A stretch of 64,000 nucleotides of DNA. Origin: an uncultured Pseudomonadota bacterium. GTDB lineage: Bacteria; Pseudomonadota; Alphaproteobacteria; Rs-D84. The stretch lies in the NCBI GenBank assembly GCA_946613885.1, contig CAMOGA010000004.1, forward strand, positions 3,205 to 67,204, given 5' to 3'. Below the pieces are notes generated by a model. It saw only the letters and a list, made by a program, of their open reading frames with translations. It was not told the DNA's origin and did no database searches. The position numbers and the translations under genes are program-made. Of the stretch, positions 1 through 64,000 are shown piece by piece. How positions within the stretch are numbered: position 1 is the stretch's first letter; the number at the start of each line of letters is the position of its first letter.

Positions 1-683
1 TTATATTTTTTGCGTATGTGTTCAACGACCACCCTGCTCCACAAATATGATGACATATAAGATGGTTGAAAAGAACATGTTTTCCCAGAAACAGTATCCG
101 AAAAAGCAACAGATTCTAGCAATTCATTTGCAGTATATATTTTTTCCATTGATTGCATTGATGCAAAATGTTCAGGAACTAATTTTTCATATTCCAACGC
201 ATACCAAGGTATTAATTCTGCAAAACCTTCACCAAACATTTGTGCATAAAAACCAAATTGATTATGTATCAAATGCGCATATTCATGAACCAGATTTATA
301 TGACTGTTAAGTCCAATTTTGCCAGAGGCAATCATTCTGTTTTGACTTGTCCCATAAGCACTGTTAAAACTGTCAAAATCATAAGATGGGACTGGACGAC
401 CACCACCGTTGCGATTCTTATAAGGGTATCGTAATAATTCAGTAAAATTTTCATCTGGGACAATATAAACATAAAATTTTGGTTTTGCATTTGCGGAATA
501 TTTTATATTCAATTTTTTCAATTCCCGAATACATTTTTTATGTTCACCCAACATATAATCATATGTACCGCTATCAAATTTTTTAGCGATGCTTTTTGAC
601 ATACGTGCATAAAAAACACCACCAACAATGACACGCATTTCAGAATTTTTTATATATTCACGCAAAGCATCGTGTGGTTTCAT
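1..683 (-). CDS. Zinc metallopeptidase-like protein (MA clan, HEXXH...EGFAE); C-terminus lies outside the window
   Basis: Absent from the ORF track because there is no stop in the window. Manual minus-strand translation from ATG 683..681 stays open to position 1: MKPHDALREYIKNSEMRVIVGG...NLVHEYAHLIHNQFGFYAQMFGEGFAELIPWY. HEYAH followed by EGFAE about 15 aa later fits a gluzincin pattern. The ATG is 4 nt after the PFOR stop. Confidence 0.6.
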   Translation of the reverse strand, partial: MKPHDALREYIKNSEMRVIVGGVFYARMSKSIAKKFDSGTYDYMLGEHKKCIRELKKLNIKYSANAKPKFYVYIVPDENFTELLRYPYKNRNGGGRPVPSYDFDSFNSAYGTSQNRMIASGKIGLNSHINLVHEYAHLIHNQFGFYAQMFGEGFAELIPWYALEYEKLVPEHFASMQSMEKIYTANELLESVAFSDTVSGKTCSFQPSYMSSYLWSRVVVEHIRKKY

Positions 684-687
684 ATCT

Positions 688-3600
688 TTATCCTTCCCCG
701 TTGTCTTTGTTCTTTTTCACCGTGAAATTTGCAATATGTTGTTTTAATTCCGTTTTATACAAATTGTTTGCCTTGGCTTCGTTGACCAATTTATCAAAAT
801 TCGGATTAATTGAACGCGCCGCTGCAAATCGTGTTTCAGATTTCATAAATTCTTCCAACGGGAACGGCGTATCAATATGTGAATCCAAACTTAATGGATT
901 TGACCCATTTTCAATATTTGCCGGATTAAAACGATACAATGGCCACGCACCAGTATTCACTAAATTAGTTTGATGTTCCACACCATTTTGTAATGCAAAA
1001 CCGTGCGCAATACATGGGGCATACGCCAAAATAATTGATGGGCCATTAAATGCCTCGGCTTCACGGAAAGCACGCACCGCCTGGGCCTGGTTCGCACCAA
1101 TTGCAATTTGTGCGACATATGCGCCAGACATCATTGCAATTAATCCCAAATCTTTCTTGGCATGTTCTTTGCCGCCAATCGCAAATTTCATAGACGCGCC
1201 AAATGGTGTAGATTTAGATTGTTGACCACCTGTGTTTGAATATCCTTCGGTATCTAAAACCAAAATGTTCACATTTTCACCACTGTGTAAAATATGATCG
1301 ACACCACCATATCCAATATCGTATGCCCAACCATCGCCACCAACAATCCACACAGATTTTTCCACAATTGCATCCAATAAAGATTCTGCGTATCTGGCAC
1401 GCGGATTATCTATTTTTGATAATTGATTATGCAAAGAAACCTGAATTTCACGTTGACGCGTTGTATCACGTTCAGCCAGCATATTATCAACGCTTTCAAT
1501 TCCCAATTCAAACAACACAGAACGCAACGCAGCGCGACGCTGATTCAAAGCGATTCGCATTCCCAGACCATATTCTGCATTATCTTCAAATAATGAATTA
1601 GACCACGCCGGTCCGCGACCGTTCGAATCACATGTCCATGGTGTTGTTGGTAAATTTCCACCATAAATAGAAGAACATCCTGTGGCATTTGCAACAACCA
1701 TTTTATCGCCAAATAATTGTGCCATCAAACGAACGTATGGTGTTTCACCACATCCAGCGCACGCCCCAGGAAATTCAAAATAATGTGGCAATAATTCAAC
1801 ATGTTTTGGAATATTCAAATTTAATTTTGATTTATCAAAATCAGGTATCTTTAATGCCGCATCAAATGCATCTTGATTTTTTATACCCTCGTTCATTGGA
1901 ATCATTGTCAATGCACCAACTGGACAATTTTTCATACATAAACCGCATCCCGTGCAATCAGATGGCGATATATTTAATGTGTAAAATAACCCAGCCCCTA
2001 ATTCAGGCGTTTTCATTGGAACAACAGTTATACCGTTTGCACGTGCGCGTTCCATTTCAGATTCGTTCATTACTTTGATTCTGATTGCGCCATGTGGACA
2101 CAGCATTGAACATTTTCCACATTGAATACATTTTGTTAAATCGCATGTCGCAACACGATTTGCAATTGCACGTTTTTCATATTTTGACGTTCCAATTGGA
2201 TATTGCCCTGCCCCAAATGTTCCGTCTAATTTGAAACGAGATACCGGGATTTCATCACCACGACCCGCCGCCATTTCACCCAAAGTTCCAGCGATTTCTG
2301 CCGGGGTATTTAATGTCATTGCCGGGATAAAATCTGGTGCAAATTCAGAAACAGATGATGGTAAATCATATTTTTTCAAATAAGATTCTGCCCTGTCCAC
2401 TGCCAACCAGTTTGCATTAACAACATCCATACCCTTTTTACGATAAGTTTTTTCAATTGCTGCCTTGGCTGCATCTTTGGCTGTATCAGGATTTATCACG
2501 TGCGTTAAATTAAAGAAGTTTAACATTATAAACGTATTAATACGATTTCCCAATCCCAGTTCGTTGGCCGCAGAATTTGCATCTAAAAAGTAAACATTGG
2601 CACGCATACGAATAAGATGTTCTTGAACCGATTTTGGTAAATTAGCAAATGCTTCATCTGGATTTAAAGATGTGTTTATCATGACCGTGCCACCCGCACG
2701 CAAAGCAGAAAAAACATCAAATCTTTGTGCAATCATAAAATTAGATACAGATATAAAATCGGCACTGTCCACCAAATATTCACTGCGTATCGGTTTTTCA
2801 GAAAAACGAATATGTGATTGTGTCACACCGCCTGATTTTTTAGAATCATATACTGCATACGATTGTGGATATAAATCAGAATTTTCCCCGACAATTTTCA
2901 CTATGTTTTTTACCGCCCCAACAGTGCCATCACTGCCAATCCCATACAAAATCGCGGTTTTAACATCTGGATTTTCAATTGTAAATGTTTTATCCACATC
3001 CAAAGACAAATGCGACAAATCATCATCAATACCAACTGTGAAATTATGATGTAAATTGCCACGCATCATATATTCAACAATTGCACGTACATCACGTGGT
3101 TTAAATTCTTTGGACCCCAAACCATAACGCCCACCAAACACAGGTATTTTTGAATCAACGATATTGCGAACATTTTGATACAAGGGTTCACCAATACTGC
3201 CCGCCTCTTTCGTTCTGTCCAAAACAGCAATCTGTTCGACACTTTTTGGCAAAACATTTAAAAATGCATCCACAGGGAAAGGATTAAACAGATGAACACA
3301 AATTAATCCAACGCCAGATGGTAAATAATCCAATGTTTCCGCAATTGTTTCACATGACGAACCCATTGACACAATTACATACTTTGCATTTTTATCACCA
3401 ATATAATCAACCACATTATATTGACGACCTGTTAACACAGCAAATTTATTCATGGTGTCTTGGACAATTTTAGGGATGGCATCATAGGATAAATTTACGG
3501 CCTCGCGCCCTTGGAAATAAACATCTGGATTTTGCGCAGTCCCACGAATTTTTGGATTATCAGGGGTCATACCACGTTCACGATTTTGTTTAACCAAATC

Positions 3601-4185
3601 GTCAGGTATTAATTCACGCAAAACATCGTCATCAATTCGTGTTAATGCTGATTCTTCGTGACTGGTTCTGAAACCATCAAAGAAATGCAAAAACGGGACA
3701 CGCGCACGTAATGTTGCGCTGTGTGCAATTGCCGCCATATCATGTGCCGCCTGGACATTATGGGATGACAACATGGCAAATCCAGTTTGACGAACCGCCA
3801 TAACATCACTGTGGTCGCCAAAAATCGATAAAGCATGTGTTGCCAGTGCACGTGCCGCAACATGCATAACAAAAGGTGTTTGTTCACCGGCAATTTTATA
3901 CATATTTGGTATCATTAACAATAAACCCTGGGATGCGGTAAACGTTGTTGATAAAGCCCCCATTTGTAATGCGCCATGTAATGCCCCGGCAGCACCCGCC
4001 TCTGATTGCATTTCGATTATTTCTGGAACAACACCCCATATATTTTTCTTGTGCTGAAAAGACCATTCGTCTGCCAATTCACCCATGGTAGAACTGGGGG
4101 TAATTGGGTAAATTGCCGCACAATCAACACAACGATACGCAACATCGGCCGCCGCCCAATTTCCATCAACAATCAATTTAGACAT
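688..4185 (-). CDS. nifJ: Pyruvate:ferredoxin (flavodoxin) oxidoreductase, single-chain PFOR
   Basis: Long ORF with two 4Fe-4S motifs (CIQCGKCSMLCP, CTGCGLCMKNCP) and a C-terminal TPP motif (GGDGWAYDIGYGG). The track start at 4200 is TTG. ATG at 4185 (MSKLIVDGN) has a GGGGA Shine-Dalgarno about 9 nt upstream. Confidence 0.95.
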   Translation of the reverse strand: MSKLIVDGNWAAADVAYRCVDCAAIYPITPSSTMGELADEWSFQHKKNIWGVVPEIIEMQSEAGAAGALHGALQMGALSTTFTASQGLLLMIPNMYKIAGEQTPFVMHVAARALATHALSIFGDHSDVMAVRQTGFAMLSSHNVQAAHDMAAIAHSATLRARVPFLHFFDGFRTSHEESALTRIDDDVLRELIPDDLVKQNRERGMTPDNPKIRGTAQNPDVYFQGREAVNLSYDAIPKIVQDTMNKFAVLTGRQYNVVDYIGDKNAKYVIVSMGSSCETIAETLDYLPSGVGLICVHLFNPFPVDAFLNVLPKSVEQIAVLDRTKEAGSIGEPLYQNVRNIVDSKIPVFGGRYGLGSKEFKPRDVRAIVEYMMRGNLHHNFTVGIDDDLSHLSLDVDKTFTIENPDVKTAILYGIGSDGTVGAVKNIVKIVGENSDLYPQSYAVYDSKKSGGVTQSHIRFSEKPIRSEYLVDSADFISVSNFMIAQRFDVFSALRAGGTVMINTSLNPDEAFANLPKSVQEHLIRMRANVYFLDANSAANELGLGNRINTFIMLNFFNLTHVINPDTAKDAAKAAIEKTYRKKGMDVVNANWLAVDRAESYLKKYDLPSSVSEFAPDFIPAMTLNTPAEIAGTLGEMAAGRGDEIPVSRFKLDGTFGAGQYPIGTSKYEKRAIANRVATCDLTKCIQCGKCSMLCPHGAIRIKVMNESEMERARANGITVVPMKTPELGAGLFYTLNISPSDCTGCGLCMKNCPVGALTMIPMNEGIKNQDAFDAALKIPDFDKSKLNLNIPKHVELLPHYFEFPGACAGCGETPYVRLMAQLFGDKMVVANATGCSSIYGGNLPTTPWTCDSNGRGPAWSNSLFEDNAEYGLGMRIALNQRRAALRSVLFELGIESVDNMLAERDTTRQREIQVSLHNQLSKIDNPRARYAESLLDAIVEKSVWIVGGDGWAYDIGYGGVDHILHSGENVNILVLDTEGYSNTGGQQSKSTPFGASMKFAIGGKEHAKKDLGLIAMMSGAYVAQIAIGANQAQAVRAFREAEAFNGPSIILAYAPCIAHGFALQNGVEHQTNLVNTGAWPLYRFNPANIENGSNPLSLDSHIDTPFPLEEFMKSETRFAAARSINPNFDKLVNEAKANNLYKTELKQHIANFTVKKNKDNGEG

Positions 4186-4279
4186 TTTTTTATTCCCCAA
4201 TTTTTTAATATTATTCTGTTCTGTGCGAATACTAGCGCGTTTGTAATTTTAAGGCAAGATGATATTTTTAATAAAAATA

Positions 4280-4307
4280 TTGACAATTATTTATTTTGTG
4301 TTATTAT
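4280..4307 (+). promoter_or_regulatory. Predicted sigma70-type promoter (TTGACA-16-TGtTATTAT) for the ClpP-like gene
   Basis: TTGACA at 4280-4285 and extended -10 TGTTATTAT at 4299-4307, about 30 nt upstream of ATG 4337. Confidence 0.45.
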
Positions 4308-4336
4308 TTTGCATAAATACTCAAAAAGGTGTTATT

Positions 4337-5002
4337 ATGGCAAAAGATTTAGAAAACATTATGGATGGAAACAACGTTTTTTTGTCCACTGAAATAAACC
4401 AAGCATCAACAAACGGTGTAATTGTTCAATTAACCAAATGGGTTAATGCATTACCGATTATAAAACCATCAGAAAATTCTGGTTGGAAAATTTATACACC
4501 ATATGAAACGATACCAAATGATATTCCTGTATTAAATATATGGATTAATTGTTGTGGCGGAAAAACAAATTTAAGACACTCTTTGTCTACATTGTTAAAT
4601 ATTGCTTCTGCACGTGGAACAATCGTAAAAACATATAATTTGCGTCAGGCCAGCAGCAGCGCCAGTATGATTGCAATATCTGGAACACATGGATACAGAT
4701 ATATGGCGCAAAATGCGTTTAATTATATTCATTTTGGAAACAAATCCAGTGAAGTATCACACCAAGACGAAATAGAATACGCAACACGTGATTTGAAAAA
4801 TTTCGGACAAGAATCTTTGGATTTATACCTGAATCGCACAAAATTAACCCGCAAAGAATTAAACAAATACTTCACCACAGAAGGTTCTGGGTATTTAACA
4901 GCAGAACAATGTTTGGACAAGGGATTGTGTGATTGGGTCATAACAAATGATGGTCGTTTTGTTAACAGTGTTTTGGAATTAAAGAATCAAAATCAAAAAT
5001 AA
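4337..5002 (+). CDS. Divergent ClpP/S14-family protease paralog (orphan)
   Basis: LNIWINCCGGKTN...QASSSASMIAISG...NYIHFG aligns with the bona fide ClpP in this window (ISLYINSPGGEVY...GVVASMASVLLAAG...VMIHQP). ATG 4337 follows an AAAGGTG SD. The upstream part of the track ORF overlaps the promoter. Confidence 0.7.
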   Translation: MAKDLENIMDGNNVFLSTEINQASTNGVIVQLTKWVNALPIIKPSENSGWKIYTPYETIPNDIPVLNIWINCCGGKTNLRHSLSTLLNIASARGTIVKTYNLRQASSSASMIAISGTHGYRYMAQNAFNYIHFGNKSSEVSHQDEIEYATRDLKNFGQESLDLYLNRTKLTRKELNKYFTTEGSGYLTAEQCLDKGLCDWVITNDGRFVNSVLELKNQNQK

Positions 5003-5028
5003 AACAGGAAAAATCATGACAAAAGATA

Positions 5029-5052
5029 CAGGGCATAACGCCCTGTTCTTTT
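5029..5052 (+). terminator. Rho-independent terminator after the ClpP-like gene
   Basis: Hairpin CAGGGC-ataac-GCCCTG (5029-5045) followed by a T-rich run. Confidence 0.5.
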
Positions 5053-6501
5053 TTATTTCTTTTTGTTATCTGATTTTTTTTCGTCTTTTGTTTCTTCTTT
5101 CTTTGAATCGTCTGATACTTTTTCCAAATTCTTTTTTCCAACCTTAGACAAAGCACGAACCATATCCATCGCACGTTGCAATTGATAATCACGCGCATCT
5201 TTTTCTTCATCAGTCAAATTCAAATAATCTTCATCGTCTTCTTCTTCATCATCTTTATCAGATTTTTTCGTATCTTTTTTCTTGGTTGCATCTTTTTTCT
5301 TGTCCGAAGCATCATTTTTTAATGAATTGTTAAATGTTGCCTCAGTAAATATAGATTCCTTCTTTTCCAATGTTTTCAATTTACTCTGTAATACCTCTAT
5401 ATCTGGTGTGATGCCTTCATTTTGGATTGAACGACCACTGGGTGTGTAATAACGTGCAATTGTTATATGTATCGCCGATCCATCGCCCAATGCCTTTTGT
5501 TGTTGCACAGAACCCTTGCCAAAACTTTGCGATCCCATAACAATACCACGTCCGTTATCTTGTAATGCGCCCGCCACAATTTCAGATGCAGATGCCGAAC
5601 CATGATTAATCAAAACGACCACCGGTTTACCATTTATCAAATCACCAGGTTTTGCAAACATACGTTCAATATCAGATTTTTCACGTCCACGTGTTGATAC
5701 AATTTCACCACCGTCTAAAAATGCATCAGACACATCGACCGCCGCAGTCAAATATCCACCCGGATTATTGCGTAAATCCAAAACGTAACCTGCAACATTT
5801 TTCTTTTCTAAATCTTTGATTGCATCCTTTAATTCTTTGGATGTTGTCGCACCAAAATCCGAAATTCTTAAATAACCGATTTTTGGTAATTTATCATCAT
5901 CATTTGCAGCATTATCAGATTTTTCGCTGAACTTGACAGATTTGACCTTGATAATTGCACGCTTTAACGTAATATCTTTGGGTTCATCGCCTTCGTGAAC
6001 AATGGTTAATTTTACCTTGGTTCCGGGTTTACCCTTCATTTTTTTAACCGCCTGATTCAGATTCATATCAAAAACCTGTTCCCCGTCAATATGGGTAATA
6101 TAATCACCCGCCTTGATACCCGCCTTTTCCGCAGGGGTATCATCAATGGGCGAAATAACACGTATTGCGCCTTTGTCACTGGTTATCTGGATGCCCAGAC
6201 CACCAAATTCACCGGATGATTTATCGTTAAATTCTTTGAAATCTTCGGACGATAAATAAGAAGAGTGAGGATCCAACGCCGCCAACATACCATTCATGGC
6301 ACCTTCTAGCATCTTTTTTTCATCGGCCTCTTCCACAAATTTTTCACGGGCAATTTCAAATACAGCCGCCAATTTTTTTAATTCATTATAAATTTGTTCG
6401 TCAGTTAAATGAACAACAGGTTCATCTTGCTTGTTTTTTTGTGCACCGTCCGCAATTAATGGGGTTAATAAAACAAAAACAATCAATAACTTTTTTAACA
6501 T
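5053..6501 (-). CDS. ctpA: Carboxy-terminal processing protease (S41) with PDZ domain and long K/D/E-rich tail
   Basis: Signal peptide, PDZ segment (GIKAGDYITHIDG), S41 core (LINHGSASASEIVAGALQD...SFGKGSVQ). Confidence 0.9.
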   Translation of the reverse strand: MLKKLLIVFVLLTPLIADGAQKNKQDEPVVHLTDEQIYNELKKLAAVFEIAREKFVEEADEKKMLEGAMNGMLAALDPHSSYLSSEDFKEFNDKSSGEFGGLGIQITSDKGAIRVISPIDDTPAEKAGIKAGDYITHIDGEQVFDMNLNQAVKKMKGKPGTKVKLTIVHEGDEPKDITLKRAIIKVKSVKFSEKSDNAANDDDKLPKIGYLRISDFGATTSKELKDAIKDLEKKNVAGYVLDLRNNPGGYLTAAVDVSDAFLDGGEIVSTRGREKSDIERMFAKPGDLINGKPVVVLINHGSASASEIVAGALQDNGRGIVMGSQSFGKGSVQQQKALGDGSAIHITIARYYTPSGRSIQNEGITPDIEVLQSKLKTLEKKESIFTEATFNNSLKNDASDKKKDATKKKDTKKSDKDDEEEDDEDYLNLTDEEKDARDYQLQRAMDMVRALSKVGKKNLEKVSDDSKKEETKDEKKSDNKKK

Positions 6502-6530
6502 TTCAAATACCTTTTCTAATCACATGTAAA

Positions 6531-7004
6531 CTAGCTATTTTTTCTGCGTCTGAATTCATCCAAAGACACAACACGTTTATCATCTGGGACAGTTCCCGGT
6601 TTTTCTTCCAATGGCAATTCAATATTTTCTTCCACTTTGGGTGTTGGTGTTGGCTGATTTGGTTGAAAAGACAGCATAAAATCAACCGATGGATCTTTGA
6701 ATTCTACCAATGCAGAAAACGGTACACGTATAAAAAACGGCCGACCATCAAAAGTTAATTGAACGCCAAATTCTTTATCAGATACATTTAAATTATTATA
6801 CGAATATTGCAATACTATCGTCATTAAATCTGGATAACGCATACGCAAAAAATCCGGCAATACTACACCTGGATCGCGCGTCTTAAATGTGATAAAAAAA
6901 CTGGCATCATCACCCAACCCATTGAATTGTGCGTGGATTAATGCCTCTTTTACAACAGATTTCAATGCGTTATCTAACAATTGTTTATAATTTATTTTTG
7001 CCAT
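6531..7004 (-). CDS. sspB: ClpXP adaptor SspB (alphaproteobacterial type)
   Basis: FFITFKTRDPGVVLPDFLRMRYPDLMTIVLQ and VPFSALVEFKDPSVDF resemble my recollection of Caulobacter SspB-alpha (not alignment-checked). The start is 2 nt after the recF stop. Confidence 0.75.
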   Translation of the reverse strand: MAKINYKQLLDNALKSVVKEALIHAQFNGLGDDASFFITFKTRDPGVVLPDFLRMRYPDLMTIVLQYSYNNLNVSDKEFGVQLTFDGRPFFIRVPFSALVEFKDPSVDFMLSFQPNQPTPTPKVEENIELPLEEKPGTVPDDKRVVSLDEFRRRKNS

Positions 7005-7006
7005 GA

Positions 7007-8086
7007 TTAATCTCCGTTCCTTACTATATTACTTATCATCCCATTTTGGCAAGTGACAAATAAAGATTCAGGAATATTTTCAAAAGTTTTTATATCTAAA
7101 CCCGTGGCCCATACCTGAGATTCCAGTTTGTTCAGCGCATCAAACATTTTTTCGCGCGCACCAATATCCAGATGCGAATCTGCCTCGTCCAGCAAGATAA
7201 TTGGACGTGCGCCTGTTTTTATATGTATTAATTTTGCATGTGCCAAAATCAAATCTAATAATACTGATTTTTGCTGGCCAGTAGATGTTATTTGTGCCGG
7301 TAATTTTAACAGTTTATTAAAAACGCCAAAATCAGATTTATGCACACCATCAATGACCATTTTGTCGCCAATTAAATTTCTATTATTTTGTAAATATTCA
7401 AAATATGCGTTTTCCACCATCGTTGCAGATTTTTCCAACAACATATTTTCCAACATACCGTTAACCGATACCGCACCTGTTTCAAAAAAATAATTTATTT
7501 CACCAGCATACCTTATTCGGCCGGCTGCAATTGAAACAGATATTGCCGCAATCTGTTTATCAATCGCATTTAGCCAATTATTATCACCACCGTTTTTTAT
7601 TACCCCACCCCGCTCAGATAACAATTTATTTAAATGTGAAATATGTCCAATGTGCGATGGTTCAAAACTGGTTATCAAATGGTCAAAAAAAGCCCGACGT
7701 TCAGATACACCATCCATAAAAATTCTGTCTTCGCGCGGTGTTAACCAGACAATACGTAAATTTTTTGATAATTCTGACAAAGGAACATTTTCATTATTTA
7801 TTTTTGCACGCCGATTCGAATCCCCACTGTTCATCGATACACATATATCATTTTCATCAGATGTCGTCACAAAAACCGAAAAACCACCATCACCATCAAA
7901 TCGTGCCAATGTTTGAATATCTGCGCCACGCAAACCACGTTCACCAGATAATAAAGATATTGCTTCCAATATCGCAGTTTTACCGGCACCGTTTAATCCG
8001 GTTATAATAATATTTTTCGCCCCATCTATTTTAATTCTGGAAACAGCATGATTGCGGAAATTAGTAAGGGTTATTTGTTCTATCAT
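7007..8086 (-). CDS. recF: DNA replication/repair protein RecF
   Basis: Walker A GLNGAGKT, SMC-like signature and Walker B ILLDEADSHLD. The track ORF (GTG at 8176) reads through the tRNA. ATG at 8086 (MIEQITLTNFRNH) is the plausible start. Confidence 0.9.
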   Translation of the reverse strand: MIEQITLTNFRNHAVSRIKIDGAKNIIITGLNGAGKTAILEAISLLSGERGLRGADIQTLARFDGDGGFSVFVTTSDENDICVSMNSGDSNRRAKINNENVPLSELSKNLRIVWLTPREDRIFMDGVSERRAFFDHLITSFEPSHIGHISHLNKLLSERGGVIKNGGDNNWLNAIDKQIAAISVSIAAGRIRYAGEINYFFETGAVSVNGMLENMLLEKSATMVENAYFEYLQNNRNLIGDKMVIDGVHKSDFGVFNKLLKLPAQITSTGQQKSVLLDLILAHAKLIHIKTGARPIILLDEADSHLDIGAREKMFDALNKLESQVWATGLDIKTFENIPESLFVTCQNGMISNIVRNGD

Positions 8087-8096
8087 TTCAAGTAAT

Positions 8097-8170
8097 TGGA
8101 GGCCAGGGTCGGAATCGAACCGGCATCCAAGGATTTGCAGTCCTCTGCATAACCACTCTGCCACCTGGCC
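8097..8170 (-). tRNA. tRNA-Cys (anticodon GCA)
   Basis: Reverse complement GGCCAGGTGGCAGAGTGGTTATGCAGAGGACTGCAAATCCTTGGATGCCGGTTCGATTCCGACCCTGGCCTCCA. It has a 7-bp acceptor stem, anticodon loop CUGCAAA, T-loop TTCGATT, discriminator U73 and encoded CCA. One C-A mismatch in the T stem. Confidence 0.9.
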
Positions 8171-8184
8171 ACTCACACGGGGGT

Positions 8185-8213
8185 ATATTAAGCAAAAAAA
8201 AAATTAATTGCAA
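8185..8213 (-). promoter_or_regulatory. Predicted promoter of tRNA-Cys (TTGCAA-17-TAATAT) with GC-rich discriminator
   Basis: Minus strand: TTGCAA (8213-8208), 17-nt spacer, TAATAT (8190-8185), then ACCCCCCG before the tRNA 5' end. Confidence 0.4.
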
Positions 8214-8290
8214 CATAAAAATTTCATCCCCCAAACAATGAATTTGTTCCGATGTTTTTTACCCAGCAAAAGGCGTAATCTATAAAAGTT

Positions 8291-9610
8291 ATGAATAAAT
8301 TTTTTATATGTTTTTGTTATATACTGTTTCCCTTATTCGCCGTTGCAAACGACAATTGTGCCAGTTTGCATAAAATCCCAGACAAACAAATGTCTTTGAT
8401 TGATGTTGTTAATATGGGATTGTGTCGTAATCCGCGAACCAGCGCAGCATATGCAGCATTACAATCTGCAAGATATACAAAAAATGCGGCACATTCTTAT
8501 TATTTACCGTCCGTATCTGGGCATGCCGGTGCGAATCGTTCACACACCGAACACGATGATTGGAATTATACTGCATCATTATCTGCATCATATTTGATTT
8601 TTGATTTCGGCAAACGTGAATCTGATTTTGCACAGACACTGGCAACATATCGCGCGGCAGGTTTTGATTACGATGAAACAATTCAAAATTTTATTTATTC
8701 ATTGGTTGGTGCTTATTATGCTCTGTTAAATGCAGATGCAGATGTTGTTGCCGCACAATCTGCTTTAACTGTGGCACAAACTGCAAAAAATACCGCAGAT
8801 AAAAAATATAAATCTGGTGTTGTTGCAAAATCCGATGTGTACAAAGCAGACACCACATTGGCTTCGTCACAATTGGCATTAGAACGTGCAAAAAACAATC
8901 GTAAAATTACTCAGGCAAATTTATTAAACCTGATGTCGTTTTCGGCAGACCAAAATATAAAAATCAAAGACATGCCCGCAACATTTGGTTCAGATGCAGA
9001 AAGTGAAAACATTGATACATTAATAAAAATTGCACGTGAAAAAAGACCAGATTTATTAAAAGCAAAATCACAAACCAATGCCGCATGGCATCGCAGGAAC
9101 AGTGCATTTTTGAAAAATCTGCCATCAATATCTGTTAATGGGGACATTGGCACCACAGATAAAACCGTGGGTGGAATGTTTGATAATATGTCTTTGAAAA
9201 CCAAAGGCAATTTTGGTGTGTCTGTATCCATGCCTATTTTTACTGGTTTTTTAAATTATTATAACGCACGTTCTGCCGGTGCAGATTATGAAAATATGAA
9301 ATATAACGAACAAAACGTATCAAACAATGCGATGATGGACGTATTTACTGCGTATCAAAATTATAAAACAGCACAAACAGTATTAACACAAACCAAAACA
9401 TTATTAAAATCTGCAACGGAAAGTGAACGCGTGACTGCTGGGATGTATCGGGTTGGTCGCGCAACAATGTTAGATTGGCAAACCGCCCAATCTGAATTAG
9501 TGAACGCACAAAAAGAACATAATTCTGCGAAATACGATTTATTTATTAAACGTGCCGCGGTTGCATTGGCTATTGGCGATATAAAAAATGGAATAAAGGA
9601 TAATAAATAA
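8291..9610 (+). CDS. TolC-family outer membrane efflux channel
   Basis: Signal peptide plus two coiled-coil/beta repeats typical of OEP/TolC. Overlaps the next gene by 1 nt. Confidence 0.85.
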   Translation: MNKFFICFCYILFPLFAVANDNCASLHKIPDKQMSLIDVVNMGLCRNPRTSAAYAALQSARYTKNAAHSYYLPSVSGHAGANRSHTEHDDWNYTASLSASYLIFDFGKRESDFAQTLATYRAAGFDYDETIQNFIYSLVGAYYALLNADADVVAAQSALTVAQTAKNTADKKYKSGVVAKSDVYKADTTLASSQLALERAKNNRKITQANLLNLMSFSADQNIKIKDMPATFGSDAESENIDTLIKIAREKRPDLLKAKSQTNAAWHRRNSAFLKNLPSISVNGDIGTTDKTVGGMFDNMSLKTKGNFGVSVSMPIFTGFLNYYNARSAGADYENMKYNEQNVSNNAMMDVFTAYQNYKTAQTVLTQTKTLLKSATESERVTAGMYRVGRATMLDWQTAQSELVNAQKEHNSAKYDLFIKRAAVALAIGDIKNGIKDNK

Positions 9611-10791
9611 TGGAACCTGAAATCAAAAAAACTTCTTTTATTCAAAGATTTTTCGGATGGATATGGCGGCACAAATGGTGGTCTGGATTGATATTATTAA
9701 TATTGATTGGTGGCGGTATTTGGATATATTTTGGAACCAGAACCAAAAGCAAAGATATGTTAACAGTAGATATTGTGCGTGGCGATATTGTTCAAACTGT
9801 CACCGCCACAGGAGAAATACAACCTGTAAACACTATCAATGTTGGGTCACAGGTATCCGGCACAATCGAAGATATTTTTGTTGATTATAATTCCCATGTA
9901 AAGCAAGGCGATTTATTATTAAAAATTGAACCGTCTGTTTTACAATCTACTGTTGACGAGGCCAAGGCATCTTTGGATTCTGCAAAATCAGAATTAAAAT
10001 ATGCGCGCAGTGAATACGAACGAAATCAATCTTTATATAACGATGGGTTTATATCACGTGCTGAAATGGAAAAATCACAAACAATATATGAACAAGCCGC
10101 CCAAGCGGTTAACAAAGCACAATATTCATACGAACGCGCGGTCACTAATCTGGGATACGCAACAATTACTTCACCTGTGGATGGAACGGTTATTTCACGC
10201 AAAGTAGACAAAGGTCAAACCGTTGCCGCATCTTTCCAAACACCGGATTTATTCGAAATTGCCGAAGATTTATCAAAAATGCAAATTGAAACCGCAGTAT
10301 CAGAGGCCGATATTGGTATGATAAAAGAAGGTCTGCCGGTGACATTTACTGTGGATGCATATCCAAACCAAACGTTTCATGGCAATATTCAACAAATCCG
10401 TTTGTCGCCAACAACGGTATCTAATGTGGTCGTTTATACTGTCGTGATTGATGTAGATAACAGCGATTTAAAATTGATGCCAGGTATGACCGCATTTGTG
10501 ACTGTTGTTGTGGCACAGGCAAAAGATACATGGAAAACAAAAAATTCAGGTTTATTATTAAGGTCTTTTAAAAATATATTTCCAGATGCCCCAGAAAATA
10601 TTACGCCAAAAACACACATGGCGATAAAACGCGGTAAAGATATAATTTTTATTCCATATAAACGTGGAATTACAACACCAACAGACACACAAATCATATC
10701 AGACGAAATTCGTGAAAACGATAAAATTGTTGTCGGGTTTTCTGGTCAAACAACAAATAATAAATCAACCATGCGCGGGCCAAGAATGTAA
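9610..10791 (+). CDS. macA: Periplasmic adaptor (HlyD/MacA family membrane fusion protein)
   Basis: N-terminal TM helix, lipoyl/barrel-sandwich motifs (GEIQPVNTINVGSQVSGTI, ITSPVDGTVISR), coiled coil. Confidence 0.85.
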   Translation: MEPEIKKTSFIQRFFGWIWRHKWWSGLILLILIGGGIWIYFGTRTKSKDMLTVDIVRGDIVQTVTATGEIQPVNTINVGSQVSGTIEDIFVDYNSHVKQGDLLLKIEPSVLQSTVDEAKASLDSAKSELKYARSEYERNQSLYNDGFISRAEMEKSQTIYEQAAQAVNKAQYSYERAVTNLGYATITSPVDGTVISRKVDKGQTVAASFQTPDLFEIAEDLSKMQIETAVSEADIGMIKEGLPVTFTVDAYPNQTFHGNIQQIRLSPTTVSNVVVYTVVIDVDNSDLKLMPGMTAFVTVVVAQAKDTWKTKNSGLLLRSFKNIFPDAPENITPKTHMAIKRGKDIIFIPYKRGITTPTDTQIISDEIRENDKIVVGFSGQTTNNKSTMRGPRM

Positions 10792-11538
10792 ATGAAAAAT
10801 CAACCTGACATTATTGTTATGAAAAAAATTAATAAAACGTTTCCATTGGCAATCGGTGGCGAACAACAGGTTTTATTTGATATAAACTTTATAATTAAAT
10901 CGGGCGAATTTGTCGCAATTATGGGGCCGTCTGGGTCTGGAAAATCAACATGTATGAATATTGTTGGGGCCTTGGATTCTGCGACATCTGGGGTTTATGA
11001 ATTATACGGTAAAGATATTACCACGATGTCTGCTGACGATTTGGCAACAGTGCGAAATGAATACATAGGTTTCGTTTTTCAAAATTTTAACCTGCTGTCA
11101 AAACGCACAATTATCGACAATGTTATGTTGCCGTTAATGTATCGTGGATGGGTTATGAACGACAGAATTATGCGTGCACGCGAAATGTTAAAATTGGTTG
11201 GACTAGAAAAATTTGAAACATATTTTCCAACACAATTATCGGGCGGTATGAAACAACGCGTTGCAATTGCACGTGCATTGGCTGGTAATCCTAAATTAAT
11301 TCTGGCGGATGAACCCACTGGGTCACTGGATTCAAAAATGGGGGACGAGATATTAAAATTTTTTGAAAAGTTAAATCATGATTTTGGAATAACTATCATA
11401 ATGATTACACACGAATTTGAAATCGCACAATATGCTAAACGACTAATTCATATCTATGATGGACGTATTACATACGATGGCATCGTTCCAAAAAACGAAG
11501 GTGTATTATTAAAATCAGAACAACGGCATAAAAAATGA
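10792..11538 (+). CDS. macB: MacB/LolD-type ABC ATPase
   Basis: Walker A GPSGSGKST, signature LSGGMKQR, Walker B LILADEPTGSLD. Confidence 0.9.
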   Translation: MKNQPDIIVMKKINKTFPLAIGGEQQVLFDINFIIKSGEFVAIMGPSGSGKSTCMNIVGALDSATSGVYELYGKDITTMSADDLATVRNEYIGFVFQNFNLLSKRTIIDNVMLPLMYRGWVMNDRIMRAREMLKLVGLEKFETYFPTQLSGGMKQRVAIARALAGNPKLILADEPTGSLDSKMGDEILKFFEKLNHDFGITIIMITHEFEIAQYAKRLIHIYDGRITYDGIVPKNEGVLLKSEQRHKK

Positions 11539-12752
11539 CAATCGGGGATATACTAAAAGAATCTTGGATATCAATCAGCGGAAATAAATTACGGTCTTTT
11601 TTGACAGTACTGGGGATTATTATTGGTGTTATGGCGGTTGTAATTATGGTGGCGGTTGGTGAAACAGTTCAAAAATCTATTACTGACCAATTTTCATCAC
11701 TGGGAACGAACACTATTGTTATTCGTGCAGGCGCAGCGCGCAGTGGTGGTGTTCGCACTGGCAATCGCCAAACATTAACGATTACCGATGCAGAACAAAT
11801 AAAAAAATTACCGGATGTTATGGCAATAACCCCAGCGCAAATGGGGTCTGCTCAGGTTATATATGGCAATAAAAATTGGTCAACGATGATGTTGGGGGCA
11901 TATCCTGACTATGCCACAATCCAAGATATTGACATTGAACATGGAACGTTTTTTGATGATACTGCGGTAAAAAATGCCGCGACATATGCCGTCATTGGAC
12001 CAGATACAGCAACAGAATTAGGGTTATCAGAAAATCCAGTTGGTGAAATCATCAGAATACACAATATGCCATTTGTAATTATTGGTGTTATGAAGGCACG
12101 TGGTGATTCTGCGTTTGGTTCCCAGGATGATATGATTATAATTCCTGTGACAACGTTAAAAAAACGATTACAGGGTTCAAAGTTCCCAGATGCAGTCACA
12201 ATGATTGCATTAAAAATTTTTCCAGATGCAGATAATAATGTTGTTATTGAACAAATAACATCCCTGTTGCGACAAAGACACAGAATCAAAGATACCGATG
12301 AAGATGATTTTCAAATCACAGACATGAAACAAATTATGGAGACAATGGATACCGTGACCGGATATTTGAAATTATTATTAATTGCGATTGCTGCGGTATC
12401 GTTATTGGTTGGGTCTATTGGCATTATGAACATGATGTTAACTTCTGTTGCAGAACGCACGCGTGAAATTGGAATACGCAAGGCAATTGGTGCCAGAGAA
12501 CGTGTGATAATCATCCAATTTTTATCAGAATCTGTTATGATATCTTTTATTGGGTCAATGTTGGGGCTGGTTTTAGGTGTTGGATTATCACAGGGTGTTG
12601 GACGTTTTATTTTACATTACGATGTCCCGTTTTCTATATGGCCGGTGATATTATCTGTGGGTGTGGCGATTGTTGTTGGGTTGGCATCTGGGGTTATGCC
12701 TGCAATCAAGGCCGCAAAATTAAACCCAATCGACAGTTTAAGATATGAATAA
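11535..12752 (+). CDS. MacB/FtsX-type ABC permease with periplasmic domain
   Basis: ATGA overlap with the ATPase gene. N-terminal TM helix, periplasmic domain and C-terminal FtsX-like 3-TM bundle (REIGIRKAIGA). Confidence 0.85.
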   Translation: MTIGDILKESWISISGNKLRSFLTVLGIIIGVMAVVIMVAVGETVQKSITDQFSSLGTNTIVIRAGAARSGGVRTGNRQTLTITDAEQIKKLPDVMAITPAQMGSAQVIYGNKNWSTMMLGAYPDYATIQDIDIEHGTFFDDTAVKNAATYAVIGPDTATELGLSENPVGEIIRIHNMPFVIIGVMKARGDSAFGSQDDMIIIPVTTLKKRLQGSKFPDAVTMIALKIFPDADNNVVIEQITSLLRQRHRIKDTDEDDFQITDMKQIMETMDTVTGYLKLLLIAIAAVSLLVGSIGIMNMMLTSVAERTREIGIRKAIGARERVIIIQFLSESVMISFIGSMLGLVLGVGLSQGVGRFILHYDVPFSIWPVILSVGVAIVVGLASGVMPAIKAAKLNPIDSLRYE

Positions 12753-12756
12753 TGAA

Positions 12757-13677
12757 TTAACGGCTTAACTGTTTTTCTACGTTACGAATTTTGCCCATTA
12801 TTTCACGCATAAATTTAACTTTTTCAATATTATTTTGACAAGTCTTTTCACTTTGTGGGTTTACACGTAAATCATCACCTGCCTTGATAAAGCGTTTTAA
12901 TAATACAGTTATTATTCTGTATCTCATGATATTTTGAACCTCTGGATTACGCAATCCAGGCATTTTATATTTTGTTTTATCATGTAATTTTGTATATAAA
13001 TCATATACACTTCTGCAAATTCCCAAATCAGAAATCATCGGCGAGAAAATATCACGGAATATAAAATTATATTTAGCATCAGCAAAATCAATAAATGACA
13101 ATTTGCTGGTTTTTGCATCGTATAAAACATTACCAGAATTTAAATCTGCATGCGACCATGCTTTGCGGGTTGTGTATTCAAAATTGTCAATGTCTGCGAA
13201 TAAATCTGACATATATTTAATTTCGCCCAAATCAAACCATTTTGGCATTTTATGTTCAATTATATTTTCCAAACGAACCGTTTTCAATTCTTCTGTTAAT
13301 TTATGTGTTTCTTCATCGCCCACAGGTTTTAATTCGTTCATATCGACCAAAAAACTAGCAATACTGTTAATTATTTCAACACGTTGACGTTCTGTTAATT
13401 TGGCATACAAATCTTTGGTTAATGGTTCACCTGGTGCACGTTCTTCCAATAATTGATATTCTTCATCTTTGATAAAAATCATACGTGGGACATTATACAC
13501 AGGATTGCCAACAGACCTGATTTCATCAATAACACCCTTGGTTTTATGCTGTTTTTCCAACCATTTGTCTTTCTGTTCAGGCGAAAATTCGGGCAAAGGG
13601 CGTTTCATAACTAAACAATCGCCAAAATTGACGATGTAAGTTTCTTGACCATGTAATTCTTTTATTTCTGTTTTCAT
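12757..13677 (-). CDS. Phosphotransferase (APH/choline-kinase-like) family protein
   Basis: Catalytic loop HADLNSGNVL and metal-binding IDFADA are typical of the APH kinase fold. Confidence 0.6.
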   Translation of the reverse strand: MKTEIKELHGQETYIVNFGDCLVMKRPLPEFSPEQKDKWLEKQHKTKGVIDEIRSVGNPVYNVPRMIFIKDEEYQLLEERAPGEPLTKDLYAKLTERQRVEIINSIASFLVDMNELKPVGDEETHKLTEELKTVRLENIIEHKMPKWFDLGEIKYMSDLFADIDNFEYTTRKAWSHADLNSGNVLYDAKTSKLSFIDFADAKYNFIFRDIFSPMISDLGICRSVYDLYTKLHDKTKYKMPGLRNPEVQNIMRYRIITVLLKRFIKAGDDLRVNPQSEKTCQNNIEKVKFMREIMGKIRNVEKQLSR

Positions 13678-13740
13678 ACTGTATATTATAGACGCATTTT
13701 TCTTTTTGTCAATACATTTATTATATTTTTATTGTTGTAA

Positions 13741-13769
13741 TTGACAATATTATATTTTTGTGCTATAAA
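13741..13769 (+). promoter_or_regulatory. Predicted promoter (TTGACA-17-TGcTATAAA) of the Fic-like gene
   Basis: TTGACA at 13741-13746 and extended -10 at 13761-13769. This placement excludes the track ATG at 13772. Confidence 0.4.
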
Positions 13770-13792
13770 CAATGACACAACAGGGTTTATTT

Positions 13793-14533
13793 ATGACAAG
13801 TCAGAAAAAAATTTCACAAATCGCTCACAAACGCCACAGCAAGGACAAATGTGCGTGTATTGAACATAATAAAAAAGTCATAAATAAATTATTATCTAAA
13901 AACACAACGAAGCGATTAAATAATCTTAATTGGCTGCGACAAAAAATATCTTTTGAAGAATCTAAAAATTTGTTTTATATGCCAAACAATAAACAATCGC
14001 CCTATTTTGATTACAGTTGCACCCGTGGTCTGGGCAATGCATACGATTATATTATTGAACACCACGACATCGAAAAACCACTAAGTTTATCTGATGTGTG
14101 TCAAATTCATTATTTAATATGCAACCAGGCAAACATCCAAATGAACGATTCTTTTATTCGGGCGGGTGTTATTAATCAAACCTCTATCCCGATGGAGATT
14201 GAAAACCAATTAGAAAATATTATTTTTCAATCTACGCATAATGATAAAAAAACCTTCTTTCAGGCATTTGATTTGCATTATCAAATAATACTGTTGCAAC
14301 CATTTGATGATTATAATAAACGTACTGCGCGTATGGTTATGAATTGGTATTTAATAAAAAACGGGTATCATCCAATTGCCTTTACCAAAAAAAACGACAA
14401 AACAAAATACCCAGAATCTTTATTAAAAATGAAACAAAATCATGCGGATTTTTACTATGAATACATGATTCAATCAATGCTGCATACACAAACTGAGATT
14501 ATTAATCAATTACGAGCATTAAAAATTTATTAA
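13793..14533 (+). CDS. Fic/DOC-family protein with degenerate active-site motif
   Basis: LLQPFDDYNKRTARMVMNWYLIKNGYHPIAF matches the Fic core HPFxxGNGRxxR, but with Q for H and YNK for GNG. Confidence 0.6.
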   Translation: MTSQKKISQIAHKRHSKDKCACIEHNKKVINKLLSKNTTKRLNNLNWLRQKISFEESKNLFYMPNNKQSPYFDYSCTRGLGNAYDYIIEHHDIEKPLSLSDVCQIHYLICNQANIQMNDSFIRAGVINQTSIPMEIENQLENIIFQSTHNDKKTFFQAFDLHYQIILLQPFDDYNKRTARMVMNWYLIKNGYHPIAFTKKNDKTKYPESLLKMKQNHADFYYEYMIQSMLHTQTEIINQLRALKIY

Positions 14534-14549
14534 TTTTTTAATTCCGTGA

Positions 14550-14578
14550 TTTACAATTTTTTATTATCTTGGTATGAT
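14550..14578 (+). promoter_or_regulatory. Predicted promoter (TTTACA-17-TATGAT), 8 nt upstream of ATG 14587
   Basis: TTTACA at 14550-14555 and TATGAT at 14573-14578. Confidence 0.4.
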
Positions 14579-14586
14579 AATACAAA

Positions 14587-15672
14587 ATGCGTATGAATAA
14601 ATTTATTTTATTTACAGTTATTTGTGGCATGTGTGTATCGCACGTGTGGGGTGCAAGTAATGAATTAACAAAAATTCAAAACCAAATAAAAAAAACAGAA
14701 CAACAAAATAAACAAATTGAACAAAAATTAAAAAATTCAAATCGTGATGTTGAAAAAACAAAAAAACAGTTGGTAAAAACTGCTGACCGTGTTAATGACT
14801 TGGAAGAACAACGTGGCGTATTAATCAAACACATCGCAGAATTAGATAAACAACGCGATAAAATTAATGCAGATTTAATACAAAATCACGATGCGATTAC
14901 CAATGCAACGGCGGGTATGTTGTTTGTTGCAATGCATCCAAATTTTGATGCAAAAAATATGCATGATTATGTTTTAACAAATACTATATTGGCATCTGCG
15001 GCAAACCAATTTGATGTGCAAATTATGGATGCCACAAAAAAATTACGCGAATTGGACACTATTCATGAACAACGCACGATTGAAAAAGAAAAATTGGACC
15101 GCAGTGCAAAAAAATATTCAAATGAAAAACGCGAATTAGATAAATTGTTAAAAACACGTTCAGCACAAAATCAAAAATTAAAAAACGAACAAATTGAAAT
15201 ACAAAAAAAATTAAAGAAATTGTCTGCTGCTGCAAAAAATATTTCTGAATTGTCTGCGGGTGTCGGTTCGTCTGCGATGTCTGGGGATGCAAAATTTTCA
15301 AAACGAAAATTAAACACACCTGTACGTGGTAAATTGGTTGTACGATATGGTGAAAAAACGGCACTGGGGTTAAAATCAGACGGATGGCGCATACGTGCAC
15401 GCGGTAATGCATTGGTTATGGCACCTGCTGATGGGGTTGTTAAATTTGCTGATTCTTTCCGTGGGTTTGGTCGTGTAATTATTATGTCACATAAAAATGG
15501 GTATAATACTGTTATGACAAACATGGGGTCAATCGAAGCCATGGTCGGTCAGGAAGTATTAGCAGGTGAACCAATTGGACGTATGAACGAAAATAAACCT
15601 GAAATGTATTTAGAGGTCAGACGCGGAAAAAATTCCGTAGATCCGGCAAATTTATTTAACGAACCAAAATAA
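14587..15672 (+). CDS. envC: EnvC-like coiled-coil protein with degenerate LytM (M23) domain
   Basis: Signal peptide, long K/E/Q coiled coil and a C-terminal M23 fold. The HxxxD and HxH metal ligands are replaced (PEMYLEVRRG instead of PHLHFE). Confidence 0.75.
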   Translation: MRMNKFILFTVICGMCVSHVWGASNELTKIQNQIKKTEQQNKQIEQKLKNSNRDVEKTKKQLVKTADRVNDLEEQRGVLIKHIAELDKQRDKINADLIQNHDAITNATAGMLFVAMHPNFDAKNMHDYVLTNTILASAANQFDVQIMDATKKLRELDTIHEQRTIEKEKLDRSAKKYSNEKRELDKLLKTRSAQNQKLKNEQIEIQKKLKKLSAAAKNISELSAGVGSSAMSGDAKFSKRKLNTPVRGKLVVRYGEKTALGLKSDGWRIRARGNALVMAPADGVVKFADSFRGFGRVIIMSHKNGYNTVMTNMGSIEAMVGQEVLAGEPIGRMNENKPEMYLEVRRGKNSVDPANLFNEPK

Positions 15673-15673
15673 A

Positions 15674-16654
15674 TTAAAATTCAAAACGCAACCCAATCAT
15701 TAAATTGGTATATATCATATCTTTAGCAGAAAACCAATCGCGATGCATTGATGCATCAGAATTAACCAATTGCCATGTAATTTTTGGAATATACATTATG
15801 CGCGCCGAAAAATCTAAAAACGTATATTCACTGATTCCATAAGACAATCCCAAATCACCGATTACCGCGATATTTTCAGATGATGGATATTTCGATTTAT
15901 CGGTTGGTGGTTCAAATTGCAAAACACCGTCTTCATCAGGTGTCCCATAATTTTGTAAATCCGAATCCGTAGATAAATCACCATAAATATCCGCCAATTT
16001 TAATGTTGTTTTTGATGTCGCATACCCCAACCCAAAACCAACATACGGAACAATTTGATTCAATGGTTTTTTATACCCTTCGAAAAAATCATAATGCGCC
16101 ATCACAGATATAATATCTGTGGAAATTGTTGATGTTGCGCCACTGCTGGATACATGAACAACCGCATTTCCAATATCACCACCAGTGGTATTCAAATTAC
16201 CCTGAAATAAAGGAATTTGATTATAATCTGTTTCTGCGATATGGTCATAGCCCGCACTTAATCGCCATTGTGGATAATACGGAATTGTAAAACCGATATC
16301 CGCCCCCGCGGTAAATGCAACCTTAGAAAATTTTTCTTTGGCTGGTAATGTAGATAAATCCCCATATCCTGCATTAACATAACCAGTCGGTTCACCAGCC
16401 GCCACCCAAGCCATGGCCGACACAACATCACCTGTTGTTTGGTTTATGTAATAATATCCATACAAATTACCAACATCATTATTCATTTTGGCGTTTGCCA
16501 ATGACAGTCCACCACGCACACCAACAACAAAACGTGTATTATCTTCGTTATAATAACCATCGTTTATGTAATACCCGTCATATTGCCACCCGGCAAACGC
16601 AGGCGTTGCACACAACAACATCATTGTAAAAAATAAAGATTTTTTTAATTTCAT
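15674..16654 (-). CDS. Outer-membrane beta-barrel protein
   Basis: Signal peptide ...TPAFA, alternating aromatic/Gly beta-strand pattern, C-terminal ...GLRFEF ending in Phe. Confidence 0.65.
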   Translation of the reverse strand: MKLKKSLFFTMMLLCATPAFAGWQYDGYYINDGYYNEDNTRFVVGVRGGLSLANAKMNNDVGNLYGYYYINQTTGDVVSAMAWVAAGEPTGYVNAGYGDLSTLPAKEKFSKVAFTAGADIGFTIPYYPQWRLSAGYDHIAETDYNQIPLFQGNLNTTGGDIGNAVVHVSSSGATSTISTDIISVMAHYDFFEGYKKPLNQIVPYVGFGLGYATSKTTLKLADIYGDLSTDSDLQNYGTPDEDGVLQFEPPTDKSKYPSSENIAVIGDLGLSYGISEYTFLDFSARIMYIPKITWQLVNSDASMHRDWFSAKDMIYTNLMIGLRFEF

Positions 16655-16694
16655 CGTGCAATTATTATATCACAAAAAATACATCAAACAAAGA

Positions 16695-16719
16695 ACAAAA
16701 AAATGCCCAAATGGGCATT
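16695..16719 (-). terminator. Rho-independent terminator after the BOF/YgiW gene
   Basis: Minus strand: AATGCCC-attt-GGGCATT followed by T7. Confidence 0.55.
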
Positions 16720-16720
16720 T

Positions 16721-17074
16721 TTATTTAACAATTGAATTAACATCAATTTCTGTGTAATTAGAACCCTTGTCCACGTTGCCATAAACCGTCACAATGTCGT
16801 CAACACGAACAGTGTTTCCGTTCCAAGATTCTTCATCGATTTCCAACATAACTGTTCCAGAACCATCTTCAAATACAAACATATTGTTCCCCATATTTTT
16901 TGTAATACGACCACGCATCACAACCGGTGTATCATCTGGCAAAGACATAACCTCAGTCACGGTCCAAACGGCCGGATGATTGTTTGTGTTGTTATTCATA
17001 TTTTTACCTGGACCTGCAAATGCGCCACAAATTGGCAACACCGCAACCAGTGCCAAAACAGATATTTTTTTCAT
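16721..17074 (-). CDS. ygiW: Periplasmic bacterial OB-fold (BOF, YgiW/YdeI family) protein
   Basis: Signal peptide plus VVMRGRITKNMGNNMFVFEDGSGTVMLEIDEESWNG...EIDVNSI, which resembles my recollection of E. coli YgiW (not alignment-checked). Confidence 0.75.
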   Translation of the reverse strand: MKKISVLALVAVLPICGAFAGPGKNMNNNTNNHPAVWTVTEVMSLPDDTPVVMRGRITKNMGNNMFVFEDGSGTVMLEIDEESWNGNTVRVDDIVTVYGNVDKGSNYTEIDVNSIVK

Positions 17075-17151
17075 GATTTTTCTCCTTTGTGCATTTTGCT
17101 TTCCACGGCAACATTATACCAACGAATCGATATAGAATAACATAGGAACGA

Positions 17152-17176
17152 ATTGAAAAACCGCCCAATTGGGCGG
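17152..17176 (-). terminator. Rho-independent terminator after the 878-aa gene
   Basis: Minus strand: CCGCCC-aatt-GGGCGG followed by TTTTT. Confidence 0.6.
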
Positions 17177-17181
17177 TAAAA

Positions 17182-19818
17182 TTACAACAATTTAACCTTG
17201 GTTGTAGTGGTTTGTGCCTCTTCCCATTCTTTGCAATAATTCTTTTTCGTCTTTTTGCAATTTTGGGTTGTGGTTTCTTTGGTGCATTCACCTGTTGATC
17301 TGTCAAATGTGGTTGACACTTTCATTTTATAATTCCAATTATTAACTTCCGAATTTCCAATAACCCCACCAGAAGCTGCGATAGATGCTGATGCAACGGT
17401 ACCAGCCACAACGGCTGCGCCAGCCACAACCGTCCCTATTGCGGTTTCTGTTCCTACTATAGAACCTATTATTCCTGCCCCAACTGCCGCACCTGTACCA
17501 GCCGTAAACACAGCCGCCACCACGGATGCCGCCGCGATAACCCCTACAGCAATCCATTTACCAACCTCATTGGCTTTCGGTGTTGCGGTATTCGGTAAAG
17601 TACTCCTTTCTGCCCAATCATAACATAATTGTTCTGCGGCATTTTTATTTTGTTCGCCTGCCATTTTAATCTGGTCTTGCATCATACGCGTCATTTCTTC
17701 ATCATATTTTTTGTTGTAATTTTCACGCGCCTTTTTCAATGCCTTGGTTGCAATTCTTTCACGCAAACTGTTTGTTAAATTCGGAAAGCGCGCATTTTCT
17801 TTACCAATCTTACCAAATTTTTTACCATCAAAACCTTCAACCTGACGACCGGTCATACAGTATATAACGTTCGGATCAGATTCAATGGCATGTATTGTGG
17901 TTTCGACACTGTTTTCCAATGCACGAATTTCAACACCATATACTAAATCAGCAATAATATCTTTATCTTCTTTGGCTAATTTATGTCCCGCCTGTTGCAG
18001 TTTTTGCATATATTCATCAACAGTTGTAAATCCATATTCGCCAGTTTTTGGATTTTTCAATGTATATTCAATATCACCCCAATACACAACACCAGACAAT
18101 TTACCCGCCCAACCTTTGCCTTCGGGTTGAGAAACATCTTTTGAAGAAATTCCATCCGCAGATTCACGACAATCCGATGTCCATGTTATTTCGTTACCGG
18201 ATATGCTGTCGTATTTACAAACCTGATATTTGAACGAACGCGAACCCGCCAATTCATCCAATGCGAAATTATTACAATCATCGGTATCACCACAAACCTT
18301 AACTGTTGCCTCGTCCAATGCCTTTTGACATGCAGTGAATAAATCATTATCAATTTGCAATGCGACACCCTGGGCAATTTGCGCGACATAATCACGCACA
18401 CTGTCTTTGTCATAATCGGTCATACATGCGACCAATTTTTCTTCTGGGCACATATTGCCAATTGTTTCTGTATCTAAACCGATGCATTTTGAATAATCTG
18501 CACCACAAATATCGGTCAAACATTCTTTAACCTCGGTCGTACAAGCATCAACACGCATTGCCCCTAAACGCGCGACAACATAATCCCAAATTGCAGGTTC
18601 CATACGTTCACATGGATCAATTTGTACTTTACAGAAAGAACGTGCCATATCCGGTTTTGCCAGACATGCATCCATTGTTGCAACACCTTTGCCCGCAATA
18701 TCATCTTTACACGCCTTTTGAATACATGTTGAAATATCACCCATACATGATTGGCGTTTTTGTGATTCTATATTTTGTTCTGCCAAACGAATTGTTGGTG
18801 CAGATTCACGCAAGAAATCATCCCACACATAATCACGCACCGAAACACATTGATCCAAAACCTTTTCACAAATAAAACGTTTAGAATCTAATCTTTCCAT
18901 TGTAGATGCGGTTATATCGTATTTTTTTATTGTTTCAACCTTGGTACCGGCTGTACTGACGGCACGGTTATTTTGCATATTTTCAGCCGCAATAGTAAAC
19001 ACACATTGCCCCCAATCAGAACCACATGCATCATCACCCATCATACATTTTTTAAATTCAACCATACACGTTCCGCGGTCATATTTGTTTGATTGTGCCA
19101 AAGAATCTTTTAACGCGCCACGCACAGCCGCCTGAGCAGATTTTAATGCCGCGTTGGCTTCTTGTTTTTTCTGGGTTATGCTGTTTGCCAATCCTTTGCA
19201 ATCCGAAGTAATTTGACGCAAATACATCTGTGTTAATAATTTCATATCTTTACTGCAAGAATCAGGAACCTGTTTTTGACATAATTTATTTGCAGAATCA
19301 TATAATGCACGACCAGTTAAATCTGACAGTTCTTCATCATCAAAAGCATCTTCGTCATCATCGTAAATTGAAGACCATTTAACTGTTGTTTTTTCTTTTT
19401 CTTGTGGTTTATTTTTTAATTTCTGAACAGAACCGTCCGCATTATAAACCCTTTCGCCACCACCAAATATAATATCTGCGTTGGCACCCGCCTGAACTTT
19501 TTCAACCTCTTCAGTACTAATACGTTCGGCCTCGGCCAAAGTTTTTCTGATTTCTTCTAAATCAGATTCATATTTTTTGGATTCATCACTGCAAGAACAC
19601 GAACCTCCATTTTCATTATCAACAATACAAAAATTATCCATACATGCATAATATGTATTATAACATTCTTCGTCATAAACCCCGGTTGCCTCTACTCTGG
19701 CCCGAACCTTAGTTCCACCAGTAATTGCGGAAGATTTAGAAGCAGCAAACGAATCGCCTGTTATAGCAAACACACCCAACAAACCGACAAATAAACCAAA
19801 CCTAAAAAAGTGCTTCAT
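17182..19818 (-). CDS. CMD-box cysteine-rich secreted protein, paralog A (878 aa), with C-terminal Gly-zipper hydrophobic region
   Basis: GGAGAGAGAG SD, signal peptide (..DSFA|AS), about 36 Cys, motif CYNTYYACMDNFCIVDNENGGSCSCSD. Colinear with the 894-, 725- and 772-aa ORFs. No family recognised. Confidence 0.85.
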   Translation of the reverse strand: MKHFFRFGLFVGLLGVFAITGDSFAASKSSAITGGTKVRARVEATGVYDEECYNTYYACMDNFCIVDNENGGSCSCSDESKKYESDLEEIRKTLAEAERISTEEVEKVQAGANADIIFGGGERVYNADGSVQKLKNKPQEKEKTTVKWSSIYDDDEDAFDDEELSDLTGRALYDSANKLCQKQVPDSCSKDMKLLTQMYLRQITSDCKGLANSITQKKQEANAALKSAQAAVRGALKDSLAQSNKYDRGTCMVEFKKCMMGDDACGSDWGQCVFTIAAENMQNNRAVSTAGTKVETIKKYDITASTMERLDSKRFICEKVLDQCVSVRDYVWDDFLRESAPTIRLAEQNIESQKRQSCMGDISTCIQKACKDDIAGKGVATMDACLAKPDMARSFCKVQIDPCERMEPAIWDYVVARLGAMRVDACTTEVKECLTDICGADYSKCIGLDTETIGNMCPEEKLVACMTDYDKDSVRDYVAQIAQGVALQIDNDLFTACQKALDEATVKVCGDTDDCNNFALDELAGSRSFKYQVCKYDSISGNEITWTSDCRESADGISSKDVSQPEGKGWAGKLSGVVYWGDIEYTLKNPKTGEYGFTTVDEYMQKLQQAGHKLAKEDKDIIADLVYGVEIRALENSVETTIHAIESDPNVIYCMTGRQVEGFDGKKFGKIGKENARFPNLTNSLRERIATKALKKARENYNKKYDEEMTRMMQDQIKMAGEQNKNAAEQLCYDWAERSTLPNTATPKANEVGKWIAVGVIAAASVVAAVFTAGTGAAVGAGIIGSIVGTETAIGTVVAGAAVVAGTVASASIAASGGVIGNSEVNNWNYKMKVSTTFDRSTGECTKETTTQNCKKTKKNYCKEWEEAQTTTTKVKLL

Positions 19819-19840
19819 CTCTCTCTCCGTGTAAAATGGT

Positions 19841-22018
19841 TTACATATTTATGTCTTCACAAGATTCGATTTGCTGACAAAAATCGGTTTTCCCGCCAGA
19901 TTGATACCCCAACACACCGGCACCAACCGCACCAACAACACCACCAATTGCCGTTCCCCATCCAGCATTTATCATTGTTCCTGCGGATGCGCCTGCGGAC
20001 AAACCACCGGCTGCTGCCTTCAATGCGGCGGTTGATTTTTTCTCGCCACCTTGTTCGCAAACCTGTTGCATACGACACACATGACAATTACGTGTATTTG
20101 GTTCAAACGAAACACTTTTTATATACATGTAATTTGATTTTGAATTCTTTGGTTGTTCTGCTTTGTATGTATTCAAACAAACCTGTTCCGCCTTGCTTAC
20201 ATCAGCTTTGCGTGTTAATTCTGCAATTTTCGTATCTAATTCACGCAAATTACGATTTTCTGCTGACATTTTTGCCAATAATTTTGCGGTATTAAATACA
20301 TTTGTTCCCAAAGAATTTTTTCCTTTCAATTTTTTACCACTGCCACTTTGTGAATCAGCGCATGCCGCAACCGTCTTGTCACGTTCAAATTGTTTGAAAA
20401 ATTCTTCAACAGACGCATCAGAGGCAGCGATTATCTTTGCACGCAAATTCGCAGATTTTGATTCAGTATCAGGCAGTTCTGTTAATTTTTCTACATCGTT
20501 TACAATTGGTAAACACGCCATATCTGTCCCACAAACCTTGCTTAATTGTTCACTAAAATAATTTACACAACCTGTTAACATCTGGTAATCCATTTGCAGA
20601 ATCGCAGATTGCACAATTATATCAAATTGAACTGCATTTTTACACGATGGGAACATACTCTGTGGACACAATGCTACAATTTCATACGATTTTTTACCAA
20701 CACATTCTGGTTTAGTAAAATCAACACCGCATTTATCTTGCAAGCATTTATCAACATCATTTTCACAGAATTTTGTCTGTAAATACCCCAGTTTATCATT
20801 AATTACAGATTGAAACCCAGGAATCATGTCATTACATTCTGTGATAACTGGACATATTCCAGCCGCCACATTAACATTAGTCAAACATTCCGCATTTGTA
20901 GATGTAGAACAACTTTCTTCCAAACAATTTTGAACACGTGCCAAACACGTTCCACGCTTGTTTGTATCTGCGTATTTTGCCGCCTCTGCCAGAACGCTTT
21001 TGGATTCAGCCGCCCAATCTTCGACAACATAATCACGTACCGCCATACACTGATCCAGAATATTATCACACGCATTTGAACGACGTTGCAATAATCCTGC
21101 ATCCAGACAGTTTTCAAAATTTGCACCACAACCACCCTTGTCTGCTATGCACGCACGATATGCCAACAAACATTCGCCACGATTGTATTTGTTTGTTGTG
21201 TCCAACATTTCCAAACGCGCTTTGCGAACCGCAGATTCCGCAATACGTTTATTAGATTCTGCATTTGCCTTTTGTTCTTTCAAATACGCATCATAAGTTT
21301 TGCAATCTTGGGTCACCATACGAGAATATAACAATTCTTCCATTTTTGCCCTATCACCACATGCCGCCAAATCTGGTTTACAATATTTTACCGCCATACC
21401 ATACAAAGAATCGCCAATTTCCACATCTTCATCCAAATCGCCACTATCATCACCAGATAACCAAGACATAAAATCTATACTGGAAATTTTCTGACTGGCC
21501 GGCGCATCATCTTTGAACACCAATCGTGCCTTGGCACCCAATTGTTCACGTTCGACACCTTCGGTAAACAATTTGTCGGCTTCTTCTTGAATTTTTAAAA
21601 CTTCATTAATTTTACTTTTGGCGCGTTCTATATTATCAGAACATGCGCAACGTTCACCCTGGCTTTCATCCAACAAACAAAAATTATCCATACATTCACG
21701 ATACGCATCACGACAATCGTTTGACGATACAACCGCATCATCAGACGCATCAACCATATCATCATCCGAATCGTCTGCAACATCATCATACACAGGCAAT
21801 GCCTGAGCCGCCGCAACAGTGTCGGCAGTAATCATTGCCCCAGCCGAAGTCGAAGTATTTGTATTTGTTTGTATGGCTTTGCCGGCCATACCTGGCATAC
21901 GTGCCGATGTTTGATTATTTCTGCTGACCCCAACGCGAACCTCGCTATCCCCGCGAGATGCCGCAAACGCGACCATTGGAACTAATAAAACCAACGGTAA
22001 AATTTTTATTATTTTCAT
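19841..22018 (-). CDS. CMD-box cysteine-rich secreted protein, paralog B (725 aa), with Gly-zipper near the C-terminus
   Basis: ATG 22018 (MKIIKILPLVLL...) lies 9 nt after an AGAGGGA SD. Contains CRDAYRECMDNFCLLDESQGERCACSD. Stop is 22 nt upstream of the paralog A start, suggesting an operon. Confidence 0.85.
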   Translation of the reverse strand: MKIIKILPLVLLVPMVAFAASRGDSEVRVGVSRNNQTSARMPGMAGKAIQTNTNTSTSAGAMITADTVAAAQALPVYDDVADDSDDDMVDASDDAVVSSNDCRDAYRECMDNFCLLDESQGERCACSDNIERAKSKINEVLKIQEEADKLFTEGVEREQLGAKARLVFKDDAPASQKISSIDFMSWLSGDDSGDLDEDVEIGDSLYGMAVKYCKPDLAACGDRAKMEELLYSRMVTQDCKTYDAYLKEQKANAESNKRIAESAVRKARLEMLDTTNKYNRGECLLAYRACIADKGGCGANFENCLDAGLLQRRSNACDNILDQCMAVRDYVVEDWAAESKSVLAEAAKYADTNKRGTCLARVQNCLEESCSTSTNAECLTNVNVAAGICPVITECNDMIPGFQSVINDKLGYLQTKFCENDVDKCLQDKCGVDFTKPECVGKKSYEIVALCPQSMFPSCKNAVQFDIIVQSAILQMDYQMLTGCVNYFSEQLSKVCGTDMACLPIVNDVEKLTELPDTESKSANLRAKIIAASDASVEEFFKQFERDKTVAACADSQSGSGKKLKGKNSLGTNVFNTAKLLAKMSAENRNLRELDTKIAELTRKADVSKAEQVCLNTYKAEQPKNSKSNYMYIKSVSFEPNTRNCHVCRMQQVCEQGGEKKSTAALKAAAGGLSAGASAGTMINAGWGTAIGGVVGAVGAGVLGYQSGGKTDFCQQIESCEDINM

Positions 22019-22044
22019 ATGAAACATTCCCTCTTTACCGTTTT

Positions 22045-22073
22045 ATTTTATCAAAAAATATGTCTGGTTGCAA
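22045..22073 (-). promoter_or_regulatory. Predicted promoter (TTGCAA-17-TAAAAT) of the paralog B-A operon
   Basis: Minus strand: TTGCAA (22073-22068) and TAAAAT (22050-22045). Confidence 0.4.
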
Positions 22074-22150
22074 GAGACAACGTAAAAAATCCTTGCATTT
22101 TATTTTTTGACTAATATCATTATAAGTAATTGAAAAACAAGGTTATTAAT

Positions 22151-22405
22151 ATGGCAAAAGATGATGTAATTGTTTTTTCTGGTGTTGTTGAAGACAGATT
22201 ACCAAACACTATGTTTCATGTCCGGTTGGAAAACGGTCATGTGATTTTGGCAACTGTTTGTGGTAAAATGCGCAAGGCACGCATCTGGGTCAACGTTGGT
22301 GAAAAGGTTCATGTTGAAATGACACCGTATGATTTAGACAAAGGTCGTATTACATTTGTTGAGCGTAAAAATGCCGGAACCGAAGGCGCACCCAACCATC
22401 AATAA
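22151..22405 (+). CDS. infA: Translation initiation factor IF-1 with a 12-aa C-terminal extension
   Basis: [42 protein letters not shown]...[12 protein letters not shown]. The track start at 22130 is TTG; ATG is at 22151. Confidence 0.95.
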
Positions 22406-22406
22406 A

Positions 22407-22430
22407 CAAACCACATTTTGTGGTTTTTTT
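22407..22430 (+). terminator. Rho-independent terminator after infA
   Basis: AAACCACA-tttt-GTGGTTT followed by a T run. Confidence 0.55.
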
Positions 22431-22490
22431 ATTTTTTTATTCTTGCTTAAAATATTCTGTTTTTGTTATCATTATCTGTGAAAGTAAAGG

Positions 22491-24809
22491 ATGAGAAAAA
22501 TTTGTCTGATTTTAATCGGGCTTGTGTTGTGCATTAATAATGTTAATGCGGCTGTTCGTAATACTAACACACAAAATACAAGACAAATTGTATCCCCAAG
22601 AAATGATGTGAACACAATTGTTCGTGCAACCACGCAAAAACGTACTGTCACACAACGTTCATCTGGCAAAAATCAGAATACATCTGTGCGCGGAACTGCT
22701 AAAAAAACAGTAATTGGTCGTTCTGCAACGCAACCGATTACGTCTGCACGTAATAATATTGCACAACCAACCCGCGTATCACGTGCTGCAACAAATAATA
22801 TAAAAACACGTACATTTGGTGATAATTATAATTCATGTCGCGATGCATACTTTACGTGTATGGATCAATTTTGTGCAAATGTAAATGAAAATTATCGTCG
22901 CTGCGTTTGTTCGTCTAAATTAAAAGATATTCAAAACAAAGAAAAATTATTATCACAAACATCAACCAATCTGCAAAGTTTCGAAGATTTTAATATTGAT
23001 GCGATTTCAAAAACTGCCGCTGAGGTAAAAGCAATGGGTTCTGCAACAGCCGGTGAATCCGCAATAAAAAAAGACACATCTGCCAGTGCAAAAACATTAA
23101 ACAGCGTCAGTAGTGTTTTAAGTGATACAAAAAAACAATCTTTATCAACCGCTGGGAAATTAGATGCGGGTGGCGACATCAAAACAATCTGGGCAACAAC
23201 CGATTTTATTGGTGGTGCAGATATTGCCAATCTGACAGGCGATGCATTATTTAATGCAGTTCATTCACAATGCGCAGAAATGGTTGCTGAATCTTGTGCA
23301 GATTCTAATTTGAAAATGGTATCTTCTGCATATGGAATGTATATTGAAAATGATTGTGCGGTATTAGAAAATAACCTGAATAAAAAAACAACCGCGGCAA
23401 ATGCATCAATACGAACAACGCGTCATAAAATGCAGGACGCACGTTTGGAAAATTATAATGCACACAATTCATTAAATCTGGATGATTGTATTGCACGTGT
23501 TCGTTCAGATATTATCGCGGATACCGCATGTGGTGATGGATATATTCATTGTTTAGATTTTTCCGGTAAATATTTAAATATCACAACAGGTGCACCAATT
23601 TATTCGCCAGATTTTTACCAAATCGAAAATCAAATATCTTTATCTGGTGATGTTTTAAATAACAGTCAAAATTCATCGTTTATTACGATGCTGAACAAAA
23701 AACGGGCATTTGCCAAAAAAGATTTAGATTTATGTGTTGATGATGCAGATTATGTATGGAACGAATTTTTACGTCAGGCATTGGTTGAAATTTATCAGGG
23801 TCAACAAAAACGTGTTCAAAATGTAAAAAATGAATGTTTACAGGTTGTAAATGAATGTTATTTGAATCAATCTGAATCTTTGAAAAATTTTACAGATTCT
23901 TCTTCGCAAATGATATTCGTGCAATCGCTGGAATTATCCGAAGAAATGTGTGCTGAAAAACTGGATACTTGCAGCAACCTGTACGGTGGTGGCCCAGAAG
24001 GGTTAAACACATTAATTGCAACAATGACTGGCATAACAGATTTAACCATAGAACAATCATGTCCTGCGTTATTGGCAACATATGCTCAATCTATATGCAC
24101 CCCACCTGCCAGCGATTCTGCACATGCATATCCATACGGGTGTCGTAAATATGCGCCTGGTGAATCGTATTATGCCCGTAATGAAATATGCAATACAACA
24201 CTTGTAAATCCGTTTTCACGCTCTGATATTTTAACAACACACACAATGTCTTTGGGATATGCAGATTATGCCGGATATTGTGAAGATAAATCATATAATA
24301 AAATATATACCAGTTGTAATGTCGGATATTATTTACATAACACTGAATGTGCAAATTCAGACAGGGTTCTTTATGATTTTTGTTTACTTAACGCAACAGA
24401 ATGTCTTAAATGTCCTGATAATTTAATATGCCCTGGTGGGACAAAGGCGCCTGTTTCGATTGATGATGATTTGTACCAAAATTGCGGACAATATTATGTT
24501 GGCAGTTTATACCAACAATTGGTTATATACGCATTGCAAAATTGCACACGAACAACAAATACATCAAATGTGTTATCAGAATATCTGTTGTCAGAGGTTG
24601 ATAAAGTAGCAACCAGTGTTCGTATGTCTTTGGTATCTGCTTTGTCCAAAGAATGTTCCGATATGAACGGGTTGTGGGTTGATGCAATATGGTCAGATGA
24701 CAACAATGACGGATACCATGATAAAACTGGGGATACATTATTTGGTGATTTCTATGTTGCAACGGGCGCGAATAAATTGTGGGGTTATTGTAAAAATCCA
24801 AACCAATAA
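22491..24809 (+). CDS. CMD-box cysteine-rich secreted protein, paralog C (772 aa), with CxxCP-type C-terminal module
   Basis: Signal peptide (..NNVNA|AV), R/T/N-rich region, CRDAYFTCMDQFCANVNENYRRCVCSS and later family motifs. The C-terminus contains CLKCPDNLICPGG. Confidence 0.85.
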   Translation: MRKICLILIGLVLCINNVNAAVRNTNTQNTRQIVSPRNDVNTIVRATTQKRTVTQRSSGKNQNTSVRGTAKKTVIGRSATQPITSARNNIAQPTRVSRAATNNIKTRTFGDNYNSCRDAYFTCMDQFCANVNENYRRCVCSSKLKDIQNKEKLLSQTSTNLQSFEDFNIDAISKTAAEVKAMGSATAGESAIKKDTSASAKTLNSVSSVLSDTKKQSLSTAGKLDAGGDIKTIWATTDFIGGADIANLTGDALFNAVHSQCAEMVAESCADSNLKMVSSAYGMYIENDCAVLENNLNKKTTAANASIRTTRHKMQDARLENYNAHNSLNLDDCIARVRSDIIADTACGDGYIHCLDFSGKYLNITTGAPIYSPDFYQIENQISLSGDVLNNSQNSSFITMLNKKRAFAKKDLDLCVDDADYVWNEFLRQALVEIYQGQQKRVQNVKNECLQVVNECYLNQSESLKNFTDSSSQMIFVQSLELSEEMCAEKLDTCSNLYGGGPEGLNTLIATMTGITDLTIEQSCPALLATYAQSICTPPASDSAHAYPYGCRKYAPGESYYARNEICNTTLVNPFSRSDILTTHTMSLGYADYAGYCEDKSYNKIYTSCNVGYYLHNTECANSDRVLYDFCLLNATECLKCPDNLICPGGTKAPVSIDDDLYQNCGQYYVGSLYQQLVIYALQNCTRTTNTSNVLSEYLLSEVDKVATSVRMSLVSALSKECSDMNGLWVDAIWSDDNNDGYHDKTGDTLFGDFYVATGANKLWGYCKNPNQ

Positions 24810-24825
24810 AATTAATATGATAAAA

Positions 24826-24852
24826 AAACACCCGCGATTCATCGGGTGTTTT
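24826..24852. terminator. Bidirectional terminator between paralog C and clpX
   Basis: ACACCCG...CGGGTGT hairpin flanked by an A run upstream and a T run downstream. Confidence 0.55.
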
Positions 24853-24862
24853 TTTATTTGTT

Positions 24863-26140
24863 CTATGCCGCCTTTTTGGTTTTTGTTTCTGTTTCTGCAT
24901 ATATTTCCATTGGCGGTTTTTTGCCAGCAACAACCTTGGCATCAATAACGATTTCTTTTAAATCTTTTTTATCGGGCGCATCAAACATAGGTTGCAATAA
25001 AATCTTTTCCAAAATTGAACGCAAACCGCGCGCACCTGTTTTTCTTTCAATTGCTAATTTTGCAATCGCAGATAAACCGTCTTTGGTAATATTCAATTTA
25101 ATATTATCCATTTCTAACATTGCGGCATATTGTTTTACAATCGCATTTTTAGGTTCTGTTAAGATTTTTATTAATGCCGTCTCGTCCAATGGTTGCAAAG
25201 TCGTAACAATTGGCAAACGACCGATTAATTCAGGAATTATTCCAAATTTTACCAAATCACTTGATTGAACATCACTTAATCTGTCACGTTCTTCACGTTC
25301 TGTTTTATCGGATACATCTGCGCCAAAACCGATACCTGCACGTGCATTTGTCCGCGATGCAATAATTTTATTTAATCCGTCAAACGCGCCACCGCATATA
25401 AACAAAATCTTGCTGGTATCTAATTGGACAGTTGATTCGCCTGGGTGTTTACGTCCACCACCCCCCGCAGGAACGTTTGCAATTGTGCCTTCGATTAATT
25501 TCAATAATGCCTGTTGAACACCCTCGCCCGAGACATCACGTGTCAGGGATGGGTTTTCAGATTTACGTGAAATTTTATCAATTTCATCAATATAAATAAT
25601 TCCACGTTGTGCACGTTCTACATCAAAATTTGCATTTTGCAACAAACGTGTTAACACAGATTCTACGTCATCACCGACATATCCGGCCTCGGTCAACGTT
25701 GTTGCGTCAGCAATTGCAAACGGAACATCCAACACACGCGCCAAAGTTTGTGCAAATAATGTTTTACCAGTACCTGTTGAACCAATCATTAAAATATTAG
25801 ATTTTTGAATTTCCACATTTGACGCCAATGATGCACTGTTGCGTTTATAATGGTTATATACCGCAACCGCCAGCGTTCGTTTGGCTTCGTCTTGACCGAT
25901 AACATATTCGTTCAAAAACGCGTAAATCTGGGATGGTGTTGGCAATTCAGATGCATCTTTGGTAATTTGCATTTGTTTGTCATCTGCCATAATATCATTA
26001 CATAAATTTATACATTCGTCACAAATACAAACACCGCGACCGCTGACCAGTTTCTTAACTTCATATACAGATTTACCACAAAAACTGCAAAATTGCTGTT
26101 CTTTTTCTGGTGTGTTATTTTGTGTTTTGTCGTCACTCAT
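24863..26140 (-). CDS. clpX: ATP-dependent Clp protease ATP-binding subunit ClpX
   Basis: Zinc-binding CSFCGK...CICDEC, Walker A GSTGTGKT, Walker [10 protein letters not shown]. The track start at 26158 is TTG; ATG is at 26140. Confidence 0.95.
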
Positions 26141-26158
26141 GTTAAAACCCCGTATCAA

Positions 26159-26740
26159 TTATTTACGTGTTAAAATACCATCAATCAATCCAAATTCTTT
26201 TGCGGCATTGGCATCCATCCAGTTATCACGTTCCATAGCATCAAAGATTTCCTTTTCTTTGTGTCCGGTAAAGTCAGCCATTTTTTGTGTAATCAATTTT
26301 TTTAATCTTTGACCTTCACGCAGGGAAATTTCCATATCTGTAATCATACCCTGGGTTCCGGCAGATGGTTGGTGAATCATCACTGTCGCATCAGGTAATA
26401 CGAAACGTTTACCCTTGGTGCCCGCTGCCAACAGTACAGATGCCATAGAAGCAACAACCCCCATACCAATTGTTGTGATATTTGGTTTAATATATTGCAT
26501 TGTATTCATAATTGCCAAACCGGCATATACTTCACCACCAGGCGAATTGATATACAAAGAAATATCGGCATTTGGATTTTCAGATTCCAAAAATAATAAC
26601 TGGGCAACAATAGTATTTGCCATATTTGTTTCAATTGGTCCAGACACCATAACAATCCTGTCCCGCAACAAGCGTGAATAAATATCAAACGAACGTTCAC
26701 CCTTGGGCGATTCTTCAATAACAATAGGTACCAATGACAT
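26159..26740 (-). CDS. clpP: ATP-dependent Clp protease proteolytic subunit ClpP
   Basis: Canonical YINSPGG, GVVASMASVLLAAG and MIHQP motifs, directly upstream of clpX. Confidence 0.95.
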   Translation of the reverse strand: MSLVPIVIEESPKGERSFDIYSRLLRDRIVMVSGPIETNMANTIVAQLLFLESENPNADISLYINSPGGEVYAGLAIMNTMQYIKPNITTIGMGVVASMASVLLAAGTKGKRFVLPDATVMIHQPSAGTQGMITDMEISLREGQRLKKLITQKMADFTGHKEKEIFDAMERDNWMDANAAKEFGLIDGILTRK

Positions 26741-26827
26741 AATAAAATCCTTTTTTATACTGAATTGTATTTGAATTATAACATGTATTTCCCCGATTCG
26801 CCAATTTTATATACCGATATTACCTTT

Positions 26828-28579
26828 TTATTTCTTGCGTGTTTGGATGCGCCACAACTTACTGTATTCGCCATTTTTATGCAGTAATTGGTTATGTGTG
26901 CCGGTTTCAATAATCTTGCCATTTTTGATTACGACAATCCTATCCATATTTTTAAGTGTCGATAATCTGTGTGCTATTACAAGTGTTGTCTTCCCTTTCA
27001 TGGCATTTGATAATGACTTCTGGATCATTTGTTCGTTTTCTGAATCCAGCGCAGATGTCGCCTCGTCCAACACTAATATCGGGGCATTTTTTAACAATGC
27101 ACGTGCGATAGATACCCGCTGCCGTTGCCCGCCGGATAATTTGATTCCATTATTTCCGACCAAAGTATCATAACCATTTGGTAAATTCATAATAAAATCA
27201 TGGATATTTGCTTTTTTTGCCGCTGCAATAATTTCCGCACGTGTGGCACGTGGTTTTGCATATCGGATATTTTCCATGATTGTACGATTGAACAGTGTTG
27301 TCTCTTGCGGAACAAATGATATATTTTTTAACAAAGAATCTTTTTTAATATCACGTATATCTATTCCGTTTATCAATATCTGACCGTCTTGCACATCATA
27401 CATACGCAATAATAAATTACATATTGTTGTTTTCCCTGCTCCAGACAAACCAACAACCCCAACCTTTTCTGCATTATCAATATGTAAATTAAAATCGCTA
27501 AAAACTTTGTTTTTACCGTATGCAAATGATACATTGTCAAAATCAATTGTTGCTTTTGTTATACGTAAAGTTTTTGCATTTTTTTTATCTTGAATTTGTA
27601 TTGGTACAATCAAATTATTATACGCTTTGGTTACACGGGCAAAATTTGTAGAATATCTGCGCAAAGCATTATTTATTTGCACAAACGAATTATTTATTGA
27701 CATTGATGAAGTCATTACAAATACAGCACTTGAAATCGATAAATTACCATCTTTAACAAAGATAAAACATAGAACCAACATTATTATTCTGGTTAACAAC
27801 CATAATATGTGTGTTGGCAATCCTTGTAATCTATCTAAATAATATGCACGTCTAACTATTTCTATTAATCTTTCACGACCTTTATAGATATACATATTTT
27901 CATATTCTGTATTTGCAAAATATTTAACAGTTAATGCATTATTCAAACTGTCGCTGCGCAAACCGGAATATATTGAACCTTCTTCCATTTCTTCTATTTT
28001 ATTCTCGTTGATTTTTCTTTGTATTGCCCATTCCCATATAACTTTGATAATCCCATAGGTTAATAATATTACCACAAACCATATATTCATTACGAATAAT
28101 GCACCAACTATGAATAAAAAGCCCAGCACAGTTCCAATCATTTGTGTCCAAAAATTTTTCATTAAAAACATAAATTGAGCAGAAATTTCAGTACGCTGTG
28201 ATTCTATTTGTCCGGCAGGATGATCTATAAAAAAAGAAATATCATTTGCATATATTCTTTTATATAATAAATATAATTTATATCGGTTTACAATCTGCAG
28301 TCGCAGCCCATTAATTATGGATACAACCAATTGTAAAATCATACTGAAACACCACATGCTAACCAGCCAAAAAATCAATTTGAATATAATACTATAATTG
28401 GCAGTCAGTGCATTTTCAAAAATTTGCGTTATCCATTTCATTAACAAAGGATCAAATACGATATTTATAGTATGCGCCAACACACCACAGAAAAATATTG
28501 TTCCAAAATACCATGGGAATTTTTTAATAACCAACCAATAAAAACCTCTGACTGTTTTCGGAAAATTATCTTGTTTCAT
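26828..28579 (-). CDS. Fused ABC exporter (6-TM permease + ATPase, MsbA-like type I exporter)
   Basis: N-terminal TM domain, Walker A GLSGAGKTT, signature LSGGQRQR, Walker B LVLDEATSALD. Confidence 0.85.
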   Translation of the reverse strand: MKQDNFPKTVRGFYWLVIKKFPWYFGTIFFCGVLAHTINIVFDPLLMKWITQIFENALTANYSIIFKLIFWLVSMWCFSMILQLVVSIINGLRLQIVNRYKLYLLYKRIYANDISFFIDHPAGQIESQRTEISAQFMFLMKNFWTQMIGTVLGFLFIVGALFVMNIWFVVILLTYGIIKVIWEWAIQRKINENKIEEMEEGSIYSGLRSDSLNNALTVKYFANTEYENMYIYKGRERLIEIVRRAYYLDRLQGLPTHILWLLTRIIMLVLCFIFVKDGNLSISSAVFVMTSSMSINNSFVQINNALRRYSTNFARVTKAYNNLIVPIQIQDKKNAKTLRITKATIDFDNVSFAYGKNKVFSDFNLHIDNAEKVGVVGLSGAGKTTICNLLLRMYDVQDGQILINGIDIRDIKKDSLLKNISFVPQETTLFNRTIMENIRYAKPRATRAEIIAAAKKANIHDFIMNLPNGYDTLVGNNGIKLSGGQRQRVSIARALLKNAPILVLDEATSALDSENEQMIQKSLSNAMKGKTTLVIAHRLSTLKNMDRIVVIKNGKIIETGTHNQLLHKNGEYSKLWRIQTRKK

Positions 28580-28626
28580 ATTTATAGCCTATCCTTGTAA
28601 AAATTCCCTATAATGATTTTGTTCTT

Positions 28627-28655
28627 ATTGTACCATAAAATACATCATGATTCAA
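28627..28655 (-). promoter_or_regulatory. Predicted promoter (TTGAAT-17-TACAAT) of the ABC exporter gene
   Basis: Minus strand: TTGAAT (28655-28650) and TACAAT (28632-28627). Confidence 0.35.
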
Positions 28656-28679
28656 ATGCATACCTGGGGCATATTCTGG

Positions 28680-30068
28680 TTATGTGGCGATATTTATTTC
28701 TGTATCTATCCTGATATTTTTTACAAATGTTTTATCATGCGACACTAATAAAATCGCACCGCTATATTGATTCAGCGCATTTTCCAACACAGATATACTT
28801 TTGATTTCTAAATTATTTGTCGGTTCATCCAAAATTAATAAATCTGGCTGGTTATCACCACCTAGAATCGCCGCTAATGTCGCCTTTAATAATTCGCCCC
28901 CGGATAACATCCCACATTTCTGTAAAGATGCATCACCACGAAAACCGAAATTTGCCGCAATGATATGGGCATCATGTTTAAGACAATCTGCTGTTTCCAT
29001 TATATTTTCAACAACTGTTTTATTTTTATCCAGAATAGATAAATCTTGATTTACATATGCAATTTTGCCGTATGTTTTAACCACACCAGACAAAGGTTTT
29101 AATTCACCACAAATAATTTTTAACAATGTCGATTTTCCAGAACCATTTTTTCCAACCAATCGTACCCTTGATTTACCATACATTGTAAAATCAAAATTTT
29201 GAAATATGATTTTTTTATCATATGAAAAATTCATGTTTTGAATATGTACCAATTCTTTACTGTAAAACGGTTTGTTTGGCACAGGTATTTTTATCATATC
29301 GTTTCGCATCTGTTCAGACAACGATTGTTGAATTGATTTTTGTTCATCCAATTTTTTTTGAATTATAGCACGCTTTTTTGCCTCAGTTTCCTGACTTTTA
29401 CCCTTCAGCGCATTTGCCTCTAATTTACTACGTCTGGAATTAGCAATTTCTTTTTTCTGTTTGGCTTCGTGATGTTGTCGCGTATTTTGTGCAATATTCA
29501 TAGTATTATTCAAACGAATAATTGATTTCTGTGCGTCTATATATTTAGAATATATATTGTCAGATTCAATCTGTTTTTGTGCCGTATAGAAATCATAATT
29601 TCCACCATAGACATATAATCGCCCATTACGCATTTCGATTATCTTATCCATTTGTTGCAACAGTTCTCGGTCATGAGATACAATTATCACACCGTTTTGA
29701 TATGCGTTCAAACGGTTAAAGAATTTTTGTTTTGCATCAACGTCTAAATTATTTGTCGGTTCATCCAATAATAAAATATCTGCCCCAGATTCAAAAGCAC
29801 GCATCAATGCAAACATTTGTTGTTCGCCGCCACTTTTGGAATCTGATACGTTTATTTGATTTAACAGATAAACACTGGCATTTCTGGTGACGTTCCCAGA
29901 ATCAGGCAACAAATCACCAGTCAACAACCGCAATAATGTTGTTTTACCACATCCATTATCACCAATAATTGCCACGTGTTCATTATCATTAAACGCAACA
30001 GAAACACCGTCTAACAAATTGTTATCGTTATATCCAAAAAATACATTTGACAAAGAAATAAAAGCCAT
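28680..30068 (-). CDS. ABC-F family ATPase (two NBDs, no TM domain)
   Basis: Two Walker A sites (GDNGCGKTT, GKNGSGKST), two Walker B sites (LLLDEPTNNLD, LILDEPTNNLE) and a K/E-rich inter-domain linker. Confidence 0.8.
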   Translation of the reverse strand: MAFISLSNVFFGYNDNNLLDGVSVAFNDNEHVAIIGDNGCGKTTLLRLLTGDLLPDSGNVTRNASVYLLNQINVSDSKSGGEQQMFALMRAFESGADILLLDEPTNNLDVDAKQKFFNRLNAYQNGVIIVSHDRELLQQMDKIIEMRNGRLYVYGGNYDFYTAQKQIESDNIYSKYIDAQKSIIRLNNTMNIAQNTRQHHEAKQKKEIANSRRSKLEANALKGKSQETEAKKRAIIQKKLDEQKSIQQSLSEQMRNDMIKIPVPNKPFYSKELVHIQNMNFSYDKKIIFQNFDFTMYGKSRVRLVGKNGSGKSTLLKIICGELKPLSGVVKTYGKIAYVNQDLSILDKNKTVVENIMETADCLKHDAHIIAANFGFRGDASLQKCGMLSGGELLKATLAAILGGDNQPDLLILDEPTNNLEIKSISVLENALNQYSGAILLVSHDKTFVKNIRIDTEINIAT

Positions 30069-30214
30069 AAATAAAACCTTTGCTATTGTAATTAAACTAA
30101 CACATATTTCTATGTGCGATTTATATATAAAATTACAATATTACATGCGCATCGGTTTTATCCTTTTGTTATTGTTTTACGTATTTTGACACAAAAATGT
30201 TATTAAGTCAAGTT

Positions 30215-31381
30215 TCATTTTTCCAGCGCAACTATCCCAGGTAATGATTCACCGGCAATAAAATCTAAAAATGCCCCACCCCCGGTTGAAACATAGGTCA
30301 TATCTTTATGAACATTTATCGCATCCAGACATGCCACTGTGTCGCCACCGCCAATGACAGATTTGATTTGTTTTTCTGTTGTTAAACGCGCCAATTCACG
30401 TGCAAAGGCAAATGAAGATTTTCCCCAAACATCGCCCCATTCCGCCATACCAAATGTTCCATTCCAAATAACTGTTTTGGCATTTTGTAAAACTGTTTTA
30501 TTTCTGGCAATTGTTTTTTCGCCATCATCCATGATTACATCGTCATCATGAATATCATTTACATCACGTTCAATGCGTTTTTCATTTTTATCAAAATTTT
30601 TACCGACACCCTTATCCAACGGTAATAAAAATTCACAATTGTTTTCACGTGCCATATTCATTATTTCAATCGCGACATTTGCCATATCTGGTTCATATAA
30701 AGAATTTCCAACCGGTGCACCATTTGCAAAATTAAAAGTCGTTCCCATTGCACCACCAACGACAACTGTGTCTGCAACCGTCACCAATTTTTTTAATACA
30801 TTTATTTTTGTTGAAACCTTGCTGCCCCCGACAAAAGCAATTAATGGTCGAACCGGATTTTCCAACGCAGATGTTATATTTTCAATTTCCCCCATTAATA
30901 ATTCGCCAGCATATGACGGTAAATATTTTGTTATACCAACAATGGATGCAGCGCTGCGATGCGATACTGCAAATGCATCATTTATATAAATATCAAAACC
31001 GGTTGCCAATTGTTTTGCAAACGCATCATCATTTTTTTCTTCCCCGATATGAAAACGCAAATTTTCCATTAACACGACATCACCGTTTTTCATATCCTGC
31101 AAAAAATCTTTGTTCAAACAATCGTCAATAAATGGGATATTCATATATTCTGCAATCGGGCGCAAAGACAAAGATTCATCACGTTCGCCCTTTGGTCGTC
31201 CAAGATGCGAAATAATAACAACACGCGCACCATTTGAAACCAAATGTTTAATCGTTGGCATGGTTGCATCAATACGAAACGCATCGGTTATTTTGCCATC
31301 TATGATTTGCACATTAAAATCAGTCCGCAATAAAATATATTTGCCACGAACAGAATTATAATCCACAACACGTATTGTCAT
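30215..31381 (-). CDS. pgk: Phosphoglycerate kinase
   Basis: Conserved RxDFNVP-like N-terminus (LRTDFNVQ), ISHLGRPKG, GGGDT and GGGAFLDF motifs. Confidence 0.95.
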   Translation of the reverse strand: MTIRVVDYNSVRGKYILLRTDFNVQIIDGKITDAFRIDATMPTIKHLVSNGARVVIISHLGRPKGERDESLSLRPIAEYMNIPFIDDCLNKDFLQDMKNGDVVLMENLRFHIGEEKNDDAFAKQLATGFDIYINDAFAVSHRSAASIVGITKYLPSYAGELLMGEIENITSALENPVRPLIAFVGGSKVSTKINVLKKLVTVADTVVVGGAMGTTFNFANGAPVGNSLYEPDMANVAIEIMNMARENNCEFLLPLDKGVGKNFDKNEKRIERDVNDIHDDDVIMDDGEKTIARNKTVLQNAKTVIWNGTFGMAEWGDVWGKSSFAFARELARLTTEKQIKSVIGGGDTVACLDAINVHKDMTYVSTGGGAFLDFIAGESLPGIVALEK

Positions 31382-31403
31382 TTCCCTTTCCTTTCATATT
31401 TGT

Positions 31404-31628
31404 TTAATCACCATATTCCCTGCCCATATTATGCAGATTAAATTTTGGATTACCTAAATCTCTGGCAGTGTAAGATCTGCGAACATCAACAATTTTTTCC
31501 AATGCTTCCATTTCTTCAAAACCCAACTTACCCAACCCCAAACCAGTTCTAGGTTTAACAAAATTATTCAGTTTATCCAACATACCACTGTTTATAGATG
31601 GGCAAGTTCTTTTATTGTTTTCTGACAT
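31404..31628 (-). CDS. Hypothetical 74-aa protein (tandem paralog 2)
   Basis: ORF packed between the neighbouring 74-aa ORF (13-nt gap) and pgk (22-nt gap). Shares KIV-x2-R-x-Y-x3-D-x5-F with the adjacent 74-aa ORF. Confidence 0.5.
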   Translation of the reverse strand: MSENNKRTCPSINSGMLDKLNNFVKPRTGLGLGKLGFEEMEALEKIVDVRRSYTARDLGNPKFNLHNMGREYGD

Positions 31629-31641
31629 TTTAAATTCCTTG

Positions 31642-31866
31642 TTATCTTATATGGCTTAAATCTGGTATGAAAGTTTGCGGCACGAAATCAAAAGATGAAT
31701 AAGGACGATGTCTATTTACAATTTTTTGAAATTCTGCAAAAGTTACTTTATCCATACATTCACCACAAGACTTTACAATTGTAATAATGTGATCTTTAAA
31801 GATATCTTTGTTTAAAACATCGCTGTCTTGCCCAATATTATCTTCACGTTTCAATTTTATCGTCAT
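31642..31866 (-). CDS. Hypothetical 74-aa protein (tandem paralog 1)
   Basis: Same length as the downstream ORF and weakly similar in the C-terminal half. 11-nt gap to the upstream gene. Confidence 0.5.
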   Translation of the reverse strand: MTIKLKREDNIGQDSDVLNKDIFKDHIITIVKSCGECMDKVTFAEFQKIVNRHRPYSSFDFVPQTFIPDLSHIR

Positions 31867-31877
31867 GTCATACCTCT

Positions 31878-32543
31878 TTATTTTTCTTTAAATATATTAA
31901 GATTTTTTTGCACAGCATTTGTAATACATTTTAAACCTTTGTCGGCATTTTTTAATTTTTGCGCATCTCTTTCTTTTTGCCAATTGACATGAGCTTTAAT
32001 CATTTCACTGGGTTCAGACGGACGTGTATCATACAGATAAGTATATGTTAAACCAGGATTCATCAAACCAACATTCGTCGTTATTTTTCCATTTTCTATT
32101 CTGTACCAGTTTTGATCCAACCCAAGACCACGTCTGATTCCTGACGCTGCAGTGATGGCGGCGTACGCAGAAGCAGACAAATTAAATTCATACATATTTT
32201 TAGAAGATATACGTTTCCATATACTACCGTACCAGCCACCTATTTTTTTATATTTTTCTCCCCCAATCCAATTCACTTCAAAAATAAAATCACCTATCAT
32301 TTCAGGATGAAATTCTTGGATACCAAACCATCTGCCATATTTTACATCTACTTCTTTTGGTTCTGGAATCATACGAACATCAACATATGCCAAAATATCA
32401 TAATTTTGATTTATAATAATTTTTGAAAACACCGGCCATAATTGATTATACCAATATTCTTTTACCATAATTTCCGTATTTCCATCAGGCAATTGTTTAG
32501 TTGAAACCAAATTAACTGGTAGTTCTTCTTTTTTTTCTGACAT
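31878..32543 (-). CDS. Hypothetical 221-aa cytoplasmic protein
   Basis: ORF starts 2 nt after the rnhB stop. No recognisable motif. Confidence 0.6.
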   Translation of the reverse strand: MSEKKEELPVNLVSTKQLPDGNTEIMVKEYWYNQLWPVFSKIIINQNYDILAYVDVRMIPEPKEVDVKYGRWFGIQEFHPEMIGDFIFEVNWIGGEKYKKIGGWYGSIWKRISSKNMYEFNLSASAYAAITAASGIRRGLGLDQNWYRIENGKITTNVGLMNPGLTYTYLYDTRPSEPSEMIKAHVNWQKERDAQKLKNADKGLKCITNAVQKNLNIFKEK

Positions 32544-32545
32544 TT

Positions 32546-33169
32546 TTATACCTTTTTTTCATCTATAATCTTTTTTACCGGTCCAAACGTCTTTCTATAA
32601 TGTTCATTTATACCATACTTTTCTATCGCTTGCAAGTGTTCAGCGGTTGGATAACCGGCATTTTTTTCCCATGCGTATTCGGGATATTTTTGCGCCAATT
32701 CGTGCATTAAACGGTCACGTGTCACCTTGGCAATAATGGATGCAGATGCAATTGATAGCGATTTTGCATCGCCCTTTACCAGCGCAGTTCCATTTAACCC
32801 GTTTGGCACACGATTTCCATCAATTAAACAATGTTCTGGTGAAATTGATAAATCATCAACTGCACGTTCCATTGCCCGCATAGATGCCCATAAAATATTT
32901 AATTCGTCAATTTCCGCCGGACTGCATTGTCCAACTGCCCAAATAATATCTGGATTATTTGTTATCCAGTCATATGCTATATTACGCTGTTTTTCGCTCA
33001 TTTGTTTTGAATCTGTAATTAACGGCATATCATCAAAATCATATTTCAAAAAAACAACCGCACCAGCAACCACCGGTCCACACAAAGGTCCGCGCCCCGC
33101 CTCATCCACACCGGCAATTATTTTTTTACCACAATTTATTTCAAATGAAAAATCTGGGACACTTCGCAT
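32546..33169 (-). CDS. rnhB: Ribonuclease HII
   Basis: GVDEAGRGPLCGPVVAGAV and DSKQMSEKQR motifs. Confidence 0.9.
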   Translation of the reverse strand: MRSVPDFSFEINCGKKIIAGVDEAGRGPLCGPVVAGAVVFLKYDFDDMPLITDSKQMSEKQRNIAYDWITNNPDIIWAVGQCSPAEIDELNILWASMRAMERAVDDLSISPEHCLIDGNRVPNGLNGTALVKGDAKSLSIASASIIAKVTRDRLMHELAQKYPEYAWEKNAGYPTAEHLQAIEKYGINEHYRKTFGPVKKIIDEKKV

Positions 33170-33171
33170 AA

Positions 33172-34899
33172 CTATATCGATTGTTTATCAAACACGGCGT
33201 TGTATACATATTCGTCTTCGCTGTTATATAATGGCCATTTACCGTCTGCCAATTCAGATAATGCCGTCAATGGTTGATTTAATCGTGCACGATATAACCA
33301 TAAATTAGACATCACGCGTTTAATATAACCGCGTGTTTCATACGCAGGAAAACTTTCAATATATAACAACGGGTCGGTTGTAGAAAAACTTTTTTCAAAT
33401 TTTGCCAAATTTCCAATACCTGCATTATACGCAATTAACATTTTAATAATGTTATTTTGAATCAATGGCTGTTGCAATAAATCTACGATATATTGTTGTC
33501 CCAAAAACATGTTATGTTCTGGATTTGACATATCAATATCAGACATTTTTACAGAATTTTTACGTGCCACTAATTTTGCAGTTCCAGGCATCAATTGCAT
33601 AACACCATTTGCACCGACGTTTGATTTTGCCGTTTGTTTAAAACCGCTTTCCTGTTTAGTAATTGCGAATAACAATGCCCTGTCGATTGACCAACCGCCC
33701 ATTGGTTCCCAATTAGGCAACGGATATTGCGCAGAATAAATAATATCATCATTGATTTCTAAAATTCCCCTGTCGCGCATAACACCAGAAACCAAAATTG
33801 ACACACTGGGCAATCCATATAACGAAGATACTGCATTAACCGCATGCAACATTTTATCTGAAGATTTTGCAGTCACCAGATATTTCAAATATTGTTCTGC
33901 CCTGTCTTTACGTCCAACCTGAATTAACGCCAACGCCTTTTTACCATATTTATCATTACGTAATGTCACAATGTCTTCATCAGAACATTCCTGATCAAAA
34001 AATTCATATTCTGGTGTGTTGCCCAACATAGTCGATGCCAGCGCACCATAAAAAGACATTGGGTGTGACGATGCAATTTTCCAATATTTTTTTGCACTAT
34101 CAGCATCATCATTTATATCTGCACAACGTCCTGCCCAAAAAGCTGCTTCGGTTTTACGGGCATTATTGATTTGTGTCAAATCTAAAATTTGGCTGAAATA
34201 TTTTTGTGCTTCTTTATACTTATTTTCTTTGAAATACAACAAACCCATAGACCATAATCCATATTCAGATTTTGCATCTGCCGCGACAAATCCCCATTTT
34301 TTTGCCAATTCATATTCTGCATTTGTATAATATAAAAATGATAAACGTCCTGCTAAACGTCCATAATCGGCTTCTGATAATTTTGCCTTGAACGATTTGT
34401 CTTCCAGTATGCGACGCGCTGCACGTGACGAGCCAGATCGAATTGCCTTTTTAAATTTATCAATTGTTTTTGTTGTTTTACCTTTATACGTTTTTACAGT
34501 CCATGTTTCAGATTGTGCACTTTCGATATATTCTTTGCCGGTCACAATGTTGGGGGTTGTTGGTTTACGCACAGATGCCTTTTTAATTTTTGCCATTTTT
34601 GCCAGACGTTCTGCACCCGGCATATCATGATATTTATTCATCCAACTTTGTAATTCATTACCACGCGTATGATATGTTTTGGATACATAACGTTGATATA
34701 AAACCTCGTTCATTAAAAATTTATCTGTTAACTTGGTTTCTAATTTTTTTGCTGTTTCGATTTTTTCACGATCTTGCAATATAAAAATTTGTGCATAAAT
34801 CGCCGCATCTTCATCCGAAAAAATATCCACAGATTCTATGCCCCATGAAATTAATGGGTATAAAACCAACATTAAAAAAGCGAATATTTTCTTCATCAT
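33172..34899 (-). CDS. slt: Soluble lytic murein transglycosylase (Slt70-like)
   Basis: Signal peptide from MMKKIFAFLMLV, superhelical repeat region, and an SLT catalytic region ITKQESGF...GANGVMQLMPGTA...YNAG. The track start at 34929 is TTG. ATG 34899 overlaps the nrdR stop by 1 nt. Confidence 0.8.
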   Translation of the reverse strand: MMKKIFAFLMLVLYPLISWGIESVDIFSDEDAAIYAQIFILQDREKIETAKKLETKLTDKFLMNEVLYQRYVSKTYHTRGNELQSWMNKYHDMPGAERLAKMAKIKKASVRKPTTPNIVTGKEYIESAQSETWTVKTYKGKTTKTIDKFKKAIRSGSSRAARRILEDKSFKAKLSEADYGRLAGRLSFLYYTNAEYELAKKWGFVAADAKSEYGLWSMGLLYFKENKYKEAQKYFSQILDLTQINNARKTEAAFWAGRCADINDDADSAKKYWKIASSHPMSFYGALASTMLGNTPEYEFFDQECSDEDIVTLRNDKYGKKALALIQVGRKDRAEQYLKYLVTAKSSDKMLHAVNAVSSLYGLPSVSILVSGVMRDRGILEINDDIIYSAQYPLPNWEPMGGWSIDRALLFAITKQESGFKQTAKSNVGANGVMQLMPGTAKLVARKNSVKMSDIDMSNPEHNMFLGQQYIVDLLQQPLIQNNIIKMLIAYNAGIGNLAKFEKSFSTTDPLLYIESFPAYETRGYIKRVMSNLWLYRARLNQPLTALSELADGKWPLYNSEDEYVYNAVFDKQSI

Positions 34900-35399
34900 C
34901 AAAACAAAGTCGTTTTTGGTAATTCGCAAACGATTGCATCTTCGTCTGCCTCTGGTATTTGATTAATAATTTTTTTGAAATCAGACACACGTGAAAATTT
35001 ACGATACACAGAAACAAAACGTATAAATGCAATTGGATCTAAATTCAATAATGAATCAGACACCATTTGTCCAACCTGGGCACTGGTGACCGTGTCATCT
35101 GCACTTTCTGTTTCCAGACGACGTTGAATCGATGCAACCAAACGGTCGATTTGATCATCGTGTACATCACGATTGCGACATGCCAATTTTATTGAACGAA
35201 ATAATTTTTCACGATCAAAGGGTTCTGTTTTTCCACTGTTTTTACGAACAGTCAAATCACGCATTTGAACGCGTTCAACCGTTGTGAATTTTGCACCACA
35301 TTGATTACACACACGGCGGCGACGAATAATCGCATCACCGCTGTCCGGGCGAGAATCAGCCACACGACTGTCAGTAGAATTACAGTAAGGACATCTCAT
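34899..35399 (-). CDS. nrdR: Transcriptional repressor NrdR
   Basis: MRCPYCNSTDSRVADSR...CNQCGAKFTTVE zinc ribbon followed by an ATP-cone. Confidence 0.95.
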   Translation of the reverse strand: MRCPYCNSTDSRVADSRPDSGDAIIRRRRVCNQCGAKFTTVERVQMRDLTVRKNSGKTEPFDREKLFRSIKLACRNRDVHDDQIDRLVASIQRRLETESADDTVTSAQVGQMVSDSLLNLDPIAFIRFVSVYRKFSRVSDFKKIINQIPEADEDAIVCELPKTTLF

Positions 35400-35453
35400 A
35401 ATTAACAAGGTTAGAAAAAAATCATCAACAAGTAAAGAAGAATTTCAAGCATA

Positions 35454-35481
35454 TTGACAAAGTAAAATCATGTGTTATTAT
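35454..35481 (+). promoter_or_regulatory. Predicted promoter (TTGACA-16-TGtTATTAT)
   Basis: TTGACA at 35454-35459 and TGTTATTAT at 35473-35481. It overlaps the track ATG at 35470. Confidence 0.4.
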
Positions 35482-35490
35482 CTGCATATT

Positions 35491-36138
35491 ATGAGATGTT
35501 ATTACGATATTAAATACCCTTATTTGCAATATTCTTATACGGATACAGACGGTGATTATATTATGTTTTCTGTCCCGCCAGCAATGTTAGCACATAAATA
35601 TTACACTGTATTTAATAAACAACCTGAATCTTTTTTTGATTGTGGTGCCGCAATTGGTATGATTGTTCAACTGGCATTGGATTACGGTATGGATGCACGT
35701 GGAATTGATATAAAAAGATATCCACCGCAACATCAATCTTTTCCTTGGATGAAACATATGGGCAAATTTTATGCTGTACCACATGCAAAACTGCAAGATT
35801 TGTTTGATTCCGGTCGCATAGAAATCAAATCTGTATTGGATTGTGAACCTGTAAAATCAGACATTGCATATTGCAATGGCACGTTAACTTATTTTGATGA
35901 ACAAACATTACCAAATGTATTATCAAAATTTCAAAATGTTAAAATGTTATGCGCAATTCATAACACAACCGAAGATGTTAATGCCGCCAAAGAATTGGGC
36001 GAAAAACTGGGGACTTGCAACGAACCCAGAACAATAAAACCTAATAAATGGTGGATTAAGACATTTAATAAAAATGGATTTAACGCCGAATATGATTACA
36101 CATTGCGCACTTTTATTGCGATTCCGCGTCAAAGATAG
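35491..36138 (+). CDS. Putative class I SAM-dependent methyltransferase-like protein (start uncertain: 35491 or 35563)
   Basis: FDCGAAIGMIVQLALDYGMDARGIDI resembles methyltransferase motif I/post-I. The rest is not recognised. Confidence 0.45.
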   Translation: MRCYYDIKYPYLQYSYTDTDGDYIMFSVPPAMLAHKYYTVFNKQPESFFDCGAAIGMIVQLALDYGMDARGIDIKRYPPQHQSFPWMKHMGKFYAVPHAKLQDLFDSGRIEIKSVLDCEPVKSDIAYCNGTLTYFDEQTLPNVLSKFQNVKMLCAIHNTTEDVNAAKELGEKLGTCNEPRTIKPNKWWIKTFNKNGFNAEYDYTLRTFIAIPRQR

Positions 36139-36293
36139 TTTTTTATTTCGAAAAATTTTCTAAAAAATAACTTTTTTAAAAAAATCAAGTGTTTTTTTTG
36201 CAAACCGATTCGCTGGATGCTTTTTTTGGGTGCCAAAATATGGTAAAATATACCCAAGATATGGCTCAAAGCCAGGGGAGAAAAAAACAAAAA

Positions 36294-37394
36294 ATGCAAA
36301 AATATCTGAATCAGATTTTGTGCGGTGATTGTATCGAAATTATGCGCAATATTCCGACTGCTTCTGTGGATGCTGTTTTTGCAGATTCACCTTATAATTT
36401 ACAACTGGGTGCAAAAACATTATACAGACCCGAAGACCAAACGGCTGCGCGTGCTGTCCGGGACAGCTGGGATGCGTTTGAATCAAATGCACAATATGAT
36501 GAATTTACTCGCGATTGGATACGGGAGTGCAAACGTATATTAAAACCAGATGGCGCAATGTGGGTTATCGGTTCATATCATAACATTTTTCGCGTTGGTG
36601 CAATTTTACAAGACATGGGATTTTGGATTCTGAACGATATTGTTTGGGTAAAAACTAACCCTATGCCAAATTTCCGTGGAACACGTTTTACAAATGCCCA
36701 CGAAACATTGATTTGGGCAACACCAACAAAAACAGGTAAATATACATTTAATTATGAAACCATGAAAAAATTAAATGGTGGTAAACAAATGCGTTCCGAT
36801 TGGGATATAAATATATGTCTGGGCGAAGAACGCGTTAAAGACAGCGATGGCAAAAGTTTACATAACACACAGAAACCAATGGATTTATTACGCCGTGTGA
36901 TTTTGGCTTCGACAAAACCAGGCGATATAATATTGGATCCATTTGTTGGTTCTGGAACAACCGCGGCAACAGCAAAAGAATTAGGACGGCAATTCATCGG
37001 GATTGATCGTGAAGAATCTTATGTAAATGCCGCCCGTGAACGTGTTGCAAAAATCCAACCAATTGATTTATCTGATATTGAAGTCAGCAAACCAAAACGT
37101 GATGAGATTAAGGTTGCGTTCCGCGAATTAATCGATGCAGGATTGTTGTATGTCGGACAAACCTTGGTTGGTCCACGTGGGGATCGTGTGATGATTACAC
37201 ACGATGGACAATTGATACACACATTGTATGGCAAGGCATCAATTCATGTTATGGCGGCACGCATTCAACACAGCGTCAGTTTTAATGGCTGGGATTATTG
37301 GTCGGCTGAAAAGAAAGACGGTAAATTGGTTCCAATTGATGAATTACGTAAATATGTCCGCAATATCAAATCAAATATGAAACAGGCCGCATAA
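36294..37394 (+). CDS. ccrM: CcrM-type N6-adenine DNA methyltransferase (GANTC-specific family)
   Basis: Appears colinear with Caulobacter CcrM as I recall it (not alignment-checked): GDCIEIM, WVIGSYHNIFRVG, FWILNDIVW, NPMPNFRGTRF, DPFVGSGTT. ATG 36294 follows an AGGGGAG SD. The track start is GTG. Confidence 0.9.
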   Translation: MQKYLNQILCGDCIEIMRNIPTASVDAVFADSPYNLQLGAKTLYRPEDQTAARAVRDSWDAFESNAQYDEFTRDWIRECKRILKPDGAMWVIGSYHNIFRVGAILQDMGFWILNDIVWVKTNPMPNFRGTRFTNAHETLIWATPTKTGKYTFNYETMKKLNGGKQMRSDWDINICLGEERVKDSDGKSLHNTQKPMDLLRRVILASTKPGDIILDPFVGSGTTAATAKELGRQFIGIDREESYVNAARERVAKIQPIDLSDIEVSKPKRDEIKVAFRELIDAGLLYVGQTLVGPRGDRVMITHDGQLIHTLYGKASIHVMAARIQHSVSFNGWDYWSAEKKDGKLVPIDELRKYVRNIKSNMKQAA

Positions 37395-37410
37395 TAAAAA
37401 TAATAAAAAA

Positions 37411-37436
37411 AAAACACCGATTTTCATCGGTGTTTT
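37411..37436. terminator. Bidirectional terminator between ccrM and paralog D
   Basis: AAAACACCGA-tttc-TCGGTGTTTT hairpin with A/T runs on both sides. Confidence 0.55.
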
Positions 37437-37454
37437 CTTTATCTTGAAACGTGT

Positions 37455-39611
37455 TTATTCTATGCCATGTGATTGAGCCACGGCAGTATTTACTATACAT
37501 ATACTGCCCGACACAACACATGCAGATTGAACCAATTCGTATGTATTGCCCTGAATCAAATTAATTTGAACATTTGGACAATCATTCAAACGATTGTTAA
37601 ATTGACTGCATGCCTGTTGCCAAGATGCCATATCTGATACCGCAGATGTTGGCGACACAGTTTCCGGCAAACGCAAGTTCCATTTTACATAGAAATCTTT
37701 TAAAGAATCAATTGTGTGTGTTTTGCCCAATGCAACACTGTTCAAACCATCACCAACACGACAAGTAATGTTGCTGCGTTCAACCAAGGCGGTGATTCCT
37801 GTAACAATTCCACCGACACCGGCACCTGTTGCACCACCAACCAATGCACCCTTGGCGATTTCTGCGCCTTTGTTTGCATCTTTAACAACATCTTGTTTAA
37901 TATTCAATGAAGACAATAATTTTTGTAATTCATTGATTTGATATTGTATTTGGGCAACCGTCAAACAGTTATTATTATGTGAACACAATATTCCCGAATT
38001 GCCAGCCATATATGTTTGCACCTGTAAAGGAACGAACATACATTGTCTGTTAAATGTTTCAACACTTGATTGTGTTGTTCCAGCAGGTGCGCCACATTGT
38101 ATACTTTGACCAATCACCAATGTATTTCCGTCTTGAGACAAAACAATATTCCCACCAACAACTGTTTTGGTATCACCGCCGATTTTTGAAGAAATCGAAT
38201 TAGATATCTGCACATTTTGTTGGTTAGACAAACATTGTTTTACTAAACTGTCGTATAAAACAACTTTTTCTTCCAATTGGTGCAAATCACGACAATGGTC
38301 TTCATCCATTTCGTTAAAATTATATCCATCTGAGAATATTGGTGTTCCTGTAAATGTTTTTACATCACCGTTGCCAGAAAACATGACATTTTTATATGCA
38401 TAACTCTTTAACACACCTGCCTGACCAGATGCATATATCTTAGCACCCAATTCTTTACGGTATTTTTCATCTGTGCATGGATCATTTTTCGCATCAACAG
38501 AATCTAAATATGCCTGATGTTTTTCATTATAATTATGCGCACCAACGCCCGCGCCAATTGCAGTTCCCAATGCCGTACCACCACCAACAGCAACAACCGC
38601 TGTCGTTTTTGTTTTGTTCATCAATGAAAAATCAAACAAATCTTTGTTGCAAGTAAACGAAGAACCCGCACGTTGCCATACTTCGGCCGGATTATCATTA
38701 CCAACAGCCCCGAACAACCAACTGTTTTTAATCAATTCGTCTTTGTTATACGCAGCAACACGAACCAGACATTCTGCATTGCACCCATCCCAACGGGCAT
38801 AATGACCGCGATTACCACTGTATCCGACAGTATTTACGACATCACCTTGTGGATTATCTTTAGACAACATTCCTGCCCGTGCACCATTATATGCACCGAC
38901 ACGATTATTGTATTCTGAATTCACAGCATTTACATCTGAAACCGCAGCAAACGAAGAACCATACGTATTACGATCCAGCAACAAACATGTGTTTTCAGCC
39001 TGATTTGGTGTCAATCCAGTTTTTCTTAACACAAAATTATAATATTGTGGTTGAATAACTCTGGAATTAAAATCCAACCATACATCCGAAGATTGTGCAT
39101 AAACATTACGACAATCAACACGCACCTCTGCAATACATCTTTCAATTTCTGCCTGACACAAATGCATACCGTTCATAACAGAATTTCGAATATCGTCATT
39201 ACAGAACAAATCATTTATTCCGCCCGGCAAAGCCCCAGTATTAATACATTGCAATATGCTGTCCATACACATTTTTATTGTGTACGCAGAATTTCTTACC
39301 CCACCATCTGGGCATTCTGGATCTGGGTCTGGATCCGGGTTTGGATCTGGGTCTGGATCAGGTGTTGGTGTTGGAACGACATGTGGCATACCTGCCTCGA
39401 CCGGTGCAGTGACAACATGAACCGCCGGATTGCCGATTGTATTCAACCCAACCGTTGGTATAGTTGGCATACGCGCAGACATGGTTGAACGCCCACTTTG
39501 TGAATTTTGATTTCCACGTGGATCATCGCGCCCAGCCGCAAACGCAGCACCAAAAACAGCCAATGTGGCAATACTAACCACTGATTTTCCAAATAAATTC
39601 AATACTTTCAT
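37455..39611 (-). CDS. Cysteine-containing secreted/membrane protein, divergent paralog D (718 aa), with (PD)n linker and two Gly-zipper segments
   Basis: AGGGGA SD and signal peptide MKVLNLFGKSVVSIATLAVFGAAFA|A. The SARMP motif is shared with paralog B. The CMD-like box is AYTIKMCMDSILQC. Confidence 0.8.
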   Translation of the reverse strand: MKVLNLFGKSVVSIATLAVFGAAFAAGRDDPRGNQNSQSGRSTMSARMPTIPTVGLNTIGNPAVHVVTAPVEAGMPHVVPTPTPDPDPDPNPDPDPDPECPDGGVRNSAYTIKMCMDSILQCINTGALPGGINDLFCNDDIRNSVMNGMHLCQAEIERCIAEVRVDCRNVYAQSSDVWLDFNSRVIQPQYYNFVLRKTGLTPNQAENTCLLLDRNTYGSSFAAVSDVNAVNSEYNNRVGAYNGARAGMLSKDNPQGDVVNTVGYSGNRGHYARWDGCNAECLVRVAAYNKDELIKNSWLFGAVGNDNPAEVWQRAGSSFTCNKDLFDFSLMNKTKTTAVVAVGGGTALGTAIGAGVGAHNYNEKHQAYLDSVDAKNDPCTDEKYRKELGAKIYASGQAGVLKSYAYKNVMFSGNGDVKTFTGTPIFSDGYNFNEMDEDHCRDLHQLEEKVVLYDSLVKQCLSNQQNVQISNSISSKIGGDTKTVVGGNIVLSQDGNTLVIGQSIQCGAPAGTTQSSVETFNRQCMFVPLQVQTYMAGNSGILCSHNNNCLTVAQIQYQINELQKLLSSLNIKQDVVKDANKGAEIAKGALVGGATGAGVGGIVTGITALVERSNITCRVGDGLNSVALGKTHTIDSLKDFYVKWNLRLPETVSPTSAVSDMASWQQACSQFNNRLNDCPNVQINLIQGNTYELVQSACVVSGSICIVNTAVAQSHGIE
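39315..39374 (-). repeat. In-frame (Pro-Asp)n / PTPT coding microsatellite
   Basis: ggatctgggtctggatccgggtttggatctgggtctggatca encodes PTPTPDPDPDPNPDPDPDPE. Confidence 0.8.
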
Positions 39612-39699
39612 GATATTTCCCCTAGATTCCTGTAAGAACATTATATCATATAATTGACATAATAAAAAGTTTTTTTGTAAATTATTTTTTATAAAAATA

Positions 39700-39727
39700 T
39701 TGACAAATTATATCGATTGTCTATAAT
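39700..39727 (+). promoter_or_regulatory. Consensus promoter TTGACA-16-TATAAT ending 6 nt before ATG 39734 (leaderless mRNA predicted)
   Basis: TTGACA at 39700-39705 and TATAAT at 39722-39727. No room for an SD. Confidence 0.5.
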
Positions 39728-39733
39728 ATAAGT

Positions 39734-40690
39734 ATGAATAAGGTTTTAGAATTTTTTAAATCAAAAATAATTATTGTCAAATGGACAATATGGTATTTTT
39801 TTGTATTGTGGTTAATTTTGAAATATATATTCAAATTTGATATGTTTTCTTATCATTATTGGTGGACATTTTTTCATGCAACATTACACGGATTTGCCGG
39901 ATTAACATTTGGTTTATTGATGTATGGCGCAATACCGGTTTATATAGCAACAACCGTCATCACATATCGTAAAAAAGAATTTATAGTCAAAATTCCTGGA
40001 TGGGATAAATTTGTTGATTTTATAAAAAAAATATTTACAACAAAACCTGTTGAGGTATCAGAACCAGAACCCGAATCCGAAGAACAAGAACAAAATCAAG
40101 AACCAGAATTTCCACCCGAATTACCACCTGAATTACGTATTCCATTTATGCGTGCAAAAAAACATCTGTCTTTAAATGGGGCGGTATCCGTGTATAACCA
40201 ACAACCAACCGCCACACAAAAACAAATCGAATCGGTTCCAAACAATACCCCAGAACCACAAATACCAATTCCAACTGATTTTGACATTGGTGATGAAATT
40301 GCCGACATTCACGATTCGATTCCAACATTTACAGACATTAATTTTGACACACCAATTGCAACCGAAAAAGAATTAGAAAACAACACAACAAAATATTTAA
40401 ACACGCATAATATTGAATTTGAAACGTATCGTAATTTTGTTGCAACGGAAAAATATTTAATATACGAACACAGCGATAATGATTTTTGGATTATGGATGG
40501 TGATTCTTGGTTTGCATCTGGAAAACAAATTGATTCACCAATACAAGAATTAATTGATATCGCAAAACAAAATAATTTAACACCGGTAATTTATTTACAA
40601 TCAACCAATATAATGGATTTAGATACCACAATCGCAAACTTTGAATCTATGGGCATCAAAGTAATTAAAGATTTGAGTGAATTAGATTAA
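39734..40690 (+). CDS. Membrane protein (3 N-terminal TM helices, acidic PE-rich linker, C-terminal globular domain), unknown function
   Basis: Hydrophobic N-terminus, EPEPESEEQEQNQEPEFPPELPPEL linker. Located between paralogs D and E. Confidence 0.6.
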   Translation: MNKVLEFFKSKIIIVKWTIWYFFVLWLILKYIFKFDMFSYHYWWTFFHATLHGFAGLTFGLLMYGAIPVYIATTVITYRKKEFIVKIPGWDKFVDFIKKIFTTKPVEVSEPEPESEEQEQNQEPEFPPELPPELRIPFMRAKKHLSLNGAVSVYNQQPTATQKQIESVPNNTPEPQIPIPTDFDIGDEIADIHDSIPTFTDINFDTPIATEKELENNTTKYLNTHNIEFETYRNFVATEKYLIYEHSDNDFWIMDGDSWFASGKQIDSPIQELIDIAKQNNLTPVIYLQSTNIMDLDTTIANFESMGIKVIKDLSELD

Positions 40691-40714
40691 AAAACCGCCC
40701 GTTTGGGCGGTTTT
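40691..40714. terminator. Bidirectional terminator
   Basis: AAAACCGCCC-gttt-GGGCGGTTTT. Confidence 0.6.
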
Positions 40715-40716
40715 AA

Positions 40717-43401
40717 TTAATGTGATTTTCCCATTTGGACGGTTTCTGTATTCAGCACAGTTCCTTCATCAAATTGATCACAATAGCCACCACCTATTCT
40801 GTGTTTAAAATTGGTACAATTATATTTAGTGGTCGTAATCGTACAAACATTTGTTGCAGAATCATACGTTGCAATAGTATCTGTCAATTGTTTAATTTTT
40901 CTGCATGCCAAATGTTTAAGGGTATAATTATCATCCGCATCCTTGCCACAACCAGTCTTTGTTTCTAATTTAGTACCATTCCAAATACGATAACTTGTTC
41001 TGTGACTGTCTTCTGCTGTATATTTATCACAACTCTTTTGATTTTCTTCATCTTTATCAACTTCATTATCGGCATAAATCATTTCGGCAATTTGATTATC
41101 CAAATCTGCTATTTGTTGTGTATATTTACTGGTTAATTCAGCATTTTTTTCTGATAACCTATTTAATAAACTGTCTGCAATAACACTGCGGTATGAATCC
41201 GTCAGATTCGGGAAACGTGCTTTGCCTGCTTCTTTACTTCCGAAATTTTTTGTACTATCAAAGCCCTGCACTTTACGCCCTTCTGTACAATAAATAACCT
41301 TAGGATCTGTGTTAATTGATGCCATTATACGATTTAATGCATTATCCAAAATTGGCGATACTTTATCATCACCAGAAAACTTCACTTCTCTGCGACCGTT
41401 GTTATCTTCTGTGTAATCGTACGATACTTTATATATATCTGGTGTCCCAACCAGAGTCGCCTGATAGTTTCCAGATTTTAAATCATTGGTGGTCATCATT
41501 GCCAAACCAGATTTACAGTCATTTCCTGGTTTACCATTTGGACAAATCTGAACACTGATATCACGTTCCAAAGGCGACAAATCAAATGTTGCAGCATCAC
41601 AAGTTTCTGTATCACCACAAATTTTTACCATGGCTTCGTTTGCCGCATTTTGACATGCGGTTGCCAGTGCATTATCAATTTGTATTGCCAATCCCTGGGC
41701 GATTTGTGCAACATATTCTTTAACCGTTTCTTCATTATATTTCGGTTTACCATTTTCATCTGCACTCATACATGCTGTCAATTTTTGATATGGACATATA
41801 TCACCAATTGAGTCAGTATCCAAACCGATACAGCCCGAATAATCATCGCCACAACGTTCGGTCAAACATGCCTTGACTTCTGTTGTACATGCATCAACCT
41901 TCATTGCACCCAATATCGCCAATAATCCGTTCCACAAAGTTGATTTTGTTGGGTTATTATAATCCCCACCGGTGGCTTCCAAACATGGTTCCAATTGAAC
42001 CTTGCATAACGATTTGTATGTTTCTGGATTGGATAAACACATATCGTATGAATCACTGTCCCCAAAATTGGATTTACATGCATTTTGGAAACATTTTGCA
42101 AGTGTTGGTATACAATTCGAACGTAAATTTTGTTCAGCAATTAATTCTGCAGATTTTATCGCAGGTGCCGCATTACGTAAAAATCCGTTCCATACTGCAT
42201 CATTTTTGTTTGAATTAACACACTGTTTTGTGATACGTTCGCAAATCATTTTCTTTGCCAATAATTGTTCCATTGTTGATGCAGCCAATGTTATATCTGC
42301 ACCACCACGTGAACCCTTGATTTTAGATTGCTTTGCAACACTGCCTTTCTTGTTATTTTTTACATTTTCATTGGCCGCCAATGTCACACATCCTGTATAA
42401 TCATCACCACATTCTGCGGTTGTTTTCATACATTCAGTAAATGCAATCACACATTCACCAGTTGTTGCATATTTATTCTGATTTTTATATTCATCCAATG
42501 CTGCATCACGTAATGCCTTTTGTGCAGTTTGTAATTTTTGTTGACTTTGACTTCTTTGCGCCTTTAAACTGTTTTCATACGCGATACAATCAGATTTAAT
42601 TTTTTGCGCATAAACCAATGATAACATTGAACCATAACTTTTGCATTGCGCAGGAATCTGGGCAGAACATATTTTTACTGTTTCGTTATATAATGCCGTT
42701 CCTTTCTTATCCATCAAAGATTGTTGGGCAGATTGCGCATCAAAAATATCATCATCTAAATCAGAAAACACATTATTATCGAATATAGACAAATCTAATG
42801 TACGCGCCCGCTTTTTATTTTCTTCGGTCTGTTTGTTGGCATTTGCAGCCTGTTCGCCAGCCATTTGGGCACGTTTCATAATTTCCGCCTCGGCTTCGCC
42901 CATTTGAATACGTTCGACACCTTCGGTTGCCATGATATATGATTGTTCATCCAGTTTTACAATTTCTTCCAGAACTTTATCTAATTCAGTAATTTTATCA
43001 TTACATTGACAACGACCGCCGGTTGCATTGTCTAACATACAAAACGCATCCATACATCCATAAAAAGCATTTTGACATTCTTCTGGCACCGCAGTATTTT
43101 CGGTTGCCACTGCAACCTTGGTTCCTGTATTTATGACCTTTTGCGTGGCACCCGCACGTGCCGCCTGAACACCAGGTTTTACCGCCGTCTGTTTTTTGCC
43201 AGCCCGTGCAGAAACATTTCCATTATTTACAACCTGTTGACGTTTACCTGCGCGTGCATTATTTACATTTACTGTTTCTGATGTATCATTGTTCACCGTA
43301 TTAACAGCATTATTACGTCCACGTTGGGCAACCGCCGCATTTGCAGTAAAATCCGCCACACAAAGCGATAAAAACAATGCAAAAAACATATATTTGCGCA
43401 T
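40717..43401 (-). CDS. CMD-box cysteine-rich secreted protein, paralog E (894 aa)
   Basis: AAGGAG SD, signal peptide (..FTANA|AV), three ARAG repeats, CQNAFYGCMDAFCMLDNATGGRCQCND. Long identical blocks with paralog A (MKVDACTTEVKACLTERCGDDYSGCIGLDTDSIGDICP). Confidence 0.85.
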   Translation of the reverse strand: MRKYMFFALFLSLCVADFTANAAVAQRGRNNAVNTVNNDTSETVNVNNARAGKRQQVVNNGNVSARAGKKQTAVKPGVQAARAGATQKVINTGTKVAVATENTAVPEECQNAFYGCMDAFCMLDNATGGRCQCNDKITELDKVLEEIVKLDEQSYIMATEGVERIQMGEAEAEIMKRAQMAGEQAANANKQTEENKKRARTLDLSIFDNNVFSDLDDDIFDAQSAQQSLMDKKGTALYNETVKICSAQIPAQCKSYGSMLSLVYAQKIKSDCIAYENSLKAQRSQSQQKLQTAQKALRDAALDEYKNQNKYATTGECVIAFTECMKTTAECGDDYTGCVTLAANENVKNNKKGSVAKQSKIKGSRGGADITLAASTMEQLLAKKMICERITKQCVNSNKNDAVWNGFLRNAAPAIKSAELIAEQNLRSNCIPTLAKCFQNACKSNFGDSDSYDMCLSNPETYKSLCKVQLEPCLEATGGDYNNPTKSTLWNGLLAILGAMKVDACTTEVKACLTERCGDDYSGCIGLDTDSIGDICPYQKLTACMSADENGKPKYNEETVKEYVAQIAQGLAIQIDNALATACQNAANEAMVKICGDTETCDAATFDLSPLERDISVQICPNGKPGNDCKSGLAMMTTNDLKSGNYQATLVGTPDIYKVSYDYTEDNNGRREVKFSGDDKVSPILDNALNRIMASINTDPKVIYCTEGRKVQGFDSTKNFGSKEAGKARFPNLTDSYRSVIADSLLNRLSEKNAELTSKYTQQIADLDNQIAEMIYADNEVDKDEENQKSCDKYTAEDSHRTSYRIWNGTKLETKTGCGKDADDNYTLKHLACRKIKQLTDTIATYDSATNVCTITTTKYNCTNFKHRIGGGYCDQFDEGTVLNTETVQMGKSH

Positions 43402-43427
43402 AAAAATCTCCTTAATCCTTTCATTTT

Positions 43428-43456
43428 ATTTTATCATAAAAACACCCACCCTGCAA
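43428..43456 (-). promoter_or_regulatory. Predicted promoter (TTGCAG-17-TAAAAT) of paralog E
   Basis: Minus strand: TTGCAG (43456-43451) and TAAAAT (43433-43428). Confidence 0.4.
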
Positions 43457-43470
43457 ATTAAATATCATAA

Positions 43471-43492
43471 AAAAATCGCCCAATCGGGCGAT
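43471..43492 (-). terminator. Rho-independent terminator after rplQ
   Basis: Minus strand: ATCGCCC-gatt-GGGCGAT followed by T7. Confidence 0.6.
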
Positions 43493-43513
43493 TTTAATAA
43501 CACTAATTTATTT

Positions 43514-44071
43514 TTATTTACCAGTTGCACGACGTTTAACTGCAACAGTTTTTTTCGCACCAGTTGCCTTTGGCGCAGCCGCTTTCTTTTCTGCTGCAAC
43601 CTTGGTTGTTTTTGGTGCTTTTGGTGCTTTGACCGCTTTTTCTTCTGTGGCTACTGGTTCTGTTGTTTCTGCTGCCACTGTTTTTGGTGCAGATTTTTTT
43701 GCACTTTCATCTCTGTCCACCAATTCAATAATTGCCATTGGTGCCGCATCACCGTAACGGAAACCCGCCTTTAATACGCGTGTATAACCGCCAGGACGTT
43801 TTGCATAACGTGGTCCCAAAACTGTGAATAATTTTTTCACTGCCTTGTCAGAACTGTTACCCAATTCAGATGCTGTTAAACGGCGATTTGCAACAGTGTC
43901 AACCTTAGCACGGGTAATCAATTTTTCGACAACCCTGCGTAAATCTTTTGCCTTAGGCAATGTTGTTTTAATTTGTTCACGTTCAATTAAATTTTTCGCC
44001 AAACCAATAAACAAGGCCTTGCGAGCGTTTGTATCGCGATTAAAAGTGCGACCTGCTTTCATATGTCTCAT
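43514..44071 (-). CDS. rplQ: 50S ribosomal protein L17 with A/K/P-rich C-terminal extension
   Basis: [20 protein letters not shown]...GGYTRVLK core, then a tail of about 60 aa. Confidence 0.95.
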
Positions 44072-44095
44072 TGATTACTCCTTTTGTTGTTTCTG

Positions 44096-44152
44096 CCCTG
44101 GGATACCCAGGGATTTTTGAGACCCCGCAACCTGGGTTTCCCCAGAATTGCG
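44096..44152 (-). other. Two GC-rich stem-loops in the rpoA-rplQ spacer
   Basis: CCGCAA..CTGGG-gaaa-CCCAG..TTGCGG and CCCTGGG-tat-CCCAGGG (read on the minus strand). Neither is followed by a T tract. Confidence 0.35.
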
Positions 44153-44166
44153 GATTTGTTTATTTA

Positions 44167-45195
44167 TTATTTATACGGATCTTCGTATTTTTTTGCCAAT
44201 TCAGCAATGTTTTCTGGTGGCCATCCTGGAACTTCCATTCCTAATGACAATCCCATTGCTTCCAATTGTGCCTTAATCTCGTTCAAAGATTTGCGTCCAA
44301 AGTTCGGTGTTTTCAACATATCGTTTTCGGTTTTTTGAACCAATTCACCCAACCAATTAATACGATCATTCTTTAAACAATTTGTTGCACGAACAGACAA
44401 TTCTAATTCGTCAACATGTTTCAATAATTTTGGATCAAATGGTAAAACATCTTTGGATTTTTCATCGTCATCACCAGATGTAATTTGTGTCGGATCTTCA
44501 AAGTTAATGAATACGTTCAATTGATCTGTCAAAATACGCGCAGCAAACGCAATTGCATCTTCTGGGGTGACAGAACCATTTGTTTTAACCGTCAATTCCA
44601 ATTTGTCGTAATCTGTTGATTGACCAACACGGGTTTGTGAAACGTTTGATGCAACGTTCAAAATTGGCGAATAAATTGAATCAACTGGGATTGTTCCCAA
44701 TGGTAAATTTGCCGCATTAACAGTTGCAGGAACATACCCACGACCAGATGCCAATGTGATTTCCATATCCAACACTGCGCCATTATCCAAAGTGCAAATT
44801 TCTGCATCTTTGTTCATAACTTCGACATTGCCAGATGTTTCAATCATGCCTGCCGTCACAACCGCTGGGCCTTTGACTTTTATTGTCGCCTTGTGTTGAC
44901 CTTCGGTTAACGCTTTGAAATAAACACCTTTTAAATTCAAAATAATATCTGTGACATCTTCGCGAACGCCGGCTAAACTGCTGAATTCATGCTGAACACC
45001 ATCAATTTTAACATAGATTGGTGCGCATCCCTGCAAAGAAGACAACAACACACGACGCAAAGCCGTTCCCAACGTCAAACCAAAACCCTTTTCCAAAGGT
45101 TCTGCGATTAATGTTGCGATATTTGGGTTATTTTCATCGACTTTGATATTCAATTTTTTTGGCTTAATCAAAGTCATCCAGTTTTTTTCAATCAT
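44167..45195 (-). CDS. rpoA: DNA-directed RNA polymerase alpha subunit
   Basis: Canonical N-terminal domain ([22 protein letters not shown]) and C-terminal domain ([13 protein letters not shown]). Confidence 0.95.
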
Positions 45196-45261
45196 TTTTT
45201 ACTCCATCGGGCTTAGTTTATTATTTTCACCAGATTTACACACAACCGTGTGTGTTCGGAA

Positions 45262-45290
45262 ATTCTATAATAATTTTTTTGAATTGTCAA
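45262..45290 (-). promoter_or_regulatory. Predicted dedicated promoter of rpoA-rplQ (TTGACA-17-TAGAAT)
   Basis: Minus strand: TTGACA (45290-45285) and TAGAAT (45267-45262), followed by an ACACACA-cggt-TGTGTGT hairpin (45255-45238) in the leader. Confidence 0.45.
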
Positions 45291-45295
45291 TTATT

Positions 45296-46339
45296 TTAAT
45301 TATTTTCTGATACGTTTTTGACAACACGCGTATTAATTCTGCCAACGGTTAAAACAGACGGTATTTCTATATTACTGCCGTTTCCAAACGACAATTTTAT
45401 TGACACTGCCTTACAATCATCGGCTTTTGTTTTCCCGGTCCCATTTGTCGTTGTTCCCGATGGACATGAGATACAAGACGATGCACCAGTACCTGAGAAA
45501 GTTCCAATTGGGCATATATAATCATTATTATCAACACTGTTGGGTTTGCAACTATTATTTCTATTACTCCCAGTCATCCCAGTGTTTGGACAATAATATC
45601 CTGCAAGACACGAAACACATGATTCAGCGCCAGCCCATGAACATGTGCCAACAGAACAGGCAATTGACATCCCATTTCCAGAACAATATGACCCCGCAGG
45701 ACATTGTTCACAAACACCATTTAACATATAATGTCCCGTATTGCACGCAATACAATCATTATGTTCAGCATTTGCAAAATTACCGGTTGCACACGTTTGG
45801 CACACATTGTTATTGTCATAATATTCTGTTAATCCATCACATACCACACATTGTGTATGGTCTGAATTCGAATACGGTGTTTCACCATCACATTGTGTAC
45901 ATTGCACCGCACCAGCATCGGATATTTCGGCACCCTGACAAGAATTTATATTGCCATCACCATTACAATACGACCCCGCAGGACATTGTTCACAAACACC
46001 ATTTAACATATAATGCCCCGCATTGCATGCAACACAACCGTTATGATTTGTATTTGCAAATTTTCCAGATTCACACGTTTGACACACATTGTTGTTATCA
46101 TGATATTTTGTTAATCCATCACATGCCACACATTGTGTATATGTTGAATCTGAATATGGTGCATCATCTGGACACAGTTGCGGTGCGTTTGTGCCGTCAC
46201 ATGAATACCCACCGGGACATGTTTCGCAAACACCGCCATTATCATATTCACCCACATCACATGCAAATACACCATATATACCACCAACGGATACACATAC
46301 AAACATTATCCCAGACAAAAAACATTTCCATAAATGCAT
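45296..46339 (-). CDS. Secreted CxxC-repeat protein (347 aa, 38 Cys, 12 CxxC motifs)
   Basis: N-terminal hydrophobic signal/anchor, then repeated C-x2-C-x-[AG]-G-x-Y modules. Own promoter and SD. Confidence 0.8.
   Translation of the reverse strand: MHLWKCFLSGIMFVCVSVGGIYGVFACDVGEYDNGGVCETCPGGYSCDGTNAPQLCPDDAPYSDSTYTQCVACDGLTKYHDNNNVCQTCESGKFANTNHNGCVACNAGHYMLNGVCEQCPAGSYCNGDGNINSCQGAEISDAGAVQCTQCDGETPYSNSDHTQCVVCDGLTEYYDNNNVCQTCATGNFANAEHNDCIACNTGHYMLNGVCEQCPAGSYCSGNGMSIACSVGTCSWAGAESCVSCLAGYYCPNTGMTGSNRNNSCKPNSVDNNDYICPIGTFSGTGASSCISCPSGTTTNGTGKTKADDCKAVSIKLSFGNGSNIEIPSVLTVGRINTRVVKNVSENN
45653..46174 (-). repeat. Tandem duplication with 282-bp (94-aa) period inside the 347-aa gene
   Basis: ccccgcaggacattgttcacaaacaccatttaacatataatg occurs at 45692 and again at 45974. 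At the protein level, CPDDAPYSDSTYTQCVAC... parallels CDGETPYSNSDHTQCVVC... Confidence 0.8.
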
Positions 46340-46372
46340 GGATAAATCGCCTTTCCTAATATCTCAGGAAAT

Positions 46373-46401
46373 ATCATAGCAATATAAAAAAAATCATGCA
46401 A
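46373..46401 (-). promoter_or_regulatory. Predicted promoter (TTGCAT-17-TGcTATGAT) of the 347-aa gene
   Basis: Minus strand: TTGCAT (46401-46396) and TATGAT (46378-46373). Confidence 0.4.
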
Positions 46402-46410
46402 CAAAAAACA

Positions 46411-48069
46411 TCAAAGTTCAGATGCCTCAAACAATGTCTTGCGGATACCGGCGTTCGTTTTAACCGCATCGGCACAGTGTTTTGCACACGCAGTTTCACA
46501 AAACGGTAAAGCCACAGGATTCACCATTACCCACTTCTGGGTAGGTTTGATTTTGCAGCCATTAATGGTAAAATCTGCCCCGCTTGAAGAACAAGAACAC
46601 TTTTTATCATTACAACTGGCACTGCCTGTTAAAATTCCACCATGATAAGTGACAGACCATGTATTGCCACTAGAAGTGGCCATAACTCCGGACAAAGCGA
46701 GTGCCCTGTCACACCCCCTCCCGACATAAGCATTTGATGCATCGCGTGACTTATTCGTATTTACTGCAATCTTTGCACATTTCCCGTTCACCACATTGTA
46801 CCCATGTTTACAGTCTGTGGCACGACAAGACCAATCTATACGACCATTATTATTAGCACATTCACATTGTGCTTTGGACACAGATTCATCTAGGCGATAC
46901 CCATAACTGGATTGGCAATATAAGAACCTGTTATCGTCACAATCCACATCTATTTTTGCCCCCAAATCAAAGGTTTCGTAATCATCACCAAAAAAATGAC
47001 TGCATACATCTTTTGTTGACCCTTCTTTTACACAATTCGTATCCTCCTGTTGTATCCAGCCATCTTTACAGTGAGAGATATAACAGACCCACCCCACAGG
47101 GGTACACTTGCAATATCCGTCCCCGAAACCAGATGTATCATATAATATTGCTAACCCTGTACAATCTGTATCATCTGTAAAACAATTAAAATCTATGCGT
47201 TCGTCCTTCTTATATTCTTTGCCCTTGAATATACATTGGTCGGTATTATGGTTATTATTTGCCGATGTTTTTTTATTTTCTGATGTCTTTTTATTTTCTG
47301 ATGTCTTTTTTACGCATTTTGTTTTGTCTGATGATGGGGTATAAGGTTTGGCACATGCTGTCACCTCACATTTTTCACCGTGTTTTACCGCACGTATAAC
47401 ATTTTCATCCGTTTTCTGCGCATCTGCGGTGCAATCGGTTTCAGTATCAACAACATTTAATTCACAATGTTGTTTATCTGAGGTTGGTTGATACCCGGTA
47501 TCGCATTCTATGATTTCACATGTTTCGCCGTTCTTGGTCGCTTTTGTGACATTTTCATCTTTCGCCTTTGCTTCATCCGTACAATCCGTTGTATCTGTGG
47601 GCTGAACAGTCGTTGGTTGCTGCGGTTGTGTCACAGTTATTACAACACACGCCCCATTTTGATACACTTTGCCTGTTTCATTACATGTGCAAGTGCTATT
47701 ATTATATGTTCCACCTGCCCGTTCACATTGTTCACGTAGTATTTGTTCCGCCGCAGCCAGACGTTTTTGTTCTTCTAATTTTTTTATATTTTCTTGGGTA
47801 TCTGATATTTGTTTGTCTGTTTTTTCTATCTTTTTATCATAATCTTTTTGCGTGTTTGACAATGCAATATTACCGGCAACACCGACCGCAGTTAATCCCA
47901 ATGTTGATATACCAGCAATTTTCCATCCATTTATATTACCACTGCATTTTTCCAATTCAGCCATCTTTTGTTGTTTTTCCGCAACCAATTGATTATAACG
48001 CGCACTGGCCCCAAATACGTATGTTGGGATGATTGCCATCATTAATGAAATTAATATGCATTTCTTCAT
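46411..48069 (-). CDS. Cysteine-rich secreted/membrane-anchored protein (552 aa) with coiled coil and internal repeats
   Basis: Signal peptide ending ..VFGA|SAR, Gly-rich hydrophobic helix (WKIAGISTLGLTAVGVAGNIAL), coiled coil, then a Cys-rich region. Confidence 0.8.
   Translation of the reverse strand: MKKCILISLMMAIIPTYVFGASARYNQLVAEKQQKMAELEKCSGNINGWKIAGISTLGLTAVGVAGNIALSNTQKDYDKKIEKTDKQISDTQENIKKLEEQKRLAAAEQILREQCERAGGTYNNSTCTCNETGKVYQNGACVVITVTQPQQPTTVQPTDTTDCTDEAKAKDENVTKATKNGETCEIIECDTGYQPTSDKQHCELNVVDTETDCTADAQKTDENVIRAVKHGEKCEVTACAKPYTPSSDKTKCVKKTSENKKTSENKKTSANNNHNTDQCIFKGKEYKKDERIDFNCFTDDTDCTGLAILYDTSGFGDGYCKCTPVGWVCYISHCKDGWIQQEDTNCVKEGSTKDVCSHFFGDDYETFDLGAKIDVDCDDNRFLYCQSSYGYRLDESVSKAQCECANNNGRIDWSCRATDCKHGYNVVNGKCAKIAVNTNKSRDASNAYVGRGCDRALALSGVMATSSGNTWSVTYHGGILTGSASCNDKKCSCSSSGADFTINGCKIKPTQKWVMVNPVALPFCETACAKHCADAVKTNAGIRKTLFEASEL
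47262..47318 (-). repeat. Three 18-bp tandem repeats encoding (KKTSEN)3
   Basis: tgatgtctttttattttc is repeated; the protein reads KKTSENKKTSENKKTSAN. Confidence 0.8.
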
Positions 48070-48090
48070 TTGGGAATTCCTTACCGCGCT

Positions 48091-48099
48091 ATTATATCA
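48091..48099 (-). promoter_or_regulatory. Extended -10 element (TGATATAAT) upstream of the 552-aa gene
   Basis: Minus-strand TGATATAAT, weak -35, AAGGA SD 9 nt before the ATG. Confidence 0.35.
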
Positions 48100-48129
48100 G
48101 ATTTTACATACTGAAAAAAGGAATAAATT

Positions 48130-48161
48130 AAAAAAAAATGGGTTGCCCTGTTGGCAACCCA
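48130..48161 (-). terminator. Strong rho-independent terminator immediately after rpsK
   Basis: Minus strand: TGGGTTGCC-aacag-GGCAACCCA (9-bp GC-rich stem) followed by T9. Confidence 0.7.
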
Positions 48162-48181
48162 AATAAATAATACACAAATTA

Positions 48182-48565
48182 TTATACGCGACGTACTTTC
48201 TTTGGACGGCACCCGTTGTGTGGAATACGTGTTGTATCTGTGATTGATTGAATTACCAATCCGGCATTTGCCAAACCACGTACTGCTGATTCACGACCTT
48301 GACCAATTCCGCGCATTAAAACATCAACTGTTTGCATTCCCATTTCAGCGACTTTTTTACCAACTGCATCTGCAACAACTGTCGCGGCATATGGTGTTGA
48401 TTTTTTTGCACCCTTGAAATTATTAGCCCCTGCGGTTGCCCATGTTAATACGGCGCCCGTTTGGTCTGTGATTGTGATACGTGTATTGTTATTAGTTGCA
48501 ACCACATGCGCAATTCCATGTGATACTTTTTTAACAACTTTCTTTTTTGATTTTGTAATTGCCAT
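48182..48565 (-). CDS. rpsK: 30S ribosomal protein S11
   Basis: Conserved sequence (ATAGANNFKGAKKSTPYAA...IPHNGCRPKK) and operon position. Confidence 0.95.
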   Translation of the reverse strand: MAITKSKKKVVKKVSHGIAHVVATNNNTRITITDQTGAVLTWATAGANNFKGAKKSTPYAATVVADAVGKKVAEMGMQTVDVLMRGIGQGRESAVRGLANAGLVIQSITDTTRIPHNGCRPKKVRRV

Positions 48566-48624
48566 TTATTTTTCCTTTTAGATGTCTTCAATTAACTATC
48601 GTGTTAATCTCTACCCAATTAATT

Positions 48625-49002
48625 TTATTTACCCTTGGTCGCAGAACCCGCAACAACAACGCGTTTACCCTTACGAGTACGGGCGTTAGTTTGTGTACGT
48701 TGACCACGAACTGGCAAACGGTTACGATGACGAACACCGCGATAAGTTTTTAAATCTTGCAAACGTTTAATATTCATTGCAACTTCGCGACGAACATCAC
48801 CTTCTACTTTGAAGTTTTGTTCAATATAATTTGAAATTTTGATAACATCTTCGTCTGTCAAATCTTTTGCGCGCAGACCGTCTTTCAATTTTAACGCAGA
48901 ACAAATCTGTGCAGATTTTGCCGGCCCAATACCATGAATGTATTGCAACGCAATTTCAATGCGTTTTTCGGACGGGATGTTAACACCTGCTATACGTGCC
49001 AT
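48625..49002 (-). CDS. rpsM: 30S ribosomal protein S13
   Basis: [26 protein letters not shown]... Confidence 0.95.
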
Positions 49003-49169
49003 CTTTTATTTTCCTTTTTTCTTGCTTGTCATCCTTAACATTGGTCAAAGATGATATCTGTTTATACGAATGTTTCCATTCAACCCTGCACCCAAAATCC
49101 ACACGTTTTTTGAATGCATCTCGATTTTTATTTGGTAAATATAAAAAACCAAATAAAAATCAAATCTTG

Positions 49170-50486
49170 TTAACCGCGAAAACGGCCTTTCTTGGTTGCG
49201 TGATTTACAACGCCAGTGTATTGTTTTTCAACCAAATAAGATTTTATCTGATTCATCGTATCCAATACCACACCGGCCACGATTAAAACACTGGTTCCGC
49301 CAATTATTACCGGCATACCACCACGTGTGTTCAATATAATCGGTAAAACACACACAACAATCAAATACACAACACCAATTGCCGTCACATGAGATACAAC
49401 ATCATCTAAATAATGCATTGTTTGTTCACCTGGACGAACACCCGGTATATAACCACCCATGTTTTTCAAATTAGTACTGGTTTCTTCACTGTTGAAAACG
49501 ACAGCTGTTTGGAAATAAGCAAAGAACGCGATTAATACCGTATACAATATCATATAAGACCATGTTCCATACGTAAAGAATCCCAATATGTTTTGTACAA
49601 CCAAATTTTCGCTTTGCACAAAACGTTGTATGAATGCCGGCAACATCATAATAGATGCAGCAAACACAGGTCCCATAACACCAGACATGTTCACCTTAAT
49701 CGGTAAATAAGAAACGTTAGTATTCATAACACCGTTTGCCATTGCCTGACGCGGATATAAAATTTGAATACGACGTTGTGCCTGTTCCATAAAGGCAATC
49801 AATGCGATAATACCAACCACAAATCCCAGAACCAACGCAATCATTGCAGGTGACATTTGACCAACACCCGCCAATGAAAATAATTTTGCAATTCCACCTG
49901 GAACTTCTGCGATAATACCGGCAAAAATCAACAACGAAGCACCCTGTCCTATGCCACGTGCGGTAATCTGTTCAGCCAACCACATTACGAACACAGTTCC
50001 GCCAACCAACGCGACAATTGCAGACAATTCAAATGCAAATCCAGGATTTGCAACCGCCGCTATACCGTTCACAGGTGCCATTGATTCCAAACTGCGAACA
50101 ATAGCCCATCCCTGAACGACAGCCAACAATACCGCCAAATAACGTGTATATTGGTTGATTTTAATACGACCAGATTCGCCTTCTTTGCGTAAATCCATCA
50201 AAGATTTACTGGTTGCGGTTAATAATTGAATAACGATAGACGCAGAAATGTATGGGAAAATATTCAATGCCAAAACCGACATACGAGACAAAGATCCACC
50301 AGAAAACATATCGAACATGCCCATCATACCATTATCGCCATTAAATAAATGCAAAACCGCACTGGCATTAACGCCCGGCAACGGTATAAAAGAACCAATA
50401 CGATACACAATCAACGCACCCAATGCAAACATAATGCGTTTTTGTAAATCTGTTGGATTCTTGAATATATTTTTCCAGAATTTCAT
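49170..50486 (-). CDS. secY: Preprotein translocase subunit SecY
   Basis: 10-TM protein in the canonical position after rplO. Confidence 0.95.
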   Translation of the reverse strand: MKFWKNIFKNPTDLQKRIMFALGALIVYRIGSFIPLPGVNASAVLHLFNGDNGMMGMFDMFSGGSLSRMSVLALNIFPYISASIVIQLLTATSKSLMDLRKEGESGRIKINQYTRYLAVLLAVVQGWAIVRSLESMAPVNGIAAVANPGFAFELSAIVALVGGTVFVMWLAEQITARGIGQGASLLIFAGIIAEVPGGIAKLFSLAGVGQMSPAMIALVLGFVVGIIALIAFMEQAQRRIQILYPRQAMANGVMNTNVSYLPIKVNMSGVMGPVFAASIMMLPAFIQRFVQSENLVVQNILGFFTYGTWSYMILYTVLIAFFAYFQTAVVFNSEETSTNLKNMGGYIPGVRPGEQTMHYLDDVVSHVTAIGVVYLIVVCVLPIILNTRGGMPVIIGGTSVLIVAGVVLDTMNQIKSYLVEKQYTGVVNHATKKGRFRG

Positions 50487-50506
50487 GCGAATATCTTTTT
50501 ATTTAA

Positions 50507-50965
50507 TTATTTAGATTTGATTGTTCCGCCTGCTTTGACGATTGCTGCCTCAGCCGATTTAGACCATTTATCCGCAACAATATTCACCGCAGATTTAATT
50601 TCACCTTTGGCCAAAATTTTTAAACCATCTAATCTGCGGTTCAAAATTTTTGCATTTATCAAAGAATCCAAATTGATTTCTTTGGCTGCATCAATTTTGC
50701 CAGACGCGATAAATTTTTCAATATCGCCCAAATTGATAGTCACATATTCTTTATGGAAAGGATTATTAAAACCAAATTTTGGAAAACGACGTAAAATTGG
50801 CATTTGTCCACCCTGGAACGTTGCCTGTTTACGAGAACCTGCACGAGCTTTTTGACCCTTGGTTCCACGGCCGGCTGTTTTACCATAACCAGATGCCATA
50901 CCACGACCAACACGTTTCACATCTTTACGTGCACCAAAATTATCCATCAGAGCATTTAATTTCAT
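50507..50965 (-). CDS. rplO: 50S ribosomal protein L15
   Basis: GRGMASGYGKTAGRGTKGQKAR motif. Confidence 0.95.
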   Translation of the reverse strand: MKLNALMDNFGARKDVKRVGRGMASGYGKTAGRGTKGQKARAGSRKQATFQGGQMPILRRFPKFGFNNPFHKEYVTINLGDIEKFIASGKIDAAKEINLDSLINAKILNRRLDGLKILAKGEIKSAVNIVADKWSKSAEAAIVKAGGTIKSK

Positions 50966-51049
50966 TTCTTTTTCCTTTTTGTCCTAGGGACTACATCAAT
51001 ATAGTCCGTTTCGCATATAATACAAGATTATACACTCGGTTAATTTTAA

Positions 51050-51610
51050 TTATTTTGATTCTTCTTCAACTGGTGTTTCTAATTTTTTACCATCACGACC
51101 AGCGATGATTTCTGCCACCGTTTTACCACGACGCGCAGCCACTGTTTTTGGAGAATTCATTTTTTCAAATGCCAAAAATGCCGCACGAATCATGTTGTTT
51201 GGATTGTTAGAACCCTGGGATTTAACCACAACGTCTTGAACACCCAAACATTCAAATACAGCACGCAACGCACCACCAGCGATAATACCAGTACCTGGAA
51301 CAGCACTGCGGACAACCAATTTGCTGGCGCCATATTTTGCAGAACTGTCATGGTGCAATGTACGACCTTCTTTTAACGGAACGCGAATCATTTTTGCCTT
51401 GGCTGCTTTTGTTGCTTTCTGAACAGCAGATTGAACTTCCAATGCTTTACCTTTGCCAAATCCAACCATACCTGATTTGTCCCCAACAACAACCAACGCT
51501 GAAAAAGACATATTACGTCCGCCCTTCACTGTTTTTGAAACGCGGTTGATAGAAACTAATTTGTCTACCAAATTATCAGATTGTAATTTTTTATCATCAA
51601 AACGTGCCAT
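51050..51610 (-). CDS. rpsE: 30S ribosomal protein S5
   Basis: [12 protein letters not shown] motif. ATG 51610 (MARFDD) is preceded by a GGAG SD. The alternative start is 51625. Confidence 0.93.
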
Positions 51611-51628
51611 TGTTTTACGCTCCATTTA

Positions 51629-51985
51629 TTAAATTTTCATACCGTTTGCGCGCATAGAATCGCCCAAAGCTTTCACACGACCATGATATAAATAACGACC
51701 ACGATCGAAATAATAATTGTCTTTAATACCTGCCTTGGCCATACGTTCTGCAAAAATTTTGCCAACCATTTCAGCCCCAGCGATATTCCAGCCCTGACCT
51801 TTGAAATCTTTTTCTTTTGAAGATGCCGCACACAATGTGTGTCCTTTGACATCATCAATGGCCTGGATTTCAATGTGACGATCCGAACGGAATACTGACA
51901 AACGAATCTTGCCAGGATTCTTTCTTTTCAATGCGCCGCGATTTGCCAACGCACGTCTTTCTTCAGAAGATAAATGTCTTAACAT
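51629..51985 (-). CDS. rplR: 50S ribosomal protein L18
   Basis: Conserved sequence and operon order. Confidence 0.95.
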
Positions 51986-52033
51986 TTTATTTTTCCTTTG
52001 TTCATCTCCCGTAACAGCGGGATATTATTTTAA

Positions 52034-52585
52034 TTATTTCTTTTTGCCTTCTTTACGACGGACATATTCGTCTTTATAGAAGATACCTTTACCTTTGTAT
52101 GGGTCTGCTTTGCGGATTTTGTGGATTTTATCAGCAAATTGTCCCAACAAATTTTTATCAGTTCCAGAAATTGTAAATTCTGTTGGTGTTTCACCCATCG
52201 TAACGGTCAAACCAGCCGGTATTTCCATAACAACATCATGAGAAAAACCAACAACCAATGTAAAGATATTACCTTTTACAGATGCTTTGTAACCAACACC
52301 CTTCATATACATTGCCTTAGAAAAACCTTCGGACACACCCTGAACAGCCGCCTTGATATTGCGGGTCATTGTTCCCCACATTGCGCGGGATGTTTTTTCT
52401 TCGGCATCTTTTGGTGTCACAACAACATGACCGTTTTCAATTTTTATATCAACCAAATTGGCATTTTTAGTATCCAAAGATACATGTATTTCACCCTTTG
52501 GCCCTTTGACCACCACGGCGTTATCCGTCAATTCAACCGATACGCCATTTTTAATTTCTACTGGATATTTTCCTGCACGAGACAT
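52034..52585 (-). CDS. rplF: 50S ribosomal protein L6
   Basis: MSRAGKYPVEIKNGVSVEL... and operon order. Confidence 0.95.
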   Translation of the reverse strand: MSRAGKYPVEIKNGVSVELTDNAVVVKGPKGEIHVSLDTKNANLVDIKIENGHVVVTPKDAEEKTSRAMWGTMTRNIKAAVQGVSEGFSKAMYMKGVGYKASVKGNIFTLVVGFSHDVVMEIPAGLTVTMGETPTEFTISGTDKNLLGQFADKIHKIRKADPYKGKGIFYKDEYVRRKEGKKK

Positions 52586-52601
52586 AACGATTTCCTTTTA
52601 A

Positions 52602-53000
52602 TTAGATAACTTTACATAAAACTTCACCGCCGACATTCATCAAGCGCGCCTTGTGATCGGTCATAACGCCATTTGGTGTAGACACAATTGCAATTCCTAA
52701 TCCGTTCAAAACACGTGGCATTTTTGCACAAGATGCATACACACGACGTCCTGGTTTAGAAACTGTCTTAATTTCTTGGATTGCACCATTACCGTTCACA
52801 TATTTTAATTCAATAACCAAATTGGTGCGTTTATCATCAATTTGTTCTTGACGAAAATCAGTTATAAAACCTTCGTCTTTCAAAACATTCAACACCGCAA
52901 CACGCAATTTGCTGTTTGGAACGGTGACGAATTCTTTACCTGCATTTTGACCATTGCGGATGCGGGTAATCATATCTCCGATTGGATGTGATAATGACAT
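52602..53000 (-). CDS. rpsH: 30S ribosomal protein S8
   Basis: DMITRIRNGQNA motif. Confidence 0.95.
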   Translation of the reverse strand: MSLSHPIGDMITRIRNGQNAGKEFVTVPNSKLRVAVLNVLKDEGFITDFRQEQIDDKRTNLVIELKYVNGNGAIQEIKTVSKPGRRVYASCAKMPRVLNGLGIAIVSTPNGVMTDHKARLMNVGGEVLCKVI

Positions 53001-53073
53001 ATTTTACTCCTTAGGTTGCAAGAATTTCTTCCTGCGCTTGGGCTGCATTGTCCACAGCCTGCCTTGTTAATTT

Positions 53074-53376
53074 TTACCAGCTGGATTTACGTACACCTGG
53101 TAATTTACCTTCTGACGCCATTGTGCGAACCTGTTGGCGGCACAAACCGAACAAACGGAAAAATCCGCGTGCACGACCTGTGACAGAACAACGATTGCGT
53201 AAACGCGTTTTGCTTGAATTACGTGGCAATTTTGCCATTTTTTTCATAGCATCCATACGTTCTTCTGGTGTCGCAGTACGAGACATCTTTGCTTTCAATT
53301 CAGCACGTTTATGTGCATATCTTTTCACTTTTTTTGCACGTGCTTCATTTTTATTTATCAATGCTAATTTAGCCAT
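53074..53376 (-). CDS. rpsN: 30S ribosomal protein S14 (long form)
   Basis: [21 protein letters not shown]... ending in W. Confidence 0.95.
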
Positions 53377-53394
53377 CTTATTTTCCTTAGTTAA

Positions 53395-53940
53395 TTATTT
53401 CAAAACCAATGGCAGGCCGATTTTTGTCAGCAATGCACGGGCTTCATCATCTGTTTTTGCTGTTGTCACAATGACGATATCCATACCACGGATAGCATCA
53501 ATTTTATCAACAGAAATTTCTGGGAATATCAAATGTTCTTTGATACCGAACGCATAATTTCCACGACCATCAAATTTAGATTTGGACAATCCACGGAAAT
53601 CTTTCACACGTGGCAATGCTACTGTGATTAATTTATCCAAGAAATCATACATTCTTTTGCCACGCAAAGTCACTTTGGTTCCAATCGCTTGACCTTCACG
53701 TAAACGATATGTAGCAATAGATTTCTTTGCATGTGTGATGATTGATTTTTGTGCAGCAATCGCTGTCAAATCAGCGGCCGCGCTGTCCAATTTCTTTTTG
53801 TCAGAAACCGCTTCGCCGACACCCATGTTCAAAACGATTTTGGTCAATTTTGGCACAGCGAACGTATTTTTGTACCCGAATTCTTTAATCAATTCAGGAA
53901 CAATATTTTTTTCATAAATTTCACGCAATCTGCTTTGCAT
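53395..53940 (-). CDS. rplE: 50S ribosomal protein L5
   Basis: Conserved sequence and operon order. Confidence 0.95.
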
Positions 53941-53988
53941 TTTTGTTACCTTTTCGTTATCGATTCCGTAACAGCGGAATCATTTGGT

Positions 53989-54291
53989 TTAGATTTGTGT
54001 TCCAGATTTTTTTGAAACGCGAACTTTTTTGTCGCCTTCCATTTTGTATCCGACACGTGTTGGTTTTTTTGTTTTTGGATCAACCAACGCAACATTAGAT
54101 ACATGGATTGGAGCTTCGCGATCAACGATGTGACCTGGTTGTTCTTGTGTTGGTTTAATGTGCCATTTATGACGATTGACACCTTCGACCACTACACGGG
54201 ATTCACTTGGGCGTGCCTGTAATACTTTACCTTTGACGCCTTTGTATTTTCCCGAAATTACTACGACTTCATCGCCTTTCTTAATTTTCAT
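53989..54291 (-). CDS. rplX: 50S ribosomal protein L24
   Basis: [21 protein letters not shown] motif. Confidence 0.95.
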
Positions 54292-54318
54292 TTTTACGCC
54301 TTTTTGTTGTCAAAAGTA

Positions 54319-54693
54319 TTATATTACCTCTGGTGCCAAAGACACAATTTTCTGAACGTCGTATTTACGACGAACTTCACGTGCAATTGGGCCAAAAATA
54401 CGTGTTCCGATTGGTTCAAAGTTGTTTTTGTTAATCAAAACAACCGCATTATCATCAAAACGGATGATTGAACCATCAGGACGTTTAATTGGGAATTTTG
54501 TTCTGACGATAATAGCACGTTGAACAGTACCCTTTTGAACCTTGCCACGTGGAATGGCATCTTTGATTGCGACAACAATTTTGTCGCCAACTGTTGCATA
54601 ACGACGATGAGAACCGCCCAATACCTTGATGCACATTGCTTTACGTGCACCGGAATTATCTGCAACTGTCATAACTGTTTCATTTTGTATCAT
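54319..54693 (-). CDS. rplN: 50S ribosomal protein L14
   Basis: [33 protein letters not shown]. The track start is an upstream GTG. Confidence 0.95.
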
Positions 54694-54806
54694 AACTTTT
54701 TCCTTAATCCTGCAAGCGAGGCAATCCCCCACTGCTTTGTTATCGGGTTTCGACTGATTTGGGTAATCTCTGCACCCAAATCCTCAAAAAACCCACCCGG
54801 TTTTAT

Positions 54807-55073
54807 TTAGTCAACATTAACAGAATTGTCTTTGCTGACACCAACACGACCCTTTACAACCCAAGATTTTGTCTTGGAAATCGGACGGTGTTCTTCAATA
54901 GCAACGATTTCACCAACCTTATATTCGTTGTTTTCATCGTGTGCCTTGTATTTTTTGTTCTGCTTAACGAACTTACCATACAACGGATGACGGAAACGGC
55001 GTTCTACTTCTACAACCACAGTTTTGTCATTTGCTGTACTTTTCACAGTTCCTTGCAGTATACGTCTTGGCAT
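54807..55073 (-). CDS. rpsQ: 30S ribosomal protein S17
   Basis: Conserved sequence and operon order. Confidence 0.95.
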
Positions 55074-55139
55074 AACTTTGTCCTTTTTTGTTTTCGACCT
55101 ATGATTTTACACTAAAAAAATCAAAAGTCAAAGATTTAG

Positions 55140-55343
55140 TTATTTATCTGCATTCAACTTGGTCTTTACACGTGCAATTTCACGACGAGTTTTGCGCACA
55201 ACATGTGTTTTTTGCAATTGACCCGCAGCCAGTTGAAAACGTTGATTCATTTGTTCTTTTTTCAAATCAACCAATTTGCTCTGCGACGCTTCGCGTGTCA
55301 AAGCTTCCTTGTCGGCTGTTTTATTTACTTTCTTTTCTGCCAT
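55140..55343 (-). CDS. rpmC: 50S ribosomal protein L29
   Basis: Size, composition and position between rplP and rpsQ. Confidence 0.9.
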   Translation of the reverse strand: MAEKKVNKTADKEALTREASQSKLVDLKKEQMNQRFQLAAGQLQKTHVVRKTRREIARVKTKLNADK

Positions 55344-55367
55344 ATTTTCTAACCTTTTGCACTTGTA

Positions 55368-55781
55368 TTAGTTTACTTTGCGTTCTACGATTTTTGTTTT
55401 AACTGGCAATTTTGCAGCCGCCAACGCGAATGCTTCATATGCGACTTCTGGTTTTACACCATCTAATTCGAACATGATACGACCCGGTTTTACACGGCAA
55501 ATCCAGTATTCTACGGCACCTTTACCTTTACCCATACGAACACCACCAGGTTTCGTTGTCACTGGAACATCTGGGAATATACGAATCCATAATTTTCCCA
55601 TACGTCTCATATGACGAGTAATGGCACGACGTGCGGCCTCAATCTGACGTGCAGTCACACGTTCAGGAGACATAGCTTTTAATCCAAACGAACCAAATGC
55701 CAATTCACTGCCACCTTTGGCGACCCCGTGAATACGACCTTTGTGCTGTTTGCGAAATTTTGTTTTATTTGGCATTAACAT
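55368..55781 (-). CDS. rplP: 50S ribosomal protein L16
   Basis: [16 protein letters not shown]... Confidence 0.95.
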
Positions 55782-55803
55782 GATTAAAACCTTTACATTT
55801 TAA

Positions 55804-56505
55804 TTATTTGCTTTTCTTTTCGCTGCTGCCGGCATATTCAGTCGGACGCGCCATTTCAGACGCCAGCTTTTCTTTATTTACAACATCACCAGTGTAAATC
55901 CAAACTTTTACGCCGATAACACCGTATGTTGTTTTGGCCTGAATTGCTGCATAATCAATATCTGCACGCAATGTATGCAAAGGAATACGTCCTTCACGGA
56001 TTTGTTCGCTGCGCGCGATTTCAGCACCGTTTAAACGACCAGAACACATCACTTTGATACCCTGGGCACCAGCTTTCTGTGCGTTCTGTACGGCCTTTTT
56101 CATAGCGCGTTTGAACGAAACACGGCCTTCGATTTGTTGTGCGATATTTTGAGCAACCAATTGCGCATTTAAATCTGGACGGCGAACTTCATAGATGTTA
56201 ACAACAACTTGATCGTTCTTGACCAATTTTTTAATATCGTTGCGCAATGTTTCAATATCTGCACCGTTTTTACCAATAATCATACCCGGACGAGAAGTGT
56301 GGATTGTGACCACAACCTTTTTTGCAAAACGTTCGATGACGATTTTGGCTAATCCTGCTTTCTTTAATTTCTTTTCAACGAATTTACGGATTTTCACATC
56401 TTCTGCCAGTAAATTTGCATAATCTTTTTTACCAGCAATCCATCTGGAATCTGTAATTTTGTTAATAAATTCGCGTAATGAAATCGGTGATACTTTTTGT
56501 CCCAT
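55804..56505 (-). CDS. rpsC: 30S ribosomal protein S3
   Basis: [11 protein letters not shown]... KH domain. Confidence 0.95.
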
Positions 56506-56520
56506 TTTTTCACTCCACTT

Positions 56521-56916
56521 TTATTTTGTTACTTTTTTAGTTTTTTTCTTTTCAGGAGCCGCCCCACTTTCCAAAACAATTGTCAGATTAGAAAATGGTT
56601 TCAAAATTGGACGCGCACTTCCACGAGGTCCCGGCATAATACGTTTCATCGTCAATGCTTTGCCACACCAAATTTCTTTGATGAACAATGTATCCACTGG
56701 CAGATTTTTATTATGTTCTGCATTTGCAACAGCGGATAACAACGTTTTCAAAACTTCGTCAGAAACACGTTTCTTAGAAAATTTCAAAACGTCAACAGCA
56801 CGATCAACAGGCAAACCGCGAACCATATCACAAACCAGATTTAATTTCTGGTGGCTGATGCGAATCATTTTATTGAACGCACGCACTTGATTGTCTTTTA
56901 TTCCATATCTTGTCAT
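56521..56916 (-). CDS. rplV: 50S ribosomal protein L22
   Basis: Conserved sequence and operon order. Confidence 0.95.
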   Translation of the reverse strand: MTRYGIKDNQVRAFNKMIRISHQKLNLVCDMVRGLPVDRAVDVLKFSKKRVSDEVLKTLLSAVANAEHNKNLPVDTLFIKEIWCGKALTMKRIMPGPRGSARPILKPFSNLTIVLESGAAPEKKKTKKVTK

Positions 56917-56928
56917 GTTTATCCTACC

Positions 56929-57207
56929 TTATTTTGCTGCTGCTTTCTTGTTTGCGGCATGACCTTTGAACGTACGAGTTGGCGCAAATTCACCCAATTT
57001 ATGACCAATCATATCTTCTACGATTGATACAGGGATAAATTTATTACCATTGTGAACTTCAAATGTCAAACCAACCATTGGTGGCACAATTGTGCTGCCA
57101 CGAGACCATGTTTTAATTGGTTTATGATCATCTTTTTCAATCGCCACCGCTACCTTTTTCAAGATAGATGGGTGAACATAAGGACCTTTCCATACTGAAC
57201 GAGACAT
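56929..57207 (-). CDS. rpsS: 30S ribosomal protein S19
   Basis: [11 protein letters not shown]... Confidence 0.95.
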
Positions 57208-57221
57208 TTTACACTCCTATA

Positions 57222-58055
57222 TTATTTCTTCTTTGCCAAATGTCTGCTGCGGATAATCATCTTTGCAGTACGTTTATTGCTACGCGTACGATATCCCTTG
57301 GCTGGAATACCTGTGCGGGATACAGGTTCATGTCCTTTGGAATGACCATTACCACCACCCATTGGGTGATCATTAGGGTTCATTGCCATACCACGTGTAG
57401 ATGGGCGAATTCCCAACCAACGTGCACGACCCGCTTTACCCAAATTGACATTACGTTGTTCAGGGTTAGAAACACTGCCAACTGTTGCCAAACATTCAGA
57501 ATGAACTTTGCGCAACTCACCGCTGTTCATTTTTATTTGAGCATATGCACCATCTTTACCCATCAATTGGGCATAACAACCAGCACTGCGCGCCAATTGA
57601 CCGCCAGCACCTGGTTTCAATTCTACATTATGCACAATCGTACCGATTGGCATGTTTTTCAAAGGCATGGTGTTACCTGGTTTAATATCTTCACGTGTAC
57701 CAGAAATAACTGTGTCGCCTGGTTTCAAATCACGTGGTGCCAAGATGTAAGAACGAACACCATCTTTGTATTCAATCAATGCAATAAATGCCGTACGATT
57801 TGGATCATATTCCAAACGAACGACTGTTGCAGGAATATCTTTTTTCTTACGATCAAAATCAATCAAACGATATTTACGTTTGTGTCCCCCACCCTGGTGT
57901 GGAACAGTGACATGACCAAAATTATTACGTCCACCTTTGGACTTTAAACCAACAGTTAATGATTTTTCAGGTGCACCTTTGTGCAATTCACTGTGGTCTA
58001 TCAATGTTAAACCACGTGTTCCTGGGGTTGTTGGCTTGTAATGTTTTAATGCCAT
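57222..58055 (-). CDS. rplB: 50S ribosomal protein L2
   Basis: [15 protein letters not shown]... Confidence 0.95.
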
Positions 58056-58128
58056 TTTGTTTTTACCTTTGTTTATGTTTTGACACTAACATCCGCGAAA
58101 ACGGGTTCTCTGCCAAAACGTTTCGTTT

Positions 58129-58455
58129 TTATATACCCGCTGACAAATCCAATTTTGCATCTGCCGGCAAAGATACATATGCCTTTTTAACACTGCGTTG
58201 TGTTCCAGTGCTGCGACCACGGAAAGTTTTTGTTTTACCCTTGGTGACAACAACATTTACCTTGGTTGGTTTGACACCAAACAAAATTTCCACTGCCTTT
58301 GCAACATCTTCTTTGGTTGCAGACATTGCAATTTCAAACACAACACCATTACTTTCGGATAACTTTGCAGCTTTTTCCGAAATGATTGGACGACGCAATA
58401 CATCATAAGTATTCGCCGAAGCAACTAATTTCTTTTCTGTTTTCTTTTCTGCCAT
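58129..58455 (-). CDS. rplW: 50S ribosomal protein L23
   Basis: Conserved sequence and operon order. Confidence 0.93.
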   Translation of the reverse strand: MAEKKTEKKLVASANTYDVLRRPIISEKAAKLSESNGVVFEIAMSATKEDVAKAVEILFGVKPTKVNVVVTKGKTKTFRGRSTGTQRSVKKAYVSLPADAKLDLSAGI

Positions 58456-58473
58456 ATCTTCAAACCTTTAATG

Positions 58474-59094
58474 TTAAGCCAATCTTGCTTCTACTGCTTT
58501 AACAGCATCTGCTGTCAAAACTAATTTTTCGTGTTTCAAGATATCCAAAACATTTAAACCAATTGTTGGCAATACGTCAACATTGATAATATTCGCAGCA
58601 GATTTCTTGAAGTTTTCATCAACTTTGTCTGCACCAACAAACAACGCAGATGCAATATTCATCTTTTTCAATTGTTTTGCCAGTGTGCTGGTTTTTATCG
58701 CGTTCATTTTTTCGTTATCAATAACAATTAATGTGCCATCTTTAACCTTGGACGACAAAGCCATTTTTAAACCCAACGAACGGATTTTCTTTGGTAAATC
58801 GATACCATGATCGCGAACAACAGGTCCATGAACAACACCACCGCCACGCATATGAACATTATATCTTTCACCTTGACGTGCGTTTCCTGTTTTCTTTTGT
58901 TTGAATGCTTTTCTGCCACTGCCCGCGACATCAGAAACTGTTTTCACAGCATGTGTTCCTGCGCGCGCATTTGCACGTTGCCATGTAACAACACGGTGCA
59001 AAATATCAGCACGTGGTTCAATCCCAAAAATGGAATCTTGCAATTCTATTTTGCCGACTGATTTACCATCTAAATTTAAAATTTCTACTTGCAT
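58474..59094 (-). CDS. rplD: 50S ribosomal protein L4
   Basis: Conserved sequence. ATG 59094 follows an AAGGTGA SD. The track start at 59103 is GTG. Confidence 0.93.
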   Translation of the reverse strand: MQVEILNLDGKSVGKIELQDSIFGIEPRADILHRVVTWQRANARAGTHAVKTVSDVAGSGRKAFKQKKTGNARQGERYNVHMRGGGVVHGPVVRDHGIDLPKKIRSLGLKMALSSKVKDGTLIVIDNEKMNAIKTSTLAKQLKKMNIASALFVGADKVDENFKKSAANIINVDVLPTIGLNVLDILKHEKLVLTADAVKAVEARLA

Positions 59095-59117
59095 TTTATT
59101 CACCTTTTATTGTGTCA

Positions 59118-59840
59118 TTACGCTTGTTCAGATTCATTGTTGTTTTCTTCTGCAACAGGTGTTTCTGTGGCTGCGACAAATGTTGGCACAGGCATTTTAT
59201 CCTGAACTTTCTTTACTGCATCGCTAACCAAAACAAATGTACCGTTGCTGCCAGGAACTGCGCCTTCAACAAAAATAAGATTATCGTTCAAATCTGTTCC
59301 AAAAACTTTCAAGTTCTGGACAGTTACGGTTTCGTTACCCATTTGACCGGACATCTTTTTACCTTTTAAAACACGACCTGGCCATTCGCGCATTCCAGTA
59401 CCACCGATGGAACGATGCGCCTTTAATACACCGTGAGTTGCTTCTTTTCCGCCAAAATTATGACGTTTCATTGCACCCTGAAAACCTTTACCTTTGCTGG
59501 TTGCCTGAACATCGACATATTGACCGGCAATAAAATGTGCGGCAGACAACTGTGTTCCAACTGGAATCACACAATCATCAGAAACACGGAATTCCACAAC
59601 CTTGCGATAAGGTTTTACACCCGCCTTTTCTGCTGCTTTTGCCTGGGGCTTTGCAACATGTTTTGCCTTTGCTTCGCGCAAACCCAAAATGTTTGCAACA
59701 TAACCATTTTTTTCCATTGTACGATTTCCAATAACAGCACAATCCCCAACAGATAAAACTGTTACTGCATGGGCAACACCACCTTCATCATAAAGACGTG
59801 TCATCCCTATTTTTGTTGTAATTAATCCGCTACGTTTCAT
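59118..59840 (-). CDS. rplC: 50S ribosomal protein L3
   Basis: GLITTKIGMTRLYDE... and operon order. Confidence 0.95.
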   Translation of the reverse strand: MKRSGLITTKIGMTRLYDEGGVAHAVTVLSVGDCAVIGNRTMEKNGYVANILGLREAKAKHVAKPQAKAAEKAGVKPYRKVVEFRVSDDCVIPVGTQLSAAHFIAGQYVDVQATSKGKGFQGAMKRHNFGGKEATHGVLKAHRSIGGTGMREWPGRVLKGKKMSGQMGNETVTVQNLKVFGTDLNDNLIFVEGAVPGSNGTFVLVSDAVKKVQDKMPVPTFVAATETPVAEENNNESEQA

Positions 59841-59895
59841 TTTTTTGCCTTTTTGTCATTGGTTAATGGATATGTATCCACCAACATATACATTT

Positions 59896-60207
59896 TTATA
59901 ATTTAATTTTTACATCAACACCAGATGCCAAATCCAACTTCATCAATGCATCAACTGTCTGAGGGGTTGGATTAACAATATCGACAACCGCTTTATGATT
60001 GCGGATTTCGAATTGTTCACGTGATTTTTTATCAACGTGTGGTGAACGGTTCACTGTAAACTTTTTAATCAAAGTTGGCAAGCGAACGGGTCCAACGACA
60101 TCCGCGCCTGTGCGCTTTGCTGTTTTGACTATTTCTTCTACTGATTCCATCAAGACCCTGTGGTCGAACGCTATCAATTTGATGCGAATCTTAGATGCTG
60201 GTACCAT
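59896..60207 (-). CDS. rpsJ: 30S ribosomal protein S10
   Basis: [13 protein letters not shown]... Confidence 0.95.
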
Positions 60208-60235
60208 TGTTCGTTTTCCCTTATTTTTAAGTTGA

Positions 60236-60270
60236 TTTGTGGGTCAAAGGATAAACCTTTAACCCACAAA
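60236..60270 (-). other. Long near-perfect hairpin in the tuf-rpsJ spacer (candidate tuf terminator/S10 leader structure)
   Basis: TTTGTGGGT-c-AAAGG-ataaa-CCTTT-a-ACCCACAAA. No T tract on the coding (minus) strand. Confidence 0.35.
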
Positions 60271-60279
60271 TTGCAACAA

Positions 60280-61467
60280 TTATTTAACAATTTTTGATAC
60301 AACACCTGCACCAACTGTGCGTCCGCCTTCACGGATAGCAAAGCGGCGACCTTCGCTCATAGCAATAGGTGCAATCAATTGCACGCTGATACGAACGTTA
60401 TCACCTGGCAAGACCATTTCTTTGTCTGCTGGCAAAGTAATTGTACCTGTTACGTCTGTTGTGCTGAAATAGAATTGTGGACGATAGTTAGAGAAGAACG
60501 CTGTATGACGGCCACCTTCTTCTTTCGTCAAAATATACACTTCAGCTTCAAATTCTGTGTGTGGTGTAATAGAACCTGGTTTGCAGATAATTTGACCACG
60601 TTCCACATCTTCTTTCTTGGTTCCACGCAACAACAAACCAACGTTATCACCGGCTTCACCTTGATCCAACAATTTACGGAACATTTCAACGCCTGTGACA
60701 GTTGTTTTTTGTGTTGGTTTCAAACCAACGATTTCACATTCATCACCAACCTTGATAACACCAGATTCAACACGACCTGTGACCACTGTACCACGACCTG
60801 TGATAGAGAACACGTCTTCAATTGGCATCAAGAAAGGTTTATCAATTGGACGATCCGGCATTGGGATGTATGAATCACATGCTGCCAATAATGCATCAAT
60901 AGATTCTTTGCCCAAACCATCTTTCTTTTCTTCCAATGCAGAAATCGCAGAACCACGGATGATTGGTGCGTTGTCGCCATCGAAATCATTTGCAGACAAC
61001 AATTCACGAATTTCCATTTCAACCAATTCCAACAATTCTGGATCGTTTGCCAAATCGCATTTGTTCAAATAAACAACGATTTTTGGAATACCCACTTGAC
61101 GTGCCAACAAAATGTGTTCACGTGTTTGAGGCATTGGACCATCAGTTGCAGCAACCACCAAAATAGCACCGTCCATCTGCGCAGCACCGGTAATCATGTT
61201 TTTAACATAGTCCGCGTGTCCTGGGCAGTCAACGTGAGCATAGTGACGATTTGCTGTTTCATATTCAACGTGCGCAGTATTAATTGTTATACCACGTGCT
61301 TTTTCTTCTGGGGCGTTATCAATTTGATCAACACCTTTTTGTGCGTCAATACCGACGCCATAGTAATGAACGATTGCCGCTGTCAATGTTGTTTTACCGT
61401 GGTCAACGTGACCAATTGTACCAATATTGACGTGTGGTTTTGTTCTTACATACTTTTCTTTTGCCAT
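60280..61467 (-). CDS. tuf: Elongation factor Tu
   Basis: [28 protein letters not shown]... Confidence 0.97.
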
Positions 61468-61509
61468 AGTTTTCTCCTTAGGCTTTGGTTGTTAATTTAC
61501 AAACTGTTT

Positions 61510-63591
61510 TTACTTTGTCATTTTCTTTATTACTTCGTCAGCAACATTTTGTGGCACTTCGTCATAATGCGACAATTCCATATATGGATTTGCACGACCC
61601 TGAGACAAAGAACGTAATGTTTTGACGTATCCGAACAAATTCGCCAGTGGAACAAACGCAGTAATTAACTGGCTGCCGAATCTGGTTTCGATACCGCTGA
61701 TTTGTCCGCGACGACTGTTCAAATCGCCAATAATGTCACCGACGTATTCTTCCGGTGTGTTAACCGAAAGTTTCATAATCGGTTCCAATAATTTTGGTGC
61801 CGCTTTCTTCATCGCTTCGCGGAAGCAAGCACGCGCCGCAATTTCAAAGCATAACACATTAGAGTCAACTTCGTGATATTTACCATCTACCAATGTGGCC
61901 TTGAAATCTACTGTTGGATAGCCAATCAAAACACCTGTTTGTTGTGCTATCTTCAAACCTTTTTCTACACCTGGGATGTATTCTTTTGGAATTGCACCAC
62001 CAACAATTTTGTTTTCAAATTCATAACCAGAACCTGGTTCCAATGGTTCAAATTGGATTTTAACCTGAGCGTACTGACCGGAACCACCAGATTGTTTTTT
62101 ATGTGTATATTCTTCCAAGACAGGTTTGCGGAATGTTTCACGATATGCAATACGTGGTTCACCAACGTTCACATCTACTTTGAATTCACGCAATAATCTG
62201 TCAATCAAAATATCCAAATGCAATTCACCAACCCCAGACAAAATTGTTTGGCCAGATTCTTGATCCACAGAAACACGGAACGAAGGATCTTCTTTGGCCA
62301 ATGCCTGTAAACCCAATGACATTTTTTCAATGTCTGCCTTGGTCTTTGGTTCAACTGCAATAGAAATAACAGGTTCTGGAACATGGATAGATTCCAAAAT
62401 GATTGGATTGTTTTCATCACACAATGTATCACCAGTGATTGTTTCTTTCATACCAACCAACGTGATAATATCACCAGCGGATGCTTCTTTGATTTCTTCA
62501 CGTGCATTTGCATGCATCAACAACATACGACCAACACGTTCGCGTTTATCACGATTCGAATTATAGATATAAGAACCAGATTGCAATTTACCAGAATAAA
62601 TACGGATAAACATCAAGTTTCCAACAAATGGGTCATTAGCAATCTTAAATGCCAAAGCACTGAATGGTTCTTTCGCATCAGGATGACGTTCTGCCTCGGT
62701 TTTACCGTCCATCTTGGTTCCTTTAATTGCAGGAATATCTAATGGTGATGGCAAATAATCTACGATTGCATCCAACAATGGTTGAACACCTTTGTTTTTG
62801 AACGCAGTTCCACACAACACAGGAACAAAGTTTTGTGCGATTGTCCCTTTGCGAATCAATTTTTTAATTGTCGCAGTGTCTGGGATTTTGCCTTCCATGT
62901 ATTCTTCCATGATGGCATCATCCAATGTCACAACTTCTTCAATTAATTTATTGTGCAATTCTTCTGCTTTTTCTTTCAAATCAGCAGGAATTTCTTCGAT
63001 TTTTGGATGAGAACCATTTTCGTCTTCCCAAATAATGCCCTTCATTTCAACGACATCAACAACACCGACAAAGTCTTGTTCTTCACCAATTGGGAAATTA
63101 ACAACCAATGGATTTGCACCCAAACGTTCACGAATCATATCAACACAACGGAAGAAGTTTGCACCTGTTCTGTCCATTTTGTTGATAAAGCAAATACGTG
63201 GAACATTGTAACGATCCGCCTGACGCCACACTGTTTCAGATTGTGGTTGCACACCATTCACAGATTCAAACACAGCAACCGCACCGTCCAAAACACGCAA
63301 AGAACGTTCTACTTCCATAGTAAAGTCCACGTGTCCCGGTGTATCAATCAAATTAATACGATGATCACGCCAAAAGCATGTTGTTGCCGCAGACGTAATT
63401 GTAATACCACGTTCTTGTTCTTGAACCATCCAGTCCATTGTTGCAGCACCATCGTGCACTTCACCAATTTTATATGTTTTTCCGGTATAAAACAAAATAC
63501 GTTCAGACGTTGTTGTTTTTCCAGCGTCAATATGGGCCATAATCCCAATATTGCGGTACATATCCAAAGATGCGGTTTTTCCAACTGACAT
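61510..63591 (-). CDS. fusA: Elongation factor G
   Basis: [23 protein letters not shown] and the rest of the EF-G architecture. Confidence 0.97.
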
Positions 63592-63614
63592 TGTATCTTT
63601 CCTTATTCTTTATA

Positions 63615-64000
63615 TTACCAACGGAAATGAGCAAATGCTTTATTCGCTTCTGCCATTCTGTGTGTGTCTAATTTCTTTTTAAATGCGCCACCAGTACCAT
63701 TTAAAGCATCACGCATTTCACCAAACAATCTGTCAACCATAGAACGTTCGCCACGTTTACGCGCAAACATAACCAACCAACGCAAAGCCAATGTTTGTTG
63801 ACGTTCTGCACGAACTTCGACAGGAACCTGATATGTTGCACCACCAACACGACGACCCTTGACTTCCACAGACGGTTTTAATGCGTCGACCGCTTCTAAA
63901 AATAATGTTAATTCATCTTTGTCTTTGGTGATAGTTTTTAATTTATCCATTGCACCATAAACGATGTTTTCAGCAACTTCTTTTTTACCATCCCACATAA
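63615..64000 (-). CDS. rpsG: 30S ribosomal protein S7 (N-terminus outside the window)
   Basis: C-terminal S7 sequence (...[14 protein letters not shown]...AFAHFRW). The ORF is open to the window edge. Confidence 0.93.

Follow-up and report, generated by a model that had tools for sequence, protein, structure and literature searches.

The window analysed here (the whole 64-kb stretch of DNA) carries three large open reading frames that a sequence-only reading had described as members of one Cys-rich secreted family. All three are real and paralogous genes, to which the strands have been added here, and a fourth paralog, D894, lies elsewhere in the window (Table 1). In blastp comparison the relationship among the first three is far beyond chance (A-B, 3e-54; A-C, 2e-23; B-C, 3e-12) and D894 is 37% identical to A878. 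Cys residues account for 4.1-5.0% of the A, B and C proteins vs 0.83% of the window's 40 other proteins; the 36 residues counted in A878 agree with the earlier estimate. HMMs built from the family modules match only A to D within the window, and X728 (37455-39641), considered as a distant member, was rejected (hhalign probability 1.9%, with the signal peptides alone aligned). The window encodes further Cys-rich exported proteins, one of them with ephrin-receptor/TNFR-like repeats.

Table 1. Genes of the Cys-rich family and associated sequence features, in positions of the window
Feature	Position	Strand	Remarks
A878 gene	17182-19818	minus	878 aa, 36 Cys
B725 gene	19841-22018	minus	725 aa, 36 Cys; alternative start at 22027 (728 aa)
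C772 gene	22491-24809	plus	772 aa, 33 Cys; most divergent paralog
D894 gene (fourth paralog)	40717-43401	minus	outside the A/B/C locus, downstream of rplQ
Promoter-like site for the B-A operon	22045-22073	minus	TTGCAA, 17-nt spacer, TAAAAT; TG extended -10
B-A intergenic spacer (22 nt)	19819-19840	minus	SD GGAGAGAGAG; without terminator
Intrinsic terminator after A878	17160-17177	minus	ACCGCCCAATTGGGCGGT, then T run
Bidirectional terminator hairpin between C772 and clpX	24819-24858		
CMD box of A	19591-19665	minus	residues 52-76, C-x6-CMD-x-FC-x9-C-x-C
Gly/Ala-rich hydrophobic insertion of A878	17356-17568	minus	residues 751-821; pLDDT <50
Glycine-zipper hydrophobic segment of B (putative membrane anchor)	19910-20050	minus	residues ~657-703

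The 725-aa start of B725 is favoured, with the SD sequence GAGGG located about 10 nt 5' of it, and is backed by a recorded 725-aa protein (P0389) that is 100% identical to B725. The promoter-like site lies 27 nt upstream of this start. Together with the SD in the B-A spacer, the terminator after A878 and the position of B directly upstream of A, it supports a B-A operon, as had been suggested from the short gap and its strong SD. D894 has its own promoter and SD, and an exact-sequence look-up for it matched no record. The Rfam scan yielded a tRNA alone, without any cis-regulatory RNA. Codon usage puts the family in the middle of the ranking (0.58-0.61), beside PGK and ClpP; very high expression is not indicated, and codon adaptation was dropped as an uninformative proxy for expression.

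All four proteins start with an N-terminal hydrophobic segment that has the properties of a signal peptide, followed in A, B and C by an AxA-type site, which bears out the cleavable-looking signal peptides described before. The basic S/T/N/R-rich stretch said to come next is found in the C type (median charge +14) and the D type (+9), but A has only a short stretch at this place and that of B is slightly acidic. In A878, the signal peptide precedes a helical Cys core (residues 45-520), an α/β domain (530-750), the Gly/Ala-rich hydrophobic stretch and a small β domain (822-878); a long hydrophobic segment of this kind is present in 17 of 119 A-type orthologs (14%). In B725 an S/A/V/T-rich linker joins the signal peptide to the shared helical Cys core, after which come the glycine-zipper segment and a short Cys tail. 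The glycine-zipper (36% Gly, about 16 residues from the C-terminus) is kept in 124 of 127 B-type orthologs and may anchor B in a membrane; its resemblance to the glycine-zipper Pfam profiles is weak, with sub-threshold matches for B (E = 0.05-0.26) and for two relatives (one at 5e-4 with PF13488, one at 7e-4). In C772, a basic, T/S/R/N-rich disordered linker of ~90 aa separates the signal peptide from a helical core that is missing two Cys pairs and is followed by a Cys-rich C-terminal domain of its own. No lipobox of the form L-[AS]-[GA]-C was found, and the A and B signal peptides contain no Cys. The C-type signal peptide has a conserved L-F-L-C (Cys14 in 96%); a lipoprotein is nevertheless unlikely, because this lipobox is atypical, having Leu at position -1, and seven residues past Cys14 comes V-N-A↓A, a canonical site for SPase I.

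The family signature is the CMD box, which is invariant in all four paralogs. It is the first in a series of colinear Cys motifs that had been assigned to A, B and C; the second motif, the later instances of the fourth, and the fifth occur in A and B only and are missing from C772. The third is present with the spacing C-x2-[IV]LDQC rather than C-x3, and in C772 as DADYVWNEF, as reported. A four-Cys module is duplicated within the protein (hhalign probability 94%). In the AlphaFold2 models (mean pLDDT 79.9 for A878 and 75.2 for C772) helices of up to 58 residues are predicted, with pLDDT 86-96 over the core. The Cys spacings C-x6-C and C-x4-C fall on helices, and CxxC, CxxCH and His-containing motifs are absent.

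The failure to place the core in a named domain family was confirmed by every search undertaken. In Pfam-A and NCBIfam none of the four proteins, and none of 41 C-type and 48 A/B/D-type relatives scanned singly, matched a profile above its cut-off; PADLOC and PHROGs profiles did not match, a PDB sequence search returned nothing significant, and no relatives were found on viral contigs. Foldseek comparison of the two confident AlphaFold2 models with PDB (cut-off E<=1e-3) and BFVD gave no significant match. DUF2664, a betaherpesvirus tegument domain (PMC7000910), was reached by C772 at E = 0.03 and by 8 of the 41 C-type members (best E = 0.0014, below cut-off), and was judged a chance resemblance. 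Both the family and, in so far as the models can be compared with PDB and BFVD structures, its predicted fold look new.

More than 960-1285 relatives were obtained per query, falling into 879 representative clusters at 50% identity; none is a named protein, and those with a named source all belong to MAGs of gut or rumen Alphaproteobacteria or Candidatus Enterousia, while cluster records gave no taxon for the divergent members. The family is therefore lineage-specific as had been thought and confined, as far as seen, to reduced-genome gut Alphaproteobacteria of the order Rs-D84. A, B and C each form a single-copy orthologous group, and in 76 of 80 species genomes the genes lie in the order C, infA, B, A. 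Full-length identity across the clade is 68-79% for B and 57-80% for C; in A the C-terminal half is conserved at 0.13-0.48 vs 0.70-0.88 for the core. Values of dN/dS for the family (0.07-0.25) lie in the same range as those of the neighbouring OMP, M23 peptidase and TolC genes. These fixed positions and the purifying selection imply that the family must do something central, and they contradict the notion of an expanded family of variable antigens at the A/B/C locus. Besides infA and clpXP, the conserved neighbourhood comprises genes of the envelope (BOF, an OMP β-barrel, an EnvC-like M23 peptidase and CtpA), and the peptidoglycan enzymes SLT and M23 are retained. A link to type I secretion (T1SS) through the nearby TolC-HlyD-MacB genes was rejected, these genes not being syntenic in relatives. 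A Fic-domain gene also occurs close to the locus. The D type, found after rplQ in most relatives, is the most diverse subfamily (89 of 149 best representatives; the contigs of two, P0121 and P0124, are too short for gene context), and its copy number varies, from one here to four in tandem in the close relative L084.

Against a non-Cys identity of ~0.62-0.68 the cysteines are nearly invariant: 34 of 36 in 119 A-type orthologs, 29 mature Cys in 118 C-type orthologs, and all 36 conserved at 96% or more in 127 B-type orthologs. Mature Cys numbers are even throughout the A type (119/119) and in 95% and 94% of the B- and D-type sequences, respectively. Cys residues 370 and 385 are both gone in 25 sequences and never singly, residues 358 and 403 are lost together in five and singly in none, and 534 and 550 are gained together. 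Conserved, even-numbered and pairwise lost or gained cysteines are what places the family in the general class of disulfide-bonded exported proteins, and ~14-18 disulfides per protein can be argued from them, with the connectivity read from Cys co-loss alone. We infer that these bonds form, and the family is very probably disulfide-stabilised, as the sequence-only reading had proposed. The even counts in A, B and D point mainly to intramolecular staples and not to intermolecular cross-links. Some observations count against a disulfide scaffold. The rarity of A878's long hydrophobic stretch among its orthologs and the mid-table codon usage do not favour it. The C-type proteins mostly have an odd number of Cys; and the lineage is reported to be without a respiratory chain (PMC12306168), which, with no Dsb-type oxidase or Dsb system encoded in the 64-kb window, leaves the route of oxidation unexplained.

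We propose, with about even confidence for and against, that A, B, C and D together constitute a disulfide-stapled helical scaffold of the cell envelope. The four anciently diverged paralogs, exported through Sec, would each fold into an elongated bundle of long α-helices, derived in part from the duplicated four-Cys module. The ~14-18 intramolecular disulfides would hold these helices together, and C-terminal domains particular to each subtype would come after them. One transcript would encode both B and A, B being anchored in a membrane by its conserved C-terminal glycine-zipper hairpin, and C and D would extend long, basic, disordered N-terminal tails. Jointly the paralogs may build a stable, protease-resistant and probably heteromeric structure that serves envelope integrity or contact with partner cells. 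The periplasm, or a periplasmic face, is the default site because no device for translocation across the outer membrane is evident. The organism's classical periplasmic and outer-membrane proteins are nearly devoid of Cys, however, so the Cys-rich set may occupy a different compartment, e.g. the cell surface. A bolder version appears unlikely to us: that at least four heavily disulfide-stapled helical paralogs of a new fold form a new envelope or surface structure, which replaces lost envelope functions or acts as an interface for attachment and feeding with a partner cell. The lineage has genomes smaller than 1 Mb that encode many unexplained membrane proteins, and it is predicted to depend on partner organisms (PMC12306168).

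Among the other explanations, a role as surface adhesins, in which a stapled helical stalk presents variable C-terminal domains and forms a protease-resistant coat in the gut, is a possibility we hold only tentatively. The predicted partner-dependence of the lineage (PMC12306168), the poorly conserved C-terminal half of A, the variable copy number at the rplQ locus, and the other Cys-rich exported proteins in the window beside nearly Cys-free ordinary envelope proteins all speak for it. Yet the signals that could take an 800-aa protein through the outer membrane (autotransporter, T1SS, T2SS, sortase, lipobox) are all missing, the TolC-HlyD-MacB genes are non-syntenic, and B and C are conserved over their whole length with low dN/dS. 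An envelope lattice or adhesin, as the earlier reading had envisaged, is not supported. The even Cys counts bear on a different use of the thiols, as ligands of metals such as Zn or Fe or as a redox buffer that scavenges oxidants, as has been suggested for the Cys-rich coats that anaerobic protists carry. The odd counts of the C type, the anaerobic life without a respiratory chain (PMC12306168) and the lack of a visible Dsb system in the window would suit such a role, which is improbable in view of the helical C-x6-C and C-x4-C spacings, the missing CxxC, CxxCH and His-containing motifs, the even numbers seen for 94-100% of the A-, B- and D-type proteins, and a loss of Cys that is strictly pairwise and not by threes or fours.

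Secreted toxins or pore-forming effectors, whose glycine-zipper would insert into target membranes, are suggested by the zipper segments of B and of the window's A, by weak similarity of these to the class II bacteriocin and C19orf12 glycine-zipper profiles, and by the Fic-domain gene. We consider this very unlikely, since only B retains the zipper, PADLOC matches none of the proteins, neither an immunity gene nor a toxin domain is present, and the genes are single-copy core genes with conserved housekeeping synteny under purifying selection. Still less credible are surface antigens undergoing antigenic variation: the family does have several paralogs, and the D type is diverse and differs in copy number between relatives, but A, B and C have one ortholog each at fixed positions, the full-length identities of B and C are high, dN/dS is low, and there are neither silent cassettes nor flanking repeats.

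Bacteria of the Rs-D84/Enterousia group occur widely in the guts of humans and livestock, and none has ever been brought into culture (PMC12306168). The four ~800-aa genes of this orphan family occupy ~9.8 kb, around 1% of a genome of this size, and give work on the lineage's cell envelope by antibodies, cryo-ET or proteomics a concrete target. A new fold with 14-18 predicted disulfides per chain is probable, and there is the question of how so many cysteines become oxidised in an anaerobe that has no respiratory chain; should the bolder reading of a new structure be true, its assembly in a strict anaerobe would imply an unrecognised oxidative-folding route. If the proteins form an ordinary periplasmic scaffold, the value lies mainly in annotating ~900 "hypothetical" protein clusters.

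Several known systems share features with the family. Giardia VSP and trypanosome VSG resemble it in concept, as protease-resistant, Cys-rich or helical coats in a gut or host; CxxC repeats, homology and antigenic-variation genetics are lacking here, and the genes, each present once at a syntenic position, evolve under purifying selection. The Helicobacter Hcp proteins are likewise secreted helical repeat proteins with paired, disulfide-stapled helices, and a Cys module is duplicated here too, but the present proteins are 3-4 times larger, differ in Cys spacing and match no Sel1/SLR profile. PDB holds structures of both Hcp and VSG, and Foldseek matched neither at E<=1e-3. TraN, the outer-membrane mating-pair stabilisation protein of F-like plasmids, is also large and Cys-rich, with a signal peptide and many conserved disulfides (putative in this family); there is no match to the TraN profile in Pfam or to TraN in PDB by sequence or fold, and the present genes belong to the chromosomal core, where conjugation genes are absent from the neighbourhood. 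The G/A-rich hydrophobic C-terminal hairpin that B shares with some A proteins recalls SlyB/Pcp, the Rickettsia 17-kDa antigen and Gly-zipper_Omp; those are small lipoproteins alike in the short segment, which here is a C-terminal appendage on a 700-aa non-lipoprotein. In Chlamydia, disulfides of OmcB/OmcA and MOMP are thought to stiffen the envelope. The comparison with chlamydial Cys-rich envelope proteins drawn earlier holds as a functional analogy only: these too are exported, very Cys-rich proteins of a reduced-genome bacterium dependent on a host or partner. Homology is absent (no match to Pfam Chlam_OMP6 or Chlam_OMP3 at E<=1), and the present organism, unlike the chlamydial setting, keeps its peptidoglycan enzymes; its proteins have a predicted long-helix rather than β-rich fold, in which the even Cys numbers suggest intramolecular staples in place of an intermolecular network.

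The three large ORFs described in the sequence-only reading (A878, B725 or simply B, and C772) were found at exactly the positions it gave, and their products contain 4.1-5.0% Cys, compared with 0.83% in the 40 other window proteins. By blastp the three are clearly homologous (A-B, 3e-54; A-C, 2e-23; B-C, 3e-12), so the claim of three paralogs was right, but it had missed a fourth, D894 (37% identity to A, E=1e-133); a family-built profile matched only these four proteins in the window. An alternative in-frame ATG at 22027 would extend B to 728 aa; the 725-aa start is preferred because of its better Shine-Dalgarno spacing and because P0389, a recorded protein identical to B, also has 725 aa. 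The B-A gap is 22 nt, GGAGAGAGAG stands before the start codon of A, and the two genes have no terminator between them. Together with a promoter-like site and a strong terminator 3' of A, this bears out the suggested operon, and co-transcription of B and A is a secure part of our interpretation. C772 stands after infA and the infA terminator.

Coordinates of family genes and other features (window positions unless the related locus L084 is named)
Feature	Positions	Strand	Remarks
RecF/SMC-like ATPase ORF	7007-8176		GTG start as mechanically listed
tRNA gene	8100-8170	minus	Rfam, 60.7 bits
Fic/DOC-domain protein	13772-14533	plus	E=1.5e-10
Hairpin terminator after A	17177-17160		strong
A878	17182-19818	minus	ORF, 878 aa, 36 Cys
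B725	19841-22018	minus	ORF, 725 aa, 36 Cys
Promoter-like site, extended -10	22073-22045		TTGCAA, 17-nt spacer, TG-n-TAAAAT
C772	22491-24809	plus	ORF, 772 aa, 33 Cys
Cys14 of C772	22530-22532		within signal peptide, L-F-L-C-I-D context
Bidirectional terminator ending C772	24819-24858
X728	37455-39641	minus	large, exported, 23 Cys, PDPDPNPDP linker, glycine-zipper stretches
318-aa protein	39734-40690	plus	N-terminal transmembrane segments, acidic E/P-rich linker, no Pfam match
D894	40717-43401	minus	fourth paralog
Ephrin-like protein	45296-46339	minus	347 aa, signal peptide, 11% Cys, ephrin-receptor-like/TNFR-like repeats
U552	46411-48069	minus	large, exported, 38 Cys (6.9%)
L084, ephrin-like gene	3260-4381		just upstream of rpoA
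L084, tandem array	6301-19432 (ENA ERZ1667816 scaffold_65)		downstream of rplQ; four family genes, 857-1106 aa
L084, gene similar to that of the 318-aa protein	20227-20889		beside X728-like gene

Among the five Cys motifs proposed earlier, motif 1 (the "CMD box") is present in all four proteins, while motifs 2 and 5, together with the later instances of motif 4, occur in A, B and D and are missing from C772. Motif 3 exists with the spacing C-x2-[IV]LDQC instead of C-x3, and its counterpart DADYVWNEF in C772 had been read correctly. The basic stretch said to follow the signal peptide holds for the orthologs of C772 (C-type, strongly basic, median net +14) and D894 (D-type, +9); A has only a short stretch there, and that of B is slightly acidic.

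No match to A, B, C or D was obtained in Pfam-A or NCBIfam, to 89 relatives scanned singly in Pfam, or to the family in PADLOC and PHROGs; three family profiles matched no PDB sequence at E<=10. A below-threshold similarity to DUF2664, a betaherpesvirus tegument domain, was the only recurrent weak match and was treated as chance. AlphaFold2, run with family alignments, gave usable models of A878 (mean pLDDT 79.9, pTM 0.56) and C772 (75.2, 0.54), for which Foldseek returned nothing at E<=1e-3 in PDB (both models) or BFVD (A878). The failure to place the core in a named domain thus extends to profile, PDB-sequence and structure searches: the family is new, and the fold, as modelled and compared with these databases, is probably new. 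The models predict an all-alpha core common to the family (about residues 50-510 in A; pLDDT 86-96), its longest helices reaching 58 residues. In the A model it is followed by an alpha/beta domain (530-750), a Gly/Ala-rich hydrophobic stretch of low confidence (751-821) and a small C-terminal beta domain containing three Cys, whereas C ends in a Cys-rich domain of its own. Profile-profile comparison identifies a four-Cys module, C-x6-C-x4-6-C-G-x-D-[YFW]-x2-C, duplicated within A at residues 245-330 and 418-470 (hhalign 94%, E=1e-7). A glycine-zipper segment lies about 16 residues from the C-terminus in 124/127 B-type proteins and occurs in only 17/119 A-type proteins; the window's A is therefore atypical in carrying its long insertion.

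Searches of 5.8 billion proteins gave some 1000 or more relatives for each of A, B and C, all lacking a Pfam domain; every named one is a "hypothetical protein", and the named source organisms are MAGs of Alphaproteobacteria and Candidatus Enterousia, in keeping with the proposed lineage specificity. When 1.84 billion representatives were searched exhaustively by HMM, 879 clusters passed a cut-off of E<=1e-3 and 486 a cut-off of E<=1e-30. Relatives are encoded at 452 places in GTDB species genomes; the best 80 come without exception from MAGs of rumen or faecal origin, whose labels read Enterousia, Alphaproteobacteria or "Rickettsiales". Viral contigs yielded no relatives, and rplQ had no family gene nearby in 65 loci with an L17 protein sharing only 49-65% identity with that of the window; these loci are taken to belong to more distant bacteria. 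Genomes of this lineage, the order Rs-D84, measure about 0.75-1.0 Mb and lack the TCA cycle and respiratory chain, and a dependence on partner organisms is presumed (PMC12306168).

The order [C, infA], [B, A], BOF is kept in 76/80 species genomes, the exceptions being mostly truncated contigs. The dN/dS values are 0.07-0.17 against a near-identical relative, 0.10-0.13 against an 80%-identical one and 0.16-0.25 against more distant ones, a range matching the adjacent OMP, M23 peptidase, TolC and HlyD genes. Relatives with ClpX 88-92% identical retain 69-74% identity in B, 61-65% in C and about 54% in A; D-type identity is 40-59% where L17 is about 90% identical. By these comparisons A, B, C and D are four old orthologous groups, not recently expanded or switching, which argues against the expanded variable antigens of the sequence-only reading and makes antigenic variation a less likely role. 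The rplQ locus gives the only sign of plasticity: L084, a close relative (RpoA 92%, SecY 93% identical), has four tandem family genes where the window has one, and the rplQ-downstream site looks like a copy-number-variable hot spot. The L084 genes are 33-44% identical to D894; between and beside them are small ORFs rich in Cys and a fragment of a family gene.

The remainder of the window is ordinary chromosome, encoding clpP-clpX, infA, a BOF protein, an OMP beta-barrel, an EnvC-like M23 peptidase, a Fic protein, TolC-HlyD-MacB, CtpA, PFOR, pgk, SLT and the secY-rpoA-rplQ ribosomal cluster. The Fic/DOC gene lies in a conserved envelope-gene neighbourhood, diverges fast (44% identity in relatives with ClpX 88-92% identical) and is missing at the corresponding position in another related locus, L086. 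The tRNA gene overlaps the 5' end of the ATPase ORF, whose true start must therefore be further downstream.

Cysteines are invariant at 34/36 positions in 119 A-type orthologs (the other two co-occur), conserved at 96% or more at 36/36 in 127 B-type proteins and invariant at 29 mature positions in 118 C-type proteins; non-Cys positions are only 62-68% identical. Mature counts are even in 119/119 A-type, 95% of B-type and 94% of D-type proteins. Across 144 diverse members, Cys loss is strictly pairwise: Cys370/385 are both lost in 25 sequences and Cys358/403 in 5, one alone in 0 in either case. Cys258, 317 and 426 (with 433) are lost jointly in the C-type clade, and Cys534 and 550 were gained together. 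Disulfide partners produce such a pattern, although joint loss inside one clade amounts to a single evolutionary event. That the many cysteines behave as partners in putative cystines is a secure part of our interpretation, and the suggested disulfide stabilisation gains support. Metal binding or thiol buffering is less likely, since paired loss is hard to obtain from metal clusters; the family has no CxxC, CxxCH or His-rich motifs, and its C-x6-C and C-x4-C spacings lie on predicted helices. C-type mature counts are mostly odd (31 or 29), leaving one potentially unpaired Cys that could bond intermolecularly, e.g. in a homodimer. Cys14 of C772, in an atypical lipobox with a canonical SPase I site seven residues later, is kept in 96% of C-type orthologs within an otherwise poorly conserved region; lipidation there is possible but unlikely. 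Oxidation of the predicted 14-18 cystines per protein is a problem for any disulfide model in an anaerobe reported to have no respiratory chain.

Export, lineage restriction and disulfide richness stand from the earlier interpretation: a conserved, Sec-exported, lineage-restricted, long-helix family, with a conserved hydrophobic glycine-zipper in B, is secure. We suggest that B would anchor the paralog set in a membrane and that the paralogs would together build a stable scaffold with a structural role in the envelope, by default in the periplasm because no device for outer-membrane crossing was seen. That same observation weighs against the main rival, a protease-resistant adhesin or coat exposed on the cell surface, which draws support from variability in the C-terminal half of A, a lifestyle that depends on partners and the contrast between almost Cys-free classical periplasmic and outer-membrane proteins (OMP, BOF, M23, TolC, HlyD and CtpA have 0-1 mature Cys) and at least seven very Cys-rich exported proteins in 64 kb (A-D, the ephrin-like protein, X728 and U552). 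A toxin role is less likely than either.

X728 and U552 have no Pfam match and lack the A-D family modules. The ephrin-like gene adjoins rpoA within the ribosomal-protein/rpoA cluster; its Pfam matches (Ephrin_rec_like, E=4e-5, just above cut-off; TNFR_ELAPOR1_6th, E=1e-5) recur in its L084 counterpart (about 33% identical), and its repeats look eukaryote-like, with mimicry or acquisition from a gut protist as possible origins. The gene for the 318-aa protein, between D894 and X728, may encode a conserved partner of that locus.

The envelope scaffold is a putative function, and the family offers a well-defined starting point, open to testing, for studying the cell biology of a gut lineage that is abundant and uncultured. 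By the profile, PDB-sequence and fold comparisons above, it falls outside the chlamydial OmcB, Helicobacter Hcp/Sel1 and TraN families, to which its resemblance would be functional at most.

Follow-up and report, generated by a model that had tools for sequence, protein, structure and literature searches.

CMD-box proteins, a previously undescribed family of large, cysteine-rich, Sec-exported paralogs in uncultured gut Alphaproteobacteria

In the mitochondrial intermembrane space, twin Cx9C (CHCH) and twin Cx3C proteins such as Cox17, the Mia40 substrates, and the small Tims form an antiparallel helix-turn-helix with two parallel disulfides between paired C-xn-C motifs on opposite helices, and they are oxidized once translocated into an oxidizing compartment. 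We propose a similar fold and a similar route of oxidation for a family of proteins named here after their N-terminal "CMD box". The spacing is x6 or x7 (one heptad) in the CMD proteins, whereas it is x9 or x3 in CHCH-type proteins. Unlike CHCH, each CMD unit would carry a third disulfide in its loop, and four units would be strung along proteins of 730–1150 aa that are bacterial and Sec-exported. The four CMD paralogs studied here gave no Pfam match to CHCH (PF06747 and relatives) at E ≤ 1, and the P1 core model gave no Foldseek match.

The Helicobacter cysteine-rich proteins HcpA–E, built of Sel1-like repeats, resemble the CMD proteins in being secreted bacterial all-alpha repeat proteins in which a disulfide bridges each helix pair. 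Their repeats are SLR/TPR-like, 36 residues long, with one disulfide each, and are recognized by the Pfam Sel1 model, whereas the proposed CMD units are longer hairpins with three disulfides. The CMD proteins matched neither Sel1 (PF08238) nor TPR at E ≤ 1, and no match was obtained from the PDB profile or Foldseek searches.

OmcB and OmcA of chlamydiae, whose genomes are about 1 Mb, are likewise cysteine-rich exported proteins; their disulfide cross-links confer envelope rigidity, which makes them a functional analogy for the role proposed below. OmcB is beta-rich, whereas the CMD core is predicted to be all-alpha, and the pairwise loss of cysteines in the CMD proteins points mainly to intramolecular bonds. 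Peptidoglycan-remodelling genes (SLT, M23) in the window (the whole 64,000-nt stretch of DNA that was analyzed) are a further difference, and no Pfam (E ≤ 1) or NCBIfam match to OmcB/OmcA was found in the CMD proteins.

For the tripartite alpha-pore-forming toxins with the ClyA fold (Hbl, Nhe, AhlABC, and SmhABC), as for the CMD proteins, neighbouring genes encode a set of secreted, elongated, alpha-helical paralogs. These toxins are about 350–450 aa long and cysteine-poor.

The CMD box and the four paralogs of the window

A search of the six-frame translation of the window retrieved C-x6-C-M-D-x-F-C-x9-C-x-C exactly four times. The pattern C-x2-[AT]-[YF]-x2-C-M-D-x-F-C also gave exactly four matches, at 19627-19665 (−), 21677-21715 (−), 22836-22874 (+), and 43039-43077 (−), and the C-x-C-[SN]-[DS] tail carries these copies on to 19585, 21635, 22916, and 42997, respectively. 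Three copies thus lie on the minus strand and one on the plus strand, a detail absent from the original prediction. By chance, 0.009 matches to CMDxFC were expected from the residue composition (mean of 0.005 over 200 shuffles) and 7e-7 matches to the full 8-residue pattern. The four exact copies in the window and the retention in other genomes confirm the CMD box as a genuine motif with almost no variation. The paralogs and the copies of the box are as follows.

17182..19818 (−), P1 gene, 878 aa
19841..22027 (−), P2 gene, 728 aa, 22 nt upstream of P1 in a bicistronic P2-P1 unit
22491..24809 (+), P3 gene, 772 aa, diverging most among the four
40717..43401 (−), P4 gene, 894 aa including a long tail of ARAG repeats, of the most diversified subfamily
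22151..22405 (+), infA, encoding translation initiation factor IF-1, flanked by P2 and P3 and on the strand of P3, with a PF01176 match in locus L081
17160..17177 (−), terminator-like hairpin immediately past the stop codon of P1, at the end of the P2-P1 unit
19585..19665 (−), CMD box of P1, C52-D78, CYNTYYACMDNFCIVDNENGGSCSCSD, pLDDT 83–95
21635..21715 (−), CMD box of P2, CRDAYRECMDNFCLLDESQGERCACSD
22836..22916 (+), CMD box of P3, CRDAYFTCMDQFCANVNENYRRCVCSS
42997..43077 (−), CMD box of P4, CQNAFYGCMDAFCMLDNATGGRCQCND

Five copies had been claimed, of which these four were confirmed in place. The fifth, "degenerate" copy, AYTIKMCMDSILQC, was rejected, as its host ORF at 37455-39641 (−) (728 aa, or 718 aa from the second Met) is not a member of the family. 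This ORF scored −2.3 bits against the box profile, on par with unrelated proteins of the window, and its hhalign probability against the CMD family was 0.1%. The protein stands apart from the family, is poor in Cys, and contains glycine-zipper segments.

P1–P4 are full-length paralogs, with 22–38% identity to P1 and common cysteine columns. They are 728–894 aa long, and about 34 cysteines are conserved in each, along with a Sec signal peptide and a tail of low complexity. All four signal peptides are of the Sec type with A-x-A cleavage sites and without a twin-arginine motif, and all four boxes follow the signal peptide and tail, in agreement with the earlier placement of the box after a low-complexity N-terminal region. 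P1 consists, in order, of the signal peptide, a short tail, the CMD box, an acidic disordered loop, the Cys-stapled helical core (to about residue 515), a beta region, helices, a Gly/Ala-rich hydrophobic stretch, and a C-terminal beta/Cys domain. Three cysteine pairs (258/317, 370/385, and 426/465) are missing from P3, whose C-terminus is Cys-rich in a way of its own. The Gly/Ala-rich hydrophobic segment is present in P1 and P2 of the window and absent from P3 and P4, and it was found in just 10 of 120 P1 orthologs. Its candidacy as a C-terminal glycine-zipper 2TM anchor (PF05433-like) was rejected, as the segment is not conserved and gave only sub-threshold matches, to glycine-rich families (Bacteriocin_IIc and C19orf12).

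Gene order was compared across the 80 best GTDB loci, in which the genes sit among housekeeping genes and the proteins are about 45–65% identical to the window protein. In 75 of these loci the P2→P1 tandem was kept, the two genes standing a median of 19 nt apart; in 61, P3 lay across infA, itself part of the conserved order of the P2-P1/P3 region. This conservation may in part reflect only the general synteny of small genomes. The co-transcription of P4 and two other Cys-rich ORFs with the ribosomal-protein/rpoA operon was considered and dropped, weakened by terminator-like hairpins at 48161-48139 and 43495-43472. No DsbA gene was found within the window; in 10 of the 80 related loci, a membrane-anchored DsbA-like protein was encoded no more than 10 kb from the cluster.

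The joint encoding of three paralogous, long-helix secreted proteins, in a lineage that is probably partner-dependent, would also fit an offensive system, that is, a multi-component alpha-helical pore-forming or effector complex similar to the tripartite ClyA-like toxins. SmhB even appeared at rank 7 of the non-significant Foldseek matches, but this match to the SmhB pore (E = 7.3, TM 0.11/0.16) is noise, and there was no Pfam match to HBL or ClyA. Extensive disulfide staples would be expected to impede the large rearrangements of helices on which such toxins depend, and the location amid housekeeping genes, together with the degree of identity over the 80 loci, also speaks against a toxin. 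We regard this explanation as improbable.

Variable surface antigens or adhesins, with the box as the conserved anchor of a fast-evolving coat protein, would account for the diversification of P4, whose type makes up 67 of the 91 full-length clusters at 50% identity and whose tail varies widely in length. Other Cys-rich, eukaryote-like proteins of the surface type are encoded near the paralogs, and an autotransporter is a neighbour in relatives; both would suit an antigen or adhesin. P1, P2, and P3, however, are single-copy genes in fixed synteny, well conserved over their full length, and the window contains one P4 and no sign of cassette arrays. This possibility appears unlikely as stated, and it overlaps with the surface structure proposed below more than it contradicts it.

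Distribution of the family and searches for known relatives

The box profile matched 548 protein clusters among 1.84 billion (1.84e9) representatives, 237 of them at E ≤ 1e-10. The box lay at residues 25–255 in every profile match listed, and the complete proteins were 700–1150 aa long with one architecture. Among the sequences retrieved for the listed profile matches, 148 of 149 contained the relaxed pattern C-x6-C-x4-C-x(5-25)-C-x-C, so the motif holds in homologs from other genomes. The 149 homologs showed four flavours of the motif, which correspond to the four paralogs of the window. In an alignment of 414 sequences, the five box cysteines (C52, C59, C64, C74, and C76) were never substituted, and the M, D, and F of the box were kept in 411, 412, and 411 sequences, respectively. 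Three cysteines downstream (C180, C188, and C207) also showed zero substitutions across the 414 homologs.

All of the best 80 GTDB loci came from Alphaproteobacteria or Ca. Enterousia gut MAGs, and all named sources of homologs were uncultured Alphaproteobacteria or Ca. Enterousia gut MAGs. The exact sequence of P1 was not found in public assemblies; P0001, a protein 98% identical to it, was located on an ENA contig with identical gene order. In published work, Candidatus Enterousia belongs to the order Rs-D84, and genomes of the lineage are below 1 Mb (0.75–1.0 Mb as reported), with the bacteria thought to be partner-dependent (PMC12306168).

The original prediction knew of no named motif matching the box, and this was borne out: no relevant Pfam or NCBIfam match was found at E ≤ 1, and all 120 listed homologs carried no Pfam assignment ("-") and only the name "hypothetical protein". 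The Pfam hmmscan of the four paralogs and the NCBIfam search gave noise only at this threshold, and the PDB sequence-profile search returned no match to the family. Against the PDB, the full-length P1 model (pLDDT 63) had no fold match, and the P1 core model (pLDDT 84) had none by Foldseek (best E = 3.6, TM ≤ 0.26). Against viral structures, the best hits of the core model were tegument and tape-measure proteins, all non-significant (best E = 0.39). No paper connecting these bacteria with cysteine-rich proteins was found in the literature. The CMD-box proteins are a previously undescribed family, and every source known to date is an uncultured alphaproteobacterium of the gut carrying the annotation Candidatus Enterousia.

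Cysteine pairing and the candidate repeat units

The AlphaFold2 model of the P1 core was all helical (pLDDT 84.3, pTM 0.63). The box, modelled at pLDDT 83–95, comprised a helix (50–64), a turn with C74-x-C76, and the start of a helix at 79–118. On the amphipathic box helix, C52, [YF]56, C59, M60, F63, and C64 lie on one side. The box spacing C-x6-C-x4-C is common to three downstream units of P1, and the spacings C-x6-C or C-x7-C are conserved at 52/59, 251/258, 317/324, 358/365, 396/403, 426/433, and 457/465. The cysteine-bearing segments of P1 downstream of the box are listed below.

19198..19281 (−), C180-C207, with C180-x7-C188 and C207 on helices 169-183 and 186-243
18847..19068 (−), repeat 2, C251-x6-C258-x6-C265-x6-C272 ... 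C317-x6-C324
18610..18747 (−), repeat 3, C358-x6-C365-x4-C370-x14-C385 ... C396-x6-C403
18424..18543 (−), repeat 4, C426-x6-C433-x4-C438-x6-C445 ... C457-x7-C465

Cysteines outside the never-substituted set were lost strictly in pairs. Among the 414 homologs, joint loss was observed for 370/385 (72/72), 258/317 (67/67), and 358/403 (5/5), and 433/457, 426/465, 534/550, and 509/515 were further pairs lost together. Such strictly paired loss indicates disulfides rather than metal sites. The co-lost pairs have an antiparallel i/i+7 geometry, matching the couplings from mean-field DCA (Neff 162), which gave a useful signal for repeats 2–4 and for helix 81–118 versus 204–243. Antiparallel couplings joined 244–254 with 319–334 in repeat 2, and the repeat 3 couplings were 354-406 and 354-402. 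For repeats 2–4, the pairwise cysteine loss, the DCA couplings, and the predicted helices lend indirect support to an antiparallel hairpin joined by two disulfides.

Repeat profiles compared by hhalign were in register on C-x6-C-[MIL], most clearly for R2-R4 (E = 8.5e-10, probability 96.5%) and more weakly for R1-R2 (E = 0.007), R2-R3 (E = 0.003), and R3-R4 (E = 0.002); the R1-R2 match spans 10 columns only. The box aligns weakly in register with the other repeats and is called the first of four similar cysteine-helix units on spacing and register rather than on statistics; R1 may share common descent with R2–R4.

As the box cysteines never vary, co-loss cannot discriminate their pairing, and the DCA couplings of the box were weak (residues 53–79 with 168–211). 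By analogy with repeats 2–4, we infer that C180, C188, and C207 are the disulfide partners of the box, and the pairs C52-C188, C59-C180, C64-C74, and C76-C207 are proposed. The exact pairing would follow the same analogy. The numbers of conserved cysteines are odd in both the core (29) and the C-terminal domain (3), the one hint that some disulfides may form between molecules.

The box had been described as a small disulfide-knotted or metal-binding module. A cysteine and disulfide element it appears to be, but not a small, self-contained, or knotted one, and the metal reading is the less likely. A knottin- or EGF-like domain, folding on its own and free to be shuffled between proteins, would suit the compact (27 residues), cysteine-dense sequence next to a disordered tail. 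Its five cysteines, however, are an odd number, its predicted structure is helix, turn, helix and not a knot, and no Pfam EGF or knottin match was obtained. The box is moreover N-terminal in every profile match listed, with one architecture among the complete proteins, and never-substituted candidate partners occur 100–130 residues downstream, all three of them outside the box. An autonomous domain is therefore highly unlikely.

The box might instead bind Zn, Cu, or Fe through its invariant Asp and its five cysteines, those of the C-x-C turn serving, for instance, as a metal clamp. Some proteins bind Cu or Zn through C-x-C motifs, the five cysteines are never substituted, and D61 is nearly invariant (412/414). 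By helical-wheel arithmetic from the sequence, D61 is on the solvent-facing side of the helix, and packing thus does not account for its conservation. Co-loss is also uninformative here, the box cysteines being invariant. Against a metal site are the export of the proteins by Sec signal peptides without a twin-arginine motif, the strictly pairwise loss of variable cysteines elsewhere in the same proteins, the C-x6-C-x4-C spacing that the box has in common with the disulfide units, and the DsbA-like enzyme in related genomes of the lineage. The box also has no conserved His, no C-x2-C, and no Pfam match to a metal or zinc domain. The C-x-C turn may conceivably bind a metal, but we hold a metal site to be quite unlikely.

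Proposed role of the CMD proteins

We consider it reasonably probable that the CMD box marks the N-terminus of a family, as yet unnamed, of large all-alpha proteins that are Sec-exported and Cys-stapled and likely build a disulfide-rigidified structure of the envelope or surface. The box, an amphipathic helix and a tight turn, would make up the leading half of unit one in a series of four related helical hairpins. Within every unit, two cysteines spaced C-x6-C on one helix would be disulfide-bonded to a C-x6/7-C pair on the helix antiparallel to it (a "twin C-x6-C" staple), and the connecting loop would be closed locally by a third disulfide. Following Sec export, a DsbA-type oxidoreductase would oxidize these pairs. 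The core of about 470 residues would thereby become a rigid helical body, clamped at its N-terminal end to helices 169-243 by the box.

At the level of the cell, the likeliest product of the four ancient paralogs would be a structure of the envelope or cell surface made rigid by disulfides, and we infer an envelope or surface rod. The translationally linked P2 and P1 probably form a heteromer, which P3, encoded across infA, may join. The structure would support envelope integrity or attachment in bacteria with reduced genomes that probably depend on a partner. Heteromer formation, the cellular location, and the biological role of P1–P4 are put forward in this conditional sense.

A bolder version, which we find doubtful, would make the CMD proteins subunits of an undescribed, disulfide-locked helical apparatus of the envelope or for attachment. 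P1–P3 would form a heteromeric rod or lattice, joined by P4 as a diversifying member, and no relative of the fold would be among solved structures. Genome-reduced gut Alphaproteobacteria of the Ca. Enterousia group would need the apparatus to hold a partner cell or exchange material with it. The "twin C-x6-C" hairpin would then give bacteria a new counterpart to the twin Cx9C fold of mitochondria.

What began as a motif alone is now a structural model open to test, which specifies a proposed disulfide map, four repeat units, and a candidate heteromer, and C-x6-C-M-D-x-F-C-x(9-20)-C-x-C can serve as a signature of the family in metagenomes. If the twin C-x6-C hairpin proves true, bacteria would provide a further, new case of helical hairpins stapled by disulfides, and the fold would be one absent from the PDB. 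The host bacteria are widespread in the rumen and in horse, yak, and human guts, but are uncultured and functionally opaque. The four paralogs amount to about 10 kb of coding sequence in the window, roughly 1% of a genome of the size found in the lineage, and they are conserved in every related genome recovered. Given this share of the genome and this conservation, they probably have a central part in the cell envelope or in the dependence on a partner that is suspected for these bacteria.

The CMD box and its four paralogs

The pattern C-x2-[AT]-[YF]-x2-C-M-D-x-F-C had exactly four matches in a six-frame regular-expression scan of the window, in agreement with the four clear copies of the original prediction. 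Adding the C-x-C-[SN]-[DS] tail to these cores reproduced the four predicted intervals, and three of the four copies were found on the minus strand, a detail missing from the prediction. The genes carrying this cysteine motif (C-x6-C-M-D-x-F-C-x9-C-x-C, the CMD box) are designated P1 to P4.

Paralog genes and their CMD-box cores
17182-19818, minus strand: P1, 878 aa; core at 19627-19665, minus strand
19841-22027, minus strand: P2, 728 aa; core at 21677-21715, minus strand
22491-24809, plus strand: P3, 772 aa; core at 22836-22874, plus strand
40717-43401, minus strand: P4, 894 aa; core at 43039-43077, minus strand

CMDxFC was expected 0.009 times by chance from the six-frame residue composition and was matched 0.005 times on average in 200 shuffles of the window, and 7e-7 chance matches were expected for the full eight-residue box pattern. 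The CMD box is real and far above chance. A fifth, degenerate copy had also been claimed (KMCMDSILQC in the ORF at 37455-39641(-), 728 aa, or 718 aa counted from the second Met). It was discarded, as it scored −2.3 bits with the box profile, no higher than unrelated window proteins, and the ORF matched the family profile with an hhalign probability of 0.1%. This 728-aa protein is secreted, with a (PD)n/PNPDPDP linker, 23 Cys, and two Gly/Ala stretches resembling glycine zippers, and no Pfam family was found for it.

P2, P3, and P4 aligned with P1 over the whole length (22-38% identity) with cysteine columns common throughout, and the Cys content of the four proteins was 4.1-4.9%. In each, the signal peptide is of the Sec type and terminates in A-x-A; a low-complexity tail of varying length and then the CMD box follow, which confirmed the predicted position of the box directly after the low-complexity region. 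Nothing relevant was retrieved for P1 to P4 from Pfam and NCBIfam (E ≤ 1), and a PDB sequence-profile search gave no match.

The tails of P2 to P4 (e.g., window 43090-43330(-)) and of homologs contain at least one copy of a short motif, [VT][SA]AR[AS][AG], with the copies NNARAGKRQ, VSARAGKKQ, and AARAGATQKV in P4; TSARMP occurs in the P2 tail and MSARMP in the unrelated 728-aa protein. P4-type proteins have a conserved QKVINTGTKV between the last copy and the box. At the C-terminus, window P2 (19841-19861(-)) and several sampled P1 orthologs end in a conserved C-E-D-[IV]-x-M, preceded by a small domain rich in beta structure and containing three conserved Cys; this end, which differs in window P1, possibly serves in sorting or anchoring. 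The P3 C-terminal region (24300-24560(+)) contains an ephrin-receptor-looking cysteine repeat (CNVGYYLHNTEC...CLKCPDNLICPGG) that is absent from P1, P2, and P4 and resembles a 347-aa ORF at 45296-46339.

Distribution of the family

More than 1285 homologs of P1 were found; those listed carried no Pfam domain and no name except 'hypothetical protein', and their organism names were only 'Alphaproteobacteria bacterium' and 'Candidatus Enterousia merdequi'. In an HMMER search of 1.84 billion representative proteins, a profile of the box and the following helix (A3, 73 positions) matched 548 clusters at E ≤ 0.001 (237 at E ≤ 1e-10). In the 150 matches listed, the box was always located within residues 25-255. 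Complete matches were 700-1150 aa long, and shorter ones look like contig-end fragments. The relaxed pattern C-x6-C-x4-C-x(5-25)-C-x-C was present in 148 of the 149 sequences retrieved for the listed matches, the exception being a fragment cut at the N-terminus. Two outcomes would have counted against the prediction, a match to a well-annotated family and a lack of conservation in other genomes, and neither occurred.

The retrieved matches fell into four motif flavours, each corresponding to one window paralog.

Motif flavours
P1: CYxxYYGCMDQFCI
P2: CRDAYRECMDxFCLL
P3: CRDAYFTCMDQFCA
P4: CQDAFYGCMDAFCML

The paralogs are thus ancient orthogroups, not recent duplicates. As 67 of the 91 full-length 50%-identity clusters were of the P4 type, this subfamily is the most diversified. 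Among GTDB species-representative genomes, 306 encoding stretches were found, and the best 80 of them all came from uncultured Alphaproteobacteria or Ca. Enterousia metagenome-assembled genomes (MAGs) from rumen, yak, sheep, goat, buffalo, horse, and Hadza human guts. The family was not found outside these gut Alphaproteobacteria. Ca. Enterousia is assigned to the order Rs-D84, with genomes of ~0.75-1.0 Mb that lack the TCA cycle and respiration, and probably depends on a partner (PMC12306168).

Cysteine pairing and a proposed fourfold repeat

An alignment of 95 full-length members contained 34 conserved cysteine columns and an optional pair, 534/550 (P1 numbering). Across 414 aligned sequences, C52, C59, C64, C74, C76, C180, C188, and C207 were never substituted, which bore out the claim of five fixed box cysteines, and M60, D61, and F63 were retained in 411-412. 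The variable cysteines disappeared strictly pairwise.

Co-lost cysteine pairs
370/385: 72 of 72 sequences (the whole P3 subfamily and five others)
258/317: 67 of 67 sequences
358/403: 5 of 5 sequences
433/457, 426/465, 534/550, and 509/515: co-lost
654/732: two sequences only, both probably truncated

Disulfide partners are expected to vanish in pairs, and a metal site to lose all its ligands together. The pairwise loss therefore argues for disulfides; of the disulfide or metal-binding module originally proposed, the former part was supported, and a metal site is unlikely. In 10 of 80 related loci (L038:18772-19629(+), L036:16731-17555(+), and eight others), no more than 10 kb from the P3-P2-P1 cluster, there is a gene for a DSBA-family protein with a thioredoxin fold and a membrane anchor (PF01323, active site C-[PG]-Y-C), with a weak ScsC-like N-terminal match. 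No such gene was found in the window. A disulfide-forming enzyme is present in the lineage.

We read the core of the paralogs as four cysteine-helix units (R1 to R4). In R2 to R4, C-x6-C on one helix would bond with C-x6/7-C on an antiparallel helix through an outer and an inner bond, and a local pair would close the loop.

Predicted staples of the repeat units
R2: 251/258 with 324/317; loop pair 265-272
R3: 358/365 with 403/396; loop pair 370-385
R4: 426/433 with 465/457; loop pair 438-445

The bonds 251-324, 365-396, 265-272, and 438-445 were assigned by elimination, as their residues never vary. Mean-field direct coupling analysis (DCA; Neff 162) gave antiparallel couplings of 244-254 with 319-334, 354 with 402/406, and 439 with 458, fitting the layout deduced from the cysteine pairs, and coupled helix 81-118 to 204-243. 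In profile-profile comparison, R2 and R4 were homologous (probability 96.5%, E=8.5e-10), and the weak matches R2-R3 (E=0.003), R3-R4 (E=0.002), and R1-R2 (E=0.007) were all in register on C-x6-C-[MIL]. The box spacing, C52-x6-C59-x4-C64-x9-C74, is that of R3 and R4, and C180-x7-C188 lies farther downstream; we therefore read the CMD box as the first half of R1. One cysteine spacing is common to all four units. By analogy, we propose that C52 pairs with C188, C59 with C180, and C64 with C74, and that the additional C76 bonds to C207. Co-loss is no test of this pairing, as all eight residues never vary, and DCA gave only weak couplings of residues 53-79 with 168-211. With partners proposed outside the box, an autonomous knotted module is very improbable.

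AlphaFold2 with 55 sequences gave a weak, mostly helical model of full-length P1 (pLDDT 63). The core (residues 44-530), for which 84 diverse sequences covering the four subfamilies were used (alignment A5), reached a pLDDT of 84.3 and a pTM of 0.63. The box (pLDDT 83-95) was modelled as helix 50-64 (C52, C59, C64), a turn, and short helix 72-76 (C74, C76), followed by a 40-residue helix (79-118), an acidic disordered loop (119-168), helices 169-183 and 186-243, and more long helices. On a helical wheel (100 degrees per residue), C52, [YF]56, C59, M60, F63, and C64 occupied one 140-degree arc, which would be a packing face; D61 lies opposite, and its invariance is therefore not explained by packing.

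Foldseek with the core model found no relative in the PDB (best E=3.6, TM ≤ 0.26) or among viral structures (best E=0.39). Mechanistically, the mitochondrial twin Cx9C/Cx3C (CHCH) hairpin comes closest, and Helicobacter Sel1-type cysteine-rich proteins and chlamydial cysteine-rich envelope proteins are looser analogues. None of these families gave a profile match (Pfam, NCBIfam) or a fold match (Foldseek, core model), and their cysteine spacing is unlike that of the CMD family, which thus belongs to no described family and would work like a known kind of protein, the disulfide-stapled helical hairpin. The CMD proteins are exported and helical, with paired disulfides and a near-invariant N-terminal signature.

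Gene context and proposed role

P2 and P1, separated by 22 nt, form a tight bicistronic unit.

Features around the unit
17177-17160: strong terminator-like hairpin after P1
22151-22405, plus strand: infA (IF-1), separating P2 from P3 and oriented like P3
22408-22426: hairpin after infA

P2 was followed in tandem by P1 in 75 of the 80 related loci, at a median distance of 19 nt, and P3 lay beyond P2 at an infA-compatible distance in 61; nearly all remaining loci were interrupted by contig ends. The trio was intact even where flanking genes differed, and the closely related contig L081 had the same P3-infA-P2-P1 order. The window neighbours are housekeeping genes (clpP, clpX, pgk, rnhB, nrdR, rpoA, rplQ, and the genes of an SLT transglycosylase and a CcrM-like methylase). 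P4 is located after rplQ and has its own terminator and promoter-like signals.

Two further secreted Cys-rich ORFs lie between rpsK (48182-48565) and rpoA (44167-45195), the usual place of rpsD.

45296-46339, minus strand: 347 aa, 11% Cys, weak Ephrin_rec_like/TNFR-like matches
46411-48069, minus strand: 552 aa, 6.9% Cys, no Pfam match

Judging by terminator-like hairpins at 48161-48139 and 43495-43472, both ORFs and P4 seem to be transcribed as separate units. In the related locus L067, too, a homolog of the 552-aa ORF lies upstream of rpoA. In more distantly related loci, other genes of the surface type flank P3 (L038:499-3948(+), L038:4020-4709(-), L041:160-3837(+)). They encode a Pmp-like autotransporter with GGAI/FxxN repeats, a large protein of ~1200 aa whose C-terminus appears barrel-like on visual inspection, and a secreted protein of ~230 aa with 10 Cys (WWxQPTxCR...) that belongs to no Pfam family. 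Elsewhere in the window are a complete TolC-like/HlyD/MacB-type tripartite efflux operon (8291-12752(+)), a Fic-domain protein (13772-14533(+)), and a CcrM-like N6-adenine methyltransferase with a RAMA domain (36189-37394(+)). A tRNA-Cys(GCA) (8097-8170(-)) overlaps the 5' end of a long GTG-initiated ORF (7007-8176(-)), and the true start of this recF-like gene is probably near 8086.

Once the proteins leave via Sec, a DsbA-type enzyme would close the staples, and the box helix would clamp onto helices 169-243, capping a rigid helical body; this structural part is likely. P2 and P1, possibly with P3, would form a heteromeric envelope or surface structure, which would aid envelope stability or attachment in a metabolically reduced bacterium, a cellular role that we offer tentatively. 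A multi-component pore or effector seems unlikely, and a variable adhesin coat, which overlaps with an envelope or surface structure, is doubtful. Overall, we favour an exported, stapled helical family building an envelope or surface structure as the somewhat more probable reading. The CMD-box proteins form an orphan family that is restricted to one lineage and follows a clean structural logic.

Follow-up and report, generated by a model that had tools for sequence, protein, structure and literature searches.

Gly/Ala-rich segments in three large exported cysteine-rich proteins of an uncultured gut alphaproteobacterium: three different devices, most likely for membrane association

Most known glycine-zipper hairpins of two transmembrane helices (2TM) belong to phage proteins or to small lipoproteins of the outer membrane. 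Tape-measure and DNA-ejection proteins of phages are made soluble and are thought to enter a membrane later; they insert, as class II bacteriocins do, into the membrane of another cell. GxxxG can also pack helices in soluble proteins. To our knowledge, the delivery of glycine-zipper hairpins to a membrane and their entry into it are still poorly understood. The motif itself, GxxxGxxxG, was reportedly described by Kim et al. in 2005. A 2TM glycine-zipper domain located in the outer membrane is found in SlyB, YfgH, OsmB and YiaD (bioRxiv 10.64898/2025.12.22.696046).

The window analyzed here, a stretch of 64,000 nucleotides, comes from Candidatus Enterousia (order Rs-D84), an uncultured lineage that is widespread in the gut and has a genome of about 0.9 Mb. 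Members of Rs-D84 depend on partners and have many unexplained membrane proteins; many of their biosynthetic pathways are missing, and a dependence on other cells has been proposed (PMC12306168). Both DsbA and BamA are encoded in the genome, and the presence of BamA identifies the organism as a diderm. Three genes of the window, A, B and D, encode large exported Cys-rich proteins carrying uncharged Gly/Ala-rich stretches. Reading of the sequences reveals putative signal peptidase I-type sites (SFA/AS in A, AFA/AS in B, AFA/AG in D), with no lipobox (L-x-x-C) in any of the three and no Cys at position +1. A, B and D are therefore not lipoproteins of the SlyB or 17-kDa antigen type, and the Lol route, by which SlyB-type proteins travel to the outer membrane, is closed to them. 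Their Gly/Ala segments are three different devices, not one feature, and each most likely attaches its protein to a cell membrane. On balance, we lean towards a joint reading of three distinct membrane-association devices on Sec-exported, disulfide-rich Enterousia envelope proteins, the zippers of B and D inserting after export.

The initial annotation had reported such segments in A (17350-17559), B (19892-20029) and D (37773-37868), and translation of the minus strand reproduces the quoted peptides there in frame. A further D segment, placed near 38535-38610, exists as well, but that range is one base out of frame, the exact one being 38535-38612. When the mature proteins were scanned for runs lacking D/E/K/R/H/N/Q/P and compared with 5000 shuffles, the longest run reached 36 residues in A (p<=0.0002), 21 in B (p=0.010) and 23 in D (p=0.005). 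The corresponding runs of proteins C and E, only 10 and 11 residues, match those of shuffled sequences; these two proteins thus lack the segments, just as had been noted. The position given for the segments, near the C-termini and each followed by a short Cys-containing tail, needs amendment. The tail is 16 aa long in B and 55 aa long in A, but the second segment of D (D2) instead precedes a folded domain of 107 aa, and the first (D1) lies mid-protein, at residues 344-369 of 728.

The features of A are the following.

17182-19818, minus strand: gene A, 878 aa, exported, 36 Cys; signal peptide MKHFFRFGLFVGLLGVFAITGDSFA, cut before AS
17494-17556, minus strand: A TM1, W755-T775 (WIAVGVIAAASVVAAVFTAGT), an ordinary hydrophobic helix conserved in the A'-type subclade alignment
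17350-17493, minus strand: variable hydrophobic stretch of A, 48 aa, rich in Ala, Gly, Val and Thr, with indels and low sequence conservation
17185-17349, minus strand: A'-type tail, NWNYK..TTFDRSTGEC..QNCKKTKKNYCKEW..KVKLL, with three invariant Cys

The A segment is, by prediction, an ordinary TM helix joined to a variable-length Ala/Gly stretch, with no glycine zipper. No Pfam or NCBIfam family was found for the full protein, and the isolated segment has no Pfam match. TM1, the first 21 residues of the segment, has a Kyte-Doolittle value of 2.24 and a Hessa 19-mer sum of +0.10; the latter and all Hessa sums below are approximate, coming from a simplified, position-independent form of the scale. 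Since TM1 is hydrophobic enough for lateral release from SecYEG, it would leave the translocon sideways, and A would be an inner-membrane-anchored periplasmic protein in this lineage. The variable stretch (roughly 30-48 aa in orthologs, as counted from the alignment; best 19-mer +2.4) possibly forms a weak second helix returning the chain to the periplasm. A TM-like segment is present in just 9 of 120 A homologs, most orthologs having a polar G/S/N linker at this place. The A'-type tail stands in place of the usual 5-Cys tail ending in CED(I/V)xM; a C[ED]D[IVL]x[ML] terminus is found in 107 of the 120 A-type homologs. The view of the A helix as a recent innovation of a single lineage was softened, because the A'-type tail occurs in another genus too. 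It had also been proposed that the family mixes anchored and soluble forms. This is plausible, membrane insertion being the part that we infer, and the pattern recurs among orthologs, the TM-like segment being absent from 111 of the 120 A-type homologs.

Gene B and its tail are laid out as follows.

19841-22027, minus strand: gene B, ORF of 728 aa, exported; probable start M4 at 22018
20051-20131, minus strand: beta-hairpin of the B tail, residues 633-659, with C648, C651 and C657 (..RNCHVCRMQQVCE); AF2 strands 633-642 and 647-659
19892-20038, minus strand: B glycine-zipper hairpin, residues 664-712; AF2 helices 664-685 and 691-710, pLDDT<50
19973-20038, minus strand: helix 1 of this hairpin
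19958-19972, minus strand: its turn, INAGW
19892-19957, minus strand: its helix 2
19844-19885, minus strand: last strand of B, DFCQQIESCEDINM (C717, C723), the family-wide C-terminus; AF2 strand 715-727, pLDDT ~81

B is chromosomal, single copy and kept across a bacterial family, with all 36 Cys invariant in 61 orthologs. A conserved operon that takes in the adjacent BOF and OMP genes was considered and rejected, conservation being limited to the B-A tandem (6 of 8 sampled genomes). The tail module of B occurs at 268 loci, all of them from Enterousia or uncultured gut Alphaproteobacteria. AF2 renders this tail as strand-strand-helix-turn-helix-strand. In the model, B would end in a small three-stranded sheet with five Cys, and a helix-turn-helix of 45 residues would fill the loop between C657 (Cys3) and C717 (Cys4). 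In zipper-less A-type homologs the 5-Cys tail is the same but for a K-rich loop at the position of the B zipper; the zipper is therefore an insert in this loop and has to come back to the side from which it leaves. A contiguous two-helix hairpin of about 40-45 aa around a P/A-G-W turn is seen only in B, D being split by 225 aa and the A segment being of a different kind. The turn reads INAGW here and PGW in most orthologs. Among the 61 orthologs the hairpin is of fixed length without gaps, its GWGTAIG is invariant with all synonymous codons in use, and its conservation (0.78) is level with that of the remaining protein (0.77). The pN/pS ratio is about 0.3 in the zipper, where pS is saturated, and 0.17 in the preceding beta-hairpin, which is conserved across orthologs.

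Hydrophobic stretches near the C-terminus of exported proteins may also recall sorting signals of the GlyGly-CTERM, PEP-CTERM or LPXTG kind, which are processed by a dedicated sortase-like enzyme and consist of a motif, a TM helix and a basic tail at the very C-terminus. This explanation is highly improbable and was rejected: between 16 and 107 conserved residues, some of them Cys and some in folded parts, lie downstream of the segments, the mid-protein D1 is far from terminal, no NCBIfam sorting domain is matched, and in AF2 the CEDxxM end comes out as a confident strand.

The segments had been described as GxxxG-type strings resembling glycine-zipper membrane segments. Raw counts of GxxxG in the single sequences of A and B do not exceed what composition predicts, and A contains no GxxxGxxxG; the periodicity argument was therefore moved to positions conserved among orthologs, where the signature does appear. 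Gly is at least 90% conserved at i, i+4 and i+8 in both B helices, in D1 and in D2, and lag 4 gives the highest autocorrelation. The probability of such a Gly triple arising by chance is 0.02-0.35 per helix, and the helical-wheel resultant of the conserved Gly gave no signal (p ~0.4-0.66). The glycine-zipper assignment is upheld for B, upheld at the motif level for D, and lost for A.

Comparison with Gly-zipper profile HMMs, proposed earlier as a check, gave a divided answer. We took four families of the Gly-zipper clan (PF13488, PF13441, PF05433 and PF13436) with their curated gathering cut-offs. On the proteins of the window none of these HMMs reaches its cut-off (B on PF13441, 12.1 bits vs 28.9), a Pfam search listed no Gly-zipper family for A and D, and a whole-genome search with these families returned nothing above cut-off. 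Pfam and NCBIfam searches with full proteins and isolated segments gave sub-threshold matches only. At E<0.01, PF13488 matches 11 of 61 B orthologs and PF13441 matches 1 of 56 D orthologs. The profile of the B tail does reach members of the clan: it matched 47 unrelated proteins via the zipper alone (library-wide E of 1e-6 to 1e-3), PF13488 being present in 34 of them, PF13441 in 31 and PF05433 in 10, and the best PF13488 match among these proteins has an E-value of 1.9e-13 (50.5 bits, the cut-off being 25). Transitive homology to the clan is thereby indicated at the profile level, for B only. When D1 and D2 are compared with B, the GxxxG core alone aligns (probability 23-55%). Neither the B tail nor the phage-type zipper gave a significant match in profile searches of the PDB; the best matches were to an OmpA-family protein (E=0.049), to a Gly-rich helix of CHCHD10 (E=0.63) and to prion peptides.

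Proteins matched by the B-tail profile also match phage tape-measure PHROGs. IMG/VR contigs encode bona fide tape-measure and DNA-ejection proteins that carry the B-type motif and have PGWGTAIG in common with the B-type zipper. hhalign of the B zipper with the phage-type set returns a probability of 99.4% over 46 columns with 50% identity, a figure inflated because the compared set was picked from matches to the same profile. Taken by itself, the B tail aligns with the zipper region of tape-measure PHROGs (E ~0.01); full-length A, B and D match no tape-measure or ejection PHROG, and full-length B has no match to any PHROG. A tblastn search of the zipper against GenBank phages returned no match, for which the low-complexity filter is probably responsible. 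The likeness between the B and phage zippers lies in low-complexity sequence and may reflect convergence; the core motifs, being nearly identical, suggest a common membrane-entry module that moves between contexts.

The closeness of the B zipper to tape-measure and DNA-ejection proteins, together with weak matches to Bacteriocin_IIc and MccV, leads to a purely inferential alternative, in which the cell releases or displays the proteins and the hairpins enter the membrane of a partner or host for attachment or metabolite acquisition. It would suit a lineage that is short of many biosynthetic pathways and thought to depend on other cells (PMC12306168). However, the B zipper is clamped beside the C-terminal sheet of a 700-aa protein, and Foldseek gave no significant match to a pore-forming toxin (all E>1); we regard action on another cell as quite unlikely.

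Gene D is organized as follows.

37455-39641, minus strand: gene D, ORF of 728 aa; probable start M11 at 39611, giving 718 aa
38535-38612, minus strand: D1, residues 344-369, glycine-zipper helix; AF2 pLDDT<50
37860-38534, minus strand: D middle domain, residues 370-594, confidently folded by AF2
37779-37859, minus strand: D2, residues 595-621, glycine-zipper helix; AF2 pLDDT<50

Found as one copy in 57 of the 61 family genomes, D had been taken for a paralog of A and B. Its hhalign matches to them are confined to the signal peptide and leader, and by sequence D is assigned to a different family. In D1, Gly is at least 90% conserved at 354, 355, 359, 363 and 367; the register of D2 is G602, G606 and G610, followed by T614 and A618, with C627 downstream. 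Both helices are ungapped and as conserved (0.76 and 0.84) as the folded domains of D. Invariant Cys are kept in all three D domains. The middle domain (about 220 residues) is hypervariable, with a top-residue frequency of 0.35, and has six invariant Cys (389, 450, 470, 534, 553 and 559) without CxxC spacing. We propose that D1 and D2 are the two arms of one zipper hairpin, split by this fast-evolving Cys-containing domain at its tip. Cys parity gives no more than a hint of a C331-C627 clamp; D of this genome has 23 Cys, an odd number. A Foldseek search of the D model against the PDB found no match at E<1; its top rows are ClyA-family toxins with meaningless TM-scores of about 0.1. It is conceivable, if unlikely, that D1 and D2 form an alpha-helical zipper hairpin, clamped by a disulfide at its base and spanning the outer membrane, with the hypervariable, disulfide-bonded middle domain on the cell surface. 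If so, D would display a surface recognition module using neither a beta-barrel nor a lipid anchor, and the contiguous hairpin of B would be the version with an empty tip.

D1 and D2 could instead be conventional inner-membrane helices, perhaps with the A stretch as a single pass, so that the N- and C-domains of D would be periplasmic and its middle domain, like the A tail, cytoplasmic. With their 22-26 uncharged residues, the D helices could each cross a bilayer; Lys clusters lie on the middle-domain side ('..AYNKK' after D1, 'NKGKEIGKG' before D2), so that a cytoplasmic middle domain would fit the positive-inside rule; and the A tail is K-rich, having lost two of the five usual Cys and the CEDxxM end. 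We nevertheless consider this topology improbable. The six invariant Cys of the middle domain, none in CxxC, persist in hypervariable surroundings, a pattern of structural disulfides and thus of an oxidizing compartment; the Hessa sums of D1 (+3.6) and D2 (+4.4) are poor for stop-transfer; and the upstream conserved Cys of A and its three tail Cys add up to an even number, in keeping with a tail that stays on the same side.

On the same approximate scale helix 2 of B scores +4.05 and A TM1 +0.1, and the median of phage-type zippers is +4.5. The B and D helices lie below the usual SecYEG stop-transfer level, which argues that they reach the periplasm first and insert afterwards. In the post-export reading that we prefer, the signal peptide would be cleaved and the chain exported via Sec, DsbA-type oxidation would staple the domains, and the zipper helices of B and D, once in the periplasm, would insert into a membrane, as 2TM zippers of the SlyB/YfgH type probably do in the outer membrane. 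The inserted zipper would tether the ectodomain; oligomerization via the Gly faces is also possible. Low hydrophobicity (Kyte-Doolittle <1.6 for the B and D segments) is also a point for segments that stay outside the membrane, as flexible Gly/Ala linkers or as buried helix-helix or oligomerization interfaces of soluble periplasmic proteins. AF2 confidence, below 50 on every zipper and on the A segment, the polar linker at the A position in most orthologs and the occurrence of GxxxG packing in soluble proteins agree with this explanation, which is rather unlikely given that the B and D segments, unlike the variable A-type linker, are fixed in length, ungapped and motif-invariant, that 21-45 uncharged residues are costly in water, and that the nearest sequence relatives are membrane-active modules. 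If the hairpins do anchor A-, B- and D-type proteins, they would explain the envelope retention of much of an unexplained exported proteome and offer a compact, testable model of post-export membrane insertion.

Among described systems, the 2TM zipper lipoproteins (SlyB/Pcp, YfgH, OsmB, YiaD and the Rickettsia 17-kDa antigen) resemble B in having two Gly/Ala-rich helices that form a hairpin of about 45 residues. They share with the B hairpin a conserved GxxxGxxxG, a central turn, weak hydrophobicity and a probable export before embedding, and their families (PF05433, PF13488, PF13441 and PF13436) are reached by the B profile. Unlike them, the proteins of the window have no lipobox or lipid anchor and stay below all curated cut-offs; the B hairpin sits in a disulfide-stapled sheet at the C-terminus of a 700-aa Cys-rich protein, and the D arms are separated by a 220-aa domain. 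Class II (double-glycine leader) bacteriocins and microcin V also have membrane-inserting, Gly-rich amphiphilic helices, and there are weak sub-threshold HMM matches to them, whereas here no double-glycine leader, small peptide, or immunity and ABC-exporter context is seen. The core of the phage zippers (phrog_794, phrog_167 and phrog_598; Pfam P22_gp7 and T7_gp14), GA..GA..GT.I.PGWGTAIGAVVG...G, is nearly identical to that of B, and the B-type protein would likewise be made soluble; unlike the phage proteins, B carries a signal peptide, has Cys clamps on either flank of its zipper and contains no tape-measure or virion domain. Here the glycine-zipper module is free of a lipid anchor, clamped by Cys, and placed at the end of large orphan disulfide-rich proteins.

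Three large, Cys-rich exported proteins of the window, A, B and D, carry Gly/Ala-rich segments. Their genes are as follows.

17182-19818, minus strand: gene A, 878 aa
19841-22027, minus strand: gene B, 728 aa
37455-39641, minus strand: gene D, 728 aa

Each N-terminus reads as a signal peptide of the signal peptidase I type (SFA/AS in A, AFA/AS in B, AFA/AG in D), with no lipobox in any of the three on reading the sequence. The window covers positions 3205-67204 of contig C4 of the source genome (946 kb, 27 contigs, ~38% G+C). This genome encodes both a DsbA-like protein and BamA, which makes the organism a diderm that forms disulfides in its periplasm. It belongs to the order Rs-D84, described as fermentative and dependent on partners, with reduced genomes and numerous membrane proteins of unexplained role (PMC12306168). 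Homologs of the window proteins come from rumen, faeces and human gut and are named Candidatus Enterousia or uncultured Alphaproteobacteria. The B-A tandem is retained in six of eight sampled genomes. Downstream of A (15674-17074, minus strand) lie a BOF-like ORF (117 aa) and an OMP_b-brl-like ORF (326 aa). These were ruled out as conserved partners of the pair, their neighbourhood not being kept in the eight sampled genomes: neither shows conserved adjacency to it in other genera, and a BOF-like gene is near it in one same-genus genome only.

Translation confirmed the peptides, and their positions, that the initial annotation had reported in A, B and the second Gly-rich helix of D (D2). The first such helix (D1) also exists, although its approximate range was one base out of frame; it spans exactly 38535-38612. 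The longest run free of D/E/K/R/H/N/Q/P, compared with shuffled sequences (mean ~12.5 residues), is 36 residues in A (p ≤ 0.0002), 21 in B (p = 0.010) and 23 in D (p = 0.005). Proteins C and E, described as lacking such segments, do lack them: their longest runs of this kind have just 10 and 11 residues. The segments are thus real, and their interpretation as glycine-zipper membrane segments is supported in part: for B through a link to the zipper clan and for D at the level of the motif, but not for A, which has no GxxxGxxxG.

A B ortholog is present in 59 of 61 sampled family genomes, and its Gly-rich stretch keeps a constant length across ortholog sets of 30, 61 and 71. The consensus is AAGGLsAGAsAGTMv.(P/A)GWGTAIGgvVGAVGg, with GWGTAIG essentially invariant; conservation is 0.78, versus 0.77 in the whole mature B. 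Because pN (0.20-0.24) is far below pS (~0.65, synonymous sites saturated) and the invariant glycines use all four Gly codons, the constraint acts at the protein level. The zipper is flanked by ..RNCHVCRMQQVCE.GG upstream and ..FCQEIESCEDINM downstream. Zipper-less A-type homologs end in C-H-x-C ... C-[variable, often K-rich loop]-C ... C-E-D-(I/V)-x-M, the same arrangement as in B, with the C-E-D-(I/V)-x-M type of ending in 107 of 120. It follows that the B zipper is a loop insert between Cys3 and Cys4 of a mini-domain common to the family, and that its two ends have to lie on one side. An AF2 model of the B tail (61 orthologs) gives strands at 633-642 and 647-659, helices at 664-685 and 691-710 separated by a break (686-690), and a confident strand at 715-727; pLDDT is below 50 over 672-700. 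In zipper-less tails the Cys3-Cys4 loop is usually polybasic (KVKGNKTKKKN, KIRRTKIRRKN; CKKTKKNYC in A, 17185-17260). The loop thus comes in two forms, one basic and the other a hydrophobic hairpin, and either could contact a membrane surface.

The comparison with curated Gly-zipper HMMs proposed in the initial annotation gave no match at cut-off for the window's B (PF13441, 12.1 bits versus a curated cut-off of 28.9), nor for anything else in the entire genome, while PF13488 matches 11 of 61 B orthologs at E < 0.01. A B-tail profile (71 tails) searched against 1.84 billion representative proteins recovered ~30 B-type tails and also 47 unrelated proteins, the latter over profile positions ~30-80 only (library-wide E-values 10-6 to 10-3). 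These 47 share the motif GA..GA..GT.I.PGWGTAIGAVVG...G and match PF13488 (34), PF13441 (31), PF05433 ("glycine zipper 2TM", 10) and Bacteriocin_IIc (12), as well as the tape-measure families phrog_794 (25/47) and phrog_167 (18/47). In IMG/VR, the peptide pattern [AP]GWGT[AL]IG occurs in 269 stretches (noted contigs: L164, L166, L175, L178). Among the proteins that carry it are genuine tape-measure proteins (phrog_1533, E-value = 9.5 × 10-56; phrog_991, 4.6 × 10-56) and a DNA-ejection protein (phrog_598, 2.2 × 10-75). The pattern is also found at the extreme C-terminus of several viral proteins of ~280-600 aa without a PHROG match. B tails align with the phage-type zippers by hhalign over 46 columns at a probability of 99.4%, a value inflated by drawing the set from matches to the same profile. 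The isolated B tail reaches E-values of only ~0.01 against tape-measure PHROGs, full-length B has zero PHROG matches, and no solved structure matches the B tail or the phage-type zipper. Convergence in low-complexity sequence is a possible source of the likeness. We read the B hairpin, from its sequence, as a diverged Gly-zipper clan member, of a sub-type common to phage proteins. Phage proteins with such zippers are believed to be soluble at first and to pass into membranes later.

D had been taken for a paralog of A and B. The D and B families align by hhalign only over the signal peptide plus a brief "SARMP" leader (probability 55%), so D is not their paralog. Just after the signal peptide, B reads ..SARMPGM.. 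(21850-21990, minus strand) and D ..SARMPT(I/M)P.. (39430-39560, minus strand); the motif might serve this exported proteome as a shared leader or for targeting. D is single-copy in 57 of 61 family genomes. D1 and D2 are free of gaps, with conservation of 0.76 and 0.84 versus 0.82 (N-domain) and 0.74 (C-domain), and flank a hypervariable middle domain of 220 residues (0.35) that nonetheless retains six invariant cysteines. Glycines are at least 90% conserved at 354/355-359-363-367 in D1 and at 602-606-610(611) in D2, where T614 and A618, both invariant, come next. In all four helices of B and D the autocorrelation of conserved Gly peaks at lag 4, random placement yielding an i, i+4, i+8 triple at p = 0.02-0.35 per helix. 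AF2 (108 orthologs) predicts three confident domains (pLDDT 85-94) connected by D1 and D2 (below 50), with no significant Foldseek match. The domains hold 9, 6 and 5 family-invariant cysteines; C331 sits shortly before D1 and C627 shortly after D2. A C331-C627 clamp resembling that of B is conceivable from these positions but, as D of the source genome has 23 Cys, an odd number, it is kept as a hint only. Residues 93-109 (39315-39365, minus strand) form a Pro-Asp repeat spacer (PDPDPDPNPDPDPDP) between the leader and the first folded domain; the spacer may be rigid and periplasm-spanning, and TonB_N polyproline and PARP families match some D orthologs weakly.

Hydrophobicity of the helices (19-mer sums on an approximate, position-independent Hessa-2005 scale; Kyte-Doolittle value)
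B helix 1: +6.8; below 1.6
B helix 2: +4.05; below 1.6
D1: +3.6; below 1.6
D2: +4.4; below 1.6
Phage-type zippers (median): +4.5
A TM1 (first 21 residues of the A stretch, WIAVGVIAAASVVAAVFTAGT): +0.1; 2.24

The A stretch has no Pfam or PHROG zipper match, and its first 21 residues are, by these values, an ordinary TM helix. Close orthologs differ from one another in the length and sequence of the next ~30-48 residues (hand count on the alignment). A TM-like C-terminal 19-mer occurs in only nine of 120 A homologs; eight of these terminate in ..KVKL(L/I), and all nine have a 3-Cys tail (A' type) replacing the usual CEDxxM end. In other orthologs a polar G/S/N linker, or sometimes a short Gly/Ala-rich hydrophobic patch, occupies the TM position. 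Two genomes of another genus (G016, L192; G027, L194) differ in the tail of the A-type gene next to B: one has an A'-type tail (QNCKK..C..W) with a shorter, 32-residue hydrophobic patch, the other a CxDIxM tail with a mildly hydrophobic G/T/A linker. The A'-type tail is thus patchily distributed and not the outcome of one recent gain, which points, at the sequence level, to exchange of tail modules or to a long-standing polymorphism.

Gly-zipper-like stretches of 18-25 residues are present in at least ten more ORFs of the genome that have a signal-peptide-like N-terminus, among them further Cys-rich giants and three ORFs that form a small family; the device thus recurs in the exported proteome.

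Three-member family (~280-320 aa, signal-peptide-like N-termini; contigs of the source genome, G000)
G000:C1:36253-37170, minus strand
G000:C1:39294-40259, plus strand
G000:C3:20417-21268, plus strand
Further zipper-like ORFs
G000:C3:34848-37436, minus strand
G000:C6:27029-30586, minus strand
G000:C1:28771-30492, plus strand
G000:C8:29471-30277, minus strand
G000:C7:4613-5731, minus strand
G000:C3:25096-25461, plus strand

The three-member family has its stretch (INTVVTGVGTAAAGGALVAGIKK) at residues ~55-80 and shares the motifs LGNWRTGLMAGNT and NTAANVLAGTS. The other six carry one or two Lys-flanked stretches each; among them are a Cys-rich protein of 862 aa with 39 Cys and one of 1185 aa with 44 Cys.

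We predict, with a little better than even confidence, that the segments are membrane-anchoring hairpins. AF2 confidence, low on all zippers, counts against this prediction, as does the lack of a lipobox, and hence of a Lol route to the outer membrane, in A, B and D. The Lys clusters beside D1 and D2 lie on the middle-domain side and also count against it; they are what would be expected if D were an inner-membrane protein with a cytoplasmic middle domain. Low hydrophobicity together with the cysteine evidence favours export and later insertion for B and D. Helices in the B/D range should pass SecYEG without stopping transfer, whereas A TM1 should stay in the inner membrane. The B and D zippers would accordingly be exported first and then insert from the periplasmic side; SlyB/YfgH-type outer-membrane 2TM zippers, too, are thought to insert after export (bioRxiv 10.64898/2025.12.22.696046).

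Follow-up and report, generated by a model that had tools for sequence, protein, structure and literature searches.

The locus analysed here contains three genes, E, M and D, in a window of 64,000 nucleotides (the whole stretch of DNA that was analysed) from a Candidatus Enterousia / order Rs-D84 alphaproteobacterium. The three open reading frames called by the earlier note were all found, and the locus comprises the following features:

37407..37440, either strand: hairpin resembling a bidirectional terminator, separating the end of D from that of a ccrM-type methyltransferase gene
37455..39611, minus strand: gene D, 718 aa (longest open reading frame 728 aa, from 39641)
39700..39727, plus strand: M promoter, perfect sigma-70 consensus TTGACA-16-TATAAT, ending 6 nt before the ATG
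39734..40690, plus strand: gene M, 318 aa, no Cys (open reading frame, alignment, AF2, hydropathy)
40692..40715, either strand: hairpin AAAACCGCCC-GTTT-GGGCGGTTTT, bidirectional terminator in the 26-nt gap between convergent M and E, read from sequence
40717..43401, minus strand: gene E, 894 aa (open reading frame; BLASTP and hhalign to A)
43428..43457, minus strand: promoter-like site for E, TTTGCA-18-TAAAAT plus upstream TG, from a consensus scan only
43472..43495, minus strand: intrinsic-terminator-like hairpin 3' of rplQ, separating E from the ribosomal operon

The predicted E promoter lies downstream of the rplQ terminator, M and D are transcribed divergently, and E, M and D each have their own promoter and terminator. 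For D, the start at 39611 (718 aa), used in the earlier note, is preferred over the start of the longest open reading frame at 39641 (728 aa), because it agrees with the orthologue consensus MKxLNLFGKS and has a GGGGAA Shine-Dalgarno-like site, and because 39641 falls within a promoter-like element, TGATATAAT.

Rs-D84 / Enterousia are widespread gut bacteria of ruminants, horse, chicken and human. Their genomes are smaller than about 1 Mb and, to our knowledge, none of their members has been cultured. The gene content is about 880 genes, at least five of which, each 2-2.7 kb long, encode exported Cys-rich proteins. Most biosynthesis and respiration are missing from Rs-D84 genomes, and MreB, RodA and MrdA are retained in Enterousia; the published description is of a strict fermenter with no respiratory chain, for which dependence on a partner was proposed, with cell contact perhaps mediated by 'hypothetical membrane-bound proteins' (PMC12306168). 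Literature searches on Enterousia and Rs-D84 retrieved genome-content papers, none of which treats the exported proteins described here. The window also holds the peptidoglycan-related genes SLT and M23 and, at 45296-46339, a protein with Ephrin_rec_like/TNFR-type repeats.

E has a Sec signal peptide, with cleavage after ANA, and an AAGGAG Shine-Dalgarno site. Its three regions, and the three genes elsewhere in the window to which it is related, are as follows:

43096..43332, minus strand: E residues 24-102, low-complexity, basic, predicted-disordered N-terminal region with SARAG/AARAG motifs
41602..43095, minus strand: E residues 103-600, conserved core, mostly helical (DSSP on the AF2 model)
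40720..41601, minus strand: E residues 601-894, variable C-terminal third, alpha/beta and beta-rich, 7-39% identity
17182..19818, minus strand: paralogue A, 878 aa, E-like
19841..22027, minus strand: paralogue B, 728 aa, SARMP near the N-terminus
22491..24809, plus strand: paralogue C, 772 aa, more divergent than A, B or E

The N-terminal region of E ends in the conserved motif AARAGATQKVINTGTKV; residues 13-102 have pLDDT below 50 in the AF2 model, and R82, A83, G93 and K95 are invariant in the E alignment. The core is 40-73% identical to orthologues and contains nine C-x6-C pairs, a number matched in 1 of 2000 shuffles (shuffle mean 1.65). A core module, C-x6-C-[ML]-x3-5-CGDDY[ST]GC, occurs twice, at residues 317-338 and 505-524. 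In the AF2 model residues 107-600 form long helices with a mean pLDDT of 76.8; the pTM is only 0.46, and the model does not give the domain arrangement.

The earlier note had described E and D as two more members of a family to which A, B and C belong. For E the claim holds. BLASTP aligns A and E with 36.9% identity over 711 residues (E=1.4e-134), and profile-profile comparison with hhalign gives E=8e-262 for A/E (763 columns), 1e-53 for B/E and 5e-34 for C/E. A, B, C and E have a common plan: Sec export, a disordered basic N-terminal stretch and a long, mostly helical core rich in C-x6-C pairs with heptad spacing. E carries the feature that marks the family, an N-terminal C-x6-C-M-D-x2-C-x9-10-C-x-C box together with at least five heptad-spaced C-x6-C pairs: its box is CQNAFYGCMDAFCMLDNATGGRCQC and its pairs number nine. 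Across A, B, C and E the pairs number 9, 8, 5 and 9, against about 1.5 expected, and the Cys counts of the large proteins are 36, 36, 33 and 39, of which about 30 are invariant. A has a 65-residue Gly/Ala-rich hydrophobic region near its C-terminus, and B a single glycine-zipper region close to its C-terminus. These alignments place A, B, C and E in a single family, in which E is an old true paralogue of A, B and C.

For D the claim fails. D has the individual features that the earlier note had listed (signal peptide, SARMP, an AY-x3-MCMD-x4-C box and two Gly/Ala-rich hydrophobic segments), and all five large proteins, A, B, C, D and E, have signal peptides. From its N-terminus D comprises the signal peptide, a SARMPTIPT motif, a PDPDPNPDPDPDP linker, a highly conserved N-domain (residues 101-360), glycine zipper 1, a variable middle, glycine zipper 2 and a conserved C-domain:

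39465..39479, minus strand: D SARMP motif, residues 55-59 of the 728-aa open reading frame
38532..38609, minus strand: D glycine-zipper segment 1, residues 345-370, TTAVVAVGGGTALGTAIGAGVGA, from hydropathy
37842..38561, minus strand: D variable central region, residues 361-600, 9-30% identity, many indels
37788..37874, minus strand: D glycine-zipper segment 2, residues 590-618, GAEIAKGALVGGATGAGVGGIVTGITALV, followed by the conserved C-terminal domain

R57 and M58 are invariant across 40 orthologues; the zipper-1 glycines G355, G359 and G367 and, within the variable region, C389, C450, C470, C534, C553 and C559 are invariant too. D falls below the gathering threshold of the Pfam glycine-zipper families PF13441, PF13488 and PF05433; its best related Pfam matches are C19orf12 (17.2 bits, cutoff 30) and MccV (13.3 bits), and one of 40 D orthologues matches PF13441 at E=0.008. 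In distant genomes an OmpA-domain Cys-rich protein neighbours D.

Domain-level comparisons separate D from the family. With D as the BLASTP query, A, B, C and E are matched only at E>0.1, the profile of D orthologues matches the E, A and C profiles at hhalign probabilities of 0.5-12%, and comparison of the 'CMD box' regions alone gives E=0.12 with other residues aligned. HMMs of A, B, C and E against D orthologues, and the reverse, yield no cross-matches among about 1,400 locus proteins. Searched with the D profile, a set of 1.84 billion proteins yields D-like proteins only (about 160 clusters at 50% identity), and the regions common to the distant matches are D's own zipper and Cys regions. 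The CMD register differs as well: 'CMD' opens a C-x6-C pair in D and closes one in the family, so that D, with MCMD-x4-C and three C-x6-C pairs, does not carry the box-and-pairs feature that marks A, B, C and E. That D is nonetheless a highly divergent fifth paralogue, the locus being two family members flanking M, draws on its signal peptide, on glycine-zipper segments like those of A and B, on its constant proximity to E, on its three C-x6-C pairs (55 of 2000 shuffles reach three), of which C125-C132 and C162-C169 could form a stapled hairpin, and on the N-terminal SARMP, where a 17-residue motif common to D and B is the sole significant link (hhalign 90.6%, E=1.3e-6). SARMPTM, however, also occurs in a third, unrelated family and thus marks shared signal, not shared descent, and we consider a fifth paralogue quite improbable. 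We conclude, on the strength of the profile comparisons, that D represents a separate family of exported Cys-containing proteins with two glycine-zipper segments. For annotation, the family boundary is corrected to four paralogues instead of five.

The duplication that gave rise to A and E is old. The blocks M[RK]VDACTTEVK..CGxDYSxCIGLDT, YVAQIAQGxAxQIDN and ARFPNLT are indeed present in both proteins, but their description as nearly identical applies to short blocks only. Even in the most conserved A/E blocks, 0.70-0.74 of the nucleotides and 0.50-0.57 of the third positions are identical, the latter being the level of saturation; at identical A/E residues overall, third-position identity is 0.61, with 0.57 expected at saturation. 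No exact A/E DNA match exceeds 13 nt, and the longest one is out of register. The few short, highly similar protein blocks are all that would suggest an assembly duplication artefact or recent gene conversion. Both are refuted by this DNA-level comparison, since saturated synonymous sites leave room for neither; the overall protein identity of 37% and the separate orthologues that each copy has elsewhere point the same way, and the chance that either accounts for the similarity is vanishingly small. Gene conversion between A and E, for which the earlier note had proposed a test, is rejected on the same grounds. In an NJ tree (without support values), the window's E joins the genes that follow rplQ in other species, and A, B and C each fall with their own orthologues. 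The homologues found number at least 898 for E, at least 762 for D and at least 271 for M, and all named ones are from Alphaproteobacteria or Enterousia MAGs. Viral contigs, phages and plasmids yielded no relatives of these proteins, and no integrase or transposase lies next to the genes, whose neighbours, as described before, are housekeeping genes (clpXP, ABC ATPases, pgk, RNase HII, SLT, nrdR, ccrM, rplQ and rpoA). Saturated synonymous sites, orthologues at conserved positions and the lack of mobile relatives thus bear out the proposal of an old intragenomic duplication rather than a recent island.

Gene order is conserved on the scale of the order. Most of about 79 Rs-D84 species-representative loci repeat the arrangement rpoA-rplQ-E-M(opposite strand)-D; in many Rs-D84 species E lies behind rplQ and C, B and A lie together; and the M/D pair stays intact through rearrangements. 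The description of the family as occupying two separate loci about 13 kb apart is accurate for this lineage, in which the measured distance is 12.6 kb, but not for others: D is followed directly by C and B in two loci (L046, L061), and E adjoins C-B-A in three (L053, L064, L083), which argues for one neighbourhood, split and shuffled. In the window the genes adjoining A encode an OMP beta-barrel and an M23 peptidase, and in L001/L002 only, a Bro-N gene lies between E and M. Judged from gene order and predicted signals, the locus is part of an ancient core neighbourhood, specific to this lineage, in which each gene is transcribed independently. Proximity by itself is no proof of a joint function of E, M and D.

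M is predicted to have transmembrane helices at residues 12-33 and 53-80, with a conserved aromatic/His loop between them (FDMFSxHYWWKFFHATLHGF), an acidic, Pro-rich, disordered linker with the short conserved motifs PPELRIPF, IPIPTDFDI and PTFTDINFD, and a C-terminal alpha/beta domain (residues 215-318) for which the AF2 model is confident. M is an inner-membrane protein, N-in/C-in by the positive-inside rule, with a cytoplasmic C-terminal domain. Pfam, PDB and fold searches with M returned no match; weak nuclease-like Foldseek matches (NucS/EndoMS, splicing endonuclease, Cas1 N-domain) were rejected at probabilities of at most 0.6 and TM-scores of at most 0.24. The M promoter contains an imperfect palindrome, TTGACAA-N10-TTGTCTA, and is kept in 60 of 63 distinct orthologous upstream regions, with TTGACA..TGTCTATAAT in 55; in 55 of the 60 promoter-bearing regions the next ATG lies 6-9 nt past the -10 box. 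The earlier note had called M leaderless, and here the -10 element falls within 5-9 nt of the start and a Shine-Dalgarno site is absent upstream. With its promoter 6 nt from the ATG and no Shine-Dalgarno site, the M mRNA is probably leaderless.

Comparison with a close strain gives dN/dS values of 0.13 for the E core, 0.06-0.18 for D and 0.04 for M. These values indicate that D, M and E are functional and show that all three are under purifying selection; values above 1 were sought in the same comparison, and all regions fell below 1. The variable regions could owe their variability to relaxed constraint. Within E, 38 of the 50 differences from close strain P0001 lie within residues 701-894, making this part about 10-fold more divergent than the remainder between close strains. 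Compared with a close strain, residues 701-894 have dN=0.135 and dS=0.286, and the core has dN=0.009 and dS=0.068. Since dS in the tip is raised along with dN, recombination fits better than simple positive selection, and the pattern points to a mosaic or recombined module in the C-terminal part of E.

The proteins might be secreted effectors or polymorphic toxins directed against host or competitors, with M as immunity protein or export accessory: they are large and exported, their C-terminal parts vary, replacement of the E tip looks recombinational, E is amplified in tandem in some species (two to four copies), and the organism is host-dependent. Yet scans with Pfam, NCBIfam, PADLOC and PHROGs reveal no toxin, peptidase, nuclease or secretion-system domains, small immunity-like open reading frames are absent behind the variable tips, and M, with a mean column identity of 58-62%, is conserved far above usual immunity proteins. 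The fixed site behind a ribosomal operon, the order-wide conservation, the strong purifying selection on the cores and the hydrophobic glycine-zipper segments, which suggest membrane retention, argue in the same direction. We consider toxins or effectors improbable.

The best overall explanation, to which we give a probability of roughly 0.55, is that the proteins are core components of the envelope or cell surface, specific to this lineage, in a bacterium that depends on a host. On this explanation, C-x6-C pairs on neighbouring helices would be stapled by disulfides (or otherwise liganded) after export, yielding rigid, protease-resistant rods; the glycine-zipper segments of D, A and B, which plausibly enter a membrane as helical hairpins, would, together with the shared SAR(M/A)P motif near the N-terminus, keep the proteins within the envelope. 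A structural scaffold of the envelope or surface would be made up of the conserved parts, and the fast-evolving parts (E residues 601-894 and D residues 361-600) would face outward and contact the partner cell or host that the metabolically dependent bacterium needs. M would link the assembly to the cytoplasm, or anchor or regulate it.

The cysteines might instead bind metals or buffer thiol redox in an anaerobic periplasm, as a metal/redox store or a shield in oxygen defence. Cys-rich surface proteins bind metals in anaerobic gut parasites such as Giardia, and a Cys content of 4-5% with near-total invariance would suit such a role. So would the physiology of a strict fermenter without respiratory chains (PMC12306168), in which, for want of a respiratory chain, classical DsbB-quinone oxidation is doubtful. 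Against this stand the dominant C-x6-C spacing on predicted helices, which fits inter-helix staples, the mostly even number of Cys in the mature proteins, the absence of CxxC or CxxCH metal/haem motifs, and the absence from Pfam searches of ferredoxin, rubredoxin, cytochrome and metallothionein signatures. A metal or redox function is, in our estimate, rather unlikely, and we retain the structural envelope or surface role.

The N-terminal motif may extend the envelope explanation. [SA]RMPTM stands close to the N-terminus in D and B and also in a third Cys-rich family that is unrelated to them. The genuine R[MA]PxM matches (60 among 1,374 locus proteins) all lie within the first 120 residues of these exported proteins, and the other locus proteins are free of the motif. 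In a joint reading, which is a long shot, [SA]RMPTM/SAR(A)G would be a lineage-specific sorting or tethering signal common to three or more families of exported Cys-rich proteins that are not homologous (D, B and a family of 500-670 aa). Its periplasmic reader would be a dedicated partner, most plausibly the invariant aromatic/His loop of M, whose gene always accompanies that of D. The entire neighbourhood, made up of E, M, D, C, B and A along with the OmpA-domain protein and further Cys-rich neighbours, would on this reading encode a hitherto undescribed envelope-spanning attachment apparatus of disulfide-stapled helical rods that would dock the genome-reduced bacterium onto its partner cell.

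Domain and fold libraries contain little that resembles these proteins. Pfam, NCBIfam, PHROGs and PADLOC returned nothing meaningful for E, D, M, A, B or C, and none of the six matched a PADLOC anti-phage model. Foldseek, at a threshold of E<=0.001, gave best E values of 0.8 (PDB) and 0.047 (BFVD) for the E model and 0.38 (PDB) for the M model, and hmmsearch of PDB sequences with profiles A1, A2 and A3 gave E>=0.23. With no Pfam family, solved relative or fold match, the proteins are well-delimited targets for study of the organism's lifestyle. The presence of at least five such genes at order-wide fixed positions in a genome of about 880 genes suggests that they are central to envelope or host contact. 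They could serve as antigens for cell labelling or sorting and as candidates for the host-contact surface; they possibly constitute a new class of disulfide-stapled helical envelope proteins, and the shared N-terminal motif may be a new sorting signal.

Several known systems invite comparison. Pfam/NCBIfam searches at E<=1 give no OmcB, Giardia VSP or CHCH match for E, D, A, B or C. M resembles ZipA in its N-terminal anchor, long charged Pro-rich disordered linker and cytoplasmic alpha/beta domain of about 100 residues, but has two TM helices where ZipA has one, and neither a ZipA_C Pfam match nor a fold match. D, A and B contain hydrophobic, GxxxG/AxxxG-rich stretches of 25-65 residues that recall the Gly-zipper_YMGG, Gly-zipper_Omp, Rick_17kDa_Anti and SlyB-type envelope proteins; the three have no lipobox, however, fall below Pfam thresholds and are much larger, Cys-rich proteins within which the zippers are embedded. 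The VSP/HCMP proteins of Giardia are eukaryotic, CXXC-based and furin/EGF-like, and the E family is without CXXC repeats; both sets belong to host-dependent anaerobes of the gut lumen, which carry several large, exported, Cys-rich proteins that have variable regions and differ in copy number.

Chlamydial OmcB and OmcA, which are thought to rigidify or decorate the envelope, are likewise large Sec-exported Cys-rich proteins of a host-dependent Gram-negative bacterium with a reduced genome. The analogy is one of role only: neither sequence nor Pfam comparison shows any similarity, the beta-rich OmcB contrasts with the mostly helical E family and its C-x6-C spacing, and Enterousia, unlike the chlamydial case, keeps peptidoglycan-related genes. 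A parallel to the proposed stapling is offered by the CHCH proteins and small Tims, with twin CX9C and CX3C motifs. They differ in spacing (x9 or x3, versus x6 in the E family, for which pairing is inferred) and in size (about 100 aa with two pairs, versus 700-900 aa with about nine). In both, however, a pair of Cys on the same face of one helix would bond with a pair on the neighbouring helix, and the mitochondrial intermembrane space, where CHCH proteins and small Tims reside, is topologically equivalent to the alphaproteobacterial periplasm.

The genes E, M and D, which encode an 894-aa Cys-rich protein, a 318-aa membrane protein and a 718-aa exported protein, each have their own transcription signals, as follows.

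43472-43495: terminator hairpin between rplQ and E
40717-43401, minus strand: gene E, 894 aa
40692-40715: 24-nt hairpin, AAAACCGCCC-GTTT-GGGCGGTTTT, where E and M converge
39734-40690, plus strand: gene M, 318 aa
39700-39727: M promoter, TTGACA-16-TATAAT, matching the consensus at 12/12 positions
37455-39641, minus strand: gene D, longest ORF, 728 aa
37407-37440: bidirectional hairpin at the end of D, common to D and a ccrM-type methyltransferase gene

E has the Shine-Dalgarno site AAGGAG. For D, the start at 39611 (718 aa) proposed in the earlier note is the better model: it corresponds to the orthologue consensus start, MKxLNLFGKS, and GGGGAA precedes its ATG; the upstream ATG of the 728-aa ORF falls within a promoter-like TGATATAAT element.

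E is an old paralogue of A, the 878-aa member of a group of three Cys-rich proteins, A, B and C, encoded ~13 kb away. BLASTP aligns A and E at 36.9% identity over 711 aa (E=1.4e-134) and links the remaining members less closely (A and B, 4e-55; B and E, 6e-37; A and C, 3e-24; C and E, 6e-24), and when profiles made from orthologues in other genomes are compared by hhalign, A, B, C and E match one another at probabilities of 98-100%. Both proteins contain the A/E sequence blocks quoted in the earlier note. In nucleotide sequence the pair is saturated: third positions agree at 0.61 of 300 identical A/E residues vs. 0.57 expected from codon usage alone, agreement in the most conserved windows is 0.50-0.57, and no exact nucleotide match exceeds 13 nt, the longest being out of register. 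Gene conversion between A and E and an assembly artefact, both of which had been raised as explanations of the similarity, are therefore excluded. We conclude that the conserved blocks are maintained by selection on the protein and that the old duplication previously proposed is supported, both by the saturated DNA and by the separate orthologues of each paralogue at conserved positions in many Rs-D84 species.

D had been assigned to the same family, and this part of the earlier observation is, on the sequence evidence, wrong. BLASTP finds no match under E=0.1 between D and A, B, C or E; in hhalign a D-orthologue profile reaches a probability of just 0.5-12% with the profiles of E, A and C; the Cys-Met-Asp ("CMD box") regions compared alone give E=0.12, with other residues aligned; and in HMM cross-searches among the locus proteins the A/B/C/E HMMs match no D orthologue and the D HMM matches none of theirs. 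Searching 1.84 billion representative proteins with the D profile yields only 160 clusters, and the distant matches have in common the zipper-plus-Cys regions of D, not the E core. D does have glycine-zipper segments in common with family members, contains three C-x6-C pairs, and has a 17-residue N-terminal motif, SARMPtMPt, in common with B (hhalign E=1.3e-6). Among 1,374 locus proteins, R[MA]PxM has 60 genuine occurrences, every one in the first 120 residues, and because its carriers are exported Cys-rich proteins of three unrelated families (D, B and a 500-670-aa family), the motif is, as judged by its distribution, no sign of common descent. In other metagenomic bacteria, of apparently higher GC, distant D-like proteins (P0496-P0508) have "SRARPGS[IV][ST]GA" right after the signal peptide together with the zipper-plus-Cys C-terminal module of D (GKGLLIGTGVGALAGLGYYFAEGASVFCNVGGLEQVKLN); the D superfamily and the N-terminal S-x-R-x-P motif therefore reach beyond Enterousia.

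The promoter of M ends 6 nt before the ATG, and M lacks a Shine-Dalgarno site, unlike most other window genes. A promoter of this type is kept in 60/63 distinct orthologous upstream regions, 55/63 in the extended TTGACA...TGTCTATAAT form, and in 55 of the 60 the next ATG lies 6-9 nt past the −10 box. On this arrangement M is very probably translated from a leaderless mRNA, in agreement with the earlier description. The promoter element is an imperfect palindrome and could be an operator. A second near-consensus promoter, TTGACAAAAAGAAAAATGCGTCTATAAT (13685-13712, minus strand), precedes an APH/choline-kinase-like gene (12757-13677, minus strand), with 7 nt between its end and the ATG, and has the GTCTATAAT core in common with the M promoter; an OMP beta-barrel gene (15674-16654, minus strand) has TATAAT 9 nt ahead of its ATG. 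A small subset of genes thus appears to be leaderless, the majority having Shine-Dalgarno sites.

Most of 79 distinct loci, taken from species-representative genomes, have the order rpoA-rplQ-E-M (opposite strand)-D, and in nearer relatives the genes after D match those of the window exactly: ccrM-nrdR-SLT-RNase HII-pgk-clpP-clpX. M and D stay an adjacent divergent pair despite rearrangement (L039, L048, L049, L062, L068 and others). The Cys-rich genes do lie in two places in the window, as had been noted, but C and B directly follow D in L046 and L061, and E is just upstream of C-B-A in L053, L064 and L083, so the two loci belong to a single neighbourhood. Tandem E copies (2-4) occur downstream of rplQ in L014-L016, L020, L021, L026, L058 and L076, and in an NJ tree (without support values) second and third copies from different species group by position, so amplification of E is old; the window lineage has a single copy after rplQ.

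D neighbours in distant genomes include further Cys-rich exported proteins, one with an OmpA peptidoglycan-binding domain. The gene adjoining D in distant Rs-D84 (L034, 16643-18943, minus strand; L003, 15580-17850, minus strand) encodes 756-766 aa with 32-50 Cys; the L034 protein, the sole one scanned, has an N-terminal CarboxypepD_reg and the C-terminal OmpA domain. Beyond it lie genes for more Cys-rich exported proteins: the one of ~500 aa carries SRMPTM, and the one of ~290 aa a CxxxxxxxCLDSxC box. A single mobile-element-like gene was seen in the E/M/D neighbourhood, a 273-aa Bro-N domain gene between E and M orthologues in one lineage only (L001/L002, 12865-13686). In the window, two same-strand genes inside the ribosomal run, between rpsK and rpoA, encode exported proteins with 38 Cys each: 347 aa (11% Cys) with weak Ephrin_rec_like/TNFR-like repeats (45296-46339, minus strand), and 552 aa with "GASARYN" after the signal peptide and a Gly-rich hydrophobic segment (46411-48069, minus strand); in other genomes the ORF in this position is variable, 246-1009 aa long and just 25-34% identical. 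Near the A/B/C locus, a 253-aa Fic/DOC-domain protein (13772-14533, plus strand) lies between the kinase-like and M23 peptidase genes. L063 (CAVGNU010000007.1), an alphaproteobacterial ribosomal/E-family locus deposited as "Bacteroides fragilis isolate ... cleanbin", is probably a mislabelled or contaminated bin.

Measured against one close strain, L085 (dS 0.03-0.12), the E core has a dN/dS of 0.13, D 0.06-0.18 and M 0.04 (for comparison: rpoA, 0.00; ccrM, 0.01). We conclude that the neighbourhood is ancient, core and under purifying selection. Residues 701-894 of E hold 38/50 of its amino-acid differences from this strain, and because dN (0.135) and dS (0.286) are both raised there, the tip looks to have been exchanged by recombination. 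An N run at ~3850-3950 of the scaffold of L085, the closest strain, falls precisely in the low-complexity N-terminal repeat region of the E orthologue, P0001, which is consequently called as a 720-aa fragment; this region seems difficult to assemble.

Four proteins of the neighbourhood (A, B, C and E) are exported, helical C-x6-C paralogues; D is an exported glycine-zipper protein unrelated to them, and M is an inner-membrane protein whose promoter is of the leaderless type. The AF2 model of E (105-sequence alignment, mean pLDDT 76.8, pTM 0.46) has a disordered N-terminal region (13-102), long helices (107-600), a confident alpha/beta part (600-730), a helical hairpin (735-792) and a beta-rich C-terminus. 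About 30 cysteines of E are invariant, and the dominant spacing, C-x6-C, equals one heptad (A 9, E 9, B 8 and C 5 vs. ~1.5 in shuffles). The module C-x6-C-[ML]-x3-5-CG[DAS]D[YW]xxC is present twice in A and twice in E, which suggests internal duplication. D opens with a signal peptide, the motif and a PDPDP linker. Its N-domain (aa 101-360) is very conserved, with identity reaching 93% in 20-residue blocks; beyond it, two glycine zippers enclose a variable middle rich in indels (361-600), and the protein closes with a conserved C-domain. M has zero cysteines, TM helices (12-33 and 53-80) flanking a conserved aromatic/His loop, an acidic, Pro-rich, disordered linker bearing conserved short motifs, and a C-terminal alpha/beta domain (215-318; pLDDT >90 in its AF2 model); by the positive-inside rule both termini would be cytoplasmic.

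We propose that the Cys-rich proteins are stapled rods that would build an envelope or surface scaffold, with their variable parts exposed and engaged in partner contact. The main tension is that an obligate fermenter would have to oxidise ~170 periplasmic cysteines; less likely rival readings would make these proteins secreted effectors, or metal or redox proteins. The function of the E/M/D neighbourhood proteins can be delimited.

The best relatives of E, D and M are in MAGs named Alphaproteobacteria bacterium, Candidatus Enterousia sp. and uncultured proteobacterium, from rumen, colon and faeces of ruminants, horses, chickens and humans. Genomes of Enterousia (GTDB order Rs-D84) are described as mostly <1 Mb; the TCA cycle, respiratory chains and the majority of biosynthetic pathways are missing, and these bacteria are proposed to live in dependence on a partner (PMC12306168). 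The literature found on Enterousia and Rs-D84 makes no mention of E, D, M or the paralogues. E, D, M, A, B and C have no family match in Pfam, NCBIfam, PHROGs or PADLOC; no match emerged among PDB sequences or from Foldseek searches with the E and M models, and no relatives in viral contigs, phages or plasmids. They thus form a well-defined, order-wide and structurally unmatched set in an uncultured reduced-genome symbiont, within which there is a candidate shared sorting motif. Every membership test run against a known family failed, and the closest likenesses, which are of role or principle only, are to Cys-rich envelope proteins of chlamydiae, helical hairpins of the twin-CX9C type, glycine-zipper envelope proteins, the Cys-rich surface proteins that anaerobic gut parasites carry and, for M only, ZipA-like architecture.
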